Origin: a virus
Direction: 5' to 3' (one strand)
IMG/VR virus record: IMGVR_UViG_3300037116_000074
Coordinates: 8,376-72,375 of that record
DNA length: 64,000 bases
In this document: positions 1 to 64,000 of the stretch, piece after piece
Position numbering within the stretch: the first letter of the stretch is position 1
Layout of the letters: every line of letters starts with the position of its first letter
Made by a program: the position numbers and the translations under genes
The notes under the pieces: model-generated
Database searches by the model: none
What the model was told of the DNA's origin: nothing
The model's input: only the letters and a program-made list of their open reading frames with translations

Positions 1-959
1 ACTGCAAACAGCAGAACATAGCCATGCCTAGATTATGGGGGCATAATATCGACACTGGTTCTAATTCTCCCGATGGCCCAGAAGGTGCCGATGGAGAAGT
101 AAGTTTAGATATAGATGTTGTGACCGCCATAGCCCCAGGGTGCCAAATCTTGGTTGTGTTTGCTCCTAATACCACTAATGGGATTATCGATGCTATAGCT
201 AATATGAGTAACTATGTATTAAAACCTGATGTGGTCAGTAATTCATGGGGTATGCCTGAAGGTGATTGGGACCCAGCTGTTATGCAGGCGATAAATAATG
301 CTATCAAATCTTGTGTAGATAAAGGTATCAATTTCATAGCTGCCGCTGGCGATGATGGTAGTTCTGATGGCGCAAAAGGTAAAAATGTTGACTTCCCCGC
401 TTCTAGTCCTTATGCTATTTCCTGTGGTGGTACTAGGTTAATATTAAATCCAGATGGTACTAGACAGAGCGAAGTTGTATGGAATGATTTAAAGAAAGGT
501 GAAGGCGCTACAGGTGGTGGAATATCCGCCGAACAAGTAGCAGATCCTATCCAAGGCAATGCACTAGGAGTAGAGCTTAGGCACTCTCCGGATATCTCAG
601 GTAACGCAGATCCAGAATCCGGTTATATTGTTGATGTTGATGGTAATATATCTTCCATTGGTGGTACTAGTGCAGTAGCTCCACTTTATGCCGGTTTAGC
701 CGTTCTATTGGCTAGTAATTTAGACGAACCATTACCCGATTTACGGAAGGTATTATATGCGAACCCTAATGTATGTTTCGATGTTGTTTCCGGGAATAAT
801 GGTGCTTACAGCGCTGGTCCTGGTTACGATTGTTGTTCGGGACTTGGTGTTGTTGATGGAATGAAGTTGTTGAATGTTCTGAAACCGACAGCGACACAGA
901 AGGTTATGAAATTTTTAAAACAACCAATTGGGGATTTGTTACGAAATATTTCACGTTGA
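1..959 (+). CDS. S53 family (sedolisin/kumamolisin-like) serine-carboxyl peptidase, 5' truncated
   Basis: GEVSLD (E-x3-D), SNSWG, AAAGDDG oxyanion motif, FPASSPY..CGGT, PDISGNAD, GGTSAVAP catalytic Ser, GYDCCSGLG Ca-site; frame is open back to the window start. Confidence 0.93.
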   Translation, partial: CKQQNIAMPRLWGHNIDTGSNSPDGPEGADGEVSLDIDVVTAIAPGCQILVVFAPNTTNGIIDAIANMSNYVLKPDVVSNSWGMPEGDWDPAVMQAINNAIKSCVDKGINFIAAAGDDGSSDGAKGKNVDFPASSPYAISCGGTRLILNPDGTRQSEVVWNDLKKGEGATGGGISAEQVADPIQGNALGVELRHSPDISGNADPESGYIVDVDGNISSIGGTSAVAPLYAGLAVLLASNLDEPLPDLRKVLYANPNVCFDVVSGNNGAYSAGPGYDCCSGLGVVDGMKLLNVLKPTATQKVMKFLKQPIGDLLRNISR

Positions 960-1026
960 TTAATTGTTTTGTATATAAGTTTTTGTTCACGGTATAACTG
1001 TAGTAGTTAGCCATGAGGAATGAACC

Positions 1027-1344
1027 ATGATCACTAAATCAACCAATCTAGATGCCTTAGCATCCAAATATGCAACACTCAAACACCAAATAGATGGACT
1101 GAAAGTCCAGTTTGAATCCGTCCGTGATGAATTGCTATTAGAGATGCATCCAGGAGATAAGATTGAAAATCCAGAATATAACGTTACTTGTTATGCGGGT
1201 AAGTCATCAGTCATTTGGACGAAAGCCGGTGAAGCGCATAAGAAGGAATTTCAAAACACATTAATTTCACAAGGCTTAATGGATATTAAGATTGGAGATC
1301 CGTTTGTACAAGTGCGGTTTGTGAAGCAAGCTGAGGCTGAGTAA
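1027..1344 (+). CDS. hypothetical phage protein
   Basis: ORF with GAGGA RBS and upstream GGTATAACT -10-like box; N-terminal coiled-coil character. Confidence 0.7.
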   Translation: MITKSTNLDALASKYATLKHQIDGLKVQFESVRDELLLEMHPGDKIENPEYNVTCYAGKSSVIWTKAGEAHKKEFQNTLISQGLMDIKIGDPFVQVRFVKQAEAE

Positions 1345-1349
1345 GCAAT

Positions 1350-1556
1350 ATGGAACTAACTAAATATCGACAGCTGGAGATAATTTTAGCTAAATATAAT
1401 GAATGTATGATTGAATTATACGGCGAACTTATAGAACTAGTCCCACCCCAACATAAACCAATATTAATGCAAGGATTGAGATTAAGTTTAATTCAAGTAA
1501 GTGAGGCATTTAGAATCGTGTCAGATATGATATTTCAAGATAAGATTAAGCCATGA
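1350..1556 (+). CDS. hypothetical protein
   Basis: tightly packed operon ORF, ATGA overlap with the next gene. Confidence 0.6.
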   Translation: MELTKYRQLEIILAKYNECMIELYGELIELVPPQHKPILMQGLRLSLIQVSEAFRIVSDMIFQDKIKP

Positions 1557-1891
1557 AACAACCCTGTGAATATGTAGATATCGCTGAAGCCACTGGTACT
1601 ATCATATTAGACCGTGGTCGTCATCGCTTTGAATGGAATGCTACAGCTCCAGGTACATTTAAATTATCCGGTGCTAAACATGTTAAATTCTACGCTATGA
1701 CTAACTGGAAGAATAATGGACATTTGTCTATTATGGATGGGGTCGGAAGGGTTATTGCAAAGTGGCCATCATTGTTTACTGGTTCGTTCTGCCTGGAAGG
1801 CTACGCCGAAGGCGGCTTATATGTTCGGGTTGGTGCTGTAGGGTCTATAGCGCCGAAAGTTAATATTACGTGGTATGAAGCTGATGCCTGA
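1553..1891 (+). CDS. hypothetical beta-rich protein
   Basis: coupled ORF in operon. Confidence 0.6.
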   Translation: MKQPCEYVDIAEATGTIILDRGRHRFEWNATAPGTFKLSGAKHVKFYAMTNWKNNGHLSIMDGVGRVIAKWPSLFTGSFCLEGYAEGGLYVRVGAVGSIAPKVNITWYEADA

Positions 1892-2345
1892 CCTCAACAC
1901 AGCCGGATATCAAGCCAGGAGATCCTGGTCTGATGCTCATTTAACACAAGTCAAGCAAGCTCTTGGGCGGAAATTTATTATTGAAGCTAGTTTTAAACTA
2001 GATACTGAGTATGGTACTGATTTAGTAGTGCCAGATTTAAAATTTGCCGTTCGGTTACGCCAATCGAAATATTCGAATTATAGAGACTTTACACTCAGAA
2101 GCAGCGGCGGTGGAGAGCGTTCTGAATATGCTAAATTATTAGACATTCATAAATCGCCAGATTTCCTATTCTACGGCTACGCCCTAGATAAAAATACTCT
2201 CATGGCCGGTTATCTTATTGACTTGCCAGCATGGCGTGCTAGTCTTATACTGCGTGAGATGAAGCCTGTGTTTAGAAGAAATAGCGATGGTAGTCATTTC
2301 GTGGCGTTTCCTTTCTTAGAATCATATAGTGAACAAATCATATGA
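1875..2345 (+). CDS. hypothetical protein, possible PD-(D/E)XK-like nuclease fold
   Basis: D..GTDL..(x)AVRLR..DFTLR..SEYAK..DFLFYG pattern; fold call is tentative. Confidence 0.4.
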   Translation: MKLMPDLNTAGYQARRSWSDAHLTQVKQALGRKFIIEASFKLDTEYGTDLVVPDLKFAVRLRQSKYSNYRDFTLRSSGGGERSEYAKLLDIHKSPDFLFYGYALDKNTLMAGYLIDLPAWRASLILREMKPVFRRNSDGSHFVAFPFLESYSEQII

Positions 2346-2608
2346 AATACATCGACGGCACCGCAATCTTAAATTACTTACAACCGTTAGTCGAAGCTAA
2401 ACGCCAAGAGCGAAGAGATTTGTCGCTGAAAATAAGTGAAACAAAATACGGATTAGAGAGAATGGAGAAAGAATGGCTGAAAATTTATATTGAATGTAAA
2501 CAATTGGAAGATACTATCGCGCCTATACAAGTAGCTCAGAGTATGCAGAATGTTATTGCTCTGCCCGTTGAAGGGATTTATGAGGAACCGGATGATGCTT
2601 CCAAATGA
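2342..2608 (+). CDS. hypothetical coiled-coil protein
   Basis: coupled ORF, heptad-rich. Confidence 0.55.
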   Translation: MKYIDGTAILNYLQPLVEAKRQERRDLSLKISETKYGLERMEKEWLKIYIECKQLEDTIAPIQVAQSMQNVIALPVEGIYEEPDDASK

Positions 2609-3674
2609 TTACGGGATCGAAGCCCATCACCTAAACCTCCACATTAATCAGGAACAATTCAATAATCAGGTCTTTACTGTTATTGGTCATGTTTCTGGTG
2701 TCGATCCAACAACTAATAAAATTAAGTGTGTCATTCCCACTTGGACCAATGACGATATGACCTATATGGAAACCGGCTGGATTCCATTAGGCACTATGAA
2801 GGCGGGTAATCAGGAGGGTATACAAATACTGCCCTACGGTGGTGCTACTGTAACCGACCTAACTGGTCAAGCTAATAGTACTGGTAATCCCAAGCCACAA
2901 CCTGAACAAGTTTTAGTTCATATTTTAGGACAGAAGAAAGCACTCTATGTAGTCGGTGTGCAAACATTCAACCTACAGGACGTTCCACCATCTGGATATC
3001 AAGATAAATCCGGCGTAGCTGCGCAAGCTGGTGAGTGGCTGTTTAAGCATGCTACTGGTGACTATTTGTATTTTAGTAATCAGAATGCTATTACTTTACT
3101 TAGTTATACTAACCCTGCTCCGGTTTTACAACCCCAAGACGCTCCCGCTGAATTAAATCAATCCATTACTCTTGGAGTGAATGCTATTGGTGCAAATTCT
3201 AATAGTAATGGTGATAAGCCAGCAACCGTAAATTCAACCCTTATATTGCTTAATACGGCCACTAGTGGCCAAACAAATAATGCCAACACTAATGAAAATA
3301 TTACCTCTGAGACTCAGGGTTTAGCGTCTAAGAGCCTGAACATTACAGCAGATAATACCCAGGGTACTGGACGCTACACGATTACTATTAATAGTAATGA
3401 CTCTGATTTAACGATCAATATTGAAGGCAATAATAATACATACAACTTGAATGTAGCTGATGGTGTTGTTAATGTAGTCAGTGAAACTAGTAATATTCAA
3501 TCTAATACAGTTAATTTAGGGACCGGAACGATGCAGCGCATCCTGAATCATGTTTTCACGCAATTCTTCAACAATCATGTGCATTCCGGTGTACAATCAG
3601 GTTCGGGCACTACAGGAACGCCAACTATAGCTGCTGATTCCGATCAAGAAAGTCAGAATGCATATTCAAGTTAA
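2592..3674 (+). CDS. baseplate central spike (P2 gpV/Mu gp45-like)
   Basis: N-terminal OB-like GHVSGVDP...ETGWIP, beta-rich middle, C-terminal HVHSGVQSGSGTTGTP (HxH tip); RBS GAGGA at 2582. Confidence 0.85.
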   Translation: MMLPNDYGIEAHHLNLHINQEQFNNQVFTVIGHVSGVDPTTNKIKCVIPTWTNDDMTYMETGWIPLGTMKAGNQEGIQILPYGGATVTDLTGQANSTGNPKPQPEQVLVHILGQKKALYVVGVQTFNLQDVPPSGYQDKSGVAAQAGEWLFKHATGDYLYFSNQNAITLLSYTNPAPVLQPQDAPAELNQSITLGVNAIGANSNSNGDKPATVNSTLILLNTATSGQTNNANTNENITSETQGLASKSLNITADNTQGTGRYTITINSNDSDLTINIEGNNNTYNLNVADGVVNVVSETSNIQSNTVNLGTGTMQRILNHVFTQFFNNHVHSGVQSGSGTTGTPTIAADSDQESQNAYSS

Positions 3675-3686
3675 GGAGTATTATAT

Positions 3687-3839
3687 ATGGTAGTTTTTTT
3701 AGTAGTTTTAGTTCCGCTTGTCATAGCAACAGCAACATTCGATTTGGTTGTTGCAGAAACTGAAGTCGGCATGAAAAAAGTAGGACATGCAGTAGCTGCT
3801 TGTTGGCATAGACATCATGTGAAGAAAGCAGCTCAGTAG
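3687..3839 (+). CDS. small membrane protein (50 aa, not in ORF track)
   Basis: AAGGAG RBS; MVVFLVVLVPLVIATATF...KKAAQ*. Confidence 0.6.
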   Translation: MVVFLVVLVPLVIATATFDLVVAETEVGMKKVGHAVAACWHRHHVKKAAQ

Positions 3840-3849
3840 TATAATAATT

Positions 3850-4027
3850 CTGTACGATTAGTTTAAGCAAGAACCTGATCATTGTAGGTCGGAGATACTC
3901 CTAGTATCGTATAGATTAGATGGTATTACAGCCATCATCAGAGTTAATGAAAAAAGGCCCATCTAAATAAGTCCTTTTCTAGTAATAGATAGTTATGGTG
4001 AGCCCTGGAGAGATCTGGGGCTTCTCT
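3850..4027 (+). ncRNA. candidate structured RNA with degenerate tRNA-like 5' part
   Basis: TATAAT at 3840-3845; 9-bp outer stem 3850-3858/3906-3914; D-arm-like TAGTTTAA..AGAAC; ends at hairpin AGCCCTGG-AGAGA-TCTGGGGCT. Confidence 0.4.
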
Positions 4028-4074
4028 GTGACTAATTTAGCGAAAGCGCCTAATTTACTGCACAGTAAATAATA

Positions 4075-4250
4075 GTAAAACCCCCCGGTCTTCAAACTCC
4101 GGCGGGCTAACGATTTACGGCTTATCTGGGTTGCAACCCTAAATAGTTCCTATATCCTATCGGCACAGTCTACAGCCGTTACCGCTTTTTCAAATATAAG
4201 CATCCACCGTTACGAAATCTACGCTGCACTACTGTAAGTTCTCAGCGATT
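4075..4250 (-). ncRNA. candidate structured RNA (~175 nt)
   Basis: TGTTATTAT extended -10 at 4256-4264 (-); several nested stems; GC hairpin plus TTTT at 4077-4108 (-). Confidence 0.4.
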
Positions 4251-4319
4251 AAAATATAATAACATAAACTACCCCCATAAAGTAAGGTAAAATAGGTTTA
4301 ATTATTATGGAGTTTTACC

Positions 4320-4736
4320 TTGGCACAACAACAGCTCTACTTAGAATGCGGCGGTGATTTCGTTTTAAATGGCAATGGTGGGCTACAGTGGGCTACGAAT
4401 CCGTGGGATGTTATTCGCCAGAACTTTGAACGCTTCCTTTTTACCTCCCCAGCTCTTAATTCAGTATCCGGACAGCCTCAACCTGCTGATTGGATTTTCT
4501 TTCCTAAGTTTGGTCTGGGTGCTAGTCGTATGGTTGGACAAGTCTTTAACTCAGCTTATATTAATAAATTACAACAAATAGTCTATCAGGGTGCTCTGGC
4601 TGCCTCTACAGGTAACAGTAATGTACCCCCTGTAGTAACCGTGACTCAAGGTCCAGTACCTAATCAATTAAACGTTCGGGTGGTCATTACACCAACCAAT
4701 ATGCCAGCACAGACGCTGAATGTGACGTTGCCATGA
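4320..4736 (+). CDS. baseplate wedge/sheath initiator (gp25/gp46-like), TTG start
   Basis: position before baseplate J, size, W.F.P.FG.G motif, GGAG RBS. Confidence 0.7.
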   Translation: MAQQQLYLECGGDFVLNGNGGLQWATNPWDVIRQNFERFLFTSPALNSVSGQPQPADWIFFPKFGLGASRMVGQVFNSAYINKLQQIVYQGALAASTGNSNVPPVVTVTQGPVPNQLNVRVVITPTNMPAQTLNVTLP

Positions 4737-5887
4737 GTATTAACACCCAATCGCTCCAGGCATTCATCACTCAATTTATTTCAGCTTTCGCACAACAAAC
4801 CGGTGTTACTCCAGTTCTGGGCATCGGCGATCCATTAGAAGGTCTGGCTAACGCCACCGCCGCTAACGCGATGTATCTACAATTCCAAGCGCAGCAAACT
4901 GTTTTCTTCGCCCGTTTACAGACATGCTTTGGTCCAGATGTAGACAGCTTCTGTATGCAGTTCAACTTTCCGCGTGAAGGAGCACAATACGCTTCTGGAC
5001 AAGTAACGCTGGCAGTACCACTACCAGTAGTAACGCAATTAGTTATTCCAATTGGAACTATCATACAAACGACAGGATCAACAGTACAGTATCAATTAGT
5101 AGCGGATACAGGTCAGGCAGCCTATAACGTTGGCTTACAGGCTTACGTACTGGCATCCGGGGGACCAACAAGTATCACGGCATCTGTACAGGCTTTAGTG
5201 CCTGGTTCAGCTAGCAATGTTCAGATTGGGCAGCTAGTTAATTATGGGACTTCTTCGTATGGTTTTACTAGTGTCACTAACTTAGCTCCTATTATTAATG
5301 GTGCTGATGCTGAAGCTGATGCTGCCTATAAAGCCCGCTTCGAAGAATACATTCAGTCCCTATCTAAGGCAACATATTTAGCCATTCTAGTCACATGTCA
5401 AACAGTCTTCCCGGATTTCACATATACGATTTTAAACAACACGACTCCATTTAATACTATAGTTCCAGGTTGGTTTACAGTCATAGCCAATAATCCTGGT
5501 GAGACAGTTACATCACCACAGTTAGCGGCACTTCTATTAGCTGTTCAAAATGTACGCGCCTTTACAATTGAATGCAGTGTTATAGCTGCTATACCAGTTA
5601 GACCTAATATTAATTTGAATGTATCAGTATTACCCAATACAGTCCTTAGCACTGTTGAAGCAGCAGTACAAACAGCAATTATTGGTTATGTTAATAGCTT
5701 ACCTACTAATGCGAAATTATATCTATCCGACCTAGTGAATGTGGCTTTCAGTGCATCAACTTTAATTACATCGGTGGAATGGTCATCAGTGACAATTAAT
5801 GGCCAACCGGTAGATTTTCAACCAGCTATATTTCATGTTGTGCAGGCTAATGTTAATACGGTACTTGTTGGAATTTACGTCGGATGA
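4733..5887 (+). CDS. baseplate J/gp47-like wedge protein
   Basis: ASGQVT, VIPIGTII, A..PG..SN, NGADAEADAAYKARF motifs. Confidence 0.92.
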   Translation: MSINTQSLQAFITQFISAFAQQTGVTPVLGIGDPLEGLANATAANAMYLQFQAQQTVFFARLQTCFGPDVDSFCMQFNFPREGAQYASGQVTLAVPLPVVTQLVIPIGTIIQTTGSTVQYQLVADTGQAAYNVGLQAYVLASGGPTSITASVQALVPGSASNVQIGQLVNYGTSSYGFTSVTNLAPIINGADAEADAAYKARFEEYIQSLSKATYLAILVTCQTVFPDFTYTILNNTTPFNTIVPGWFTVIANNPGETVTSPQLAALLLAVQNVRAFTIECSVIAAIPVRPNINLNVSVLPNTVLSTVEAAVQTAIIGYVNSLPTNAKLYLSDLVNVAFSASTLITSVEWSSVTINGQPVDFQPAIFHVVQANVNTVLVGIYVG

Positions 5888-7962
5888 CCGTTCTTATACC
5901 ATCATTAGCCGTCGCGGGAGAAATTGTAAGCGTTCCTCATAACGCACAATCAATCGATGTTACTCTCCCTAATCTTGTATCGGATTATATTGTCTCAGGT
6001 CAACTGTCCACACCAACTACCTGCTGGCTTTCAGGAACTAATGGCAATATCGCAACATTCAGTTTTGGTTCGCCTGCTGATGCAGATGCAACTTTAACTG
6101 TTATCGCACTCCCGGCCGGGTTATCTGGATTAACGACTTTAGTTTTACCTGCTGGTACGCGCAGTTATTCGGTAACTGTACCTACGGGTCAATCAGTATT
6201 GCCGATCTGCCAGTGGAATACACAGGTATGGTATGTAATCGCCGGTAATACATGGACGTTTTATTTCTCCGCACCATCTAGTATCCCCAGTGTATTTTCA
6301 TACTTAGTTGTAGGGCCTGGGCAGAACACGCAAATCAATCAGCAGCCTGTTGATCCAGCTAGTTACACCTGGACGATTGATGCAGAGATGAGTGCTTTTT
6401 ATCTTCCAATAGCAGCAGTTAGTTGGAATACGGCCATTGGTTTCATTCCCGATGAAGAAGCACAACGGGTAACTTTACAGTTTACTAACGGAGCACCGGC
6501 CTATGCCAGTACATCAGTACTAGTTGTTAGTCTCCCTATTAATGTATCTATATTCCCATTACCACAGCCAGCCGTTATTCAACAACCGACTCCCTGGATC
6601 GTGAGTGTCATCACTCCTGAAGACTGGGCACTTCGAATGATCGCATTCTTCCCTTATCCCTGGATTTCTGATTACGCCCGAAGTATAGCCGGGATATCGT
6701 ACGCAATTTTCTTAGCCACTGGTACAGAGTTGAATTACATTTCACAACAGTTATACTATGCATGGCAAGCATGTCGTTTACAAACCGCAGTTAACGGTGC
6801 CCTGGATTTATTCGCTCAGGATTATTTCGGTAATAATCTGCCAAGACAATCTGGAGAAACAGACAATGCATATCGTATCCGTATTCAGGCACTATTATTC
6901 CAACCTCAAGTTACGCGGGAAGCGATTGTTAATGCTGTTCAGTTTGCATATCCAGGGACCATTGTTCGCGCTCTTGAGCCTTGGGCTGTATCCGACACAG
7001 GTTACTTCGCAGACAACACATCAGATTATAGTGGTAGTTATTACGACTATGACAGTCCGACTATCCCAAGTTTATATGGCAATCAGCAAGCGCGTTATCA
7101 AGGTTATTTCGAAATTCAATTAGCACCGGCTACTGAATTATCTTATAGCCTCTGGGGATTCGATTTCGCCTCAGCTTATGATGCAGTAACAGGCTGGTTC
7201 TTCGAACCAGTGACAGCGCTACAGACACAGATTGGCTTAATCAATAACTTAATCAATCAAATTACAGCACAGGGAACTCAGATATTTGTTAAGTATATTG
7301 CTGGAATTATCAATCCGTTTTCAGTGGGTGGTAGCTTCCCGATTGCCACCGGGAGATGGAATTTCACAGTCAATGTGCCAAACTCTATTGGATTTTATCT
7401 ATTCTTCTGTCAACTAAGCCAACCAATCAGTATCTGGGAAACATCCGCGCCGGCACTAAGTTTTGGACTGACATCATCGGCTCCAGTACCATCGGGAACG
7501 ATATTAAACTATTTAGCTATAGAAAATGCCACTCAAGGAGTGGGAATAGCAGCGATTAATCGTGGAGACACGGGATATCACTATTCGGGGGATGCTGTTA
7601 ATAACATCGTATTAATTCAACCAGAGTGGAATACATCATATTTCTATACAGGGCGTTCAGTTAATGCGATTAACTTCGAATTTGGATCTCCGGCACCTGT
7701 TGGTACATTGGCTAATACCTTAAAAGTTCCTCTCAGTGGACAAGCAGGGTATGCCGCAGTTGCTGCGAATGCTCTAACTAAGACTATAGCCCTAACGGTA
7801 GACCAACAGAACATACCTTTATGCGTACCGAATTGGAATACAATCGTTGGTTGCACACCTGATCCGGTGAATAATCAGATTCACTTAACATTTTCAGTTC
7901 CTGCTCCGCCAGATTCATCAGGTGAAATTATGTTTATTGCTTACAACGTGACGCCAGTTTAA
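5884..7962 (+). CDS. baseplate wedge protein (gpI/gp48-like core) flanked by repeated beta modules
   Basis: RLQTAVNGALDLFAQDYFG..R.SGETD..YR.RI core; follows baseplate J. Confidence 0.8.
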   Translation: MTVLIPSLAVAGEIVSVPHNAQSIDVTLPNLVSDYIVSGQLSTPTTCWLSGTNGNIATFSFGSPADADATLTVIALPAGLSGLTTLVLPAGTRSYSVTVPTGQSVLPICQWNTQVWYVIAGNTWTFYFSAPSSIPSVFSYLVVGPGQNTQINQQPVDPASYTWTIDAEMSAFYLPIAAVSWNTAIGFIPDEEAQRVTLQFTNGAPAYASTSVLVVSLPINVSIFPLPQPAVIQQPTPWIVSVITPEDWALRMIAFFPYPWISDYARSIAGISYAIFLATGTELNYISQQLYYAWQACRLQTAVNGALDLFAQDYFGNNLPRQSGETDNAYRIRIQALLFQPQVTREAIVNAVQFAYPGTIVRALEPWAVSDTGYFADNTSDYSGSYYDYDSPTIPSLYGNQQARYQGYFEIQLAPATELSYSLWGFDFASAYDAVTGWFFEPVTALQTQIGLINNLINQITAQGTQIFVKYIAGIINPFSVGGSFPIATGRWNFTVNVPNSIGFYLFFCQLSQPISIWETSAPALSFGLTSSAPVPSGTILNYLAIENATQGVGIAAINRGDTGYHYSGDAVNNIVLIQPEWNTSYFYTGRSVNAINFEFGSPAPVGTLANTLKVPLSGQAGYAAVAANALTKTIALTVDQQNIPLCVPNWNTIVGCTPDPVNNQIHLTFSVPAPPDSSGEIMFIAYNVTPV

Positions 7963-7998
7963 GGTAGAATAGAGACTAACTTCGGGAGAAATTTCTTA

Positions 7999-9621
7999 AT
8001 GCAAGCTAGACCTATTGTTTACACCCTTGAACAGATCCAAAGCGCTGATATCCTTGGTGGATGGGTAGATACTCTTATCGGTGATGGGAACGGCTTACAA
8101 GTTGTTCTAGGTGCTACCGGTACAGTTATTTCCAATTTAGTAGTCACACCTACTATCGGTCCTAGCCTAACATTAAATATATCTAATGGCTTTATCGCTT
8201 CTCTGAACACTGTAGACCAATCGGCTTACGGTTCTTTAACAGCCAACACGACACAAGTTTTACAGCTAGGTGGTAATTTAGTAACATCTGTTTTAATAGA
8301 TAATGCTGGCTTATCAGCAGGGCAAGCACAATATATATTGATTCAAGCTGGTTATATAGAACTAGATAGTGATCCTGTCGTTCTTCCTTACGTAAATATT
8401 TCGAATCCTTCCTCACCATTTTATGGACCATCGAATTCAGGTATCGCTCAAGACACTGTTAGAAACGCTGTCTGTGATATCCAAGTGAAATATGGTACTC
8501 CAGCAACGGCTGGTAGTGAAGTTCCTCCTTCACCAGATGCTAATTATGTCACAGTAGCTTATATAGATTTAGCTCATGGACAAGTAGCCATTACGGGTGG
8601 AGAAATCCTTAATCCTAATTTAGTCGCCGGCGGAACTGATTCACCAGTATTGGCGGGGTTATTAAACTCACATCATCACGGGATCGCTGGTGAGGCACCG
8701 CAAGTAGATTTAACTAGTGAAGTACGTAATCTACTGCCAATGGCAAACTTGTTTGCTAGTAATATTATTGGAGCAGTAACAGCCTTCAGAACTGGTTCAG
8801 GTAATCCTAACGGAGTTCTGGCCGGAAATGCCAACCATAATGGAGTTTGTGATAGTTATTATGATGTAACTAATAATGCATTTTATATGTGTACAACAAC
8901 CGGTAGTTCTAGCAGTGCTGTGTGGACATCAACTAACTTACCTGCATCACATCAGTTTAATTTAAAAGTTTTTACAACATCAGGCAGTTATACACCATCA
9001 GTTGGTACCAAGTATATCTCAGTAGCTGTAACAGGCGCTGGTGGTTCTGGACAAGGAACTGTTCCTGGTTCTGCTGCTGGTTCTGGTGGTGGCGGTGGTG
9101 GCACTGCGTTATCTATATTACCAACTACTGGATTAACATTCCCCGCAACGATTACAATTGGAACAGGGGCAGCTGGAAATTCTGGGCAAGGCGCTGGTAA
9201 TAATGGTACTAATTCACAATTTGCCACATCTGAAATCGGTACTAACTTAACCGGGTATGCCGGTGAAGGTTCTTATGGATTAACTTACTCACCACAACCT
9301 GGAGTAAACGGTGGGGCTGGCGGAGGTTCATGGCAAAGTGCTCCTGTAATGGGTACTATTACTGTAAATTCTGTAGCTTATCCTTTTATCAATCTCTTTG
9401 GTAGTCCAGGCGCTTGTGGCGATGGAGGTTCGGGTGGTAATGGTGGTGCTTCCATGTTCGGTGGTGGAGGTATTTCTGGTTCAGGACAAAACGGACCGGC
9501 TTCGCCTATACCTGGTGGTTTTGGCGGTGGTGGCGCAGGATACAATAATCTTGATGCAACACATACTGGATCTAATGGACAAAATGGTGTCTGTGTTGTT
9601 ATTGAATTTGTAGGTAATTAA
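7999..9621 (+). CDS. tail fibre/baseplate-attached protein with C-terminal glycine-rich domain
   Basis: position; FTTSGSYTP..G.GG.G glycine-rich domain ending G.CVVIEF. Confidence 0.8.
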   Translation: MQARPIVYTLEQIQSADILGGWVDTLIGDGNGLQVVLGATGTVISNLVVTPTIGPSLTLNISNGFIASLNTVDQSAYGSLTANTTQVLQLGGNLVTSVLIDNAGLSAGQAQYILIQAGYIELDSDPVVLPYVNISNPSSPFYGPSNSGIAQDTVRNAVCDIQVKYGTPATAGSEVPPSPDANYVTVAYIDLAHGQVAITGGEILNPNLVAGGTDSPVLAGLLNSHHHGIAGEAPQVDLTSEVRNLLPMANLFASNIIGAVTAFRTGSGNPNGVLAGNANHNGVCDSYYDVTNNAFYMCTTTGSSSSAVWTSTNLPASHQFNLKVFTTSGSYTPSVGTKYISVAVTGAGGSGQGTVPGSAAGSGGGGGGTALSILPTTGLTFPATITIGTGAAGNSGQGAGNNGTNSQFATSEIGTNLTGYAGEGSYGLTYSPQPGVNGGAGGGSWQSAPVMGTITVNSVAYPFINLFGSPGACGDGGSGGNGGASMFGGGGISGSGQNGPASPIPGGFGGGGAGYNNLDATHTGSNGQNGVCVVIEFVGN

Positions 9622-9623
9622 TC

Positions 9624-10055
9624 ATGGCATTGTATCCTAATCCTCCTTCAGCATTTATGAGTCAGTATCATAGCTATGGACTAATTGGTATAGTTGGGCA
9701 AAATCCATCACAACCTAATTTTGAATTACAATTTTCTAGTTCTGCTACTGATTCACAAAAAACTTTTGTAGAAACACAGGCTCAAACTTTTGATTGGATT
9801 CCTTATGTTCCAGCCCCTGGTCCAAATGTATTAGGATTTACTAATACAGTTATGTCTGATGATACAATTCCAGCTCAAGCACAAATGGGTTTAGCGGCAT
9901 GGTATCCACAGTTACAAATGTTTATCAATAATTCATCTGTTATTAAATCCGGTTGGGCTAATTTAGTTTTAACATTTGAAAGCACTTGGTTGACTTCACA
10001 AGTACAAACGTCTGTGCTAGCATATGCTTTAGAATTTAATATTCCATTAGTTTAA
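9624..10055 (+). CDS. putative tail fibre-associated/chaperone protein
   Basis: immediately downstream of the fibre gene; size. Confidence 0.45.
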   Translation: MALYPNPPSAFMSQYHSYGLIGIVGQNPSQPNFELQFSSSATDSQKTFVETQAQTFDWIPYVPAPGPNVLGFTNTVMSDDTIPAQAQMGLAAWYPQLQMFINNSSVIKSGWANLVLTFESTWLTSQVQTSVLAYALEFNIPLV

Positions 10056-10068
10056 TTTAGGAGCAATC

Positions 10069-10743
10069 ATGAAAAGTTTAATACTCACTTTAGCATTTAT
10101 CGCAGGCACTCCATGCTTTGCACAATCTTTATCTCCTGGTGATATTCCAGCGATTAATCTAGAATCAAATAATGCCCGCGGTGGTGTTACTGGTGTGCTT
10201 CCATTAGCCAATGGCGGTACTGGTGGTTCTGCTCCGAATATTAACTTAGCCACTCAAGTAACAGGTATACTATCTAATGCTAATGGTGGTAGTGGAGTGA
10301 GTGCGGCGGCAGTAACGAACGGTCAATTATTAGTTGGTAAAACTTCAGATCATAGTTTGAATTTAGCAACATTAACAGCCGGTGCCAATGTAACAGTCAC
10401 TAATGGTGCAGGAACGATTACAGTAGCTGCTGCCAATACCTATACTCCAACAGTCAGTCAACCAACAGCTTCAACGCTTGCGGCTGCTTTCGATAATGCA
10501 TATCTTATAGATACAACTGCCAATGCCTGTGCAGTCACATTGCCAACAGCAGTGGGACATGCTGGACATCAGATAGTTGTTTTCTTACAAGTTAAGGGTG
10601 GAAGTAATGCCGTGACAATGGCATCTACATCATCACAAACTATTAATGCTGCTGCTGCTTCAGGGTTTGGCATATCTACCGCTAATAAATCTTATACATT
10701 CATGAGCGATGGTGCTAACTTTGTAGTTATTGCTTCTGAATAA
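10069..10743 (+). CDS. fibre-like protein with predicted signal peptide
   Basis: MKSLILTLAFIAGTPCFA|QS; GVLPLANGGTG fibre repeats; C-terminal TLP..G..SQTIN..SDG.N module. Confidence 0.7.
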   Translation: MKSLILTLAFIAGTPCFAQSLSPGDIPAINLESNNARGGVTGVLPLANGGTGGSAPNINLATQVTGILSNANGGSGVSAAAVTNGQLLVGKTSDHSLNLATLTAGANVTVTNGAGTITVAAANTYTPTVSQPTASTLAAAFDNAYLIDTTANACAVTLPTAVGHAGHQIVVFLQVKGGSNAVTMASTSSQTINAAAASGFGISTANKSYTFMSDGANFVVIASE

Positions 10744-10752
10744 CAAGGAACT

Positions 10753-12810
10753 ATGAAATACTTATGGACACTATTAATAACTCTGAGTTTGTGTATATCA
10801 ACAGTATACGCACAGTCGGGGTTATTCATAGCTCCTAGTAGCTCAGTCATAACTTCACCCGTTACGGGGCAATCCTGGCTATTTAATAGTACGAATAATA
10901 CTGTAAGTGTCTGGACCGGTGCATCCTATCTAACAAAGAGTGCTCCATTTAGTAATTTAGTTGCTACTACTAATCCAACATCTGCTAACGACAACACACA
11001 GAATTATGTAGTTGGTAGTTTCTGGATTAATCAAACAACACAAACTTTATATATGGCTACAGCGGTTGGTACTAGTGCAGCTGTTTGGGTTGGTATGAAT
11101 GTAGTTACATCATCTATCCCTCTAGCGAACATCCAGCAAGGTGGTGCTACAAATGGTCAATCTCTTATATGGAATAATGGCGGTGGGGTTTGGGGTCCGG
11201 CTAATCCGGTTATTGCTCTGGCTCAGTTATCGCAATCTGCTGCAACGTCTGGGCAAGTGCCTGCATGGAATGGTTCCGCGTGGGTAGCTAGTGATGCTGG
11301 AGCTGGTACGGTCACTTCGGTGTCGACTGGTAATTTAAGTCCTTTATTTACAGCAGCAATAGCTAGTCCAACTTCTACACCGGCTTTAAGTTTTAGTTTA
11401 AGTACCTGTGCATCGAAAAGTATTCTGTCTAATATAACATCCGGTTCGGCTGCACCTGCATATAACGTATTAACGCTCACGGCTGGCACAGGTTTAACTG
11501 GCGGTGGGAACCTTGCAGATAGTCCAACAATTACTTTATCTACTCCTATATCAATTGCTCATGGAGGAACTGGAGCTGCTAGTGCTAGTGCAAATACATG
11601 GTTTGGTAATAATACTGGTTCCCCAGCTACGCCTGGGTTTGAAAGTCTAACAGCGGCAGATTTACCAACAACTACCGTTAACTCAGTTACGAATAGTTCT
11701 ACATTAGTTACTGGTGCTATTAGTGGTCAAGCACTTACGCTATCAGATGCCCACGCTGCAATTCCTATTACAAGTGGTGGGACAGGTGCAATCACACGAC
11801 CTTTAGCAATCCTGAGTCTTATAGCTGGATCTCCAACTACAGGACAGGCATTAGAATTTGATGGCACGAATTGGGTGCCTGCCACTGTTTCAGGAACCGG
11901 TACGGTTACAAGCTTTAGTTCGGGTAATGCATCACCCTTATTTAGTACATCAGTAGCAACAGCCACTACAACACCAGCACAAACATTTACTGTTAGTAAT
12001 GCTGCGGCGCATACTATCTTATCGAATGCGACTAGTGGTTCAGCAGCACCTGCCTACAATGTATTAAGTGTTATTGCTGGTACTGGTTTAAGTGGGGGTG
12101 GTACGTTAGATACTAATCCTACTATTAATTTAACCGTCCCTGTTAGTAACAGTAATTTAGGTACAACGGTAGTTACCAGCGCTGGAAATTTAAGTCCGGT
12201 TTTTACTACTACAATCACAGCACAAACATTAGGGTTTGCTTTAACTGCTGTAGCACCGCATGCATATTTAGGAAATCAAACCGGTAGTTCAGCAGCGCCG
12301 GCATATCAAGTAATCGATGCGGCTGACTTACCTACAACAACAGTAAATACAACGGGTAATTTAAGTCCGTTGTTTACATCTAGTATTAGTGGACAAGCCT
12401 TAAGTTTTAGTCTTACCAATGCAGCGGGACATAGTATTTTATCTAATACATCAAGTAGTCCTGGAGCACCAGCCTATAATGTATTAAGTGTTACTGCTGG
12501 CACTGGTTTAACTGGTGGTGGTACATTAGATACTAGTCCAACATTAAATTTAGATACACCAGTATCAGTAGCTCATGGTGGTACGGGTACTGCATTATTC
12601 ACTTCGGGCCAAGCAACATTTCTAACAGCAGGTAGCGTTGCCGTAGCAGATGCTAGTATAACCTCTAGTAGTATAGTAGTAGTATCAGTAGCAGGTAGCA
12701 CAGCCCTAGCGGAAGAATTATCAGTAGCAGTATCCGCAGGTGTTGGATTTACAATTTATTCGACGAATGTAGTTTCAACAGCTGTAGTTAATTATATAAG
12801 GGTGAAATAA
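10753..12810 (+). CDS. long fibre-like protein with predicted signal peptide and internal repeats
   Basis: MKYLWTLLITLSLCISTVYA|QS; WNG..W, GTVTS, AHGGTG motifs; three APAYNVL..AGTGL.GGG repeats. Confidence 0.75.
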   Translation: MKYLWTLLITLSLCISTVYAQSGLFIAPSSSVITSPVTGQSWLFNSTNNTVSVWTGASYLTKSAPFSNLVATTNPTSANDNTQNYVVGSFWINQTTQTLYMATAVGTSAAVWVGMNVVTSSIPLANIQQGGATNGQSLIWNNGGGVWGPANPVIALAQLSQSAATSGQVPAWNGSAWVASDAGAGTVTSVSTGNLSPLFTAAIASPTSTPALSFSLSTCASKSILSNITSGSAAPAYNVLTLTAGTGLTGGGNLADSPTITLSTPISIAHGGTGAASASANTWFGNNTGSPATPGFESLTAADLPTTTVNSVTNSSTLVTGAISGQALTLSDAHAAIPITSGGTGAITRPLAILSLIAGSPTTGQALEFDGTNWVPATVSGTGTVTSFSSGNASPLFSTSVATATTTPAQTFTVSNAAAHTILSNATSGSAAPAYNVLSVIAGTGLSGGGTLDTNPTINLTVPVSNSNLGTTVVTSAGNLSPVFTTTITAQTLGFALTAVAPHAYLGNQTGSSAAPAYQVIDAADLPTTTVNTTGNLSPLFTSSISGQALSFSLTNAAGHSILSNTSSSPGAPAYNVLSVTAGTGLTGGGTLDTSPTLNLDTPVSVAHGGTGTALFTSGQATFLTAGSVAVADASITSSSIVVVSVAGSTALAEELSVAVSAGVGFTIYSTNVVSTAVVNYIRVK

Positions 12811-12811
12811 T

Positions 12812-14536
12812 ATGCGTCAGTTAATTCTTTCTAGTTTATGTTTCTTCCTGTTAATACAACCAGGCTATACGCAAGTTGGCTTATTTGTTCGACCTGATAG
12901 CAGTTCACTATCTGCTCCGGTTTCTGGACAAACTTGGTTATTCAACAGTACCAATAAGACTATGCAGGTCTATAACGGAAGTATATTTCAGGTAGCATCA
13001 GCGCCGCTTAATAACTTCGTTGCTTCAGTAGCACCTACTTCTAGTAATGACAATACACAGGGATATACTCCTGGCTCAGCTTGGTACAACACAGTAACGG
13101 GTTTTACTTATCAATTAGTGAATGCCGCTACTAGTGCCGCTGTTTGGGTTCAAACAAATAATTTAGGTGCTTTATCCATACCTCTAACTTCACTACAGGC
13201 TGGTGGCGCTAGCGTTGGTCAATCATTATTATTTAATGGAACGCATTGGGCCCCTGGTAGTCCGGCTATTAATTTAAATCAACTAGTTAACTCAGGTGCC
13301 CTTGTCAGTCAAGTCCCCGTATGGAATGGCACTAACTGGGTGCCTCAAACATTATCCGGAGGCGGCGGTGGTGGTGGATTACCTGTTGGTGGATCTGATA
13401 ATAAGATATTAAGTTATGCCAGTAGCACTGCTGGTTGGTTTAATGGGTTGAGTACAGTCAGTTCTTTAACGGTAAATACAGGCGCAACATTAACAGTTAA
13501 TTCGCCAAGTGTAATCGTTGTAGCACCATCTGGTAGTGACCAAGTTCTATATTTACCAGTGGCATCGACCTGTTTGGGACAGATGTTCACCATAGTTCAA
13601 AGTTATACTTTTAGTTTATATGAAACTACTATTGAAACACAGGGTAGTGATCATATTGAACTCTTTAATGGGTTATCGGGTACTCCGTTTGGAGGACAGT
13701 TAGTCATTGGTGGCAATGGTCATGGTATACCATATTCTGCACCAGTTACTGTTATTAGTGATGGTATTAACTGCTGGCATCAATTAGCACCTTCTCAACA
13801 ACCATATGCACCGGCTCCATTGGCGCTGAATGTAGTTGCTCAATCTAGCGACTTCAATGCTCATACGCAGGAAGTAGATCTAGTAACACTAACATCAGCC
13901 AACGTAACTGCAACTTTGCCTGATGCAACTTTATATCCAGGACAACAATTAGTTGTTATTTTAAATCAGGGTAGTTCAAGTTCATATTCATTACTTTTCG
14001 CTACGACTGCCGGCCAGCTTATTAATGCTAGTAACTTCTGGTATAACCAAGGGTTTAGCGGTGGAACGCAAGCAATTGTGTTTACTTTTATTAGCAATGG
14101 AACTAATTGGAATGCTTCTTTTAGTGGCGATATGTTAGCTGGATTATTTAACGGTCCTAATAACGGATACCAAACTGGACAAATAGCAATGTCTACTAAC
14201 GGAAATACTATTCAACTGCAATCAATTTTATCCGCACATTCTGTCAGTAGCGATACTCTTGCCTATAGTATGAATTCTTATTTTGTAGATACTAGCGGCG
14301 GTGACGTTGTTATAACCTTAGCGGACGCAGTTGCGGAATCGGGACAGGAGATATCCGTAACCTATGCAGTAGCTGGCAACAATGTTAAATTCGCTTCAAC
14401 CAGTTCGCAAACTATTAATGGTGGAGCAGCTACATTCTTCACGTATTTAACTGTCGTTGGATCAAGTGTGAGATTTGTTTCGGATGGTTCTAATTGGTGG
14501 TGTGTTGCCAATACATTCGGCGGTGTTGGACCATAA
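12812..14536 (+). CDS. fibre-like protein with predicted signal peptide; N-terminus paralogous to 10753
   Basis: MRQLILSSLCFFLLIQPGYT|QV; shared GLF..P.SS....PV.GQ.WLFNSTN; three copies of the S(D/N)G.N(W) module. Confidence 0.75.
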   Translation: MRQLILSSLCFFLLIQPGYTQVGLFVRPDSSSLSAPVSGQTWLFNSTNKTMQVYNGSIFQVASAPLNNFVASVAPTSSNDNTQGYTPGSAWYNTVTGFTYQLVNAATSAAVWVQTNNLGALSIPLTSLQAGGASVGQSLLFNGTHWAPGSPAINLNQLVNSGALVSQVPVWNGTNWVPQTLSGGGGGGGLPVGGSDNKILSYASSTAGWFNGLSTVSSLTVNTGATLTVNSPSVIVVAPSGSDQVLYLPVASTCLGQMFTIVQSYTFSLYETTIETQGSDHIELFNGLSGTPFGGQLVIGGNGHGIPYSAPVTVISDGINCWHQLAPSQQPYAPAPLALNVVAQSSDFNAHTQEVDLVTLTSANVTATLPDATLYPGQQLVVILNQGSSSSYSLLFATTAGQLINASNFWYNQGFSGGTQAIVFTFISNGTNWNASFSGDMLAGLFNGPNNGYQTGQIAMSTNGNTIQLQSILSAHSVSSDTLAYSMNSYFVDTSGGDVVITLADAVAESGQEISVTYAVAGNNVKFASTSSQTINGGAATFFTYLTVVGSSVRFVSDGSNWWCVANTFGGVGP

Positions 14537-14539
14537 TCT

Positions 14540-14686
14540 ATGACATTACTTCAATGGTTAGTAATTGGATTTTTAGTCTTTGTTATTAGTGTGACGTTTA
14601 CATTAGGATTTTTAAATCTTAGTCATCCTATATATCAAGAATCCGAAGATCCATACATACATAAACAATCATATCTGTTAATTTAA
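14540..14686 (+). CDS. small single-TM protein (48 aa, not in ORF track)
   Basis: MTLLQWLVIGFLVFVISVTFTLGFLNL...; starts 3 nt after the upstream stop. Confidence 0.5.
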   Translation: MTLLQWLVIGFLVFVISVTFTLGFLNLSHPIYQESEDPYIHKQSYLLI

Positions 14687-15780
14687 CTAACACCCTGTGT
14701 AATTTGATTGCACGTTAGGTGAGTCATAAAGCCATCGCCTTCAGATGAACCATAATCAGGCATACTAAAGCTCTGCATTATCCCTACGATAAATAATTGC
14801 CTGTTATCTAATCCTAATAAATCGTTTGATTCGGCTTCGAATATTTTTACTTGGTCATTAATATTTAAACTAGAATCACCTTCAACGACCATTTTAACAA
14901 CTAGATTTTTACGTTGAATTTCATCAGCTACTGCATTCCATAATTGTTCTGCATTCTGGGCATTAATATCTGGACGGTTCATGCTAATAAACTTACCTGT
15001 ACCATCACCTACTGCATGTTCATAAATGATCGTTGCCTTACCGTCTCTATCGTATCCATGTAGTCGTAAAGTGAAATTATTACATCGTCTAGATTGCTGC
15101 ATGATAGATAATGTTAAAATTGGAATTTGTGTGATATCGGCAGAGGATGGAGTCGGACGCCAATAATATTTATGTGAACTTGCACCCAGGCCTGGGGCGG
15201 CAAAATGTAATACTTTATGTTGATCTACGTAGGCAACATAACCTGCTTCGTCGGCTAATTGTGTGATAATCTTCCAGAGCGGCCTAGGTGACGTGCTCAG
15301 CGCCCAGTCTTCACCCTGGAATGTAGACGCCTTGATACCGGCCATGACAGAACTCACTTGAATATTGGCTTGTAAGCCATTGTCATCTGCAATGCTTTGC
15401 ACTACCTGACTAACAGTTTGATTCAGATATTTATCCAAAGTTTCAGTCTTATCACGTAACACTGCACTATAATCCCGACCATTGATTTCAATTTCATCCG
15501 TTTCCCAGATGCCTTCAATCGTGTCAACAATACCATCAAAAATAATCTGCGAACTACCTTGAGTGCTATCAAGAAGAATAATTTGACATTCCATCGGATC
15601 AGTTTTTTGCTGATCGGCAAATATATCATAATTGATTGATTTTAGTTGCTGAATAGAAGTCGTAACTTCAAATGTGCATAAATTACCATAGGAGGTGAGA
15701 TGGCATTGCCAATGAAGAACTGGTATTGTGTGTCCATTTAGAATCACTTGCGTTGTTAACTGTCGTACATTGTTGCTCAT
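14683..15780 (-). CDS. baseplate hub (gpD/gp44/gp27-like)
   Basis: IFDGIVD, I.GRD, W..I..LA...GY..YVD...LHF pattern; synteny. Confidence 0.85.
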   Translation of the reverse strand: MSNNVRQLTTQVILNGHTIPVLHWQCHLTSYGNLCTFEVTTSIQQLKSINYDIFADQQKTDPMECQIILLDSTQGSSQIIFDGIVDTIEGIWETDEIEINGRDYSAVLRDKTETLDKYLNQTVSQVVQSIADDNGLQANIQVSSVMAGIKASTFQGEDWALSTSPRPLWKIITQLADEAGYVAYVDQHKVLHFAAPGLGASSHKYYWRPTPSSADITQIPILTLSIMQQSRRCNNFTLRLHGYDRDGKATIIYEHAVGDGTGKFISMNRPDINAQNAEQLWNAVADEIQRKNLVVKMVVEGDSSLNINDQVKIFEAESNDLLGLDNRQLFIVGIMQSFSMPDYGSSEGDGFMTHLTCNQITQGVS

Positions 15781-15923
15781 GGCCGATTCCGATATACTTG
15801 TTTCACTTCATACCAACCATCAAATGGAGCAGCAATTATAGTCCTGACTACATAATCAGGATAGTCAACGACCATTAATCGAAGAAATAAAAATAGTCCA
15901 AACATAGTGCAATAATGTTTCAT
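15777..15923 (-). CDS. small hypothetical protein (48 aa, not in ORF track)
   Basis: ATGA overlaps with both neighbours; MKHYCTMFGLFLFLRLMVVDYP... Confidence 0.5.
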   Translation of the reverse strand: MKHYCTMFGLFLFLRLMVVDYPDYVVRTIIAAPFDGWYEVKQVYRNRP

Positions 15924-16870
15924 GATGTTGGTATTAGCGAAGTTTGAATACTGGTGGGTGGAATAGTTAAGGTAAACAATCCAATAGGAAGCACATCTTG
16001 TAAATTATTTTGTTGTGCTATTAAGGGCCATAACGTACTATCACCATAATATTGTGAAGCTAATTGCATGAGGTTCGGATTCGATACAACAATCGTAGCT
16101 ATCGGAATAACTTGATTAACCATTAATGTTTGGCTTAAAGTAAATAAGCTGGCTGATAGTGTAGCAGCAGCTGTTGCTTGGCCATAATCAGAACCATTAA
16201 TAACAGGTTGTAATGTTATTTGTACTGCTGTGATTTGTGCCTGTAGAGCAGTTTGCTGAGCATTCGTAATACTGGAAACATTACCATTAGCGGATATAAC
16301 AGCTGCTGTAGCACTCTGAGCTACAAATGTTGCAGAGGCAATAATAATAGGAGGTAATAATAAGCCTGTTGTTGAAGTGACAGCAGCAGTCACACCAGTC
16401 TGTGCATTAAATACAGCAGCAGATGGAGAGGTAGTAGATGGTGGTTGATTGGATGTTGTTGTATAGTCAAATGTAGGAACTACTTTAATACGATACTGTA
16501 ATTCCTGAGCCATCTTACCAGTGATTTCGAATTCGTGAACTATGACATCATACTGGAAAGGACCCCATATAAGGCGCTGAACTGTACCGGTGACACGCAT
16601 TGTATTAAGTAAGCTAGCGCGTTGAATCGGTACGCTAGTGCCAGATTGAGTATCGCCCTGGAAAAATACTCCATGCCATTCAACACCATCGGCCGGAAAC
16701 GAACCTAACTCCTGAACAGTTCTAGTGCCACCAGAAAAATCATGGACTGCTAATTTTTGAACGCCAAAGAGATTAGGTAAATCTTCTGGTACTTCAAATT
16801 GATAGAATGTAAAACTACCTAATTGAAGTGGTTGATAATTTGCGCCTAAACCTTGCAATATACTAGCCAT
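15920..16870 (-). CDS. tail tube initiator with C-terminal LysM-like (gpU/gpX-like) domain
   Basis: LAVHDFSGG.R..Q.LG N-terminus; L..LASQYYGD..LW..IA..NNL..L.IP C-terminus. Confidence 0.8.
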   Translation of the reverse strand: MASILQGLGANYQPLQLGSFTFYQFEVPEDLPNLFGVQKLAVHDFSGGTRTVQELGSFPADGVEWHGVFFQGDTQSGTSVPIQRASLLNTMRVTGTVQRLIWGPFQYDVIVHEFEITGKMAQELQYRIKVVPTFDYTTTSNQPPSTTSPSAAVFNAQTGVTAAVTSTTGLLLPPIIIASATFVAQSATAAVISANGNVSSITNAQQTALQAQITAVQITLQPVINGSDYGQATAAATLSASLFTLSQTLMVNQVIPIATIVVSNPNLMQLASQYYGDSTLWPLIAQQNNLQDVLPIGLFTLTIPPTSIQTSLIPTS

Positions 16871-17288
16871 GATAAACTCCCAGCTTATTCAATAGTTGTT
16901 TTACTAATGGATACATAGCATTCACAGTCATCGCATACAGTTCTCTATACTTAGGACGCTGACAATTAGCAGCATTATGACCGGGATCTAGTCCAGGGGT
17001 ATAATATTTCGCTATGTACTTTAAAGCAGTTTGTGTATTGATAAGGGGGTCGAAGGCCTCATCAGGCGTTAGCTTACCTAGTTCACCATGTACATTTAAT
17101 TGAAATAAACCAAATGATTGATAGTTATCGCCAACAACATACGGATTGAGTCCAGATTCTAAAGTGGCAATGCTAACAATAAAGATAGGGTCCAAGTGCG
17201 CTGCTACAGATTCACTTATGAGCATCTGAATAATAGCTTTATGCTCTGGAGAAATAGAATTTTGCAATAATGTATCGATGAGTGGCAT
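16863..17288 (-). CDS. lytic transglycosylase (SLT-like)
   Basis: IA.LESGLNP...GLFQL...FDP..N; between tape measure and baseplate genes. Confidence 0.85.
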   Translation of the reverse strand: MPLIDTLLQNSISPEHKAIIQMLISESVAAHLDPIFIVSIATLESGLNPYVVGDNYQSFGLFQLNVHGELGKLTPDEAFDPLINTQTALKYIAKYYTPGLDPGHNAANCQRPKYRELYAMTVNAMYPLVKQLLNKLGVYHG

Positions 17289-19423
17289 TAATGACTTACT
17301 CCGTGGCTATAGATTTTCGGTGAATAACTACCGCCGGGATTGCTAGCTGCATGATTCATCTTTTGGGCGGATTTGAGTTGCTTGCGTTCTACATGATGGC
17401 TAACGTGCTCTCCGATTTTCTTACCATCCAGGTGGATATCGTTATGAATTGTAATCGGTTGTGGTGGTGGTGGATTAAGATTTAAGCGTCCAGATGATTT
17501 AAAAGATTTAGCTAAATTTGCATCAACTAAAGATTCAACATGTGGTGGTGCGATCATATATTGACCTTGACCATGTGTTGCAGGTAAACCAGCTCCAAGT
17601 AAGGGTAGAAATGAAGATTTCATGCCGGGCGGGGGCGGTGGTACGTTTAATTTTCGATAATCAGCAGCCCAGTCTTTGCTACCAGATTTTGTATGTGTCG
17701 TTAAACGACCACCCTGACCAGCAAAATGTTGGCCAACCTGACCGGCTTCAAATAAACGATCTCCCAGTGCATTACCAATCTGAGTACCAGGACGCATCAG
17801 GGCTTTTTCAGGACTGGCGTTTCCGGTAAGCCATGTGGCAATCGGTCCTACATTATCATTTAAAATTTTAATCAATGCACTTAATGTATCGATACCACTA
17901 TTCAAAGCTGCAACAACTTGTTTATTATCTCCCAGTGCATTACCAAACGCTTCAAACGCTGCCATCATCTTAGCCCAGCGATCTTCAACAGAAGTACTGG
18001 TAGCTAAAACCTGATCTAGATTTTTAGCACCCTTAACTCCAAGCTGTTGTTGTTTGACGGTCTTCTCATATCGTCCAGTCATGATTTCAATCACTTCACC
18101 AATGGCTTTTTGTGTAGCACCATAGAAGAATGTTCCAACCATGCGCTTCTGTTCGACATCTTTTTGTTTTTCGAATTCGCCAGGTTTAAGATGAAAATAA
18201 CGCTCCATACCAGCTTTCACTGGTCCTTGTAAGAATCCAATACGATCAGATGCTGCCTGCTCATACCACGGTGGTGGTTTTTGAGCTAAATAATTATGAT
18301 AAACATCTTTATTATAAGTATCACTACCTGCGCCAGTTAGAGTACCACCATTATGCAACACATGCTTACCTGATGGCATATCTATATATGTAGAACGTCC
18401 ACCGCGGCCTTTATGATGCTGAGCAAATTCTTCGATACCAGGAAACATACCTGCTTCTTTCCAGATACCAATCATCTGCTTAGACATAATACCTTGTGAG
18501 AATATTCTATCCAAGGCCAAGGCAGACGAACCAACACCGCCCATTCCACCACCGCCGCCGCCTGCTGTTAATTGTTCACTGATACCGTGAAATAATTCTC
18601 CAAATAATGAGAATTTATTAGCTCCCAACTTAGCACCGCGTGATTGTTGTAATTGCCTAGAGAATTGTGATAATGGAACTTGTCCTCCATAATACCCTTC
18701 GTATTGAGCCAACAAATTAGCAGTCTCTGATTTTTGTTTAATAGTACGGTCGCCCATCTTTTCCCAGATTTGATTCATAAGCATGCCAGTAGCACCCTCT
18801 TTTGAATCTTCAACATTAAGCTTACGCATACCTAAATCAATTCGATTCATTAATTCCATTGAATCAATTACACCCCTGGTGTCAGGTGAAATCGCTGCAC
18901 CCTTAATTGCATAATCGACATTCTGTGCTGCATTCATGGTATATTTCCCGGACGAAGCTAATGACAACGCTTTACGCCTAATCTCAGCCTGTTCATCACC
19001 TGAATAGCGACTTAGTTTTAATCGTTGTGCATTCTTTTCAAAATCAACGGCATTACCACCTACAGCGCCTACGCCTTGGATAAGCTTATAAATTCCTAAT
19101 AGGGGAGCAACTGTACGCATTAAGCCGCCCAGGGAAGCGCCTAACATTCCGACTTGTCTAGTAGCGCCTGTAGCGGCTGTACCAACGTTTCTAACGCCAG
19201 TATGTATATTCTGCAAGCCACGTTCTTTCCGGGTCACAGAATCGATGCTTTGACCCATAGCATGGAACTGCTGATTAACTTTCTTCTGCTGAGACTCCAT
19301 CATAGATAAGGTTTTGTTCATCTTAGAGAACATACCATCCATTTTTTGGAGCATAGGCAAGATCACCTTTAACTGCTGTTCCAGGTTACTCTTTAATTGA
19401 AGCTCTATGCCTACTTTATCCAT
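17288..19423 (-). CDS. tape measure protein
   Basis: 711 aa helical, Gly/Ala/Met-rich; follows the chaperone; ends IHLDGKKIG. Confidence 0.85.
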   Translation of the reverse strand: MDKVGIELQLKSNLEQQLKVILPMLQKMDGMFSKMNKTLSMMESQQKKVNQQFHAMGQSIDSVTRKERGLQNIHTGVRNVGTAATGATRQVGMLGASLGGLMRTVAPLLGIYKLIQGVGAVGGNAVDFEKNAQRLKLSRYSGDEQAEIRRKALSLASSGKYTMNAAQNVDYAIKGAAISPDTRGVIDSMELMNRIDLGMRKLNVEDSKEGATGMLMNQIWEKMGDRTIKQKSETANLLAQYEGYYGGQVPLSQFSRQLQQSRGAKLGANKFSLFGELFHGISEQLTAGGGGGGMGGVGSSALALDRIFSQGIMSKQMIGIWKEAGMFPGIEEFAQHHKGRGGRSTYIDMPSGKHVLHNGGTLTGAGSDTYNKDVYHNYLAQKPPPWYEQAASDRIGFLQGPVKAGMERYFHLKPGEFEKQKDVEQKRMVGTFFYGATQKAIGEVIEIMTGRYEKTVKQQQLGVKGAKNLDQVLATSTSVEDRWAKMMAAFEAFGNALGDNKQVVAALNSGIDTLSALIKILNDNVGPIATWLTGNASPEKALMRPGTQIGNALGDRLFEAGQVGQHFAGQGGRLTTHTKSGSKDWAADYRKLNVPPPPPGMKSSFLPLLGAGLPATHGQGQYMIAPPHVESLVDANLAKSFKSSGRLNLNPPPPQPITIHNDIHLDGKKIGEHVSHHVERKQLKSAQKMNHAASNPGGSYSPKIYSHGVSH

Positions 19424-19437
19424 ATATTAATTATAGG

Positions 19438-19614
19438 TTATTCATGGGTGATTTCACCCGTTTTCCAGTTGACATGCGCTCCCTTCTGTTGCTGGAAAAT
19501 ATAAACAAACGAAAGCCGCAAGAGTGGGTCTAGCTCTAGCGCATCATTTAATGAAAAACCATTCTGTATCAGAAACGCCACTTCATTCAGAAAGGCGCTA
19601 TCTACTACTTTTTT
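19438..19614 (-). CDS. -1 frameshift extension of tail assembly chaperone (gpGT-like)
   Basis: slippery A AAA AAG at 19614-19608 just before the stop; -1 frame reads KKVVDSAFLNEVAFLIQNGF...WKTGEITHE*. Confidence 0.85.
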   Translation of the reverse strand, partial: KKVVDSAFLNEVAFLIQNGFSLNDALELDPLLRLSFVYIFQQQKGAHVNWKTGEITHE

Positions 19615-20024
19615 ATGATCTCAAGCTGGCTGGAGCTTAAGGGGGCGAAGTGATTAAAATAAACATCTAGAGCCAAGTCGCAGCCGTCTTCACCTAGTTG
19701 CTGCATGATAAGACCAACTTCAGCGGCGGAGCTTGGTAGGACCATAGGTTTGCCATCTATAGAGCGCACGAATAGGCACATCCGACTATTGAACTCATTA
19801 CGGGCTGGATCGGATTTTTTGTCTGGATCGGTCATACTGGCGATGATACTAGGTAACAACATGGCACTTGGCACCGCTGGTTTACCCATGCGAATTACTC
19901 TCCCGTCTGGGAGTTTGAATTCTACATCTGGTCGAAGTTGTGAGGATTTCGGTGCTTCCTCTGGCTTGACTTCAGCTACCACTTCATCCTTTTTATCATT
20001 ATCTTCATATTTAACTTCTGCCAT
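19605..20024 (-). CDS. tail assembly chaperone
   Basis: upstream of tape measure; VRSIDG.P..P...EV..I...LG.DG; AGGAG RBS. Confidence 0.85.
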   Translation of the reverse strand: MAEVKYEDNDKKDEVVAEVKPEEAPKSSQLRPDVEFKLPDGRVIRMGKPAVPSAMLLPSIIASMTDPDKKSDPARNEFNSRMCLFVRSIDGKPMVLPSSAAEVGLIMQQLGEDGCDLALDVYFNHFAPLSSSQLEIIKK

Positions 20025-20104
20025 AGTAAACTCCTAATTTGTTATAACGAATTAAGTATAAGTAATTCTCATCCTTAATACATTACAAGCAATTCATATA
20101 AGTC

Positions 20105-20542
20105 TTATCTGAGCGATTTTAAATAAAAATTAGCTAATGTACCCTTATTAACCCATGAGCGTAAAACTATCTTCGCAGCCGGTTTGAACACTGGCCTGGG
20201 CGGCATTTTTGATGTCCCTCTCTCCGTGTACTGTGCGCTCTCAGCTTCACTAAAAATCTGTACCCTATTTCGGCCTACTAATCGATATTCAATACTTCGT
20301 TCAAAATCACCTTTCGCATACAATGGACTAGAAGCATCTCCACCCTTGCCCCATTTCTTGCGTTGCTTGGTTTCAACTGTACTACGTGCTAAATCTTTCC
20401 AGAATAGCTGATGCGTTCCAATCATGCTCTGCACTTTCAACTGCACTTCAAAACCTAGCACAGTTAACGCAGCAGCATTCTGAACGGGTACTTGTTTAAG
20501 TTCGTACTGAATATCTGAGATTAAATCAGATAGCTTTCGCAT
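20105..20542 (-). CDS. tail completion/neck protein (HK97 gp10/gpG-like)
   Basis: PL...G.F..SI.Y and E.GT.KMPPRP motifs. Confidence 0.8.
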   Translation of the reverse strand: MRKLSDLISDIQYELKQVPVQNAAALTVLGFEVQLKVQSMIGTHQLFWKDLARSTVETKQRKKWGKGGDASSPLYAKGDFERSIEYRLVGRNRVQIFSEAESAQYTERGTSKMPPRPVFKPAAKIVLRSWVNKGTLANFYLKSLR

Positions 20543-21081
20543 TAGGGGTTGCCGTTAGAACCTGGAAGATTTCCTAAACTTGGAAGAGACGTAGGCATTT
20601 GACCGTTGATCAACATATTTTGACCTTCAAAGTGAATGCGTTGTTCAACACGGGCAATTTCTGCGAAACGTCCCATATCTACTTGAGATAGAACGCAATT
20701 TAAGAATGTATATGTATCGGTTGTTTGGGAAACGACATTATAGACAACAGCTTCAATATTGAAATAACTTTCATTACCCAGGTTATTGAATATACTCATA
20801 ATAGATGCCATTAAGAGTGATGCATTGCCATTGTAACGAACGAATTCTAAATCACCATTCCAACCTTGATAGATGTTACGTACTATACGGATACCACCAT
20901 TATCAATTGGAGTTGCATTAACTTCTTGAATAACTGGATTAGCATTCATACCAACCAATCTACCTAAAGCATCAGATGTAAATCCACCACCAGCAGCCAC
21001 ACCAGCTAAGCCAACAGGAGTGAATAGAACAAGACGTAAATCTTGACCGATTGTCATTCCAGTAATATTTGCAAAAGCCAT
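20542..21081 (-). CDS. tail tube protein
   Basis: directly after the sheath; GW.G..EF.R, TYTF.NC. Confidence 0.8.
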   Translation of the reverse strand: MAFANITGMTIGQDLRLVLFTPVGLAGVAAGGGFTSDALGRLVGMNANPVIQEVNATPIDNGGIRIVRNIYQGWNGDLEFVRYNGNASLLMASIMSIFNNLGNESYFNIEAVVYNVVSQTTDTYTFLNCVLSQVDMGRFAEIARVEQRIHFEGQNMLINGQMPTSLPSLGNLPGSNGNP

Positions 21082-21093
21082 TTTGATTTACTC

Positions 21094-23016
21094 CTATGAA
21101 GCCGGTTGAGACGATACTACATTTTGGACACTCACTGTAGTTCCGCCTTGTAGAGTGAATATTAAATACCAGATAGAAGACAAATATGTTGCGGCAACGA
21201 ATACGCTACAAATATGTTTTGCAATAGTTGTAGGAGTGTTGTAACCAGGACTGTTATTAGTTTGGCTAAATTCACACAGAGTTACATATGCATCCAACTG
21301 AGTGTTAGAGACTAGTTGCGCTAAGAATGAATTCAAATTAGATTTGATTGCAGATCTCACTGGATCTACAACTTGTTGTGACTGTAACTTACCAATGAAC
21401 TGGCCTAAATTAGCACCAACTGATTGAATTAAGAAATTAGTCATGCGTGAGTATTCTATTGGTGCAGTACCAATATTATTTAAGGATGTATTCACAGCGG
21501 TAACAAACCCAAACTGAGGACCAGCTGGAATAGGATTGCTCACCAATGCGATACCGTTTGTATTAGCTAAACCAATATCGGCATCATCGTAAGGGCCAAT
21601 ATTAGCCAATCTAGATGTAGTGACAACTGCCTGTAGCGATTTGTTTAATGGAGATTGTTCTGGGCTTAAAGCAGCAATTAAACCGCCCAAAGGACCAGTC
21701 GGAGGAACGTAGCGTAACAACCCATTAACTGGATCAAACATTTGAGGCCAGTCTATGAAGCACATCACTTGATAATTATCAATACCGTAACTATTTAAAT
21801 CAGCTACAGCTGCTGAAACAGTAGTATCTATTGGTTCACAAATAGCCATCAGTATGCCATTTTGAGATCCAATCGCTTGAATTGTTGGAGCAACAGTCAT
21901 ATCAGCTAAGCCAACACACCATGCTTGCTGTACAGATGGAATACATTTTAAGAGAGCGTATAAACCCGATCCTTGAGCACTAGCGCCGCCAGTTGGAGAA
22001 CCAACTAACATAGCTGAAGTAACTCCACTACGACCATCAAGGCCGCCGGTTAGTGGTGTTGCAACTTGTAACTGTGGAGCATGAGTTGAACTAGCAGCGA
22101 CAAAGCGGGCTAATTGCGATGCTGGGCGGGTTGGACCAGCTCCACCACTTAAAACTGATGTTAAAGCTGCCCAGAAAGCAGAAGTATTTGGCAGTGCTTG
22201 ATAAAATTCTTGAGACTTGCCGGCCCATGCGGTTAATAGAACATTCACTAAAGTCGAACTAGTGCCTGGAAGAATCGACATGCGAATTGCATTACCAAGG
22301 ACGCCCGTATAAAGAGCTGTTAAAGTACCGCCAATAACGGCTGAAGGAGATGTAATGGTGATAGTTTCAGTATTACTCCCTATGGCATAGGTGATAACAG
22401 GAATGATATCTAAATCTGTAGAAGCTGTAACAGTAATTGTCAAAGATGTTGATGTGGCTTTAATACCAGCAGCGGTTAGTGCGGTATTTGCATTAATAGC
22501 ATTTTTAAGAGCTACTGTAATCGTTGATAATGTATCGCCGGATAAAACAGTATAAGGTACAGTAACTGGACTACCAGTTATGGCGCTGTTTGTAAATACT
22601 AAATTTATAACATCGGCAGTAGTTTTACTTCCACCGACTAAAAGAGTTTGTGTATCTGCGGTATTGTCATTCACTACCAGACTGGCAGCATCATCTGTAC
22701 CATCAGATACACGCACTTCTTGAATAGATAAGCCTAGTTGACTAGCTTGTTGTAACGATGTCCATACGTCTGTAGCAGCATCATGAATATCAGTTAATGA
22801 AGCGGCACTCACTGGACCAAAGAGAACATTTTGTGACGCCATATCACCAATCAGAGTTGCCTTATTTAAAGGACCCCAAGAGGCCGTACCAATCATACCT
22901 ACCACAGAAGCCGGAGCGCCCGTAATGGAGGCTTGCGGAGGCTGAACTACTAAATAAACCGCTGGAACCGTTAAGGCTGATGGGTTAATTTGATCGGGGT
23001 TGATAATTATCGGCAA
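21094..23016 (-). CDS. tail sheath protein (probable TTG start at 23016)
   Basis: P.VY, IGTASWGPLN, LTGGLDG, YVPPTG, SPEQSPLNK; GGGAG RBS 9 nt before TTG. Confidence 0.93.
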   Translation of the reverse strand: MPIIINPDQINPSALTVPAVYLVVQPPQASITGAPASVVGMIGTASWGPLNKATLIGDMASQNVLFGPVSAASLTDIHDAATDVWTSLQQASQLGLSIQEVRVSDGTDDAASLVVNDNTADTQTLLVGGSKTTADVINLVFTNSAITGSPVTVPYTVLSGDTLSTITVALKNAINANTALTAAGIKATSTSLTITVTASTDLDIIPVITYAIGSNTETITITSPSAVIGGTLTALYTGVLGNAIRMSILPGTSSTLVNVLLTAWAGKSQEFYQALPNTSAFWAALTSVLSGGAGPTRPASQLARFVAASSTHAPQLQVATPLTGGLDGRSGVTSAMLVGSPTGGASAQGSGLYALLKCIPSVQQAWCVGLADMTVAPTIQAIGSQNGILMAICEPIDTTVSAAVADLNSYGIDNYQVMCFIDWPQMFDPVNGLLRYVPPTGPLGGLIAALSPEQSPLNKSLQAVVTTSRLANIGPYDDADIGLANTNGIALVSNPIPAGPQFGFVTAVNTSLNNIGTAPIEYSRMTNFLIQSVGANLGQFIGKLQSQQVVDPVRSAIKSNLNSFLAQLVSNTQLDAYVTLCEFSQTNNSPGYNTPTTIAKHICSVFVAATYLSSIWYLIFTLQGGTTVSVQNVVSSQPAS

Positions 23017-23078
23017 GGTAGTACACTCCCAGAATGTTAGCAATTGTAACTCTGAGAATATTTTAACCTACTTTAGGG

Positions 23079-23612
23079 TTAATTACACGCTTTTAATATA
23101 AATCGGGCCGCAAACTCTCCATCAGTCATATCTGCCTTGGCTTTATTGTATGTTCTAGATGTCCACTGAAGATTTTCTAAACGAAAGATTAATTCTGGGG
23201 CGCGAATTTTCGGTATTTTATGATCTAAATCGACATTTTCTCCGGGAATCAATCGTTCGTTAGTATATGGACATCTAGGGGTGATGATTAATTGATTATA
23301 TAAACCTTCTACTAAATATTCAATTTCATCGGCGGTAATCGGAGTATGATAGCGTTTTTTAGTAGCCCGAACCATCGCCTTCACAATATAATCAACCCAG
23401 CACTCAATACAGTAATCTTTTTTTCCAGCTTGAATCGTCGCTTGCTTTGGACAATAACGACATTTATTGATTAATTTCCATTTTGCATATAAGTTTTGCT
23501 TATATTTTTTTTGACATTGCTTACATTGATGATCGCGCCCATCTGCTCTTGTTGATAAAGAAAAAAACATCGTAAAAGGCAAGTATTTATAACATGTATT
23601 GCATTGCTTCAT
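23079..23612 (-). CDS. Zn-finger HNH endonuclease, paralog 1
   Basis: four CxxC; CPYT..L..G.N..LDHK.P...NLQW....N..K. Confidence 0.85.
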   Translation of the reverse strand: MKQCNTCYKYLPFTMFFSLSTRADGRDHQCKQCQKKYKQNLYAKWKLINKCRYCPKQATIQAGKKDYCIECWVDYIVKAMVRATKKRYHTPITADEIEYLVEGLYNQLIITPRCPYTNERLIPGENVDLDHKIPKIRAPELIFRLENLQWTSRTYNKAKADMTDGEFAARFILKACN

Positions 23613-23720
23613 GTTAAGCATTATATCAGGATCGGAAAGTGTTGACCCTTAGATGTCTTTAACCGAAATATTTTTCATGTATAATACAAAATAATCGAAT
23701 TAGATACCGTGGAGGGTATA

Positions 23721-23948
23721 ATGGCAGACGAATTAGAACCAAAACTAAATGTTGTGAATTTATCGGGAGAACTTGGTAAGTTAATGGCTTTGGTAGAAAA
23801 ATTTAGCGATCCAGCAACCCTGGCTCAGCTTGAATCTGAAGGCAAATTAGCCTTAGATGATGCACAAAAGCTCATGGCAGATGCTCAACAAGCGTCCATA
23901 GACCTTAATGCCGCTTTGGCAGCACTACGATTAGTAGCAGGTATATAA
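23721..23948 (+). CDS. hypothetical helical protein
   Basis: GGAGG RBS; TATAAT at 23680. Confidence 0.65.
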   Translation: MADELEPKLNVVNLSGELGKLMALVEKFSDPATLAQLESEGKLALDDAQKLMADAQQASIDLNAALAALRLVAGI

Positions 23949-24037
23949 GATGCAAATGCTTTTACTGGACGCACTAGTAGCTGTATGTATGTTTAGCATG
24001 GGATTTCTTTTAACCCACATGGCTATGCATAAATAAT

Positions 24038-24259
24038 ATGGTTGCCAACTTCATAGCCATTATTGCAATATTGACACTAGCGATATTAATCTTAAGTGTC
24101 ACTATATTGCCATATTTTGCTGCGATGCATCAAGTCACTTATATAGTAAATGACACACTGTTAACCGGTTGTATTGCATCACTAACAGGTATTATCAGCG
24201 CTATGGCCGTCAAGAAGATAACGCAATGCCCCACTGAACCACCGAAAGATAATCATTAA
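24038..24259 (+). CDS. 2-TM membrane protein, holin candidate
   Basis: two hydrophobic segments and charged C-tail; 73 aa. Confidence 0.45.
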   Translation: MVANFIAIIAILTLAILILSVTILPYFAAMHQVTYIVNDTLLTGCIASLTGIISAMAVKKITQCPTEPPKDNH

Positions 24260-24747
24260 GGGTGCCAGTCGGGACCAAAAGAAGCAATCGGGTGACGAAA
24301 ACATATAAATGTTTGCTGCCCGAATTGGGTGAAAAATGTACACTTAACAGGCGTATGAACATTGCCAATATTGTGATGAATATGCATCGCATAATTAGGT
24401 TCTAGACCATCCATAGCCACAAAGCAATCGCCTAACTGAATACGCCCATTAAGATCACAATTAGGGTCTATATAGTACACAATTCCATTATTTAAGTGAT
24501 AGCAAAAGCCTAAAGCAGATTTAATACGTTGAACTGAAGGCAATCGTAATTGTACCTTGGTAGGTTCTTCGGTTGGGATTTGCACTCTCATGTCCTGCCG
24601 AATGACCGGTTGTGCTACATCCTGAGATACTTGTCCCGTATAGGTTTGCGTGTTTACTTGCAGCGCAAAAAGTCCACCAAAAAGTCCACTGATGAATCTC
24701 ATATTGGCCTCCATACGTTTAATCGCTTCTGATAACAGGCAGGGCAT
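24256..24747 (-). CDS. PDZ-like protein with hydrophobic N-terminus
   Basis: ALGF...VYYIDP..D...IQLGD.FVAMDG...G...TPV; MRFISGLFGGLFALQV. Confidence 0.6.
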   Translation of the reverse strand: MPCLLSEAIKRMEANMRFISGLFGGLFALQVNTQTYTGQVSQDVAQPVIRQDMRVQIPTEEPTKVQLRLPSVQRIKSALGFCYHLNNGIVYYIDPNCDLNGRIQLGDCFVAMDGLEPNYAMHIHHNIGNVHTPVKCTFFTQFGQQTFICFRHPIASFGPDWHP

Positions 24748-25118
24748 TCAGAGTTTGGGGTACAAACTAGGCATTCCGGTCGATACTCCTGAGATCTAGG
24801 CTCAACCAAATCGCAATTATCGAAACTAGCTAAGAAGCAAGCCTCTAGGTGTATATGACAACATTTTTTTACTGTTTCTATGTCTAGATTGGGATAGTCA
24901 ATCTGACGACCACTACGTTCGAATAACCATTTTAAACAAGCCCATTCCCGCCACTTGTTTCGGGCTTTCGTCAGCCAATAATGACGTATGCCTACTTCGG
25001 GAGTTGCATGAATCTTCAATGAACGTAACTCTTCAATTACATGTAAGCGTTCACTTTGATAGTGCTCTTCGATTACTGATTCATCAATATAGTCTACGAA
25101 TTCAAATTCTTCATTCAT
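24699..25118 (-). CDS. hypothetical protein
   Basis: GAGG RBS; Cys-rich C-terminus. Confidence 0.6.
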   Translation of the reverse strand: MNEEFEFVDYIDESVIEEHYQSERLHVIEELRSLKIHATPEVGIRHYWLTKARNKWREWACLKWLFERSGRQIDYPNLDIETVKKCCHIHLEACFLASFDNCDLVEPRSQEYRPECLVCTPNSECPACYQKRLNVWRPI

Positions 25119-25295
25119 TGTCTGTACCTCTGTCTCAGTTATGACAGAAGGATAATATTACGTCGATGTTATTACGTAACAATGTAATATAACTTAATAA
25201 TAAAGGGCTCTGGGCCGTGATTAAGCGTAAAGCGGGTTCAACGACATACCTGAACAAATCCTTACCAGGGCTTCGGATTATAGGTGAATTATATA

Positions 25296-26195
25296 CTAAT
25301 CTGTAGGTACTGGTGAAGCAAACCCTTGAGGGATCGTTTCTATTAAGAATCCTGGGATTGTATTTAAAACTGGATAAGATATTTGTAACATGAAGTCGTA
25401 CCTATATATATCCTGTAACTGAGAATCCTTCCAAATATGAAAATCGGTCATCGTCACCCGGCAAGCGGAATTGTCAGCCGCCAAGAACCCATAGTTCACT
25501 TCCATTTGCGCAAATAATTGCTCCAATATATTGCCGTATTTCGAACGATCTGCTGGAGTTCTAGACCAAACCGTTACTTGGATATCTCTATCCCAACGGA
25601 AGCCTTCTTGAGTGAAGCTACCGACATTAACTACTTCGGACCAAACATCATAGCTAGCTGGGTTGCTATTAGTTACTGTAATGACATTACCAGTTCTACT
25701 GGCTACTATACCAGTCAGTAAGTTAATTTGAGTTACCATACCGTCTAATGCATTAACCAATGTGTCTGTAACTAAGGCTGTATAGTTGGCAAAAAGTTGA
25801 AACTGATCGTCAGTACCAGCGGCTAATGTTAAACAGAAAGCATCATTCACTAATGGCACTCCGCTTCCAGTTAAAGTGATAGTTTCACCGGCTGGTAAAA
25901 ATGGTGTATTGAGTGTAAGAATAGCTCCTGGAGTTCCCAAGGTAGGTGGGAGTGCATAGAAGATAGGAATGGCGGTGGTGTTATTGCGTTCACCACCCTT
26001 ATCAAATATTGAGATAATTGTTGGTATCGCTCCTGAAGCTACCCCTGCTAAACTTTGTACGGGCGGCCAATCAGTTGCAAGTAATGGGAGTGGAAAAATG
26101 GCCGTTACTTGATTCGGTAATAATAAATTAGTTCCCTGAAATGCAGTTAAGATTTGTTGCTGTAATGCAGCCCATATCATATCAGTCGTTGCCAA
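25296..26195 (-). CDS. tail terminator/neck protein (TTG start)
   Basis: AAGGAG RBS; IQVTVWS.TP..R, IYRYD...I.Y; synteny. Confidence 0.65.
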   Translation of the reverse strand: MATTDMIWAALQQQILTAFQGTNLLLPNQVTAIFPLPLLATDWPPVQSLAGVASGAIPTIISIFDKGGERNNTTAIPIFYALPPTLGTPGAILTLNTPFLPAGETITLTGSGVPLVNDAFCLTLAAGTDDQFQLFANYTALVTDTLVNALDGMVTQINLLTGIVASRTGNVITVTNSNPASYDVWSEVVNVGSFTQEGFRWDRDIQVTVWSRTPADRSKYGNILEQLFAQMEVNYGFLAADNSACRVTMTDFHIWKDSQLQDIYRYDFMLQISYPVLNTIPGFLIETIPQGFASPVPTD

Positions 26196-26226
26196 AATTT
26201 ACTCCTTATGTGTTATACTTTTTAAG

Positions 26227-26841
26227 ATGCTATCAAAAATCAAACAATGCTCCATATGTAAAATAGAAAAATCATTAGATTGTTTTCATAGTGTACCACG
26301 GGGTAAATATGGAAAATCTAGTAGATGTAAAGTTTGCTGTAGTCAAACACAAGCGCAGGCTAGGTTGCAAAATCCTAAAAGATATCAGCAACAACTAGCA
26401 GCGTTAAACATAATACGGGATAAATATAAGGAAAAGAATTTATGTCGTTCATGCGGCGCTCCGACATTGCCAAATAAATCAAAATGTTTTTTCCATTGCG
26501 TAGGACAACGACTACGTTTTGCGGGACGACATCTGAAATTACATAAAGAAATCTATATAAAAAATCTTACACAACCGGTATGTGATATGTTGACTAATAA
26601 TCCTATTTGTCCGTACACTAAGCAACCGCTGATTATAGGCGTTAATGCTCAGTTGGACCATAAACAACCAGTCAAGCACTATCCTGAGAAGGCCTTAGAT
26701 CTAGATAATCTCCAGTGGGTATCCGAAGAATATAATGAACATAAGCTAGATATGACTGATGAACAATATTTGGAACACTGTAAAACTATCATTAAATCTT
26801 ACGGATATATAATTACTGGCCCGAACCCGTCAGATGTTTAG
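26227..26841 (+). CDS. Zn-finger HNH endonuclease, paralog 2 (antisense to operon)
   Basis: CxxC motifs; CPYT.QPL..G.N.QLDHK.P...NLQWVS..YN..K. Confidence 0.85.
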   Translation: MLSKIKQCSICKIEKSLDCFHSVPRGKYGKSSRCKVCCSQTQAQARLQNPKRYQQQLAALNIIRDKYKEKNLCRSCGAPTLPNKSKCFFHCVGQRLRFAGRHLKLHKEIYIKNLTQPVCDMLTNNPICPYTKQPLIIGVNAQLDHKQPVKHYPEKALDLDNLQWVSEEYNEHKLDMTDEQYLEHCKTIIKSYGYIITGPNPSDV

Positions 26842-27616
26842 AGCATACGAATACATTCCCACTTGCACCCGAAGTCTGATGATAATTACTATCAATTCTA
26901 TAACGGGACCCATCGCTAAAAACTAGCATATCGGCTGCTTTCGCTTGATAGCCATTTAATGGAGGTAGGTACACAAGCCGTTTTTCCACTGGTGGCATAT
27001 TTGCTGTCGGCTGATTATAAATTTCGCCGCCATAAGATCGACGTGACATTACTCCAATAGGAATTAAAGCCGCTTCCTGCCCTGCATTTAATGGAATAAA
27101 ATTTCCGTTCTGTAAAATAATAGGCATCATATTAGGTAAAGTAGAGTCGTACAAATTTTGCTGCGGTATCAATCCTGATTGAGTTGTGGGATAAATATTC
27201 GGTGTATATAGTTGGGCTGTTGTATTGATTCGTCCAAAAATTGGCTGCATCGTTGGCATATTCTCAGCTAAGCACATACCTACAAATTCAGTCGTTGGAT
27301 ATGGCGCTGTTACATCGCCGCGGTTGAATACTTTATCGTTGCTAACAAAAATATCGCCCACTTGAAATGGCAAACAATTACCTATAATTTCATACCAGAA
27401 ACTCTGGAGTGCTTTATCGCCTTCGAATCCAGGATTAGAGCCTTTCATTGGGCGGCGGTCCATTAGAACATTGGTGCGGATTAGGTTTTGTGGTTGGATT
27501 ACGTCACCACTTGAATTAGGTTGGACTCTGTAGACCAACCAGGGAATACCCGTAACTTGTGCTAAAACATTATAGGCGTTCTGAAGAATACGATTTATGC
27601 TAATGTAATTAGCCAT
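26813..27616 (-). CDS. head closure/neck protein
   Basis: synteny between adaptor and terminator; D.L...DG.RY.I. Confidence 0.6.
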   Translation of the reverse strand: MANYISINRILQNAYNVLAQVTGIPWLVYRVQPNSSGDVIQPQNLIRTNVLMDRRPMKGSNPGFEGDKALQSFWYEIIGNCLPFQVGDIFVSNDKVFNRGDVTAPYPTTEFVGMCLAENMPTMQPIFGRINTTAQLYTPNIYPTTQSGLIPQQNLYDSTLPNMMPIILQNGNFIPLNAGQEAALIPIGVMSRRSYGGEIYNQPTANMPPVEKRLVYLPPLNGYQAKAADMLVFSDGSRYRIDSNYHQTSGASGNVFVCSKHLTGSGQ

Positions 27617-28485
27617 TAAACTATACTCCAGTTACCTATAGTCATTGAGTTGGTAATAGCCCCATTATCAGGGTTCTTCATAATGCCTAAATAGACAGCC
27701 ATACGATTGCAATACATCTTGAACAATTTTTGCCTATCTTTCATTTCGGATACCCGCAATGTAGCATTGTTGCCTTTATAGACTGCTAAATTATCAGAAA
27801 CCGATCCAACCATTTGGTCCTCTAGATAATTGCATATAGGTAAATAGCCCCACACTACTGTAGGCGGATACGTAAGATTGCTAGTTAAAGATGGGTTTAG
27901 CGGAATACCTTGTTGAACAATCTGGGGAATGGTTTGACCAGAGCCAGTAACTGTAATTGTAAAAGCTTGTCCTGGAAATGGTGCCATAAAAGAAACAATT
28001 GGAAACGTAACTAATTGAGATGCATTATTAGGTTGACCATTTGGACCGCTTCCAAAATCGTTAACAGCAATCATACCGGCACTACTGAATACACCATTCT
28101 GTGCAAATTGATTAGCAACTTTGCCGCAGATAGTTAAAAAGGTATCGCCATCCACTACAGTATAAGTTTCCGTCACAGGACTGGCTGACAAGATAGCCGA
28201 TGCGATTGAAACTGTAAAAGTTGAGCCTGGGAAAACAGGAATTAAAGACATTACTGGGTTACCTTGAGAGAAGCCAATGGCTCCATAAGGCTTACCTGTT
28301 AAACGTGCTTCTTCATTGGGTTGAAGATTATTCATCTTGTATTCCAACTGCCCATAAGCATTAAAAAATCTAAATCCAGTATTGACGGGTGCTAGGGAAC
28401 CGCCGACGGGGGACTGACGCCAAAGTCCGATCACAGAGTAATCTAGGAAGCGTCGTACATCGGATTTCTCTTGCTCTAATAGCAT
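27616..28485 (-). CDS. head-tail adaptor
   Basis: EKSDVRRFL.Y...YG.LEY.MNNL...EE; E..DR..LF......MA.YLG; synteny. Confidence 0.65.
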   Translation of the reverse strand: MLLEQEKSDVRRFLDYSVIGLWRQSPVGGSLAPVNTGFRFFNAYGQLEYKMNNLQPNEEARLTGKPYGAIGFSQGNPVMSLIPVFPGSTFTVSIASAILSASPVTETYTVVDGDTFLTICGKVANQFAQNGVFSSAGMIAVNDFGSGPNGQPNNASQLVTFPIVSFMAPFPGQAFTITVTGSGQTIPQIVQQGIPLNPSLTSNLTYPPTVVWGYLPICNYLEDQMVGSVSDNLAVYKGNNATLRVSEMKDRQKLFKMYCNRMAVYLGIMKNPDNGAITNSMTIGNWSIV

Positions 28486-28561
28486 TAATTAATACTCCAC
28501 ACTTGTTGTATGAATATATTTTAAGCTATATACCAGTATTCCACTATGGTAATATGGACAT

Positions 28562-29140
28562 ATGATAAAAAAATACTGTATCAAATGCCAAGAAATGAGT
28601 GTAATTGAAAATTTCAGTAAAGACGTCCGTATGCAAGATGGCTTCTGTACTTATTGTCGAACTTGTAGACAAAAAGATCGCAAACAAGCCAGTTGGCGAT
28701 ACGCTGCAATGAATTTAAGACGTAAGCGGCAAAAGCAGGGCTTATGCCAACTTTGCTGTCAACCTACTGTTTCAGGTATAGTCATGTGTATTTATCATGC
28801 AATTTATAGAATTTTATACAAACAAGCTAAAACAAGGAAGCAGGTCAATTGGATGGACATGCCAATCCAAGATCGAAAATGTATGCTTGAACAATTAACA
28901 CAAATGGCACAAGATACCTCCGTCTGTCCCTATACACAGCAACCTTTAATTTTCGGACAAAATATGCACTTGGACCATAAAACACCAGTGAGCCGCGATA
29001 TAACTCAAATCTATACTTTAGATAATCTGCAATGGGTTTCAGCTGAATACAACAGGCACAAACATGACAAAACAGACGCCGAATTCTTAGAATTCTGTAA
29101 GTTGATCGTCACCAATGCTGGCTATACAATTACTGGATGA
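28562..29140 (+). CDS. Zn-finger HNH endonuclease, paralog 3
   Basis: CPYTQQPL.FG.N.HLDHK.P...NLQWVS..YN..K. Confidence 0.85.
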   Translation: MIKKYCIKCQEMSVIENFSKDVRMQDGFCTYCRTCRQKDRKQASWRYAAMNLRRKRQKQGLCQLCCQPTVSGIVMCIYHAIYRILYKQAKTRKQVNWMDMPIQDRKCMLEQLTQMAQDTSVCPYTQQPLIFGQNMHLDHKTPVSRDITQIYTLDNLQWVSAEYNRHKHDKTDAEFLEFCKLIVTNAGYTITG

Positions 29141-29628
29141 AACGCTGCTGCCGCTGTATGGACAGTAAACCATCGATTAAATTTAATAAAGATCGCCATG
29201 CAAAGGATGGATTAGATCACTATTGCCGACAATGTAATAGTGAACGACTTCAAGAGTATAGAAGTAAGACACAGAACTATGCAGATGAACCGATCGCCAT
29301 GCAGTCTTACATCAGGGAAATACTAAGAACATGGATACAGGACCATAAAATCTTTATTCCAATAAAGAAACGAATTCGGCTATCGAAACAACTGTATAAG
29401 AAGCTCATAGAGAACCCTAGATGCCCTTATACACTAGAAAAATTGATTCCACGGGTGAATCTAAGTCTTGACCATATAAAGCCCATTAGCAGAGGCGGTA
29501 AGCATAGTATAAACAACTTGGAATGGATCTCCAGGCGGGCGAATCAAACTAAATGCGATATGACGCCAGATGAATTTTATAAGTTCTGCGAACTGGTCTT
29601 ACATAACCGCACAGCCGGAAGCGACTAA
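29137..29628 (+). CDS. Zn-finger HNH endonuclease, paralog 4
   Basis: CPYT...SLDHIKPISRGGKHSINNLEW....N..K. Confidence 0.88.
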   Translation: MKRCCRCMDSKPSIKFNKDRHAKDGLDHYCRQCNSERLQEYRSKTQNYADEPIAMQSYIREILRTWIQDHKIFIPIKKRIRLSKQLYKKLIENPRCPYTLEKLIPRVNLSLDHIKPISRGGKHSINNLEWISRRANQTKCDMTPDEFYKFCELVLHNRTAGSD

Positions 29629-30204
29629 ATTCGCTACCGTAGTACTATCAAGTAATACTGGTTGGCCTTGGCGTAAATTAAGGATATTCAAGCCTACGGA
29701 GGCTGAGAAATTAGATAATGGAATCATCATTCCGCTACCACCGGTTAAATCACCAGAGGATGGAGTGAATACTTCACTGCCTGGAGAAACTGAAGTCGTA
29801 ACGGAAGCAGAGTTACCAACTTCTCCTGGGACATTAAGAGTTAAAACACCATCTAAAGATGTTGCATAAATACCATAAGCTTGAGCAACTAGATTACTAT
29901 TGACTAATGCGGCTAAGTTTTCGGCTAATGTAGCAAGTGTATCAGCACCATTGGTTGTGTAGGAAAAGGTTAATGACCCATCTGGCAAATTGTTGTTAGA
30001 TAGAACTACATTCAAAACATCATCATCTGCAACTGAGCTAGATAGAGTTAACGCCAAGCTAGCAGCAACGCGAACGTTAGCAGCTAAAAGTTGGCTGGGC
30101 GACAAGGATGTCACTACGGGACCTAGAACGCTAGGTTGATTGAAATTAGGTAATAGTGTTGGATTTTGGGCTGGATTAACCAATCCGTTAAAAGCTTCGC
30201 TCAT
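29599..30204 (-). CDS. putative virion structural protein
   Basis: in head operon; contains the YT..G.DTL..LA..N module shared with the sheath. Confidence 0.6.
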   Translation of the reverse strand: MSEAFNGLVNPAQNPTLLPNFNQPSVLGPVVTSLSPSQLLAANVRVAASLALTLSSSVADDDVLNVVLSNNNLPDGSLTFSYTTNGADTLATLAENLAALVNSNLVAQAYGIYATSLDGVLTLNVPGEVGNSASVTTSVSPGSEVFTPSSGDLTGGSGMMIPLSNFSASVGLNILNLRQGQPVLLDSTTVANLVASGCAVM

Positions 30205-30416
30205 TATTCACTTACCTTTGTTAATATACCGGGACCTGGATTAAGTTCGAATGCAACGCTGTCTTGTAAACGTCGCGCATATCGCGTTGGAAAATCGCCT
30301 TTAAATGGAGATTCACCGAAAGCTTGTTCAATAGTAGAGCTACCCATAACCGTTTCGGGCATATTGGTTTTCAACTTACCTTGAACATGTATTACTTTTC
30401 CTGGTTTAGCTGACAT
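30204..30416 (-). CDS. hypothetical protein
   Basis: GGAGG RBS; in head operon. Confidence 0.65.
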   Translation of the reverse strand: MSAKPGKVIHVQGKLKTNMPETVMGSSTIEQAFGESPFKGDFPTRYARRLQDSVAFELNPGPGILTKVSE

Positions 30417-30425
30417 AGCAACCTC

Positions 30426-30848
30426 CTAGAGAGAGCCAGCCGAAGCTACCCAGTTGGAACCATTACTAACTAATGAAAGACTAGTCGCAGGAGCAGTAAG
30501 CTTATATGAAGAATTGAACGAACTAGCAGAAAGAGTATTGATTGTTTGAGCAGTAGCGCTACCAAATGGAGCTACAGTTGCTAATGATACAGTATGGCTA
30601 GAACCCGTTTTAACCATCATAACTTTGAGTCCTTTACCGGCTGCTACTTGAGTAGCATCAGGAAGAGTCACAGTTATACTGGCAGCAGTTGCATCACAAA
30701 CTAAGGTAGTTAATGGTGCAGCTAAAACAGCAGTAGCAGATACATTAACTAAAACGGAACCAGGCACATCACTAGGAGCCAAAGATTGAGCAAAGGCAGG
30801 TATGGATAAAGTTAAACTAGCTAATAGAGAAAGTATTAACCGATTCAT
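30426..30848 (-). CDS. signal-peptide protein with fibre-type module, in capsid operon
   Basis: MNRLILSLLASLTLSIPAFA|QSLAPSDVP; VTLPDAT...QTIN...SNGSNW. Confidence 0.7.
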   Translation of the reverse strand: MNRLILSLLASLTLSIPAFAQSLAPSDVPGSVLVNVSATAVLAAPLTTLVCDATAASITVTLPDATQVAAGKGLKVMMVKTGSSHTVSLATVAPFGSATAQTINTLSASSFNSSYKLTAPATSLSLVSNGSNWVASAGSL

Positions 30849-30849
30849 A

Positions 30850-31089
30850 TTATTCATCTCCTGAAACATGATCTAGACCGCCATTATCGACAGAATTGCC
30901 GAAAATAGAATCCATTTCTTTAGCACATGGACGGAACGAACCTTCTTTCACTTCGCCTACGGCTGGTTGGATTTTGCCTTCACCAGGCAATCTCATATCA
31001 GCTGGAGACATTGGACGTTGGCGTCCAACACTATGGCCTTTCTTGGACATGTTTTGTGTATTTACGATTTGAGCTTTAGCGTCAGACAT
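30850..31089 (-). CDS. hypothetical protein
   Basis: GGAGG RBS; directly after the capsid gene. Confidence 0.65.
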   Translation of the reverse strand: MSDAKAQIVNTQNMSKKGHSVGRQRPMSPADMRLPGEGKIQPAVGEVKEGSFRPCAKEMDSIFGNSVDNGGLDHVSGDE

Positions 31090-31105
31090 ATTTCCCTCCC
31101 AGGGT

Positions 31106-32515
31106 TTAGCAGTGTTCTATAACAACAGCGCGTTTGTATGCAGCATTGCTAGCAGTAGGTATAATCGAAGGATTGGCAGTTAAGTCTGTTGGACATACCA
31201 CACCGAATACGGATAAGTAAGTCATTTGAACTTGACGACCCATATTGTCGATAGGAGCACGTACTATGTGAGCTATGTGATCAACCATATAGATATTACT
31301 GACTGAACCAACTGCTTCACCGCGTTGAGCGAAACTTTCTAATCCAGAGAAGTGTCCTTGGTACAAACCACCCATACCGGTAATCAATACACGGTGGATA
31401 CTTGTTCCAGGAAGCAAGGCTTGCATACCAGCAGCTGCGACAGATGCTTGTAAGTAAACTTCAGTTGTAGGTATGAAGGTCATGCCTAACAAAGTAAATA
31501 CTTGGTTGTTTTGATACTCAGGGTTATTACCACGACTTGCGTACATGATTTGGAACTGAGAATCTATAAGCAATTCAGTCATTGAATGATAATCAAGGTA
31601 GCAATGATATGTACCATCACGATGACGGGGAATAGCATTTTGAGACAAACTTGCTTGAGCTGTTTGAAGCAAACTTATGCTTAACAAATCTTGCGAAGTA
31701 AGTTGGTTTGTACCTTGCTTGTTGTTTGGACGATAAACAGGAGATCCTAATGAGGATTGAAGGGCATCACCACCGACTGGTAATGTACCGGCAACTGGAT
31801 TAATAGTTAAATAACCGGATATACCATCTGATGCACTACCAACTACGGATGCTGGATATACAGAATTTGTCGGTACATCAGCTACAGCAGCTACAACATT
31901 GAATGTTTGAGTTACGCCACCATTAAATGCAACTTCTTGCACTGGAAGTGGATTATCAACAGCAACTGGAGTTGGAACACCATTGACCCAATTGACTTGG
32001 AATCCGCGAATGTCATCAACATAAATCTTAGCTGTGGTTGGATCGGTTTCACCCATTGCAGCATTACGAATCCAGGTGTTGCCTGTATTGTATGCAGCGA
32101 ACCATGTTTGTTTAAGAACACGTTCTATGGTTTGAGCAGCTTCAACACCATTAGTATGGGCTAAAGCCATTAATTGATCGGCAATACCTTCTTGTTCTTC
32201 TAACAAATCTAATTGCTTGTTACCAGCATATTGATTCACGTTATAAGTGTATTGTTCTAAACTTGGGGTTGTGGCAGTTAAACCATTATCTAAACCAGTA
32301 ACATTGACTGGATTTAATGGTGTTGGTTGCGGTGGGGTACGACCTATTTTAGTCTTAGTGATACTATTACCTGCGCGTATAGGTATCATTTCGACAACAA
32401 CATCATGAGAAAAAGCTGACTCTGAATCAAGACCTTCTTCAAACGAACGGGCTAAAAAGCCTTGTTGGAATGCTATATTAAATGCGCTTCCTGGAGGAAC
32501 TAAACCACCGGCCAT
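31106..32515 (-). CDS. major capsid protein
   Basis: 469 aa after scaffold; EQY....NQY, A...G..AAQ..E, L..N.IP...DG.YHC.LD, AYKRAVVIEH. Confidence 0.85.
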   Translation of the reverse strand: MAGGLVPPGSAFNIAFQQGFLARSFEEGLDSESAFSHDVVVEMIPIRAGNSITKTKIGRTPPQPTPLNPVNVTGLDNGLTATTPSLEQYTYNVNQYAGNKQLDLLEEQEGIADQLMALAHTNGVEAAQTIERVLKQTWFAAYNTGNTWIRNAAMGETDPTTAKIYVDDIRGFQVNWVNGVPTPVAVDNPLPVQEVAFNGGVTQTFNVVAAVADVPTNSVYPASVVGSASDGISGYLTINPVAGTLPVGGDALQSSLGSPVYRPNNKQGTNQLTSQDLLSISLLQTAQASLSQNAIPRHRDGTYHCYLDYHSMTELLIDSQFQIMYASRGNNPEYQNNQVFTLLGMTFIPTTEVYLQASVAAAGMQALLPGTSIHRVLITGMGGLYQGHFSGLESFAQRGEAVGSVSNIYMVDHIAHIVRAPIDNMGRQVQMTYLSVFGVVCPTDLTANPSIIPTASNAAYKRAVVIEHC

Positions 32516-32666
32516 AATAAATACCTCTTTAACTCCTGACGTTTATAAAACTTAATCTTGGAGTTTAAAAAGGCTTCTAGCCGAACAACGTTATCTAACG
32601 TAAAAACTCTTATGAATGTACATAGTTTAACATAATTTTTCGTTAATGTATAAATGTTTACTCATA

Positions 32667-32702
32667 AAAGAACCCAGGAAGATAATAAATACGATCCTGG
32701 GC
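32667..32702 (-). terminator. intrinsic terminator after scaffold gene
   Basis: CCCAGGA/TCCTGGG stem followed by TTCTTTT on the - strand. Confidence 0.55.
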
Positions 32703-32730
32703 ACACTTCCCCGCTACGATTTTTATTACA

Positions 32731-33432
32731 TTAAAACGTAGAGTTTTTGGTTGCTTGTCTAAATTCAGCTTCAACTTGTGACAATGGAACCTTGCGATCT
32801 AACGCATTAAAATGCGTCGGTTGTACGCCTGGTTGCGGTGCAATACCAGGTTGACCGGTTGGTCTAACGCTTGGAGCCACAACTGGCGCTACGGGAGCTG
32901 GAGTAGGTGCTTCATCTGCTTTAAACAATAATGGTTTGTCTTGTTTGAGACGCGCCACTAATTCAGCAGCCTTAGATGGATCTGCCTTAAGTTCGTCACC
33001 ATATTTAGCTTGTAATGCTGTAGACAGTAAATCCGTTTCTAAAGCTCCAGCAGCAAGCATTTCGCGCTCAAGGCTGGATTGAACCGCCTGTCTGGAGAAT
33101 TTTTCTTCCAGTTCACGAACTTTAGCTTCGGCTTTATGAGCTAATTCTTTATATTCACCTTGTTCAGTTAAGCGTTTTGTTTCGGCTTCCTGTTCTTTAT
33201 TAAGCATTTCAGTGAGTTTAGTTTCAGCTTTGCGGGCTTTTTCATCGGCTACACGATAATTTCTTTCATAATTTTGCTTATCACCCAGCGCCTTTTCGAA
33301 TAGCTCACGCAATTCTGGTTCCAGACTAGCTAAACGTGCTTCTAAATGATGTGGTTTGCCTTTAAGGGCTGCATCATCTAATGGAGGTGGACCGTTAGGG
33401 TCAGCACCTGGTTGATTTCTATCACCGCTCAT
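32731..33432 (-). CDS. capsid scaffolding protein
   Basis: coiled-coil, L..LK..KP.LF, Pro-rich linker; upstream of MCP. Confidence 0.8.
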   Translation of the reverse strand: MSGDRNQPGADPNGPPPLDDAALKGKPHHLEARLASLEPELRELFEKALGDKQNYERNYRVADEKARKAETKLTEMLNKEQEAETKRLTEQGEYKELAHKAEAKVRELEEKFSRQAVQSSLEREMLAAGALETDLLSTALQAKYGDELKADPSKAAELVARLKQDKPLLFKADEAPTPAPVAPVVAPSVRPTGQPGIAPQPGVQPTHFNALDRKVPLSQVEAEFRQATKNSTF

Positions 33433-33501
33433 ATTGTCTCCTTGAGGGCTATGCCCTAATAAATGCCATCAGGCATAAGTTGTTATGTACAGATTAAAAT
33501 T

Positions 33502-33897
33502 TTAAGGGGCTACCGCCGAAATATTAACGTTTAAATTACCACCGGTTGGATCGCCAGTTTGTACTGCCTTAATCCATCTAACACCGGGCCAAGATACGAA
33601 TGTAATACCTAAAGCTGTTATCGCTGAACCAAGTACAAAGCCAGTAGCTCCGCTTACGGATGGATTATCATCGCTTAATGAACCCCAGAACTGAACTGAA
33701 ATAATAGCAGTAGCACCGCCAGAAAGTTCAATCGCTGCACGACTAAACGCCCGAAAGTCTACCCAGTTAGAGGTATCAGCTACAACAGTATCATTAATTA
33801 AATCATAAGCAATAGACGAAGAAACAGCCAAAGCATTGACTGGATTGGGTGGATGGACGTCATAAGGTATTTGTCCATCGGATGCGTTAGTTGCCAT
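33502..33897 (-). CDS. putative virion beta-sandwich protein
   Basis: V...GS.D....F / RWIK pattern; structural operon. Confidence 0.5.
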   Translation of the reverse strand: MATNASDGQIPYDVHPPNPVNALAVSSSIAYDLINDTVVADTSNWVDFRAFSRAAIELSGGATAIISVQFWGSLSDDNPSVSGATGFVLGSAITALGITFVSWPGVRWIKAVQTGDPTGGNLNVNISAVAP

Positions 33898-33933
33898 AAA
33901 AATCTCCTGAAGGGTATTGATAGTTTAACATGG

Positions 33934-35142
33934 TTATAGAATTTGCGCTAGGGTCGCTGATCCTGCTCCACCTGCACCGCCAGTACCACCTTGAGTATTA
34001 GCTTTAACACCACCAGTACCACCATTAGCTTGCACAGTTCCAGTATTAGATAGTGTACCTTGATAAAATATCCAAACTGCGCCACCACCTGCGCCGCCGC
34101 CGCCTGATGAACCGCCTATACCATCACCACCAGTACCACCATTTCCTCCATTTCCTCCATTTGAAGATATAACTCCGCTACTTCCTATAGTAAGATTTCC
34201 ACCAACAATTAGAACAAGATAGCCACCACCTCCGCCGCCGCCTGTACTGCCAGATGTACCAGCTGAACCAGTTCCACCTGACCCACCAGGATTACCAGCA
34301 CCACCACCTGCTCCAGGGCCATTAGCACAATTAGCTCCAGCACCGCCAGTACCACCATTAGTAGATGCATTACCACCAGTTACACCATTATAAGATCCGC
34401 CACCCCCGCCAGATCCACCACAAAAAGATGTACCAGCAGTACCATTACCACCAGCTGCATTAAATCCACTACCGCCACCACCACCACCACCGGGTGCATT
34501 AGTTGACGTTCCACCAGCTGAACCAGTTGTAGCTGGAATAGCACTAGCACCAGCACCACCAGATCCACCTGTAGCCGGTGTATTGTATGTAGTAGTTGTT
34601 ACTGGCCCAACACCTGTAGTTATACCATCTGTTGCAGATGAATATTCAATAATATTGGTAGATGAACCAGAAGCATTAGCCCCTAAACCATTCATACTTA
34701 TTGTGCCATTGACTGTACAGTTTCCAGTGACGTAAATAATTAAACCTTTACATCTATTCGATACACTTAATATCTGCCCACTATTAACGGTTAACGAACT
34801 GTAATTTTGAATAATAGCCGGGCCATCAGTTATAGAAGTTAAATTTGTACTACTACTAATAGTAACTGCACCATCGGCACCCGTACCAAAATAATTACTT
34901 GCAGCGGCTGCTGGCACCCAGTTAGTGCCGTTATATACTACTATGTTCCCAACACTGGGACTGCCAGTAATTAAATTATTAATAGCCGCGGTCCCCGTAG
35001 TAGCAGCTGTACCACCGCAATTAACAGGTAAAGTACCAATCGTTGGAGACGAAGCGGTGGGATGGTAATCAGCCCCAGGAATCCCGGCGAAGCACTGAGT
35101 GCTAAATATTAAACATATTAATAGACTGATTAGTTTTTTCAT
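33934..35142 (-). CDS. glycine-rich fibre-like protein with predicted signal peptide
   Basis: MKKLISLLICLIFSTQCFA|GI; YFGTGADG, NYSSLTV, long Gly-rich tract. Confidence 0.75.
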   Translation of the reverse strand: MKKLISLLICLIFSTQCFAGIPGADYHPTASSPTIGTLPVNCGGTAATTGTAAINNLITGSPSVGNIVVYNGTNWVPAAAASNYFGTGADGAVTISSSTNLTSITDGPAIIQNYSSLTVNSGQILSVSNRCKGLIIYVTGNCTVNGTISMNGLGANASGSSTNIIEYSSATDGITTGVGPVTTTTYNTPATGGSGGAGASAIPATTGSAGGTSTNAPGGGGGGGSGFNAAGGNGTAGTSFCGGSGGGGGSYNGVTGGNASTNGGTGGAGANCANGPGAGGGAGNPGGSGGTGSAGTSGSTGGGGGGGYLVLIVGGNLTIGSSGVISSNGGNGGNGGTGGDGIGGSSGGGGAGGGAVWIFYQGTLSNTGTVQANGGTGGVKANTQGGTGGAGGAGSATLAQIL

Positions 35143-35190
35143 ATACCGTATTATATCCATATTCGATACTGTCGAACAGTAAGATTATTT

Positions 35191-36402
35191 TTAGGCTATT
35201 GTAGTCACGTTGCCAATTATTACTTGTAGTTCGGTTGTAGTCACAGCAATTCCTAAACTTTGAACCAAATCGCCGCTAGATGAAGGAGCTGTAGCTGTTA
35301 CTGCTCCAGCGGTTCCAAGGAAATAACGTGTTCCAACTGTTAAACTAGATTGTTGCGTATTAGGAGCACTACCAATTACAATTGTAATCGCTCCAGAAGC
35401 AGCACCTGTAAGAGCAAAACCATCAGCTTGTTTTGTAACATCTGTATTATCGGCATTACGAACTTTTAAGCCAGAAGAAGCCCATAAATTAATCATTGCT
35501 CCAGCTGCTATTGTTTCAGTAACAGTAACAGACATTGTTTGATAACCATTAGCTAATGGAAGAAATCCCGATACAGCACCCGAAGCACCTAAAGCAACTG
35601 CTCCAAAAGCAGGATCGGCCGAAGAACCGGCTGAAACTAAAGCTAATCCAGCAGTAGCACTAGGCGCTACCTGATCGATTGGACCAGTACCTTCACCAAT
35701 TAATACGGCATATTGAGTAAGTGAAGTGCGTCCAGTACCACCACCGGCTACGACGGCGGTAGAAAATGAAGGAGTAGACGAAGAACCTTGGCTAACTAAT
35801 GGGATACCAGTAGTTGATGTTGGGGCGGCTAGGGCAACATTGCCAGTACCATTACCTACCACGACATTACCAGCGGTAATTGTAGCTAATCCTGTACCAC
35901 CATGAGGTACACGTAACGTATTCGTAACATTAGCCACTAAATCAATGACTGGTTGAATAGTCCACCAATTAGCGCCATCGGACACGAAGAAATAGGTTTG
36001 ATCTACAATAGATAACGTAGGTAAGGAAGCAGCGGAGGCAGCATTAATGGTTTGCGAACTCACGGTTGCGAAGGCAACATGATTTGTCCCATCAGCCGTA
36101 GATACTTGTACTAATAATGTTTGACCAGAAAATGCTGTTGCATCAGGTAAGGTAGCAGTAACAGTAGCAGCAGCCGTTACGATATCAACAGATTCAAAAT
36201 GAGCAATTAAAGCAGAAAAGCTAGCAGTATCAGTTCTAGGAGTAAAACTTGATGCTATAGCAGGTAGCATCGAACTATCAATTAAACCGGAGGAATTTAA
36301 CGAAACAATCTTATTTGCATCTCCAGCGCCTGCTGAAGAGTTATTGGATGCTAAGAGTTCATCAGTTCCGGATGATAAAGTGAGATATTTATTACCAGCG
36401 AT
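35191..36402 (-). CDS. head fibre/decoration protein (probable ATC start)
   Basis: paralog of 36459..37502 with similarity extending 44 codons upstream of the first ATG; AAGGAAGGA RBS before ATC. Confidence 0.75.
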   Translation of the reverse strand: MAGNKYLTLSSGTDELLASNNSSAGAGDANKIVSLNSSGLIDSSMLPAIASSFTPRTDTASFSALIAHFESVDIVTAAATVTATLPDATAFSGQTLLVQVSTADGTNHVAFATVSSQTINAASAASLPTLSIVDQTYFFVSDGANWWTIQPVIDLVANVTNTLRVPHGGTGLATITAGNVVVGNGTGNVALAAPTSTTGIPLVSQGSSSTPSFSTAVVAGGGTGRTSLTQYAVLIGEGTGPIDQVAPSATAGLALVSAGSSADPAFGAVALGASGAVSGFLPLANGYQTMSVTVTETIAAGAMINLWASSGLKVRNADNTDVTKQADGFALTGAASGAITIVIGSAPNTQQSSLTVGTRYFLGTAGAVTATAPSSSGDLVQSLGIAVTTTELQVIIGNVTTIA

Positions 36403-36458
36403 ATTATTCCTTCCTTATTAATGTAGGTAAGAATATTATAATACGCACCAGGCGGATT

Positions 36459-37502
36459 TTAACCTAAGACTACTGGAGGTTGCAATATTACTTGTAATTC
36501 AGTGGTAGATATGGCTACACCGACTTTTTGGACTATATATCCAGTCGTTGAGGGGAGGGTAGAGGTAACTGTTCCGGCCGTACTGAGATAATAGTCAGAA
36601 CCGACTGTCAAACTAGATAGACCAGCGTTTGGACCATTACCCATTACAACTTGTCCTACAACAGTAGCTGATATAGCTAATGGAGCAAAACCTGTGGTTT
36701 TTTTAGGGGTAGAGTTGTCGGCTAATTGAATCAGACCAGAAGAATCTATATATATCATTGCATTGGCGGGAATACTAGTAGAGCCTGCGGTTGCAGTCAT
36801 CACTCCAGGTCCATTCAGGACTGGAAGAACACCAGTTACAGCAACGGATACATCTAAAGCTTGGAATGAAGGATCGGACGATGCGCCGTTAGAAACAAGG
36901 GCAAAATGTGTAGCGGAAGGGGCAACTAATGTAACTGCACTTGTACCATTACCTAAAATTACATTATGAACTGTAAGCGATGTTTGTCCTGTACCACCAT
37001 TAGCGACAGACAGATCGCCGGTAACATTATGGGCTAAATCAGTGACTGGGCTTACGGTCCACCAATTAGAACCATCTGAAATAAAGAAATATGTTTGATC
37101 GACATTAACCAGTACCGGCAATGAAGCAGGCGCAGAACCATTAACTGTCTGTGATGATACTGTTGCAAAAACTACATGATGAGAAGCGCTTACCGTAGAA
37201 ACTTGAACAATTAATGTTTCTCCTGAATAAGCTGTAGCATCAGGCAAAGTTGCGGTTACGTTGGCAGCGGCCGTAGCTAAATCTACTGATTCAAAATAAT
37301 TGATTAGAGCGGAAAAACTAGATGTATCGGTTCTAGGGGTATAGCTGGCAGCAAGTGCTGGCAATAAAGAGCTGTCGATTTTTGCTGAGCCATTAAGGGC
37401 AACGATATCACCACTGACGGCACCTGAGCTTGTAGTTTGGCCTTCATATTGTTGGAGATCGCCACTGGCGTTTAAATTTACAAACTTAGTATTACTAGCC
37501 AT
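36459..37502 (-). CDS. head fibre/decoration protein
   Basis: TPRTDT.SFSALI, SDGSNWW module, ANGGTG repeats, C-terminal LTVG..Y.L.TAG...VQ..G.A..TTEL domain. Confidence 0.75.
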   Translation of the reverse strand: MASNTKFVNLNASGDLQQYEGQTTSSGAVSGDIVALNGSAKIDSSLLPALAASYTPRTDTSSFSALINYFESVDLATAAANVTATLPDATAYSGETLIVQVSTVSASHHVVFATVSSQTVNGSAPASLPVLVNVDQTYFFISDGSNWWTVSPVTDLAHNVTGDLSVANGGTGQTSLTVHNVILGNGTSAVTLVAPSATHFALVSNGASSDPSFQALDVSVAVTGVLPVLNGPGVMTATAGSTSIPANAMIYIDSSGLIQLADNSTPKKTTGFAPLAISATVVGQVVMGNGPNAGLSSLTVGSDYYLSTAGTVTSTLPSTTGYIVQKVGVAISTTELQVILQPPVVLG

Positions 37503-37542
37503 CTGAACTCCTTACAATAAATCTAAGAATATTTTAACATGA

Positions 37543-38016
37543 TTAACCTAAAACAATACTGATTGAGCTAACTAAAATCAAACTAGTTGAACTTTGAGCA
37601 GTTCCAATATAACGCATCCAAGTAGAACCTACCGCCAAGGGTGTTGTCGATAAAACACCTAGTAAACCGACAAAATAACGACTACCAACCGTTAAGCCGG
37701 TCGTATTTAGTTGCCCCAACTGATTAACTGTTATAAGATGTCCGGTTAACCCTGCTTCGGTTGAAATACCAACGTATAATCCGGCTAATGTAACGTTCGT
37801 AGGATCGGCTGGATATAAAAGACCACCGACTAAAACGCAAGCAATACCAGCAGCTATGTTAACGCCGCATTGGGCCGTAACAGCACTGCCACTGCCTGGA
37901 GGGCCGGCTGGGCCTTGAGCACCTATAGATACGACCTGAATAGGTCCAGGAATTACTGTGACGGTTGAATCGCCCAGTAGAGAACTAATAGTAACTGTTC
38001 CTTCGACTAGGCTCAT
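37543..38016 (-). CDS. decoration protein with short collagen-like repeat
   Basis: GAQGPAGPPG; same LTVG.RYF..G.A C-terminal domain. Confidence 0.65.
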   Translation of the reverse strand: MSLVEGTVTISSLLGDSTVTVIPGPIQVVSIGAQGPAGPPGSGSAVTAQCGVNIAAGIACVLVGGLLYPADPTNVTLAGLYVGISTEAGLTGHLITVNQLGQLNTTGLTVGSRYFVGLLGVLSTTPLAVGSTWMRYIGTAQSSTSLILVSSISIVLG

Positions 38017-38411
38017 GGACTTGTTACGCCACTGAGCGCAGCTGCTGACCCTTGCAGGAATCCATCAACGGCAGGACCTCCACCTGGATATAACAACAGA
38101 TCATAATCCATGAATAATTGACCACCAACCATATACGGACCAAAAGCAGCTTCGATATCAGCTTGGGTAACATTTAAAAATATTTGCCCAGCCGTTGGAT
38201 TAAATGTAATCGCTGGACTCATTCCGGTACTGGAAAGTGTTAAATAGATAGTAACCGGCGGAATAGAGCTTCCAAACGACATTTTGGCATTGTAGCCAGT
38301 TAAATTAACCGGATTGCCAGTGGTAGAATCAGTATAAGTTAATGTGTAATTAAAGTCCGAATTGAGCTTAATTGCAAACTGTCCAGAAAAACTAAAGACT
38401 CCAGCTGCCAT
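38013..38411 (-). CDS. virion structural protein (BppU-N-like Ig fold)
   Basis: D..G.PVNLTGY.A.M ... G.I.L ... YDL ... G motif. Confidence 0.65.
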   Translation of the reverse strand: MAAGVFSFSGQFAIKLNSDFNYTLTYTDSTTGNPVNLTGYNAKMSFGSSIPPVTIYLTLSSTGMSPAITFNPTAGQIFLNVTQADIEAAFGPYMVGGQLFMDYDLLLYPGGGPAVDGFLQGSAAALSGVTSP

Positions 38412-38413
38412 CC

Positions 38414-38635
38414 TTAAACCTCAATAACAGTCCCTAACTCTTGTCCTTCTTGTACGAATTCACCCTCATGAACAAGCAGCTCTAGTTTACCATTCAATTC
38501 ATTAGTAACTTCATAAAATAGCTTCATAACTTCAATGTTGAGAATTAACTCATCTACCTTGACTATAGAGCCCGAAGGCATTAGTATTTGAGATACAATT
38601 CCTGAAACTGGTGAAAATAAGGTTTCTTTACGCAT
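38414..38635 (-). CDS. stand-alone biotinyl-acceptor (BCCP-like) domain
   Basis: SPVSG.V..I....G..V.....I..IEVMKL..EV.....G.....V.EG..V..GQ.L matches the biotin/lipoyl attachment consensus (EAMKM). Confidence 0.9.
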   Translation of the reverse strand: MRKETLFSPVSGIVSQILMPSGSIVKVDELILNIEVMKLFYEVTNELNGKLELLVHEGEFVQEGQELGTVIEV

Positions 38636-39157
38636 ATGCATCCCGATTTAATAGCTGAACAATTATACAACGCTATGCAGCAACCGCCCGATAGAAAAAC
38701 GTGGAGACGGTTTTTGCGTAAATTTAGTCTACCTGATGAAAATGCATGCTGGGAATGGAAAGCATACCTGAATCCTGCATATTATGGACAATTTAGATTG
38801 CGTAATTATAAACATGGGTTAGATTTGGCGACTAGGGTTATTATGACATGGCTATATGGACCTATCCAAGCAACATTGGTCGTTGATCATATGATGTGTA
38901 ATAATCCTCCCTGTATTAATCCACAACATCTGCATATCACTAGTCAAAGGGAAAATTTATTACGCTCTGATCAGACCTTAGCTGGGAAATGTATACGTAA
39001 AACTCATTGCCCACAAGGACATGCATATTCTTTCATGAATACCCGGATAAGTTATAAGCGGGGATGTCCAGGCCGTACATGTCGTAAGTGTGATGCAATC
39101 AAGCAGGCTCTAAAACGACAGCACATCAAGAGGGGTGACTTGTTATTACAATTATAG
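38636..39157 (+). CDS. HNH endonuclease (start may be 38675)
   Basis: CWEW, YGQF, DH.C.N..C.NP.HL, KTHCPQGH...R.CR.C. Confidence 0.9.
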   Translation: MHPDLIAEQLYNAMQQPPDRKTWRRFLRKFSLPDENACWEWKAYLNPAYYGQFRLRNYKHGLDLATRVIMTWLYGPIQATLVVDHMMCNNPPCINPQHLHITSQRENLLRSDQTLAGKCIRKTHCPQGHAYSFMNTRISYKRGCPGRTCRKCDAIKQALKRQHIKRGDLLLQL

Positions 39158-39207
39158 TCAGTGATCTAAAATCTCTAGCCGCTGATACACTGTTTACCGC
39201 TAGTGAT

Positions 39208-39696
39208 GTGAAGGTTTACAATCGCTCCAAGATTAAAATCATCCGACAACATGCAATCGCAAGTTGTGGAGATGAAACTGATGGAGTTCGCTTTGAACGA
39301 TGGTTTTTTGAACAAGGCGGAGAAAGTTTTTTGTGTGAGGGAGAATTTTCAGTCATTGTTATGACGAAGGAAAGATTCTTAATTGGTGAAACACTAGATG
39401 ACTTAAAAGAACTTCGCAAGATGTGGCAACCGGGACGGAAGTTGGGATTAGGAATGGCTAATGCCGTTGCTGCTGCTGAGATTCTAATGAAAGAAGCAAA
39501 TTATAATGCTCATAAAGCTGCTTACGCAGCAGCGGGGTATAATACACACTGCGGTATGCCAATATACTCCATTACGAAAACTCAATTACGAAATATTAGT
39601 CCAGATTTTGCCGGATGGTGGATAGGTGATTATCAAACACCAATTAATAAAATGAATAACTTTCTTATCTCTCACAAGCAATGGTTAAAAACATGA
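39208..39696 (+). CDS. hypothetical protein
   Basis: ORF coupled to the kinase gene. Confidence 0.55.
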   Translation: MKVYNRSKIKIIRQHAIASCGDETDGVRFERWFFEQGGESFLCEGEFSVIVMTKERFLIGETLDDLKELRKMWQPGRKLGLGMANAVAAAEILMKEANYNAHKAAYAAAGYNTHCGMPIYSITKTQLRNISPDFAGWWIGDYQTPINKMNNFLISHKQWLKT

Positions 39697-40238
39697 CCCC
39701 AGGGCCTTACATAACTGCCGTTATCGGCGCACGTAAGAGTGGGAAAACTACTGCTTGCGAAATTTTAAACAGCATGCATCCGGATTCGGAACGCATATCC
39801 ATGATGGGTTATGGTATTCGGGCCTTTGCCGATCTGCATGACATTCGACTGGAAGCATTCTGGCAAGAACGCACCAGGGAAGAGAATCGATCCTTATATA
39901 ATGTATTCAGTGAACATCAACGTAAGCAAAATCCACGGATTTTCTTGGATCCAATCTTGGCATTTATTAAATCTAAAACGCATGTCATTATTGATGATAT
40001 TTTTTATTACAATGAGTTACAAGCCCTTGTAGAATGCCGGGCACATATTCTATTATTAGAGGTTCCAGATGATACCAGACTCACTAGGGGCTGGACTAAG
40101 AGTATGAATCAACAACCGATGGAACAGGAAGTAGCCGCTATTAAAGGCGATACTATTAAACATTGGCGAAACGTGGAAATAATACAAAATACAATGGCTA
40201 TTAATGAATTTCGTTTTATTTTGAGTAATTGCAAATGA
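39693..40238 (+). CDS. P-loop kinase (dNMP/phosphomevalonate kinase-like)
   Basis: GARKSGKT, R...R, IIDD.FY.NE, R..RG. Confidence 0.75.
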   Translation: MTPGPYITAVIGARKSGKTTACEILNSMHPDSERISMMGYGIRAFADLHDIRLEAFWQERTREENRSLYNVFSEHQRKQNPRIFLDPILAFIKSKTHVIIDDIFYYNELQALVECRAHILLLEVPDDTRLTRGWTKSMNQQPMEQEVAAIKGDTIKHWRNVEIIQNTMAINEFRFILSNCK

Positions 40239-40441
40239 GTATAAGAATTAAAATTCTAACAGATCATGGGCAGGCACTTTACTTTGGTGACTATGCTACT
40301 GTGAGTAGTGCTATTCAAGCAATCAGTATTGTGGAAAATTTTCATACTTTTCGGGATCGTATGTTTGTAGAGCATAAATTAAGTACATTGGAACAAACGG
40401 TTACGCCTGAAGCGGAACGAATACAACTTTATCCATTATGA
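40235..40441 (+). CDS. hypothetical protein
   Basis: coupled ORF. Confidence 0.5.
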   Translation: MSIRIKILTDHGQALYFGDYATVSSAIQAISIVENFHTFRDRMFVEHKLSTLEQTVTPEAERIQLYPL

Positions 40442-40797
40442 AATTGCTCTTATTAACTAGCTGCATAATATTAGCAACATATTATGGAGGTGTTTCTGTG
40501 GGGCATGGTAAGCCGGGGCGCATTGGTATTAAGTATGATCCAGTGCGCCATCAAATAGTGCATGTGTATAGACATACGCCAGCTGCTGAAGCAGATTTAA
40601 AGCCGGGAGATATCATACTGCATGTGAATGCGGCCGATATTACTGGAGAAGCATTTACTTTTGTTAACTTGACGATTAAACGTAAGAATGTAATATTTAA
40701 TGTCGAAATAGAACGTATACCGAATGAGTGGGTTCATGAGCAACAAGAAGCCCCTGACACAGAAATCGACCCAAGAATCACGCCCAAAACAGCGTAA
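40438..40797 (+). CDS. PDZ-domain protein with signal/anchor
   Basis: GRIGI...HVY..TPA..A.LKPGDIIL.VN...V.LTI.R. Confidence 0.85.
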   Translation: MKLLLLTSCIILATYYGGVSVGHGKPGRIGIKYDPVRHQIVHVYRHTPAAEADLKPGDIILHVNAADITGEAFTFVNLTIKRKNVIFNVEIERIPNEWVHEQQEAPDTEIDPRITPKTA

Positions 40798-41164
40798 GAC
40801 TATTTATTTAGCCGGGCAAATGTCCGGTGTGAAAAATCATAACTATCCTAAATTCTTCAGAGGGCAGGCTAGGCTGGAGAAAGCTGGCTATGAAGTAATT
40901 AATCCAGCCAGATTAAACACCGTAGGTGATGCCTGGAGCGATTGTTTGCGGAATGACATTCTACATATTGTAAAATATTGTGACGGAATTGCCCTCCTGG
41001 ATGACTGGATGTTATCACGGGGTGCTAGATTAGAGTTAGCAATTGCATTAAGATTAGAAATGTTTGTAATTTCAGCGCACACGCTAAAACCAATGCATAT
41101 TACATTAGATAAATTGTTCTTACATCGCAAGAGGGGTGGATATGTCGCAAGATACAAAGGATAA
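40724..41164 (+). CDS. DUF4406-like nucleoside deoxyribosyltransferase-fold protein
   Basis: IYLAG.MSG...NY..F...G..V.NPA...W..S.GA.LE. Confidence 0.85.
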   Translation: MSGFMSNKKPLTQKSTQESRPKQRKTIYLAGQMSGVKNHNYPKFFRGQARLEKAGYEVINPARLNTVGDAWSDCLRNDILHIVKYCDGIALLDDWMLSRGARLELAIALRLEMFVISAHTLKPMHITLDKLFLHRKRGGYVARYKG

Positions 41165-41648
41165 GAAGCGTACAATACGACCACTGAATCAACGGTTGAA
41201 AGATGCAGCTAATCTACTAGCTGCGCCTAAATTATTTAGACCAATATTAGATAAGAATATATATGGTAATAATTCATTTGAAGATTTAGATGTACCAAAA
41301 GTTCATATCACTATCACTCCCGATCCGAACTATGATACCGGTGCAAAGAAAAACGATTCCGGTAAACTCCCTATTGATCTCATACCAGTACGCCCCTTAT
41401 TGGATTTAGCAGCTGTTTTACAACACGGGCAAATTAAATATGATGCCAACAACTGGCGTAATGGGTTTTTGTTTAGCCGTACCTATGCAGCAGCACAACG
41501 ACATCTCCTAGCTTGGCATAGTGGTGAGGATAACGATTCTGATTCGGGGCTTAGTCATTTAATGCATGCAGCTTGTAATTTATTTTTTCTTTCAGAATTT
41601 ATGACAACACATAAGGAATTAGATGACAGGGTAAAACAAAATGACTAA
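41142..41648 (+). CDS. dATP/dGTP diphosphohydrolase (DUF5664-like)
   Basis: K.D.GK...DL.P...VL..G..KY...NW..G...RH...W..GED.D..SGL.HL.HAAC. Confidence 0.9.
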   Translation: MSQDTKDKKRTIRPLNQRLKDAANLLAAPKLFRPILDKNIYGNNSFEDLDVPKVHITITPDPNYDTGAKKNDSGKLPIDLIPVRPLLDLAAVLQHGQIKYDANNWRNGFLFSRTYAAAQRHLLAWHSGEDNDSDSGLSHLMHAACNLFFLSEFMTTHKELDDRVKQND

Positions 41649-41829
41649 AAATGAATTGAAATTAATCAAGAAAACTACATTAGTAGCGGCAATTGAATTG
41701 GTATGCCTTCACTTTCATGGACAAGGTGCTACTGAAGCTGAGCAGGCTGATTATTGGATTCGAAAAGCAATTATAGGTAAGAAAGGAATAGAAATTAATG
41801 CCGAAGAAACACAACCAGTATCTGAATAA
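41641..41829 (+). CDS. hypothetical protein
   Basis: coupled ORF. Confidence 0.5.
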   Translation: MTKNELKLIKKTTLVAAIELVCLHFHGQGATEAEQADYWIRKAIIGKKGIEINAEETQPVSE

Positions 41830-42316
41830 ACTCCTATTACTGATAACTCTGTTCGTAATTTGCGTACCATCATACGCAGAGTGCGTAACTATCCAGCGCG
41901 TCATAGATGGCGATACTGTTGTCACCGAAGCTGGCGAACATGTACGCTTAGCGGAGATAGACGCTCCAGAGCATAATCAACGATTCGGGTATGAGTCCAC
42001 ACAATATCTTATTCATCTATTGGCAGTAACGGATAATGTTGTAGAACTAGATCGTGGCGATCACGATCGCTATGGACGAACTATTGGATTTTTGAATAGT
42101 AAGACTATAGGTTGCTTAAATTCTTTAATGGTTATGGATGGATACGCCTGGGTATATGTGAAATATGCTCACGATGCCGGTGTTTGGTATAGAGCAGAGA
42201 ATCAGGCTAAATTTAATCATCTGGGGTTATGGATCGATAGAAATCCAGTGCCACCTTGGACGTTTAGGTTAATGGAGAAGCAACACTCTCCCATGCTGTA
42301 TAGGATAAGACAATGA
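41798..42316 (+). CDS. thermonuclease (SNase) with signal peptide
   Basis: VIDGDT, VRL..IDAPE..Q.FG, DRYGR, GYAW, GLW......PW.FR. Confidence 0.93.
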   Translation: MPKKHNQYLNKLLLLITLFVICVPSYAECVTIQRVIDGDTVVTEAGEHVRLAEIDAPEHNQRFGYESTQYLIHLLAVTDNVVELDRGDHDRYGRTIGFLNSKTIGCLNSLMVMDGYAWVYVKYAHDAGVWYRAENQAKFNHLGLWIDRNPVPPWTFRLMEKQHSPMLYRIRQ

Positions 42317-42495
42317 ATAGGCTTGAAAAACAAGAACGATTATTCGCTATTACACAGCTAGCTAAAGCTATCTTCATAGAGAAAGCAAAACAAATTAGCT
42401 TTACGCAAGATGTGGATGTAAGCTTAATGGTAGCAGAATGTTTTATAGCGGCGGAGCAATTTCTAGATGGGCAAGAGGCTTATGCTAAAAAATAA
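42313..42495 (+). CDS. hypothetical protein
   Basis: coupled ORF. Confidence 0.5.
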   Translation: MNRLEKQERLFAITQLAKAIFIEKAKQISFTQDVDVSLMVAECFIAAEQFLDGQEAYAKK

Positions 42496-42931
42496 TAAAT
42501 TATTAGTTCTTTTATTCCTAGTAACTTTTATGTTACCAGCGACTGCCAGGCCGGCTATGCAAATATTCTATGGTGCCAAGGTGATGCATATCTGTAATGC
42601 CAATACCATTATTGTGAATGATTTATACACGCATGAATTAGAGACAGTAATTATAGCCGGTACAATAGCACCGACTAATTTTAATCAGGATGATAATGGG
42701 AAGCGATACCTTACTACTATGATACTGGGGCAAGAAGTAGATGTCTTGTCGTATGGGCACGACAAGTATGGTCGTGTTGTCGCAGATTTGAAAGATCATC
42801 GAAATTTATGGATATCATACGATTTGATTGCAGGTGGGTTCGTATATTGGAATAGAAGTCTAGGGTATGACTATACAGCAGAGCACTGTGAGAACTTTGC
42901 TAGGAAGCATCATAGTGGGGTGTGGAGGTAG
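42482..42931 (+). CDS. degenerate thermonuclease paralog with signal peptide
   Basis: DKYGR and AR....GVW kept; DGDT is NANT, VRL/DAPE are VII/IAPT. Confidence 0.8.
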   Translation: MLKNNKLLVLLFLVTFMLPATARPAMQIFYGAKVMHICNANTIIVNDLYTHELETVIIAGTIAPTNFNQDDNGKRYLTTMILGQEVDVLSYGHDKYGRVVADLKDHRNLWISYDLIAGGFVYWNRSLGYDYTAEHCENFARKHHSGVWR

Positions 42932-43449
42932 ATATGCGTAATATCAATACATGCACATCCACAAATAATATCGCCAGAGCTGCTATTGATGATGGAAGAA
43001 CGATAGATCTCATTGTAGCTCAGAAGCAAACGCATGCTTATGGTCGTAATCAGGATACTAAGTGGTATTCACCAGCAGGTGCTGGTATCTATATGTCAAT
43101 CATAGTGCGGGAACCTAAGGGATACTTAGTTACGGAAGACTGGTTTATCACAGAACGTATCGGGCATGCGCTGAAATGGAGTTTACGGACATTAACGCGA
43201 TTGAATATCGAACAACGCGGAGTGAATGATCTATTTGTAGATAATCGTAAAGTCGGTGGGGTACTATGTGAGATACATAAGGGATATCTAATTATAGGAA
43301 TTGGTATTAATTTGTTCAGACCGAAGCGTGTTCCAGCGCCATATAACAAAACGGCTATCTGGTTGGATGAATTATTGCGGGCTGATGCAATCAGTGTGAA
43401 ATATTACATAGATTCAATATTAAATGAAGTCGTGAGGCTGGTAGTATAA
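42922..43449 (+). CDS. birA: minimal biotin-protein ligase (BirA/BPL catalytic domain), divergent motifs
   Basis: STN, A..QT...GR....W.SP, G.YMS, ND....RK.GG.LCE, IGIGIN; no HTH and no C-terminal domain. Confidence 0.88.
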   Translation: MEVDMRNINTCTSTNNIARAAIDDGRTIDLIVAQKQTHAYGRNQDTKWYSPAGAGIYMSIIVREPKGYLVTEDWFITERIGHALKWSLRTLTRLNIEQRGVNDLFVDNRKVGGVLCEIHKGYLIIGIGINLFRPKRVPAPYNKTAIWLDELLRADAISVKYYIDSILNEVVRLVV

Positions 43450-43450
43450 G

Positions 43451-43705
43451 ATGCCGTACATCGAAAAACTAATGCGCAATGCAATTTTGCATCACACACT
43501 AGATGAGCTATGTGATGAAACGTGGACGGATGGAGAAATCAATTATATGATTTCTATTTTACTGAAACGACAATTTTTTAATAACAAATGCTATGCAACT
43601 GCTAACAAATTAATTGGAGCAGTGGAATGTGCTAAACAAGAGTTTATTCGGCGATACTTGAATGCAATGGAGGATGAAAAGATAATCCAGAATGGCGACA
43701 TCTAA
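43451..43705 (+). CDS. conserved phage protein (DUF6899-like)
   Basis: MPYI...G..NY...G..ECAK.E..RR....ED.K...NGD. Confidence 0.75.
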   Translation: MPYIEKLMRNAILHHTLDELCDETWTDGEINYMISILLKRQFFNNKCYATANKLIGAVECAKQEFIRRYLNAMEDEKIIQNGDI

Positions 43706-43780
43706 TTGCTTATATTGTCAACTTTGTAAGAATTGTCATTTTGAAGAATATGATTTTAATCGTAGGAGGGATATCTAATC

Positions 43781-43939
43781 ATGGAAAATTGTACAAAATT
43801 TGCTGTTTGCTGGAATGATTATAGTAAAGTAGATCCTAATCAACGCGAATACTTCGAAACTATTGAAGATGCTATAGAATTTATAGCCAATGCTCCGGAA
43901 GATCTCCAGAAGTTCATGGTTATTAGGGAGTGCTATTAA
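43781..43939 (+). CDS. small hypothetical protein (52 aa, not in ORF track)
   Basis: AGGAGG RBS; MENCTKFAVCW...IRECY*. Confidence 0.6.
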   Translation: MENCTKFAVCWNDYSKVDPNQREYFETIEDAIEFIANAPEDLQKFMVIRECY

Positions 43940-44523
43940 TGCGTGGTCGGCCGCTAAAAGTAATTGAATATCCCTTGAAGGAGTGTTTGGACTGTCATTA
44001 CCGCAAGCCTTTGGATGATTTTGTTTGCTCCAGGTATAAATACGAAACGGTTTGTCGAATATACTACAGTTCGTTTTGTAGACATTGTGGCCGCTTGCGC
44101 CATGCAGAGACAATTCGAACACCTGAATCCATCACTAGGTTTCGAAAAAACTACAGAGCCAAGCAGAAGGCTAGAAATGGATGTTATACATGTGGAGTTA
44201 AGTTAGCCCAAACCCCGCCCAATCTATGTGTTGGGTGTTATGTATCTGCGTGGATGTATAAGAATAAGCATTATATGAGGGTGCAGTATAAGGCAGTTCA
44301 GACGGTTCAAGCTAGTTTGACAGACCTGTTGTCATTACCTGGATCTCATAAGTACCCGGAATACAGGTTGATGCTGAAAATCCCGCCTTCTGTTAAGTTG
44401 AATTTAATATTAACAGCTAATGATTTCTTCTGGACAGATAAGCGTCCAAAGCATAGAATACTTAATTATGATAAAGCCACATGGGCACAGCGGTTTAAGA
44501 AAAAGGAATTGGTGTTATGTTAG
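43939..44523 (+). CDS. CxxC-rich protein related to the HNH paralogs, nuclease core apparently degenerate
   Basis: four CxxC in the same arrangement; no DH/N catalytic motif. Confidence 0.55.
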   Translation: MRGRPLKVIEYPLKECLDCHYRKPLDDFVCSRYKYETVCRIYYSSFCRHCGRLRHAETIRTPESITRFRKNYRAKQKARNGCYTCGVKLAQTPPNLCVGCYVSAWMYKNKHYMRVQYKAVQTVQASLTDLLSLPGSHKYPEYRLMLKIPPSVKLNLILTANDFFWTDKRPKHRILNYDKATWAQRFKKKELVLC

Positions 44524-45233
44524 AAGAAGATCCGTATACAGTTGTGTGGACAAAGAAAGAGCTTATCGATAACTTGAATAAGATTGCCAAGCAGTATGGG
44601 TTCGATGATTACGTAGGTTTGCAAGGCTATATTCATAATCTGAAGTCATTAGATTGTTTAAAAGCGCCACTATTATTAACGGCTGAAAGTTGTTTTCACT
44701 TATTAGGTGAACAATGCTAAGAGTCACAGTAGAACTATTTCCCCACGGACAAGTTAAGCGCGGCATAATACTCAGTCAGGTGTTTATTACAAATGATGGT
44801 AGTGGTACACCGAAGCTGGGTAATTATCATGTGACGGATAGTGTTCATAGTATTGGAGTGGCGGGACATGCTAGGGCGAAGAATGTCTTATCATTGGTGG
44901 GTAAGGCTTTGATGAAGTTAGCAAGAACAAAGGTGGCTGTATATGAATCATAGTCCGGAGCCGTGGTCTATCGGTGGGGAGTGTTGGGTTATGCCTGATG
45001 GGGTTGATCTGAATAATAATATTTCAGGTGATGATGGATTATCGGTTTGTAGGGATATATTGCAACCCAATGCTGAGCGTATCGTGGCTTGTGTAAATGC
45101 CTGTCGGGGCATACCAACAAAGCATTTGGAGGAAGTAATTTGGACTGGCAAAAGACAATATGCGGATGAGTATCAACGTGCGGTTCGATTTGGGCTTAAG
45201 TATGACCCCTTTCCTGAAGAGCAGGGAGAATGA
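44517..45233 (+). other. three small hypothetical phage genes (44517-44720, 44714-44953, 44943-45233)
   Basis: overlapping coupled ORFs; the last has the HSPEPW...NAERIVACVNAC motif common in phages. Confidence 0.6.
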
Positions 45234-45239
45234 ACTGGT

Positions 45240-46500
45240 GACATTTTGTAACCAACTGGCTTGTCGGGGAAAGTGTCGGGATTAGATGGGACCCGAAACG
45301 TAATCAGGAGTTCGGTTTCGAAGTTTTTTGAAAATTTTACTATGACCACCCTAAACGGATTTCGATTTTCCAAATAAAAGTTTTTTCAAAAATAAGGGAC
45401 CCGAACGTTGTTCTGGGACCCCCTCCCACCTGTGAGAAGCTGCATATAAGTGACCTACCCCCCCCCTCCCCGTACCCCTAACCCGCACTGCGCCAGGCTA
45501 TCAGCTCACCATACACCACATATGGTGGCATACATACGCATACCATACAGCACACATATGTATACATAGCTATATATAACTGTGTTAAGACACAGCACAC
45601 AGCGTTACCTATACAGTAACGTTACATGCTGTCACTTAACTACTACTATGTGTACATATGTGACGTACAATGCTTAATAACTGTTGGCTATGCAGTGGTG
45701 CATGAGATGATAATCATATACACACGGGGACAATACAATGATTAACTTACTACTATCTATATTAAGCAGGCTATTATACAAGCCCGCATGCAAGCAAGGG
45801 GTATGCTCTACCACATGGCGACCTATTGAACCCACGCTTAAACGCTAATCACCCACGCTTAAACGCTGATTACCAAGTGGTCATGCTGGCAGGGATGCTA
45901 GAGTGCGGGGCAGTACCGCAAGCAGCGAACATATAAAATGTAACGTTATTGCCGGATATCTATCAAGATATCTGGCATATGCGTTACATAAGAGGGCACT
46001 TGTACATATTGGTTGTCAAGTGCTGTACAAAGTGGGTAGGTTTGTATCAATTAAGGTAAACTATGCCACTTGACAAGTGTGCGTATTGTCGACAATATGA
46101 ATGAAATATGCCTTATTGAGAATAGGTCTTATTGAGAATAACTTATGCGAAAAAGGGGCAAAAAGGGGCTGCACAAAGATCCGCACAAATAATGCGCACA
46201 GTAGTATATAAGTGACATATTAAAGCGCGAAAGCGCCACGGGCTGGCAAAGTAGAAAGAATTAGGGTAAATGTAGAGTAGTGGAATAAGTGAGAATGTGC
46301 GGATCTTTGGGTATATTAGTGTTTATATTACATTAAGTCTCTTTTTTCTTTACATAGTACTATAGTAATAATGCGCACAATGCGCACATTAATGCTGGCA
46401 ACAGTACATATATGGGCAATACAAGAATGTGCGCATTATTTAAAGTACTGCACAATAGCGCACAAAGGGCTTAAACGTAATTAAATTGATTAAATTCATT
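45240..46500. repeat. 1.25 kb non-coding repeat-rich region: candidate genome terminus and/or replication origin
   Basis: GGGACCC x3 (45288, 45396, 45415); C-tract 45458-45478; 17-mer tandem (45830, 45851); 13-mer tandem (46112, 46128); about 10 GCACA units in both orientations. Confidence 0.65.
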
Positions 46501-46519
46501 TATTAAGTATAATTTTCAT

Positions 46520-46975
46520 ATGAATACTTCAATTCAGTTAAAACTATTACCCATAGCTTATCTATTAACCCTAATATCATTACCTATAAGTTATGCTGCT
46601 CCGATATCTGGCTATGTATCTAATGATCCCGCGCTGTGTAAACAAATAGCAGTACCAGATAAGCGATGTCCTATTAAGACAGGTAAGTTATCAGTCACTC
46701 AGATAAGGGGCTTCATTGGCATACGTTACGAATATGCGACAGGTAGAATAACTTACGAATATCCCGAAACAGATCTACGTCACTTTGATATTCATGTTGG
46801 TGACTATATTGTTAAAATTGAAAAGGAATTATATCAGCCATGTCGCATGACAAATATCGTTCTCTATCCTGCCGGTTTTATACTTTCATTAACAATTCGA
46901 ACTAAAGAAGGGAAAATCAGAACTATTCCCGTGAAATTAATACCTATGAGTAATTTTAAGCAGGATGACTCATGA
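46520..46975 (+). CDS. PDZ-like protein with signal peptide
   Basis: ISYA|AP; GFIGIRY....I...YP.TD.....IHVGD.IV.I....L.LTIR. Confidence 0.7.
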   Translation: MNTSIQLKLLPIAYLLTLISLPISYAAPISGYVSNDPALCKQIAVPDKRCPIKTGKLSVTQIRGFIGIRYEYATGRITYEYPETDLRHFDIHVGDYIVKIEKELYQPCRMTNIVLYPAGFILSLTIRTKEGKIRTIPVKLIPMSNFKQDDS

Positions 46976-47435
46976 ATAACATAATAGAACATCTTCCCAG
47001 CCCTTGTATTCAATTTAAACAGTATTAGGTAGACCTCTATCAAGCAGTCAATCATATCGTGCCTTTAACGGGCAGTTAGCTCACCTATGCGTAATTACGC
47101 ATAACCCATTAATACTTACGCATAATCATTAAGTTATAAGCTATCAATCATTAATATTGCTTGCAATGTAGACTTGGATACTACATAGTGGATATACGTC
47201 ACTAAGGAGTAGACAACATGAAAACAAAAGCAATCGCCGTATTAGGCAGACCTACTAATGTCAGCGTAATAGCTAGACAAGAAATGTATGAACATAAGCA
47301 GCACATAAAGGGCTTGGAAAATAGAATTGAAGTTCTAACAATGCACATGAGAGATAACGATAAGCTAATAACACTAGCCGATAACTATAGATCTAGAACC
47401 ATTGGATAATCAATTGATGACAACTAATAATGCCT

Positions 47436-47468
47436 AGGGCAGTGATGTAATGTTACTGCCCTTATTAT
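47436..47468 (+). terminator. hairpin/terminator after 47218 gene
   Basis: AGGGCAGTGA/TTACTGCCCT stem followed by TATTAT. Confidence 0.55.
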
Positions 47469-47505
47469 TACGATATGTAAACAGATTATTAACTAATCAC
47501 CATGT

Positions 47506-47529
47506 AAGCATAGCCGCTTGATATAACAG
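47506..47529 (+). promoter_or_regulatory. repeated putative promoter AAGCA-N7-TTGATATAACAG, copy 1
   Basis: same motif at 49111-49134; both intergenic, upstream of an RBS. Confidence 0.6.
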
Positions 47530-48317
47530 AAGTATCGAAGCAATGAGGTGCAACAAACATGAAAGACTTAAGCTTACAAGCAATTTTAGACCGATACTTA
47601 CTACAAATAGAATCAAACTGGTTAATCAGTAAAGCAGGCATATAATGCTATCAACAGGACTACAACAAAGCGGCAAGCAAGGTTATATTAACCTAGTTGA
47701 ACAATTAGAGACTGCAAAATTAGCATTAGATAATGCCGCTAGTATTGTCTACACATCTGATTCTCAATTTATATTCGATAAATACCATACTGTATTACAT
47801 AATTTAGCTTGCGACGTCGCTAGTATTAGCGGCGCAATGGATAGATTAGGCTATCGGTCTGATACCGATATTACTCATATAGCCATTGGCGGTATGGATC
47901 GTAGTACATGGGAACACCTACGCAAATAAGAGGTTATTAACATGCTCACACATGAATACATTAAACAAGAGTTCGAACAAGTTCAAAGCCTAGGCTGTAA
48001 TCCAGAACGCGAATTATATTTAGATTTTTTTAAAGCAGTCAGCACTAAGCAGGATGACTTAGCCAATACATTAGGCGCTCTATTGAAAGTGCAACAATTA
48101 CTATGCTTAGATGAATATGTTATAAGGAGTTAAGAATATGAAAACAATTTGCCTACTCAAAGCAAACAACCATTGGATTACTATAAAAGAATTATTAGGT
48201 ACATATCTAATATTCTTGAATGATCAACAGTTTGATATGCCCTTCATAGACCGTATGGATGCTTTTATAAGTGCCACTAGATTACAGAAAATACTATTAA
48301 GAAAATAAGAGGATATT

Positions 48318-48713
48318 ATGTTGGTTAGAATTATTGCTCTATTGATTATCTTCAGTTTAGTTCATCTACCAGCGCTAGCGGATTTTATTACTACCGCTAA
48401 TCCAAAATGGATTGGTGTTAGTGTAAGAATATCATCAGATGCATGTAATGGTCATAATGATACCATAGCGGTCAAAACGATAGATTCGTTCACTGAGATT
48501 CTTATGGCTAGTCAATGCCATGATGATAATCATGTAAAACAATTATTTGCGCAAGGTCACGCTATGCTATTAGCCCCTAATACACTAGGTATTGTGGAAG
48601 GCGTACAGGGTAGTTGCTATTATGTTTATATTGGTACTGGACAATGGGCACATCAATATGTATGGATTCTGGATAATGGTCATCCCCTGCACACATTTAA
48701 AATATATCAATAA
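48318..48713 (+). CDS. secreted hypothetical protein
   Basis: MLVRIIALLIIFSLVHLPALA|D signal peptide. Confidence 0.65.
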   Translation: MLVRIIALLIIFSLVHLPALADFITTANPKWIGVSVRISSDACNGHNDTIAVKTIDSFTEILMASQCHDDNHVKQLFAQGHAMLLAPNTLGIVEGVQGSCYYVYIGTGQWAHQYVWILDNGHPLHTFKIYQ

Positions 48714-49110
48714 GGAGTACTCATGCTAGCCGATAGTTACTTACATCCAGATCAACGACGACGCGACAGAGAAGCCGCTAGTCAACAACCAGTTAATCGC
48801 GCCGTTTATCTAGGCAATGATCAAACGGGTATGTCAGCGCATTACAATAATGTTGCCGTCAATACATTCGATGAATTGAAGCCTGTTATCCACCGCAATA
48901 CTACCTGGCACACATTACCAGCATTGCAAGCGTTAAGACCTAATGGCCCTAGAATGAGCGATCTTGTACGTAGTGATAAACGCGCCAACTTTTGGGAAGC
49001 ATATAAAGACTTACGCTATGCGGGCTTATCGCGCAGAAAAACGTTATTGTATATCTTAGAACATGGGACTAGTGAATAATGATTTACAAAACTATATTAA
49101 TACACACATA

Positions 49111-49134
49111 AAGCAATGCACTTTGATATAACAG
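49111..49134 (+). promoter_or_regulatory. repeated putative promoter, copy 2
   Basis: AAGCA-N7-TTGATATAACAG. Confidence 0.6.
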
Positions 49135-52100
49135 TAATATAGACAAAAGGGATACGATAATGAAAACTAAAATATATTCTATCCAATCGGTATGGACTGG
49201 ATCATATGAAAAGGAATTATGTCAAGCACATAAAGCACCATATAAAGCCGATCAATTTCTATTGGCTGAATGTGATCTATTAGAACCAAAAGGAATGTGT
49301 GAAGATTGTGAATTAGAAATTGTCGAAACAAACTATATCAAACGCATATGTGGGACATTAGATTAAAGGGGATTATAGAAATGATTACTAATAAAATTAC
49401 TCAAGAAATAGATACCATAGCGCTAGATGATTTACGTTTATTCATTGATAATGAAGCAACTTTACATCATAATCGCGTGGTGCCAATGATAAAAAACGTA
49501 GCACGTAAGCTCAAAAATGGTACTTATGATGCTAACTTAGCTCCAAAATTATGGATATATTTAGTTGACGCTGGCATTGAACTATATATTAAAGACTTTG
49601 GTGGCAATAAGAAAATGTTCCCCAAACCCTTGCGCTACGAATTAGCTAAACAATATGCCGAATATTATTTAGAAGAAATTAAATTAGGTAATTACAGTAT
49701 GTTATTAGGTGAATAATCATGAGCAGAAAATTAGAAATATTTATTGATTTACTACCGCACAATTACAAATTAACATCTATCGATAACGGTAAAATTAAGT
49801 GGGTTAAAAAACCTAAGCAACAAATATACATCGGAGTAATGCCTGATTCTTATCAAATATTTAGATCTGATCTAACACCAACACTTGAAAGCCACGGGCA
49901 TTTATATAACGCTGTAATCGGCGCTTTCAAAACACTGCGCGGCGCAAAATTCATGCGTCAATATGGCAAAGGTAATCCACATTGCACTACCGTTGATGAA
50001 GCGGAAAGGTTAGGTAAAATATATGCTAAGTAAAATAGATAAATTACTATATTGGAACGGTAATTATGTTATTAACTTCGAAATGACACTAGATCAAGCC
50101 GAACAAGTATCACATTCAGGCGATTGTTTAGACGACGTTGAAGCACTCTTGAGAGTACCTGAAATTATCAAACAATTTGATGCTATTGATCCTGATAAGA
50201 TTCGCCTAGAGATTAAAGAGACCGGCGCTTGGGATGAAACAGAATTACAAGATACACATATGAATAAAGTTCGTTTTTTATGGATAGTTGGTAATGACCT
50301 GGCAGAGCAAGAGGTTAGCGATCATGACTAAAGATAAATTCAAAAACAAAAATGGTTCACTAACTATATATAGTTTTGCATGTGGCTATATTGAGCGCTT
50401 CATTCATAACAATATACAAGTAGATTTATATCTAGACGGTTGTTGGCATGTCAGAGCGCATGACTTCAACAAACATCAGCGCCTAACATGGGAGTCAGTA
50501 CCTACATTAACACAGGCTAGACGGTATTTTAGTTCTATTAAGCAAGAGGTTAAACAATTAGTATGACTAACGAAACTGCCTGGGCAGAGTTCGAAGCAAG
50601 CAAAACAGAGCCACCACCCGAATATGTATGCGATGAATATTACTGCCAGGTATGCCACAAAACATGGGAATTAGATCCTAGCGATGAGTCCCCGCTAGCA
50701 GATATAAACTTTACTAATAAAAATGGGATTATGGTCGGTTGGTGTAATGATTGTGGGGACTATTAAATGCACACAGTAATAATAAGAGATACACAATTTA
50801 ACGTAAGCACTGTTGAATTAGAGCGCTTACTACAAACAAGTTACTACAATAGATTTAAAACTCATAGTAACGGTTCACAAAGGCAAATAGATATTAAGGG
50901 TATCGATACATTCAGTATCGTTACGCCACATTGCCTAGATACGGCAATGGAATTAGTCAAACAATATTGTCACCCATTTTTAAAGGCAGGTCATTAACAT
51001 GTGTATAACAACAGATGAACTCACATTCAGAATTGAAAGCTTTGAATTTTGGTCTATGGTGCCCACTAGTACAGATCGTGATGGCTTACCATGTTTTGAA
51101 GCCTATTTTAGTAAAATCCCATGCGATATTTGTAATAGTATATTGTATGGTGACAGGTATGATTATACTTGTAAAAATAGATTCGAAGATACTACTAGCA
51201 TACATACTTTCAGTATTTGTGTAGATTGTATGCAATTGATTGAGAGGTAAATAACATCGATGCTATTTATAAGGAGTAATTAAAATGAAAACACAAACAA
51301 TAAACAGTATCACATTACTATTAGATGATTGTCGCGGTATCTATATACCAAGAGACTTTGCCAATTTCGATTTAACAGACTGGGACGGCATAGATCCCGA
51401 TGATATCGAAATATGTAAGCAACCAGATCATGAGTATTACTGGGATGCTTGGCAAAACATATTAGATCATGCCAAACATAAAAAACATGGTCATAGTTTA
51501 TATCAAGATGGATCTCTATGGGCAGTGAACTACGATACTATAACAGACGATGAATATAAGGAATTTTTTGGAGAGGATAGAATATCATGATTAAACAAAG
51601 AGCACAATTAGGCATAGACGGTAACTGTGGATTCGCATTATTAGGCGAAAACCTCCAAGAGGGTGAAGCCGAATTTGTAGAAATAGAAGAGCCACGCACA
51701 TCAGACAATGAGCGACAAGCAGCGGGCATAGCATTTCGGAAATTACAAGTACGCTTAAATAGACCTGACTTATCATACTATTTTGGTATATCCCACCCTT
51801 TTGGAGATTAACAATCATGCTCAAACTAAGTAAAATAACCCTAGATCCCGGTGAAGTGGTATTATGCGACCATTGCAAGCAACCATTAACCGATGAGGTC
51901 GCGGAAATAGGTACGCCAGGATATTATCATCAATCATGCGCTTTTGATTTGACAGATATCAATTTAGATTACATGGCATTTATGGATGATGCTCAAGAAT
52001 ACGCCAAGAGCAAGGGTGAGTGATGAAAGCCAAACATGAACATACTATTTTGCATGAGGCATGCCTTGATTGCTGGACATCTGCGACTAGTGACATGAGC

Positions 52101-52462
52101 CACTGTATAATATGTCATCGCTATTTTACCGGCGGCAAAGTCAATTTATGTATTAGTTGTCTAGAGTCGGAATATTTACGTTTAAAGGGGCTGGCTAATG
52201 AAGACTGATCCCTATATGGATGAATTAGCTAACGATATTCAAAAGCTTGCGCAGTTAATAGCTAAATATGAAAACATACCCTTTGCTGATCATAGATATA
52301 GCTATCTAGTAGATCATAAGCGGGAATTAATTGGCTTTAAGGTGGATATTAGTAGTGCATTAGAATATTTAATTAGGACTATAGAATCATGAAACCAGAA
52401 ATATGGCTCCTTTACATTTCATTCTATTTAAGCGCTATAATAATGCGACTACATGGTTACCT

Positions 52463-52927
52463 ATGATTACACAGGAAATAGTCAAAGAATTATTGGATTA
52501 CAATCCCCTAACCGGGATTGTAACTTGGCGTACCAGCGGTCATAAACGAACCAAAGGTGCTATAGCTGGCTCACTCAATCAGCCCTTAAATCGATACTAT
52601 ATCAGTATTCATTACAAACAATATGCTTTAGCTAGAGTTATCTGGTTATATTATTATGGAATTTGGGCAAAGATAGACATTGATCACATCAATCAAAACC
52701 CATTAGATAATAGGATAGAAAATTTACGCACGGCTAGCAGAAGCCTAAATTGTCATAATTCTAAGATTAGTACGCGCAATACATCGGGACACAAAGGGGT
52801 AAGCTATTGCCCGCGCGGACAATATTGGATATCAGATGTTACAATAGAACATTGTCGTATTCAGAAATATTTTAAAACAAAACAAGAAGCCATTAAACAT
52901 CGTCAATCAATCCAGGTGCCAACATGA
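52463..52927 (+). CDS. HNH homing endonuclease with AP2-like C-terminus
   Basis: ITQE..KELL.Y.P.TG, IDHIN.N.LDNRIENLR, NTSG.KGV. Confidence 0.92.
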   Translation: MITQEIVKELLDYNPLTGIVTWRTSGHKRTKGAIAGSLNQPLNRYYISIHYKQYALARVIWLYYYGIWAKIDIDHINQNPLDNRIENLRTASRSLNCHNSKISTRNTSGHKGVSYCPRGQYWISDVTIEHCRIQKYFKTKQEAIKHRQSIQVPT

Positions 52928-53598
52928 ATACCTGGTTTACAAGCGATCAACATTTTTTTCATACAAATATTATTAGGCTTGCCAATAGACCTTTCAATAG
53001 CATTGAAGAAATGCATGAAATGTTAATCACTAATTGGCAACAAGTAGTGCAAGAAGATGACCTAGTTTATGTATGTGGAGATTTTTCGTGGCGGTATGAT
53101 CAGATACCCCAATTATTAAAACGTTTACCAGGCAGAAAAGTTCTTATAGCGGGGAATCATGAGAAATGTTTTAAAGAACTGCATGGCATATCAACATATC
53201 GAAAATATACAGACTTCTATCTTAAAGCAGGCTTTGAAGCTATCTACACAAATTTAGTCATCGAAATAGCCGGGCAACCAGTCAATCTATCCCACTTTCC
53301 CTATCGTTCAGAACAACCGAATCCAGAATATGATGACCGCTATCGGGAAATGCGGTTAGTTAATGATGGCAGGTTTTTGGTGCACGGTCACATCCACCAA
53401 CGGGGGCTGTATAGGAATAAAATGATCAACGTTAGTGTTGAAATGCATAACTACAGTCCAGTTTCAATCGACACGATAGCAAAACATATTCAAGATAACC
53501 CTAATGGAATTGAAAACGATAACCATTCCCTTAACATATCGTCACAAAACTTAACATCTCTTAACAATGAGCCGGAAGAGAGCGATCCGACCCTGTGA
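52924..53598 (+). CDS. calcineurin-like metallophosphoesterase
   Basis: SDQHF.H, GD, GNHE, SHFP, HGHIH. Confidence 0.93.
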   Translation: MNTWFTSDQHFFHTNIIRLANRPFNSIEEMHEMLITNWQQVVQEDDLVYVCGDFSWRYDQIPQLLKRLPGRKVLIAGNHEKCFKELHGISTYRKYTDFYLKAGFEAIYTNLVIEIAGQPVNLSHFPYRSEQPNPEYDDRYREMRLVNDGRFLVHGHIHQRGLYRNKMINVSVEMHNYSPVSIDTIAKHIQDNPNGIENDNHSLNISSQNLTSLNNEPEESDPTL

Positions 53599-53656
53599 AT
53601 CTAATAGATTTTACCGGGAGAAAAAAAATTTTTGGAAAAAATAGGAGGGTGCCCGG

Positions 53657-55108
53657 TTAATTATAGACAGCATGGGCCTGTGTTAATATTTTCTTACGAT
53701 ATACTTCTGTTAATTTAATCCCAACCCGAACGCGTGTTCCACCACCTAATTGGCTAGATTTAAGATTTCCATTATTAAGCATACGACCGAATGCATTCTT
53801 GGATGGAGCATCGTGATTATTTTCATTACACCAAATCATAAATGCATCATATAATGCTTTCATTGGTTCGCTGTCATATACTTCGCTAGTGCAAGCATCA
53901 GCAATAAATTGCGCCAACAAATCATTTTCATTCATATAGCTACTACCGGCACTATCTACGATTGCAACTTTAATTAGAGATTTCTTAGATAATACCTGCT
54001 GAGCAAAGTACATCATTCTATTTAATATATAAGGTGCTTCGGCACGTAGAACAGACTTATCGAAATCTTTAATGCGATTAGCTTCACTAATCTGGTGGGC
54101 AAATGGTAATATTTTTAAGCGTCTAGCAAACCCTGCATCAGCACCGTCTACTGGAGGTTTATTATTACTGGTGAATAATAGTTTGCATACCGGCATAAAA
54201 TTAATGGTTTTACCATGCATCTCACGGGCAGTTATCGGATTACCGCTGGTAATAGCTTTAATTTTTGCTTCATTAAATTTTCCCTTCAGCTCATCAATGA
54301 ATACGAATCGTTTACCAATTAAACGCATATCTTGTTCTGGATGTGGCGTGTTGTATGTATCGGCAAATTGCGCTTGTGGTGCTAAGTACCCATATTCATT
54401 TAAAATATATAACCAGACGCCAGCCAATGATGATTTACCAGTACTTGCTAGACCGTGAAACCAGTAAAACTCCTGCTGAAATGTTTCGCCAGTTAATATA
54501 TATCCGGATAACTCTTCCAGATATTGTTCCATTTCGGGGTCACCGTGGGCCATGAATTTTATATGATTAATATAATTCGGACACAGAGAGCCATCTTGAT
54601 CATCGTTTGGTGCAACCGTAGTAATTTGCCTACAGAAATTAGATGCTGCCTGCTCTAACAATGTATTTGTTAATAAATTATATAGTCCTTCGGGGGTATT
54701 CAGTAGTAATGAGTTAGTGTCAAATTCCTGTGGGAGAATTTGCATTCTGAGATCTCTTTGTAAGATATTTATTACATTGTCTGTAAATGTAGGTCCATGA
54801 GCCTTAGACAATCCAGTCATAAACTGTGGCATGCCCTTCTTGGCTTGCAAATCACGCTTCATTTCGGCGATAACATCGCGTAATACCATATACAAGCTAT
54901 TATTTTGCTGCCAATGCGTTCCTGTGAATGAATACCATGCATTTGAGCATGGTTCATATCGGAACATAGGGCTTAATAGTGGTATTAATATATCCGCCAC
55001 CAAATTAGCCGAAAAAACATGGTGGCCGTTTTCGTTTTGGTGGGTTTCACGGCCCTCTATATTGACATAATTTTCGTACCACTTATGTCCCGATGGAAGT
55101 AGTTTCAT
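53657..55108 (-). CDS. P4/D5-family SF3 helicase (no N-terminal primase domain)
   Basis: W..F.G..W, LN...G, G...TGKS, DE, K..T.G..I.AR, N..P, RR....PF. Confidence 0.9.
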   Translation of the reverse strand: MKLLPSGHKWYENYVNIEGRETHQNENGHHVFSANLVADILIPLLSPMFRYEPCSNAWYSFTGTHWQQNNSLYMVLRDVIAEMKRDLQAKKGMPQFMTGLSKAHGPTFTDNVINILQRDLRMQILPQEFDTNSLLLNTPEGLYNLLTNTLLEQAASNFCRQITTVAPNDDQDGSLCPNYINHIKFMAHGDPEMEQYLEELSGYILTGETFQQEFYWFHGLASTGKSSLAGVWLYILNEYGYLAPQAQFADTYNTPHPEQDMRLIGKRFVFIDELKGKFNEAKIKAITSGNPITAREMHGKTINFMPVCKLLFTSNNKPPVDGADAGFARRLKILPFAHQISEANRIKDFDKSVLRAEAPYILNRMMYFAQQVLSKKSLIKVAIVDSAGSSYMNENDLLAQFIADACTSEVYDSEPMKALYDAFMIWCNENNHDAPSKNAFGRMLNNGNLKSSQLGGGTRVRVGIKLTEVYRKKILTQAHAVYN

Positions 55109-55511
55109 CCGGTTCCCCTAATAGTTGCTGTGCTTGGTCTATACTACTGATTATATGGGCAAAACCGCCTTGAGCATTAATTAAATCTCTCATATCGATT
55201 TGTTCTGGTGTAGTACGCCCCTGGCCGTCGAATCGTTTTAATTCCATAGCGCAGAATTGGGCGATAGTTTGACCGACCATATCTGGTGTAATTGTTAATT
55301 GTCTCCACCCTATGTAGTCAGGCATCCCATCGGGGCCACATCCAGCCTTTAAGCGCCTGGCGAAACCTAATACGACTGAAGAGCCATTATGTTTAATAAG
55401 TTTGCCTGCGTAGAAGTTTCCGCGCAGATTGGAGAATAGCTTAACCCGTGGTAGTTTAGTAATAAGGCGTTCGAAGGCGACTTTAGATTCGTTCTCAGGA
55501 GTTTTTTGCAT
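55083..55511 (-). CDS. VRR-NUC nuclease
   Basis: E...N.G, G.PD.IG, F.A.ELK...GR...EQ......GG.A. Confidence 0.9.
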   Translation of the reverse strand: MQKTPENESKVAFERLITKLPRVKLFSNLRGNFYAGKLIKHNGSSVVLGFARRLKAGCGPDGMPDYIGWRQLTITPDMVGQTIAQFCAMELKRFDGQGRTTPEQIDMRDLINAQGGFAHIISSIDQAQQLLGEPDETTSIGT

Positions 55512-55913
55512 CTACCCTCCTAACGAATCGTTAGCCAGTAAGTCAGTGATTTCCTGACTTGCTGGTGAGTATTTTGGCTCTAATTCTGTTTTAGCTTCTT
55601 GATAGAATTTATATACAATTTCATCTGCATTCGGAGTCTCCTGTTTTAATTCTTTGAACAACAGTACCCAAAATTCAAGTGCTATATTTCTTAGGGCTTT
55701 TTTATAAATATCAGTATCGATCCTAGATTCGCGCAATTCATCGGTCAATAAGTCATAATCAGCTCTAGGAATTGCATCTTCTAACTCTTTAATTTGCTCT
55801 ATCAAATTTGTTAGATAGTCATAGCTCATCTTGTATGTGACGTGCTTCCTGTAGTCATCTTTCTCACTCCAGTCCTTTAAGAAGTCGTTATATATTTGTT
55901 CGCTGAGTTTCAT
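55512..55913 (-). CDS. hypothetical protein
   Basis: coupled ORF. Confidence 0.55.
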   Translation of the reverse strand: MKLSEQIYNDFLKDWSEKDDYRKHVTYKMSYDYLTNLIEQIKELEDAIPRADYDLLTDELRESRIDTDIYKKALRNIALEFWVLLFKELKQETPNADEIVYKFYQEAKTELEPKYSPASQEITDLLANDSLGG

Positions 55914-56224
55914 TTCTTCACCTCAATATTAGCAATAGCAGCCAACACCACATGCGCCTTGGCGGTGTCCAATTCATTTAGGTCTATATAATCAAGTGCA
56001 AGCAATAGGTTGATATTAATTCGCAACTGTGCATGCTTACTAGATGTATCCATATCTAAGTCATCCAGAGCTGCGCTGCCTAGCTTCACGGCTTCTTGTT
56101 TATCGCCCCGGCTATGAGCATCCATCGCTTGTGAGAATAATGTATTGGCGGCGGCTACGTAATCGTCAGCGTAGCATGCAGTTGCCCGGACGAAAAGAAA
56201 AATTATTAGTATTAAATGCTTCAT
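55910..56224 (-). CDS. secreted TPR-like helical protein
   Basis: MKHLILIIFLFVRATACYA|DD; TPR-like spacing. Confidence 0.55.
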   Translation of the reverse strand: MKHLILIIFLFVRATACYADDYVAAANTLFSQAMDAHSRGDKQEAVKLGSAALDDLDMDTSSKHAQLRININLLLALDYIDLNELDTAKAHVVLAAIANIEVKK

Positions 56225-56397
56225 TCCACAACCCCATAATATTCCCGTAATAATTCCATTAACTCATCATCTTCCATATTAAATCCAGCATGATGAGCAG
56301 CGCCAATGAGTAACTGCATCAGCCGCAAATCAGGATTAGCCATCCAGATGGCTTCAACTAATTTCAATACGTGTTGTATGCGTTCAGGATCGCGCAT
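56221..56397 (-). CDS. small phage protein (YihD/DUF1040-like, not in ORF track)
   Basis: MRDPERI...W..NPDLRL.QLL...MEDDEL. Confidence 0.7.
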   Translation of the reverse strand: MRDPERIQHVLKLVEAIWMANPDLRLMQLLIGAAHHAGFNMEDDELMELLREYYGVVE

Positions 56398-57344
56398 TAT
56401 GAATCTCCTATACCGTCAGCTTCGTTACCGGGTATGATAAATTTCATAGATTGTTTTTTAGACATTAAATATTCTATTCTAGTTAATGCCTTCAAGGTAT
56501 CACTAAATTCTTCTATAGTATATGGTGCTGGCTTGGCTGGATATATAACATCTAGTGCTTCATTTATACGTTCTGAATCTGACATTCTTCTAACTCCTTC
56601 TCTAATCCATTCTTATATACATACTTCCGGATGAGTGGCGATTCGGGCGACCATCCAATATTAAGCAAATGCTTCAGATGTGCAGCCGGGCTGTTGTCTT
56701 GGGTGATGTGTACTTTGGCGGCATCTTCGTTGGCTAGATCGCCTTTTAATATAGTCATATTGTTACCCGATTACCGCGCAAGGTAAAAATCATATGCTTA
56801 TCGCCAGTGTCTATGTCTACCAGCAGCTGATGCTCATTAATAGTGTAAGGCTGGTTATTAGTAGTATTACAAATGATTTTATACATACTATCATTCTGTT
56901 GCCCGCTTATAATATGTTTTTCAATAACTTTTGCAAGCGCTAATCGAATTTCAGATCGGGTCTTATCGGACACGTGCAGACCATGTAAGTAGCCGAAGAA
57001 TTGCGTAAGCGTAGTGCTTAAGTCTGCCTCTAGATTACCACTACAGACAACATCATGTAGATAAGGTAGGTTAGTAGGTTTTAGAGTATATCCTAATCTG
57101 TATAAATACTTATTTAAAAATTGTATGATTCGTTGTTTCATTTAACTAATTCTATATTCTTCATCATTATCATAGTACGAACTGGTATTTTTTTGTATTG
57201 TTCTTCGGTTAGGACATTTGATAGGTCTTGGTTGAGTTGAATGCTTAGTGCATTATAAGCAGATTGGTAGCCACAACTGTAACCAGTTTTATAGAGTGAT
57301 GCTAGAGCTAGAAATAGCAGGCTAATTAAGATAGCTTTCATTGC
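56397..57344 (-). other. four small hypothetical genes (56397-56585, 56564-56758, 56755-57141, 57138-57341)
   Basis: overlapping coupled ORFs; the last has an N-terminal TM/signal. Confidence 0.55.
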
Positions 57345-58168
57345 TTCTTCCATCCCGAACACGAAGTAGTGTTAAACAAGGGGCAAAACAGAGAATTACA
57401 ACTTTCACTACGCGGGTTAATAGCTAATACATTAATATCTTGCGTTTGCTGGAATTCATTCAAGTCTTGCATTAATCTAGCCGTTGCATATTGCGCCATC
57501 ACCATACACTCCTGCGGATTATATGTAACAATAACATGCTCCGGTGGATTTCCTTCCTTCTTGCGAATAATATAATCTAATTGTGCCTTATTGACTTCAT
57601 AACCAATGGTCTGTAATAAATATGTATAGATACCAATTTGGTGGTATGCCTTTTGTATTACTTGTCCTGTTTTAAGATCATAGAGCGTCCCGTGTCCATA
57701 TGAATCTAAAGTAGATTTAAAATGGTATTGCTCATTAAGCTGATGATGGAAATGCTTTTCCGTTTCTTGCAATTGTCTTTGCGGTAATATCTGAGTTGCA
57801 TATAATAAAACGTATTCATCAATATGCGCCCGAATGATATCAAAGTTACTAAATTTGATAGTGAATTTCACATCATGGGATTCTAGGTCTTTTGCATACA
57901 TTTGTTGTAGCTTATCAAAACTATGCTCACAAGCAGCACGAATAACATCTACTGTGGGCTCTAGCCCCGTTCGAATTTTATCTTGATTTAACCAGTCGGC
58001 TCCTGCATGGATAGCCGATCCGACTAATGGGGTAATATAGCGAACAGTTTCTTTCACTTCGTATCCGGCGCCCTTGAGCATCCCGGCATATGAATTAGCG
58101 ACTTGCCTTCGGGGGCAGTCGGCGTATGAATCTAATGATGATCCGTGAATTGCAATCGAATGGGTCAT
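57338..58168 (-). CDS. PD-(D/E)XK Cas4/RecB-like exonuclease
   Basis: SS....DCPR, G..IH, E......D......DLKT....Q...Y, C....CP....C. Confidence 0.85.
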   Translation of the reverse strand: MTHSIAIHGSSLDSYADCPRRQVANSYAGMLKGAGYEVKETVRYITPLVGSAIHAGADWLNQDKIRTGLEPTVDVIRAACEHSFDKLQQMYAKDLESHDVKFTIKFSNFDIIRAHIDEYVLLYATQILPQRQLQETEKHFHHQLNEQYHFKSTLDSYGHGTLYDLKTGQVIQKAYHQIGIYTYLLQTIGYEVNKAQLDYIIRKKEGNPPEHVIVTYNPQECMVMAQYATARLMQDLNEFQQTQDINVLAINPRSESCNSLFCPLFNTTSCSGWKKQ

Positions 58169-59040
58169 GTGGTTTTCCTTCGACGCGGGCGTCTAGAGTT
58201 GGCATTATTATATTTCCTCACCGCGCTCTCCACCGCCGCTAATGGCGTACACCCAGTTGCATATCGCGTATCCGCAAACAAAACCTCCCACAATTCTTCA
58301 GTTTTATCTGTATGATAATCAGGAACAATACTCACGGCAGGTACTCCATCCTGGAGTAACTGAATCAAATCCTTGAATATACCTTTCAAGTACTCTAATC
58401 GTTCACATTTCTCTTCTAGCAATTGAATTTCTTGCAGTAAGTCTACTCCATCATTATCACGACCGAATAAGCCGTTCTTAAGTATCCGTTCGCTTAGTTT
58501 CATTCTTACCTTCCAATTCATCTAAACGTTTTTGTATATCAACCATATTCAGAAACAGCAATTTCAACCGTTCATCTATTGAATCTATACTATCCATAAT
58601 AGTATGTATTAATTCGATAGTGGTTGGAACGTGCTTATGTTGTTTGTGATCGCCTGGCAGGAGAGCCATCTATAATATCCTCTAAATTGTTCTATTAAAT
58701 CTAATCTAACCAATATACTTCTGATAGCGCGTACTTTAACAATAGGCACCAACCTTAGCATATCTTCATAGTCTTGTATAGCCTGTATAGCTAGCTGTGA
58801 CTTAAGATAATTTTCACCATAAACTAAATCTGATAATTTGTTAATGGTATCACCGTCCATAGTTGCTATAATGCTGAGATGGACTAGCGATATTCCTAAC
58901 TGATCTACCAGCGTAAGTGAAGCTGCTGGTAGGTCAGGCTTACTAAGTACTGGTGGTAGTTTGATTTCTGATGTAAAGCAATGCTTCGCGTTAAGGTTTG
59001 TAACACACCAATCTTTAGATATCTCTGTATCGTAGTTCAT
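58165..59040 (-). other. three hypothetical genes (58165-58503, 58478-58669, 58609-59040)
   Basis: overlapping coupled ORFs. Confidence 0.55.
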
Positions 59041-59058
59041 ATAGGTATAATACTACAT

Positions 59059-61029
59059 ATGGAGTTACGCAAATACCAATTAGATTTACTTCAGCAAACC
59101 CTAGCAGCCTGGCAATCATCTGATCGGGTACTACTGCAACTTCCGACCGGCGCAGGTAAGACAGAGTTGGCAATGGAACTCATTCTTCACATTCCCGGTA
59201 CTATATTATTCGTCACCCACCGCAAGGAATTAGTAGCCCAAGCCTCCAAGCGCTTTGCGGAAGTGGGTATTACCCATAGTTTCATATCAGGCGACTATCC
59301 TTGCGATCTATCCCAGCGTGTCCTAATATGCACTATACAAACGTTACATCGAATTAAAGAACGCTTAGATCCAGTACTCATCATTGAGGACGAAGCGCAC
59401 CACAGCACATCGAAGATGTATGAGAATCTACATAATACCTACAATCAATGTAAGTATTTAGGATTAACAGCTACACCGCGATCAAAGATTCCTCTAAGTA
59501 ATCATTACGAAGTGCTGATACAAGGTCCTTCGATTTTAGAGTTAATCCAAGGTGGTTATTTAGCCGAACCAAAGATTGCAGTGCCACCAGAAACGGCTAA
59601 TTTAGTAGAGTCAAATAAGAGTAGCTGGAAAGTTACCGGCGGCGATTATAATCCGAAGGCAATCAATGAATGGTTCGCTGATAATTCCAAGGTTATCTAT
59701 GGTGATGTTATTGCGCATTACCGTACATTAGCAGGTGATAATCCCACATTAGTGTTCTGTCCTTCGGTAAAGTCGGTCTACGAAACTGTACAACTATTCA
59801 AAGATAATGGCATAACTGCTGCTGGTATTGATGGATCGTTAAGCGATGAAGCGCGGCAGGTTATACTTTCGCTATTCGCAAATAGCGAAGTTAAGTGCCT
59901 CATGTCGTGCGATCTAATTTCGGAGGGTTTTAATACGCCGATGGCCAAGGTTGGAATCTTCCTCAGGCCCACCCGCTCTTTAACCATTTATCTTCAACAG
60001 ATCGGCAGATTATTACGCCCCACTCCCGATGGTTCCAAGGCGATTATCATCGACCATGTAAACAATTGTGAACAGTTCGGACCACCCTGGATACAGCGTC
60101 ACTGGAGCCTGGAAGGTTATGGCCAGCGCAGTAAACATGATACCTTAAGTGGTATTAATATGAAGCTTTGTTTACGTTGTGGAAACTATATTGACACCTC
60201 CGCAATGATATGCAAACATTGTGGATATGTATTCAAAAATAAATCAAAAGCATTCAAAGTAATTTACGAAGATTTAAAAATCATCACAATCGAATCAGCC
60301 CAGAAGCTCATTGAATCAACAGTACAGAAAATAATTAATAAGGAACAGTGGAAGATGTTAAAGACTAGAGAAGATTTTGTAGAATTTGCCAAAGCTAAAG
60401 GCTGGGCTAATCCTGAAGTTTGGGCTGATAAAAAATTAGAAGAAAAGAAAGCCGACGATGAAATATTTTTCCGTGGTAATAGAGATCAGTTAATAGTACT
60501 CTATGCTAAGCGTAAAAATGCCAACCCTGGACAGAAGGCTGATGAAGTACTGGCTGAACGTGCTAAACGGGCTACTGATGGCAAGGGCGCAGCTGTCAAT
60601 CAAGTATTTGAAAATGGTACGCTAGCAGAGATTGTCGAATATGTTAAGCGTGAAAAGCCAAACATAAATAATCCTGAAGCCTATGCTCAAGGTGTTCTAC
60701 GTAAGCGCTTAGCACCAGTGTTTGCTGAAGGTACTGAGATACAAAAAGCAGCAGCTCAGGTATTAAGCACTTCAGTAGCACAGGATCGCTACACTAAGAT
60801 GATTGAATTTGCCAAGTCTGGCAAAATCACTCCCCGTGATGAACAAGCTCCACGCGTTCTCACTGATGAAGAAGCGCATAACTTCGCCAAAGCAGTTGTA
60901 AAGAAAGACAATAAAGTCGTAATGGAAACTGGTACGAAAGATCAGGTTGTAGATGTCGCCCGTCAGATGCGCATACCTGAAGATCGTAGAGTAGCATTCG
61001 CTGATGCTGTGCTGGCACAGAGGAAGTGA
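59059..61029 (+). CDS. SF2 (DEAH) helicase with Zn ribbon and repeated C-terminal module
   Basis: LR.YQ, PTGAGKT, DEAHH, TATP, EGF, QQIGR.LR, CxxC..CxxC. Confidence 0.93.
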   Translation: MELRKYQLDLLQQTLAAWQSSDRVLLQLPTGAGKTELAMELILHIPGTILFVTHRKELVAQASKRFAEVGITHSFISGDYPCDLSQRVLICTIQTLHRIKERLDPVLIIEDEAHHSTSKMYENLHNTYNQCKYLGLTATPRSKIPLSNHYEVLIQGPSILELIQGGYLAEPKIAVPPETANLVESNKSSWKVTGGDYNPKAINEWFADNSKVIYGDVIAHYRTLAGDNPTLVFCPSVKSVYETVQLFKDNGITAAGIDGSLSDEARQVILSLFANSEVKCLMSCDLISEGFNTPMAKVGIFLRPTRSLTIYLQQIGRLLRPTPDGSKAIIIDHVNNCEQFGPPWIQRHWSLEGYGQRSKHDTLSGINMKLCLRCGNYIDTSAMICKHCGYVFKNKSKAFKVIYEDLKIITIESAQKLIESTVQKIINKEQWKMLKTREDFVEFAKAKGWANPEVWADKKLEEKKADDEIFFRGNRDQLIVLYAKRKNANPGQKADEVLAERAKRATDGKGAAVNQVFENGTLAEIVEYVKREKPNINNPEAYAQGVLRKRLAPVFAEGTEIQKAAAQVLSTSVAQDRYTKMIEFAKSGKITPRDEQAPRVLTDEEAHNFAKAVVKKDNKVVMETGTKDQVVDVARQMRIPEDRRVAFADAVLAQRK

Positions 61030-61030
61030 A

Positions 61031-61827
61031 ATGTCACACGAACAAGAAATAGATCAGTTTGTAGTAGATCACTTACAGGAATTAATGATCCCAACAATTC
61101 TAGCAAGTAGAATTCAAGCAATTGAAACCTACTTAGGGCAATCCTTTAAGGATTATCAATTAACAGTAGTACCGGATGAATCTAAGGAGCTACCATGTCA
61201 GAATACTTAGACCTACTCATGACCCGCGCAGAGAATGGCTTACAGCATGCCAATGATGCTAGTATTTTGTTCGAAGCATTTAAACATGCTGCGCAGACAC
61301 ATACTGTCCCTGAAGATACTTTGAAATTCTTAAAGCATCACTTAGAACGTGGATATGAGTCGTTTAAAATGAAAGAAAAACAAAAACAAAAACAGGAGCA
61401 TTAAATAATGTTTGAATTAAAATTAGATGTTAAGAAGTTTCTCAGTTTACCGCTGAATGATGGTACAAGGTATTTTGACTTTAGTGGTACATGTGGATAT
61501 ATTACATGTGGATGTATTAAGGGGAATTTTAGTTTATGCAGTAATACGGTTTCAATCGTAGATTCTAGTAAGACCTACCCTCTCAGCTTAGCAGATGTTC
61601 TTGAGTACATCCTACCAATTTCACTTTATACTAATCAATTCGATAGGCAGATTCATTTCACCGATCCTATATTGGGTCAGATCTTGAATCGCGCTGAAGA
61701 TATTTTAAGAACTCATCACCGCCCTCAATATGCCAAACTATTTCTTATTCGCGCATTACGCATGGGTAAATATATTCCACAGGATACTGAAGTTCCAGCC
61801 GGAGTAAAGATATGTCAGACAGTCTAA
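61031..61827 (+). other. three hypothetical genes (61031-61210, 61195-61404, 61408-61827)
   Basis: co-oriented packed ORFs. Confidence 0.55.
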
Positions 61828-62396
61828 CCCAGCGCTACAAAGATGAAGGCATCGACCCGATAACAGGTGCGTTCTGTCTTATCGATGGCAAAGTTTACAT
61901 GACTGTAGCAGGCATGGAAATTAAGGCTATGCGTTCAGGTGTGTTAGCTGGCAAGGGGTCAGTCGTTTTTAGTACGGATGAAATCGAACCAGCCAATCCG
62001 TTTACAGGTGAGTTTGCTAGGTCGCCCCGCTTTGCGACAGCTACTTATAGTAGGTTGATTATGGACACCCCGCGTGAGTTCTCATCAGATCCAGTCAGTT
62101 TTCGTGAATATGCTAAAAAACAGTGGCACTTTGAAAAGCCATTTATGTTCTTAGCAAAGATAGCCAGAGCCTGTGCCTTGCGCCATGCCTTCCCTGATAT
62201 TTTTGCTGGAGTTGTTAGTTACGAAGAGGCACAGTCAGAGTTAAACTTCGGGGATAAGGATATTCCTAAATTATTATCTCCCATTCCTAAAACAGAAAAA
62301 TCTTCACATATGTCTCAGTCAGATGTTATATTACCCACCCCCGATAGTATTAAAGATATGGTAACGAATGTATTTGGTAAGAAGGCGGTGACGTGA
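61812..62396 (+). CDS. Bet/RecT-like single-strand annealing protein
   Basis: EY....W..KP..FL.K.A...ALR.AFP..F.G....EE. Confidence 0.8.
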   Translation: MSDSLTQRYKDEGIDPITGAFCLIDGKVYMTVAGMEIKAMRSGVLAGKGSVVFSTDEIEPANPFTGEFARSPRFATATYSRLIMDTPREFSSDPVSFREYAKKQWHFEKPFMFLAKIARACALRHAFPDIFAGVVSYEEAQSELNFGDKDIPKLLSPIPKTEKSSHMSQSDVILPTPDSIKDMVTNVFGKKAVT

Positions 62397-62692
62397 TGCC
62401 AGAAGTAATAGATAAACCATCAGAAGTTATAATCTCCGACTATCAAACGAAACCAGTACCTCTATGGATTCTTCTGTTACTTAAAGATGAAATTAGTTTT
62501 GCTGAAGATATTCGTAATGCATTAATTCAGATACTTCCCGGTTTTAATGAAGAAAAAGTAGAACATGTTCTTCGTGAATTAACGGTACGTAAAGTATCTA
62601 TTCTTTATCGCGGCCCCAGAGAAATCGCAGAGCATTATGAAGAATTATTAAAGGCTAAGCAGTTGAAAGTTCGGATTGAATCGGAGGTTTAG
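62396..62692 (+). CDS. ClpS-like adaptor with altered binding residues
   Basis: P.W.LLL.DE......I...L...LP.......GP.E.AE.Y...L....L...IE pattern. Confidence 0.75.
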   Translation: MPEVIDKPSEVIISDYQTKPVPLWILLLLKDEISFAEDIRNALIQILPGFNEEKVEHVLRELTVRKVSILYRGPREIAEHYEELLKAKQLKVRIESEV

Positions 62693-62698
62693 GATCGA

Positions 62699-62947
62699 AT
62701 GAGCATCATAACTAGCGCCCCTCAAGACCTGGTGAAAAATATGCAATTTATGGTCAATCAAACCCGCACAATGTATGCTGGTTGGCTGCACTTAAATAAG
62801 GCGCAGACGGTATCGCTAACGACGTTATTTAAGCCTGGTGATTTCGGCCTGCTATGCGCCCGGATAATGTCAGCTAAACTGCGCCGGGGTACTAATTATA
62901 CGATGGGGGCGAAGGAAGATGGTACTGAACAAGGCCCTGTTCTCTAG
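62699..62947 (+). CDS. hypothetical protein
   Basis: packed ORF. Confidence 0.5.
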   Translation: MSIITSAPQDLVKNMQFMVNQTRTMYAGWLHLNKAQTVSLTTLFKPGDFGLLCARIMSAKLRRGTNYTMGAKEDGTEQGPVL

Positions 62948-63362
62948 TAATTCGGATGAGTGGGAAACGCCGCAGAAGTTGTTTGATGAATTAAATGAAG
63001 AATTTAATTTCTATTGCGATTTAGCGTCTACATCCAAAAATGCAAAATGTTCCTACTGGTTAGACAAACATGATAATGCTTTGTTGTATGATTGGACTAA
63101 TTTGCCTATTAGCGAATCCAGGTTTCAATGGCTCAATCCGCCATATAGCAACATAAAAGATTGGGTCAAGAAGGCCTATGAAGAAAATCTCAAAGGCGCT
63201 AAGATTGTTATGCTTATACCCGCAAGAACCGATACAATCTATTTTCACCAGTGGATTTATAAAAATCCTAACGTAGAAATTCGCTTCATCAAAGGCCGAT
63301 TAAAATTTAGTGATAGTAAGAATAGTGCGCCGTTCCCCAGTATGATCGTGGTGTGGAAATAA
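62919..63362 (+). CDS. phage DNA N6-adenine methyltransferase
   Basis: EW.TP..LF..L..EF.F..D, NPPY, L.PARTDT, GRL.F....APF.S. Confidence 0.93.
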   Translation: MVLNKALFSSNSDEWETPQKLFDELNEEFNFYCDLASTSKNAKCSYWLDKHDNALLYDWTNLPISESRFQWLNPPYSNIKDWVKKAYEENLKGAKIVMLIPARTDTIYFHQWIYKNPNVEIRFIKGRLKFSDSKNSAPFPSMIVVWK

Positions 63363-63577
63363 TGAATGAAATACAGTCAATACTCCAAACATGGAACGAC
63401 CTACAACAGATACAATGGGATTGGATTAGGCATGAGCAGAAAGTGAGATCCGAAGAACGCTTCCGGCGGGTATTCGGTTATCCTGGTGAACACCCGGATA
63501 ATACTGCTTACAGGCGTAGATTTTTTAGCGATAGCAAGTCTAGCGACCATAAATCAACGGATCTTCCATCGTCCTAG
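63362..63577 (+). CDS. hypothetical protein
   Basis: coupled ORF. Confidence 0.45.
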   Translation: MNEIQSILQTWNDLQQIQWDWIRHEQKVRSEERFRRVFGYPGEHPDNTAYRRRFFSDSKSSDHKSTDLPSS

Positions 63578-63998
63578 TTCTACCACCCAAGCGCTTCAAC
63601 GCACTGCCACCATTAAGTAAGTAGCGAACACCATGTGTAAAACTATCGACCATATCATCATGAGCACCTGCTGGAAATTTCAGTAATTCTTCGATTAACT
63701 GTTCTTGAGTTACACTAGGTAACCACCTATGAAATATTACGCCACCGGATTCAAGGAACGGACAAATACTATGAAGGCGCTGCTCCTTATCTTCGCCCTT
63801 TTTAATTTTTATTGCTATTACTGGTAGCATCGTTTTTGTTCGTAAGGTTTGAATAGCGCTTTGTCCACTGGCTTTATCTTCAATAATAATTCCTTGAATA
63901 CCGTAAATTTTTACAAAGGCTTTAATCCATTCTATCAGTGCCGGGAAAGTAAGTTTTCTTTTTTCAGCATATAAAATAATAACTTTATTGCGGGTTCG
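63540..63998 (-). CDS. terminase large subunit, C-terminal nuclease domain (5' truncated)
   Basis: frame open to window end: IIEDKASGQ..IQ.L...DK..R....E.G.V....EL..FP...HDD.VDS. Confidence 0.9.
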   Translation of the reverse strand, partial: RTRNKVIILYAEKRKLTFPALIEWIKAFVKIYGIQGIIIEDKASGQSAIQTLRTKTMLPVIAIKIKKGEDKEQRLHSICPFLESGGVIFHRWLPSVTQEQLIEELLKFPAGAHDDMVDSFTHGVRYLLNGGSALKRLGGRTRTMEDPLIYGR

Positions 63999-64000
63999 TT

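What the first reader, a model, noticed from the sequence alone, without database searches (positions are those of the whole stretch)
38414..43449. Phage-encoded biotinylation pair: minimal BirA-like ligase plus a stand-alone biotinyl acceptor heading the virion operon
Seen: a ~73-aa biotin/lipoyl-attachment domain with EVMKL (consensus EAMKM) is the first gene of the leftward structural operon, with only 2 nt between its stop and the next structural gene. A catalytic-domain-only BPL lies 4.3 kb away. No carboxylase is in the window. Known: BPL attaches biotin to the MK lysine of such domains. Inference: a writer-substrate pair that (a) makes a biotin-tagged virion part, perhaps to engage biotin uptake proteins, (b) acts as a biotin sink starving host acetyl-CoA carboxylase, or (c) supplies or decoys BCCP. 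I am not aware of this being characterised in phages.
Basis: partly seen in the sequence, partly recalled or inferred. Interest (0 to 1): 0.9.

Follow-up and report, generated by a model that had tools for sequence, protein, structure and literature searches.

The report
Phage biotin ligase plus orphan acceptor
An uncultured 72-kb tailed phage from peat carries its own stripped-down biotin-attaching enzyme and a tiny protein built to receive biotin, but none of the enzymes that normally use biotin, so it may use this vitamin tag for something not yet described.

Summary
ORF 38414-38635(-) is a 73-aa BCCP-type biotinyl domain (PF00364, 46 bits). Its E-x-M-K-L site is invariant in 9 of 9 clade members. 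ORF 42922-43449(+) is a BirA-type ligase made of the catalytic domain only: TIGR00121 E 4.5e-20, AF2 pLDDT 92, and Foldseek hits that are all biotin protein ligases. It keeps the catalytic Lys, has a rewired biotin-binding loop and has no BPL_C.

The window is part of a complete 72,375-bp contractile-tailed phage genome with no carboxylase, avidin or BioY.

Two related metagenome fragments keep the acceptor at the head of the late gene block. In one of them it directly precedes a head-module gene.

Ligase relatives are very rare. I found 4 clusters in 5.8 billion proteins, and none in IMG/VR, PHROGs or BFVD.

Neither the transfer of biotin from ligase to acceptor nor any downstream role could be tested. 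The complex prediction gave no verdict.

Earlier notes of this scan report ligase-less BCCP-like mini-proteins in the head modules of other phages. This phage adds the ligase. I rate it a new variant of a known kind and a cheap, testable lead.

The parts
38414..38635 (-). Acceptor gene: a 73-aa stand-alone biotinyl (BCCP-type) domain. An alternative upstream ATG at 38641 would give 75 aa.
   Evidence: PF00364 at 46.1 bits. The clade profile's best solved match is the 1.3S transcarboxylase biotinyl domain 1dcz, E 5.1e-10, with MK aligned to EAMKM. Relatives are 73-74 aa and start at this ATG.
38522..38524 (-). Codon of Lys38, the predicted biotinylation site in E-V-M-K-L.
   Evidence: Read from the sequence. 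E35, M37, K38 and L39 are invariant in 9 of 9 clade members.
42922..43449 (+). Ligase gene: a BirA-type biotin protein ligase with the catalytic domain only. It is 175 aa from the GTG at 42922 or 171 aa from the ATG at 42934.
   Evidence: PF03099 and TIGR00121. The AF2 model has pLDDT 92.1. The top Foldseek PDB hits are all biotin protein ligases, TMq 0.62-0.81, mostly 0.75 or more. In natural variants, 14 of 20 listed differences are synonymous.
43027..43065 (+). Biotin-binding loop, residues 36-48, QTHAYGRNQDTKW. It is a rewired version of the canonical QTxGRGRxGRxW and carries a one-residue insertion.
   Evidence: HMMER alignment to A. aeolicus BPL 2eay and the loop table of 45 ligases.
43249..43251 (+). 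Codon of Lys110, the conserved catalytic lysine in N-R-K-V-G-G.
   Evidence: Invariant column K110 in the 45-row alignment A5.
38013..38411 (-). 132-aa gene starting 2 nt after the acceptor's stop. Function unknown.
   Evidence: phrog_1084, unknown function, E 2e-9.
33934..38016 (-). Four further genes (157, 347, 359 and 408 aa), at least two of them fibre-like. Together with the 132-aa gene they separate the acceptor from the head module in this phage.
   Evidence: phrog_4368, phrog_12121, and phrog_31660 tail fiber (weak). They are absent between the acceptor and the 131-aa homologue in L003.
33502..33897 (-). 131-aa head-module gene. Its homologue directly follows the acceptor in L003, with a 4-nt overlap.
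   Evidence: tblastn of the L003 129-aa protein against the genome gave 50% identity, E 1.4e-33. It is also present upstream of the scaffold-like and MCP genes in L005.
31106..33432 (-). Scaffold-like gene (32731-33432) and major capsid protein gene (31106-32515).
   Evidence: Phage_scaffold E 3.9e-5, below the cut-off. phrog_1357 major head protein, E 3.2e-15.
38636..39157 (+). HNH endonuclease gene inserted between the acceptor and the divergent early operon.
Evidence: phrog_826, E 2.4e-32.
39208..42931 (+).
   Evidence: Synteny with L003 and L004 runs as far as the diphosphohydrolase.
43451..43705 (+). DUF6899 gene starting 1 nt after the ligase's stop.
   Evidence: PF21840, E 5e-19. One laid X4 contig skips 43477-43770.

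Best explanation
The phage encodes a self-contained biotinylation pair.

The writer. The early-operon gene makes a 171-175-aa BirA-type ligase reduced to its catalytic domain. It should form biotinoyl-5'-AMP from biotin and ATP.

The substrate. The ligase should pass the biotin to Lys38 in the E-V-M-K-L hairpin of a 73-aa single-domain acceptor. The acceptor is the first gene of the late (fibre, head, tail) block. It is translationally coupled to whatever gene follows it.

The product. The phage has no carboxylase. Acceptor-type mini-proteins appear to be commoner in phages than the ligase is. I therefore infer that the biotin-carrying form of the mini-protein is what matters. This lineage would have added its own ligase to secure that modification independently of the host BirA.

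The role. The role I favour is non-catalytic. The holo-protein would be made with the particle proteins and would act as a low-copy biotin-tagged head or virion-assembly component.

Shown: the gene identities, the conserved residues, the gene order and the absence of carboxylases. Inferred: ligase activity, the choice of substrate and the role of the product.
For: Identity of the writer.
- TIGR00121 scores E 4.5e-20, and all 11 NCBIfam hits are biotin ligases.
- The AF2 model has pLDDT 92.1.
- The Foldseek PDB list is made of biotin protein ligases only, TMq 0.62-0.81, mostly 0.75 or more.
- All 10 invariant columns of a 45-ligase alignment are kept, including the catalytic K110, the S-T-N motif and G-x-G-x-N.
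- 14 of the 20 listed natural differences inside the ORF are synonymous.

Identity of the substrate.
- PF00364 scores 46 bits.
- The clade profile matches biotinyl domains (1dcz 5e-10, MCC, PCC) better than lipoyl domains (1ghj 1.2e-5).
- E35, M37, K38 and L39 are invariant in 9 of 9 members.
- The lysine has 37 residues before it and 35 after it.

Feasibility of a ligase without the C-terminal domain.
- The engineered A. aeolicus BPL fragment 2-171 (microID) is active (PMC9253107, passages read).
- The Atlas lists bacterial BPL-only clusters of 162-175 aa.

Orphan status.
- PF02786, PF01039, PF00682, avidin and BioY gave no hit in the complete genome.
- Pfam found nothing else related to biotin in 50 window proteins.

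Placement.
- The acceptor heads the late block here and in L003 and L004.
- In L003 it directly precedes, with a 4-nt overlap, the homologue of the 131-aa gene that sits before the scaffold-like and capsid genes.

Leads, not tests.
- The nearest Atlas cluster of the acceptor has 146 members of 73 aa, 79% viral.
- Earlier scan notes report ligase-less BCCP-like mini-proteins in head modules of other phages.

Presence elsewhere.
- Both genes are present, letter for letter, in contigs of a second peat sample of another study (run X2).
Against: - There is no direct evidence that the ligase acts on the acceptor, or that either protein is made.
- The two genes lie in different, divergently oriented operons 4.3 kb apart. 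They are not adjacent.
- Co-occurrence across relatives is unknown.
- The biotin-binding loop departs from the canonical one (A-Y-G-R-N-Q-D-T-K-W, with an insertion). The arginine equivalent to E. coli R118 / A. aeolicus R40 is R in only 2 of the 4 ligase clusters; it is H in one and Q in one. Tight retention of biotinoyl-AMP, and therefore specificity, is uncertain.
- TIGR00121 is below its equivalog cut-off.
- Removing the C-terminal domain from E. coli-derived BioID nearly abolishes activity (PMC9253107 discussion).
- The gene that follows the acceptor differs between the window and L003. No fixed structural partner is therefore indicated.
- No proteomic or structural evidence places the acceptor in a particle. 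A high-copy biotinylated virion protein would be hard to supply with biotin (my inference).
Confidence: 0.45

Rival explanations
1. The pair manipulates the host's biotin economy.

The two genes act on the host rather than on the particle. The ligase has no DNA-binding domain. It would compete for biotin and biotinylate host carboxylase subunits or the phage acceptor.

The acceptor would be made in bulk late in infection. It could soak up biotin and biotinoyl-AMP. It could derepress a BirA-controlled bio operon. It could also compete with host BCCP for biotin carboxylase. Any of these would rewire or shut down fatty-acid synthesis.
For: - There is no phage carboxylase.
- The ligase sits among early metabolic genes: a dNMP-kinase-like protein, DUF4406, a dATP/dGTP diphosphohydrolase and nucleases.
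- The ligase lacks an HTH domain: it is 175 aa, all of it mapped on the catalytic domain.
- Recalled, not from a call: in E. coli, excess apo-acceptor domain derepresses the bio operon through BirA.
- An earlier scan note describes a phage BCCP copy that lacks the lysine and was read as a decoy (unchecked).
Against: - A decoy or sink does not obviously need the lysine to be charged by a phage-borne ligase. The invariant MK and the acquisition of a ligase suggest that the holo form is what counts.
- The acceptor lacks the N-terminal part of AccB-type BCCP (it is 73 aa in total). That part, from recall, mediates binding to biotin carboxylase.
- Its conserved place is at the head of the late, structural block, not among the metabolic genes.
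- Holo-carboxylases already present would be unaffected late in infection (inference).
Confidence: 0.28
2. The ligase is a natural abortive, proximity-type ligase.

It has no C-terminal domain and an altered biotin-binding loop. It would therefore release biotinoyl-AMP, which acylates lysines of nearby host or phage proteins without sequence specificity. The acceptor would serve as a preferred target, a buffer or a scavenger.
For: - The architecture equals that of the engineered microID/ultraID, A. aeolicus BPL 2-171 (PMC9253107, passages).
- In that fragment, L41P alone, next to an intact R40, makes the enzyme abortive (same passages).
- In the alignment to A. aeolicus BPL, the window's N43 takes the place of L41 and is followed by a one-residue insertion. 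The G-R before G-R is A-Y.
- The R40/R118-equivalent is H or Q in 2 of the 4 clade clusters.
Against: - The window protein itself keeps the R40/R118-equivalent arginine (R42).
- Bacterial short ligases of 190-210 aa also show T, N or Q at that place. They may be ordinary housekeeping enzymes.
- Nothing here measures retention of the intermediate.
- Promiscuous biotinylation would waste a scarce cofactor (inference).
Confidence: 0.08
3. There is no biotin chemistry at one or both genes.

The small protein would be an unmodified barrel-sandwich module serving as an assembly factor or chaperone. Alternatively, or in addition, the ligase would be a decayed or repurposed binding protein. The pairing in one genome would then be coincidental.
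For: - The barrel-sandwich fold is also used without a cofactor: weak HlyD, RND-adaptor and PTS-EIIA hits appear for the acceptor.
- The AF2 model of the acceptor was poor, pLDDT 43.
- The ligase loop is non-canonical and the equivalog cut-off is missed.
- Earlier notes of this scan describe BPL-like proteins that lost their catalytic residues (unchecked).
Against: - M37-K38-L39 is invariant in 9 of 9 members at 49-68% overall identity.
- The ligase keeps every invariant residue of the family, including the catalytic lysine.
- The ligase ORF shows mostly synonymous natural variation, 14 of 20.
- Both belong to the same two-component chemistry and are each very rare in phage collections, which makes a chance pairing unlikely.
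Confidence: 0.12

Closest known systems
Class I (monofunctional) biotin protein ligases, e.g. Aquifex aeolicus BPL (2eay/3efs) and Pyrococcus horikoshii BPL with its BCCP complex (1wnl, 2ejg)
   Same: - They share the catalytic-domain fold (Foldseek TMq 0.75-0.78) and are the best sequence matches among solved structures (2eay E 1.3e-10).
- They share the S-T-N motif, the catalytic Lys and the G-x-G-x-N motif.
- Neither has an N-terminal HTH domain.
   Different: - The phage protein ends where the catalytic domain ends. The 61-76 further residues, including BPL_C, that 26 of the 27 longer ligases of the alignment carry (the 27th has 38) are missing.
- The G-R-G-R-x-G-R loop reads A-Y-G-R-N-Q-D-T with an insertion, and K-W-x-N-D reads R-G-V-N-D.
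- It is encoded by a phage that has no carboxylase.
microID / ultraID, the engineered C-terminally truncated A. aeolicus ligase (Kubitz et al. 2022, PMC9253107; passages read)
   Same: - It has the same architecture and size: the catalytic domain alone, about 170 aa and under 20 kDa.
- It shows that such a core can still activate biotin.
   Different: - It is an engineered tool. It carries R40G and/or L41P to make it promiscuous.
- The phage protein is natural, keeps the arginine (R42) and has a different loop.
- Whether the phage protein is specific or abortive is unknown.
Stand-alone or excised biotinyl domains: the 1.3S subunit of transcarboxylase (1dcz), P. horikoshii BCCP domain (2d5d), B. 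subtilis biotin/lipoyl attachment protein (1z6h), and small NCBIfam families PRK07051, PRK05889 and PRK08225
   Same: - Each is a single domain of about 70-80 aa with the M-K lysine in mid-sequence.
- Profile matches are 5.1e-10 (1dcz), 1.4e-6 (2d5d) and 8.9e-4 (1z6h), and NCBIfam PRK07051 at 8e-8.
   Different: - The cellular ones serve a carboxylase, decarboxylase or transcarboxylase encoded in the same genome, often in the same operon (established knowledge).
- Here there is none.
- All NCBIfam scores are far below the equivalog cut-offs, so the acceptor is not a member of any of those named families.
BCCP-like mini-proteins in head modules of other uncultured phages
   Same: - They are 73-74-aa biotinyl domains with an intact MK site.
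- They sit in or at the head-morphogenesis genes, with no carboxylase.
- The Atlas also lists a 146-member, 79% viral cluster of 73-aa proteins as the nearest to this acceptor.
   Different: - Those notes report no phage ligase; this genome has one.
- I did not see their sequences. The word-based sequence look-up found no look-alike outside this genome, so kinship is untested.

Membership tests
BirA-type biotin protein ligase (PF03099 / TIGR00121) | Match to the family profiles above their curated cut-offs | tested here: inconclusive
   PF03099 scores 33.7 bits against a cut-off of 21, so it is met. TIGR00121 scores 72.2 bits against 83.1, so it is not met: only profile positions 6-134 of 235 are covered.
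BirA-type biotin protein ligase (PF03099 / TIGR00121) | Catalytic-domain fold of biotin ligases rather than LplA/LipB | tested here: met
   The AF2 model has pLDDT 92.1. All listed Foldseek PDB hits are biotin protein ligases, TMq up to 0.81. LplA-B_cat scores only 13.7 bits against a cut-off of 27.
BirA-type biotin protein ligase (PF03099 / TIGR00121) | Catalytic lysine (E. coli K183 by recall) and the S-T-N, W/F-S-P and G-x-G-x-N ligand-binding motifs | tested here: met
   T14, Q36, G41, N102, D103, K110, G113, G126, G128 and N130 are invariant across 45 ligases and present here.
BirA-type biotin protein ligase (PF03099 / TIGR00121) | Canonical G-R-G-R-x-G-R biotin-binding loop | tested here: not met
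   The loop reads A-Y-G-R-N-Q-D-T-K-W. Only the central G-R is kept and one residue is inserted. It varies within the clade.
BirA-type biotin protein ligase (PF03099 / TIGR00121) | C-terminal SH3-like domain (PF02237) | tested here: not met
   There are 0 residues beyond the catalytic domain. PF02237 gave 0 hits in six frames of the genome.
BirA-type biotin protein ligase (PF03099 / TIGR00121) | ATP-dependent biotinylation of an acceptor lysine | not testable with these tools
   This needs an enzyme assay.
Biotinyl (BCCP-type) domain, PF00364 | Profile match above the cut-off, closer to biotinyl than to lipoyl domains | tested here: met
   46.1 bits against a cut-off of 22.1. The PDB profile search gives biotinyl domains at 5e-10 to 1e-6 and the best full lipoyl-domain match (1ghj) at 1.2e-5.
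Biotinyl (BCCP-type) domain, PF00364 | Met-Lys at the hairpin position, conserved | tested here: met
   The motif is E-V-M-K-L. E35, M37, K38 and L39 are invariant in 9 of 9. It aligns to EAMKM of 1dcz.
Biotinyl (BCCP-type) domain, PF00364 | Flattened beta-barrel (barrel-sandwich hybrid) fold | tested here: inconclusive
   The AF2 model built on a 6-row alignment was poor, pLDDT 43.2. The fold is inferred from homology only.
Biotinyl (BCCP-type) domain, PF00364 | Serves a biotin-dependent carboxylase, decarboxylase or transcarboxylase | tested here: not met
   No PF02786, PF01039 or PF00682 is present in the complete phage genome. Use of a host enzyme cannot be excluded.
Biotinyl (BCCP-type) domain, PF00364 | Carries covalently bound biotin | not testable with these tools
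   This needs mass spectrometry or a streptavidin blot.
Lipoate-protein ligase / lipoyl domain pair (LplA, LipB; considered and set aside) | LplA/LipB catalytic profile and a D-K-A type lipoyl lysine | tested here: not met
   PF21948 is below its cut-off. There is no lipoate ligase among the 11 NCBIfam hits. The motif is M-K, not D-K.

The most novel reading that the evidence does not exclude
Biotin is used here as a non-catalytic protein tag. The phage-borne ligase charges an orphan 73-aa carrier that becomes part of the head or virion, or of its assembly machinery. This would be the first natural biotinylated protein with no carboxylase role, written by a virus-encoded enzyme. A bolder sub-variant is also not excluded: the domain-stripped ligase with its rewired loop may be a natural proximity-type (abortive) biotinylator.
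Probability: 0.2. Interest if true: 0.85.

Novelty: new variant of a known kind. Interest (0 to 1): 0.62.

Why it matters
As far as is known, protein biotinylation is among the most restricted modifications in biology: one ligase and a handful of carboxylase subunits per cell.

A virus that carries both the writer and a dedicated acceptor, but no enzyme to use the cofactor, points to one of two things. It may be a new structural or tagging use of biotin. Or it may be a targeted attack on the host's biotin and fatty-acid economy.

Either can be tested with two small synthetic genes and a streptavidin blot.

The ligase is also a natural counterpart of the engineered minimal proximity-labelling enzymes (microID/ultraID), so it could be of practical interest.

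If the acceptor is exposed on particles, streptavidin capture could enrich such phages from environmental samples.

Tried and rejected
Co-occurrence in relatives.
The 32-71-kb contigs behind the ligase relatives (P0002, P0330, P0331) and the 50-kb contigs behind the acceptor relatives (P0065, P0067) could not be read.
- Seven IMG/VR scans were run: the ligase, the acceptor, A1, the MCP, P0330, A7 (the neighbouring 162-aa protein) and A9. They gave only L005, an 8.7-kb head fragment that does not reach either gene position.
- Two GTDB genome scans gave nothing.
- The single JGI metagenome scan gave two short fragments, L003 and L004, which end before the ligase position.

Complex prediction. 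The job with ligase plus acceptor gave 'no answer' (scores 0.29 and 0.20 against a mark of 0.32; controls not run). It is evidence neither way.

Acceptor fold.

Sequencing runs.
- No RNA holder was listed.
- Parts of the stretch had no cover in X3-X5, among them the acceptor in X4. These are holes in contig data, not absences.

Frameshift fusion of the acceptor to the next gene.
- In the window, the next gene's frame is open for only 9 nt upstream of its ATG, and there is no X-XXY-YYZ heptamer.
- L003 has one such heptamer, but using it would delete the last ~20 residues of the domain.
- I rejected the idea.

GenBank phage records.
- 17 records match the ligase at 25-32% identity.
- The one annotated record that I opened is bacterial chromosomal DNA, with smc, coaX and ffh.
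- Two are labelled Salmonella.
- The three unverified faecal scaffolds that I opened carry full-length ligases with BPL_C and no PF00364.
- I did not open the other 11.
- The 4 acceptor matches are weak (E 3e-3 to 5e-3), in Listeria-labelled fragments.

Burkholderia phage PhiE067. The 'biotin carboxyl carrier protein' mentioned in its paper (PMC7266877, passages) is a 439-aa ORF with no Pfam family. I treat it as a misannotation, not as a precedent.

Other negatives.
- PADLOC gave no defence-family hit for either gene.
- Blastn of 36001-44000 against the phage collection gave no match.

Literature.
- Searches found only biotechnological uses of BirA or AviTag with phages. Searches concerned ligase truncation.
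- PMC12911398 was opened and found irrelevant.
- All other papers were seen as search listings only.
- Supplementary files were not consulted.

Host. The host was not identified. The holders are peat and permafrost metagenomes, and no tRNA was found in the window.

Full report
**What is there**

The window is bases 8376-72375 of a 72,375-bp IMG/VR virus record. The record has direct terminal repeats and an estimated completeness of 100%.

It is a contractile-tailed phage. It carries a major head protein (31106-32515, -) and a tail sheath (21094-23043, -). It also carries a tape measure (17288-19423, -), a baseplate wedge (4733-5887, +) and fibre-type proteins. The portal-like and lysis genes lie in the 8.4 kb before the window.

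Near-identical DNA is held by peat and permafrost metagenome runs.

**The acceptor**

- ORF 38414-38641(-) gives 75 aa from the first ATG. The five relatives found by the protein search, and the database copy, all begin at the second Met, so the gene is most likely 38414-38635, 73 aa.
- Pfam Biotin_lipoyl scores 46.1 bits against a cut-off of 22.1 and covers profile positions 15-71 of 73.
- A profile of the clade, searched against all PDB sequences, ranks biotinyl domains first. These are the 1.3S transcarboxylase subunit 1dcz (E 5.1e-10), methylcrotonyl-CoA and propionyl-CoA carboxylases, and the P. horikoshii BCCP domain. The phage M-K is aligned on E-A-M-K-M. The best full-length lipoyl-domain match (1ghj) is weaker, at 1.2e-5.
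- Nine clade members are now known: the window, P0063-P0068, and the metagenome fragments L003 and L004. They are 49-68% identical to the window protein. E35, M37, K38 and L39 are invariant in 9 of 9.
- An exhaustive HMMER pass over 1.84 billion cluster representatives found only two representatives of this clade, P0067 at 137 bits and P0068 at 94 bits, both 73 aa. There is no closely related fused form. The next hits are multi-domain proteins carrying two or more biotinyl or lipoyl repeats.
- dS between the window and the two fragments is saturated, and dN is 0.31-0.54.

**The ligase**

- ORF 42922-43449(+) gives 175 aa from a GTG. The database copy has 171 aa, which fits the ATG at 42934.
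- PF03099 scores 33.7 bits against a cut-off of 21.
- All 11 NCBIfam hits are biotin ligases. The best is TIGR00121 at E 4.5e-20, below its equivalog cut-off because only the first 134 of 235 profile positions are matched.
- An AlphaFold2 model built on a 45-row alignment has mean pLDDT 92.1.
- Foldseek against the PDB returns biotin protein ligases only, from S. aureus, A. aeolicus, P. horikoshii, M. tuberculosis, M. jannaschii, E. coli and H. pylori. TMq reaches 0.81, and 170-180 aligned columns cover the whole 175-aa protein.
- The protein ends where the catalytic domain ends. Twenty-six of the 27 longer ligases in the alignment carry 61-76 more residues, and the 27th carries 38. PF02237 (BPL_C) is found nowhere in the genome.
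- All ten columns that are invariant across the 45 ligases are kept, including the catalytic Lys110 in N-R-K-V-G-G.
- The biotin-binding loop is rewired:
  - Aligned to A. aeolicus BPL, Q-T-K-G-R-G-R-L-G-R-K-W becomes Q-T-H-A-Y-G-R-N-Q-D-T-K-W.
  - R42 therefore sits on R40 (= E. coli R118, per PMC9253107).
  - N43 sits on L41, and one residue is inserted after it.
  - Within the four-cluster phage clade, that arginine is R, R, H and Q.
- Natural variants in a permafrost run differ from the window at 20 listed places inside the ORF. Of these, 14 are synonymous and 14 fall on third codon positions. A further 65 differences in the laid stretch were not shown by the tool.

**Nothing for biotin to work in**

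- Six-frame searches of the complete genome found one PF00364 and one PF03099.
- They found no biotin carboxylase ATP-grasp domain (PF02786), no carboxyltransferase (PF01039), no HMGL-like domain (PF00682), no avidin and no BioY. The control genomes gave hits for all of these families except avidin.
- Pfam scans of 50 window proteins and PHROG scans of 30 showed nothing else related to biotin.

**Context and synteny**

- The acceptor is the first gene of the leftward block, which runs from 38635 down to about 14683. Two bases after its stop, a 132-aa gene of unknown function begins behind a GAGG.
- To its right the early operon diverges. In order it encodes:
  - an HNH endonuclease;
  - a dNMP-kinase-like protein and a PDZ protein;
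  - DUF4406 and a dATP/dGTP diphosphohydrolase;
  - two SNase-like nucleases;
  - the ligase, and then DUF6899, one base after the ligase's stop.
- The metagenome fragments L003 (1.8 kb) and L004 (2.8 kb) come from related phages. Their early genes are 34-71% identical to the window's.
- Both fragments keep the acceptor in the same divergent position and lack the HNH gene.
- In L003, the gene that overlaps the acceptor's stop by 4 nt is not the 132-aa gene. It is the homologue (50% identity, E 1.4e-33) of window gene 33502-33897. That gene sits immediately before the scaffold-like gene and the capsid gene, and L005 has the same order.
- So in that relative the acceptor heads the head-morphogenesis genes directly. 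In the window, five genes (33934-38411), at least two of them fibre-like, lie in between.
- The constant feature is thus the promoter-proximal place in the late block, not a fixed neighbour.

**Rarity**

- A word-indexed search of 5.8 billion proteins found three ligase relatives above 45% identity: P0002 at 63%, P0003 at 57% and P0217 at 48%. All are 170-186 aa and none has BPL_C.
- The P0002 cluster includes members seen on contigs of 69 and 71 kb, the size of this genome.
- The next ligases down, at 30-38% identity, are 190-210-aa forms that also lack BPL_C and share the R-G-V-N-D-like motif.
- The Atlas lists bacterial BPL-only clusters of 162-175 aa, commonest in Caldisericota, Mycoplasmatota and Campylobacterota. 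A minimal ligase is therefore not unique to this phage.
- Among viruses I found no counterpart:
  - no PHROG family;
  - no IMG/VR relative in three ligase-based scans;
  - in the viral structure library, a best TMq of 0.52, with the named hits being lipoate ligases;
  - among GenBank 'phage' records, only matches at 32% identity or less, and those I opened are bacterial DNA or full-length BirA-type genes without an acceptor.
- The acceptor type may be commoner in phages. Its nearest Atlas cluster has 146 members of 73 aa, 79% viral (a lead, not an alignment). Three earlier notes of this scan describe ligase-less BCCP-like mini-proteins in head modules of other uncultured phages (unchecked by me).

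**How it most likely works**

Established knowledge (recalled) is that BirA-type ligases make biotinoyl-5'-AMP and transfer biotin to the M-K lysine of exactly this kind of domain.

Both halves are present and look intact. Each is rare in viruses, and they occur together in one genome that has no carboxylase. The simplest reading is a writer-substrate pair.

The engineered A. aeolicus fragment 2-171 (microID) shows that a catalytic core without the C-terminal domain can be active. The same paper notes that the equivalent truncation of the E. coli-derived enzyme is nearly dead (PMC9253107, passages).

The lineage has gone to the length of carrying a ligase, so I infer that the biotinylated form of the mini-protein is the functional one. 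From its conserved place at the head of the late, head-proximal block, I favour a role with the particle or with its assembly.

This last step is the weakest. The rivals are listed with their tests: manipulation of the host's biotin economy, an abortive ligase, and no biotin chemistry at all.

**What could not be done**

The reachable collections hold only short fragments.
- The complex prediction returned no verdict.
- The acceptor fold prediction failed on a shallow alignment.
- No expression data were available.
- The only independent sighting of both genes together is a set of identical contigs in a second peat sample of another study (run X2). That shows the same phage, not an independent lineage.

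**Literature**

- Searches for phage-encoded biotin ligases, for biotin carboxyl carrier proteins in phage genomes, for viral auxiliary birA genes and for naturally biotinylated virions returned only engineered uses.
- The one genome paper that names a phage 'BCCP' is the Burkholderia phage PhiE067 paper (PMC7266877, passages). It refers to a 439-aa ORF with no Pfam family.
- I therefore know of no description in print. The library is limited to open-access papers, and supplements were closed.

**Verdict**

This is a new variant of a known two-component chemistry in an unexpected carrier. The decisive experiments are cheap.

Noticed in passing
window 38636-39157 (+): An HNH endonuclease gene (phrog_826, E 2.4e-32) sits head-to-head against the acceptor's start codon. 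It is absent at this junction in L003 and L004, so it looks like a recent homing-endonuclease insertion. Two more HNH genes lie at 29137-29628 and 52403-52927.
   Followed up: partly
window 33934-38411 (-) versus L003:1083-1687: The five genes between the acceptor and the 131-aa head gene, at least two of them fibre-like, are missing in L003. There the acceptor is directly coupled to the 131-aa homologue. A fibre cassette has been gained or lost inside the late operon.
   Followed up: partly
window 41798-42316 and 42467-42931 (+): Two SNase-family nucleases lie directly upstream of the ligase. Both begin with hydrophobic, signal-peptide-like N-termini. The first also matches a PADLOC candidate-defence model (SNc+LTD, E 7.8e-10).
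   Followed up: no
window 39681-41648 (+): A nucleotide-metabolism cluster comprises a dNMP-kinase-like protein, DUF4406 (nucleoside 2-deoxyribosyltransferase-like in PHROGs) and a dATP/dGTP diphosphohydrolase (PF18909, E 5.7e-32). It hints at a modified or selectively depleted nucleotide pool.
   Followed up: no
window 43477-43770: One laid contig of run X4 skips 292 bases here. That removes most of the DUF6899 gene that follows the ligase, so a natural deletion variant may exist.
   Followed up: no
L006 (KT803877) 32984-34303 (-): The gene annotated 'acetyl-CoA carboxylase biotin carboxyl carrier protein' in Burkholderia phage PhiE067 has no Pfam family at E<=0.01. Several other product names in that record sit on genes inside its virion-gene block (cobalamin biosynthesis protein, riboflavin kinase) and look like misannotations as well.
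   Followed up: partly
proteins P0218-P0221, P0260, P0265, P0242: This is a group of 190-230-aa ligase-like proteins without BPL_C. They carry G-[RK]-G-[TNQ] in place of G-R-G-R and K-P/Q-G-V-N-D in place of K-W-x-N-D. They are the nearest non-clade relatives of the phage ligase, and their biology is unknown to me.
   Followed up: no
search_dna_similar 'phages' collection, H1 (CAKLQH020000007.1): A 134-kb record filed as 'Acinetobacter phage MD-2021a' carries smc, birA, coaX and ffh around the match. At least that part is bacterial chromosomal DNA.
   Followed up: yes
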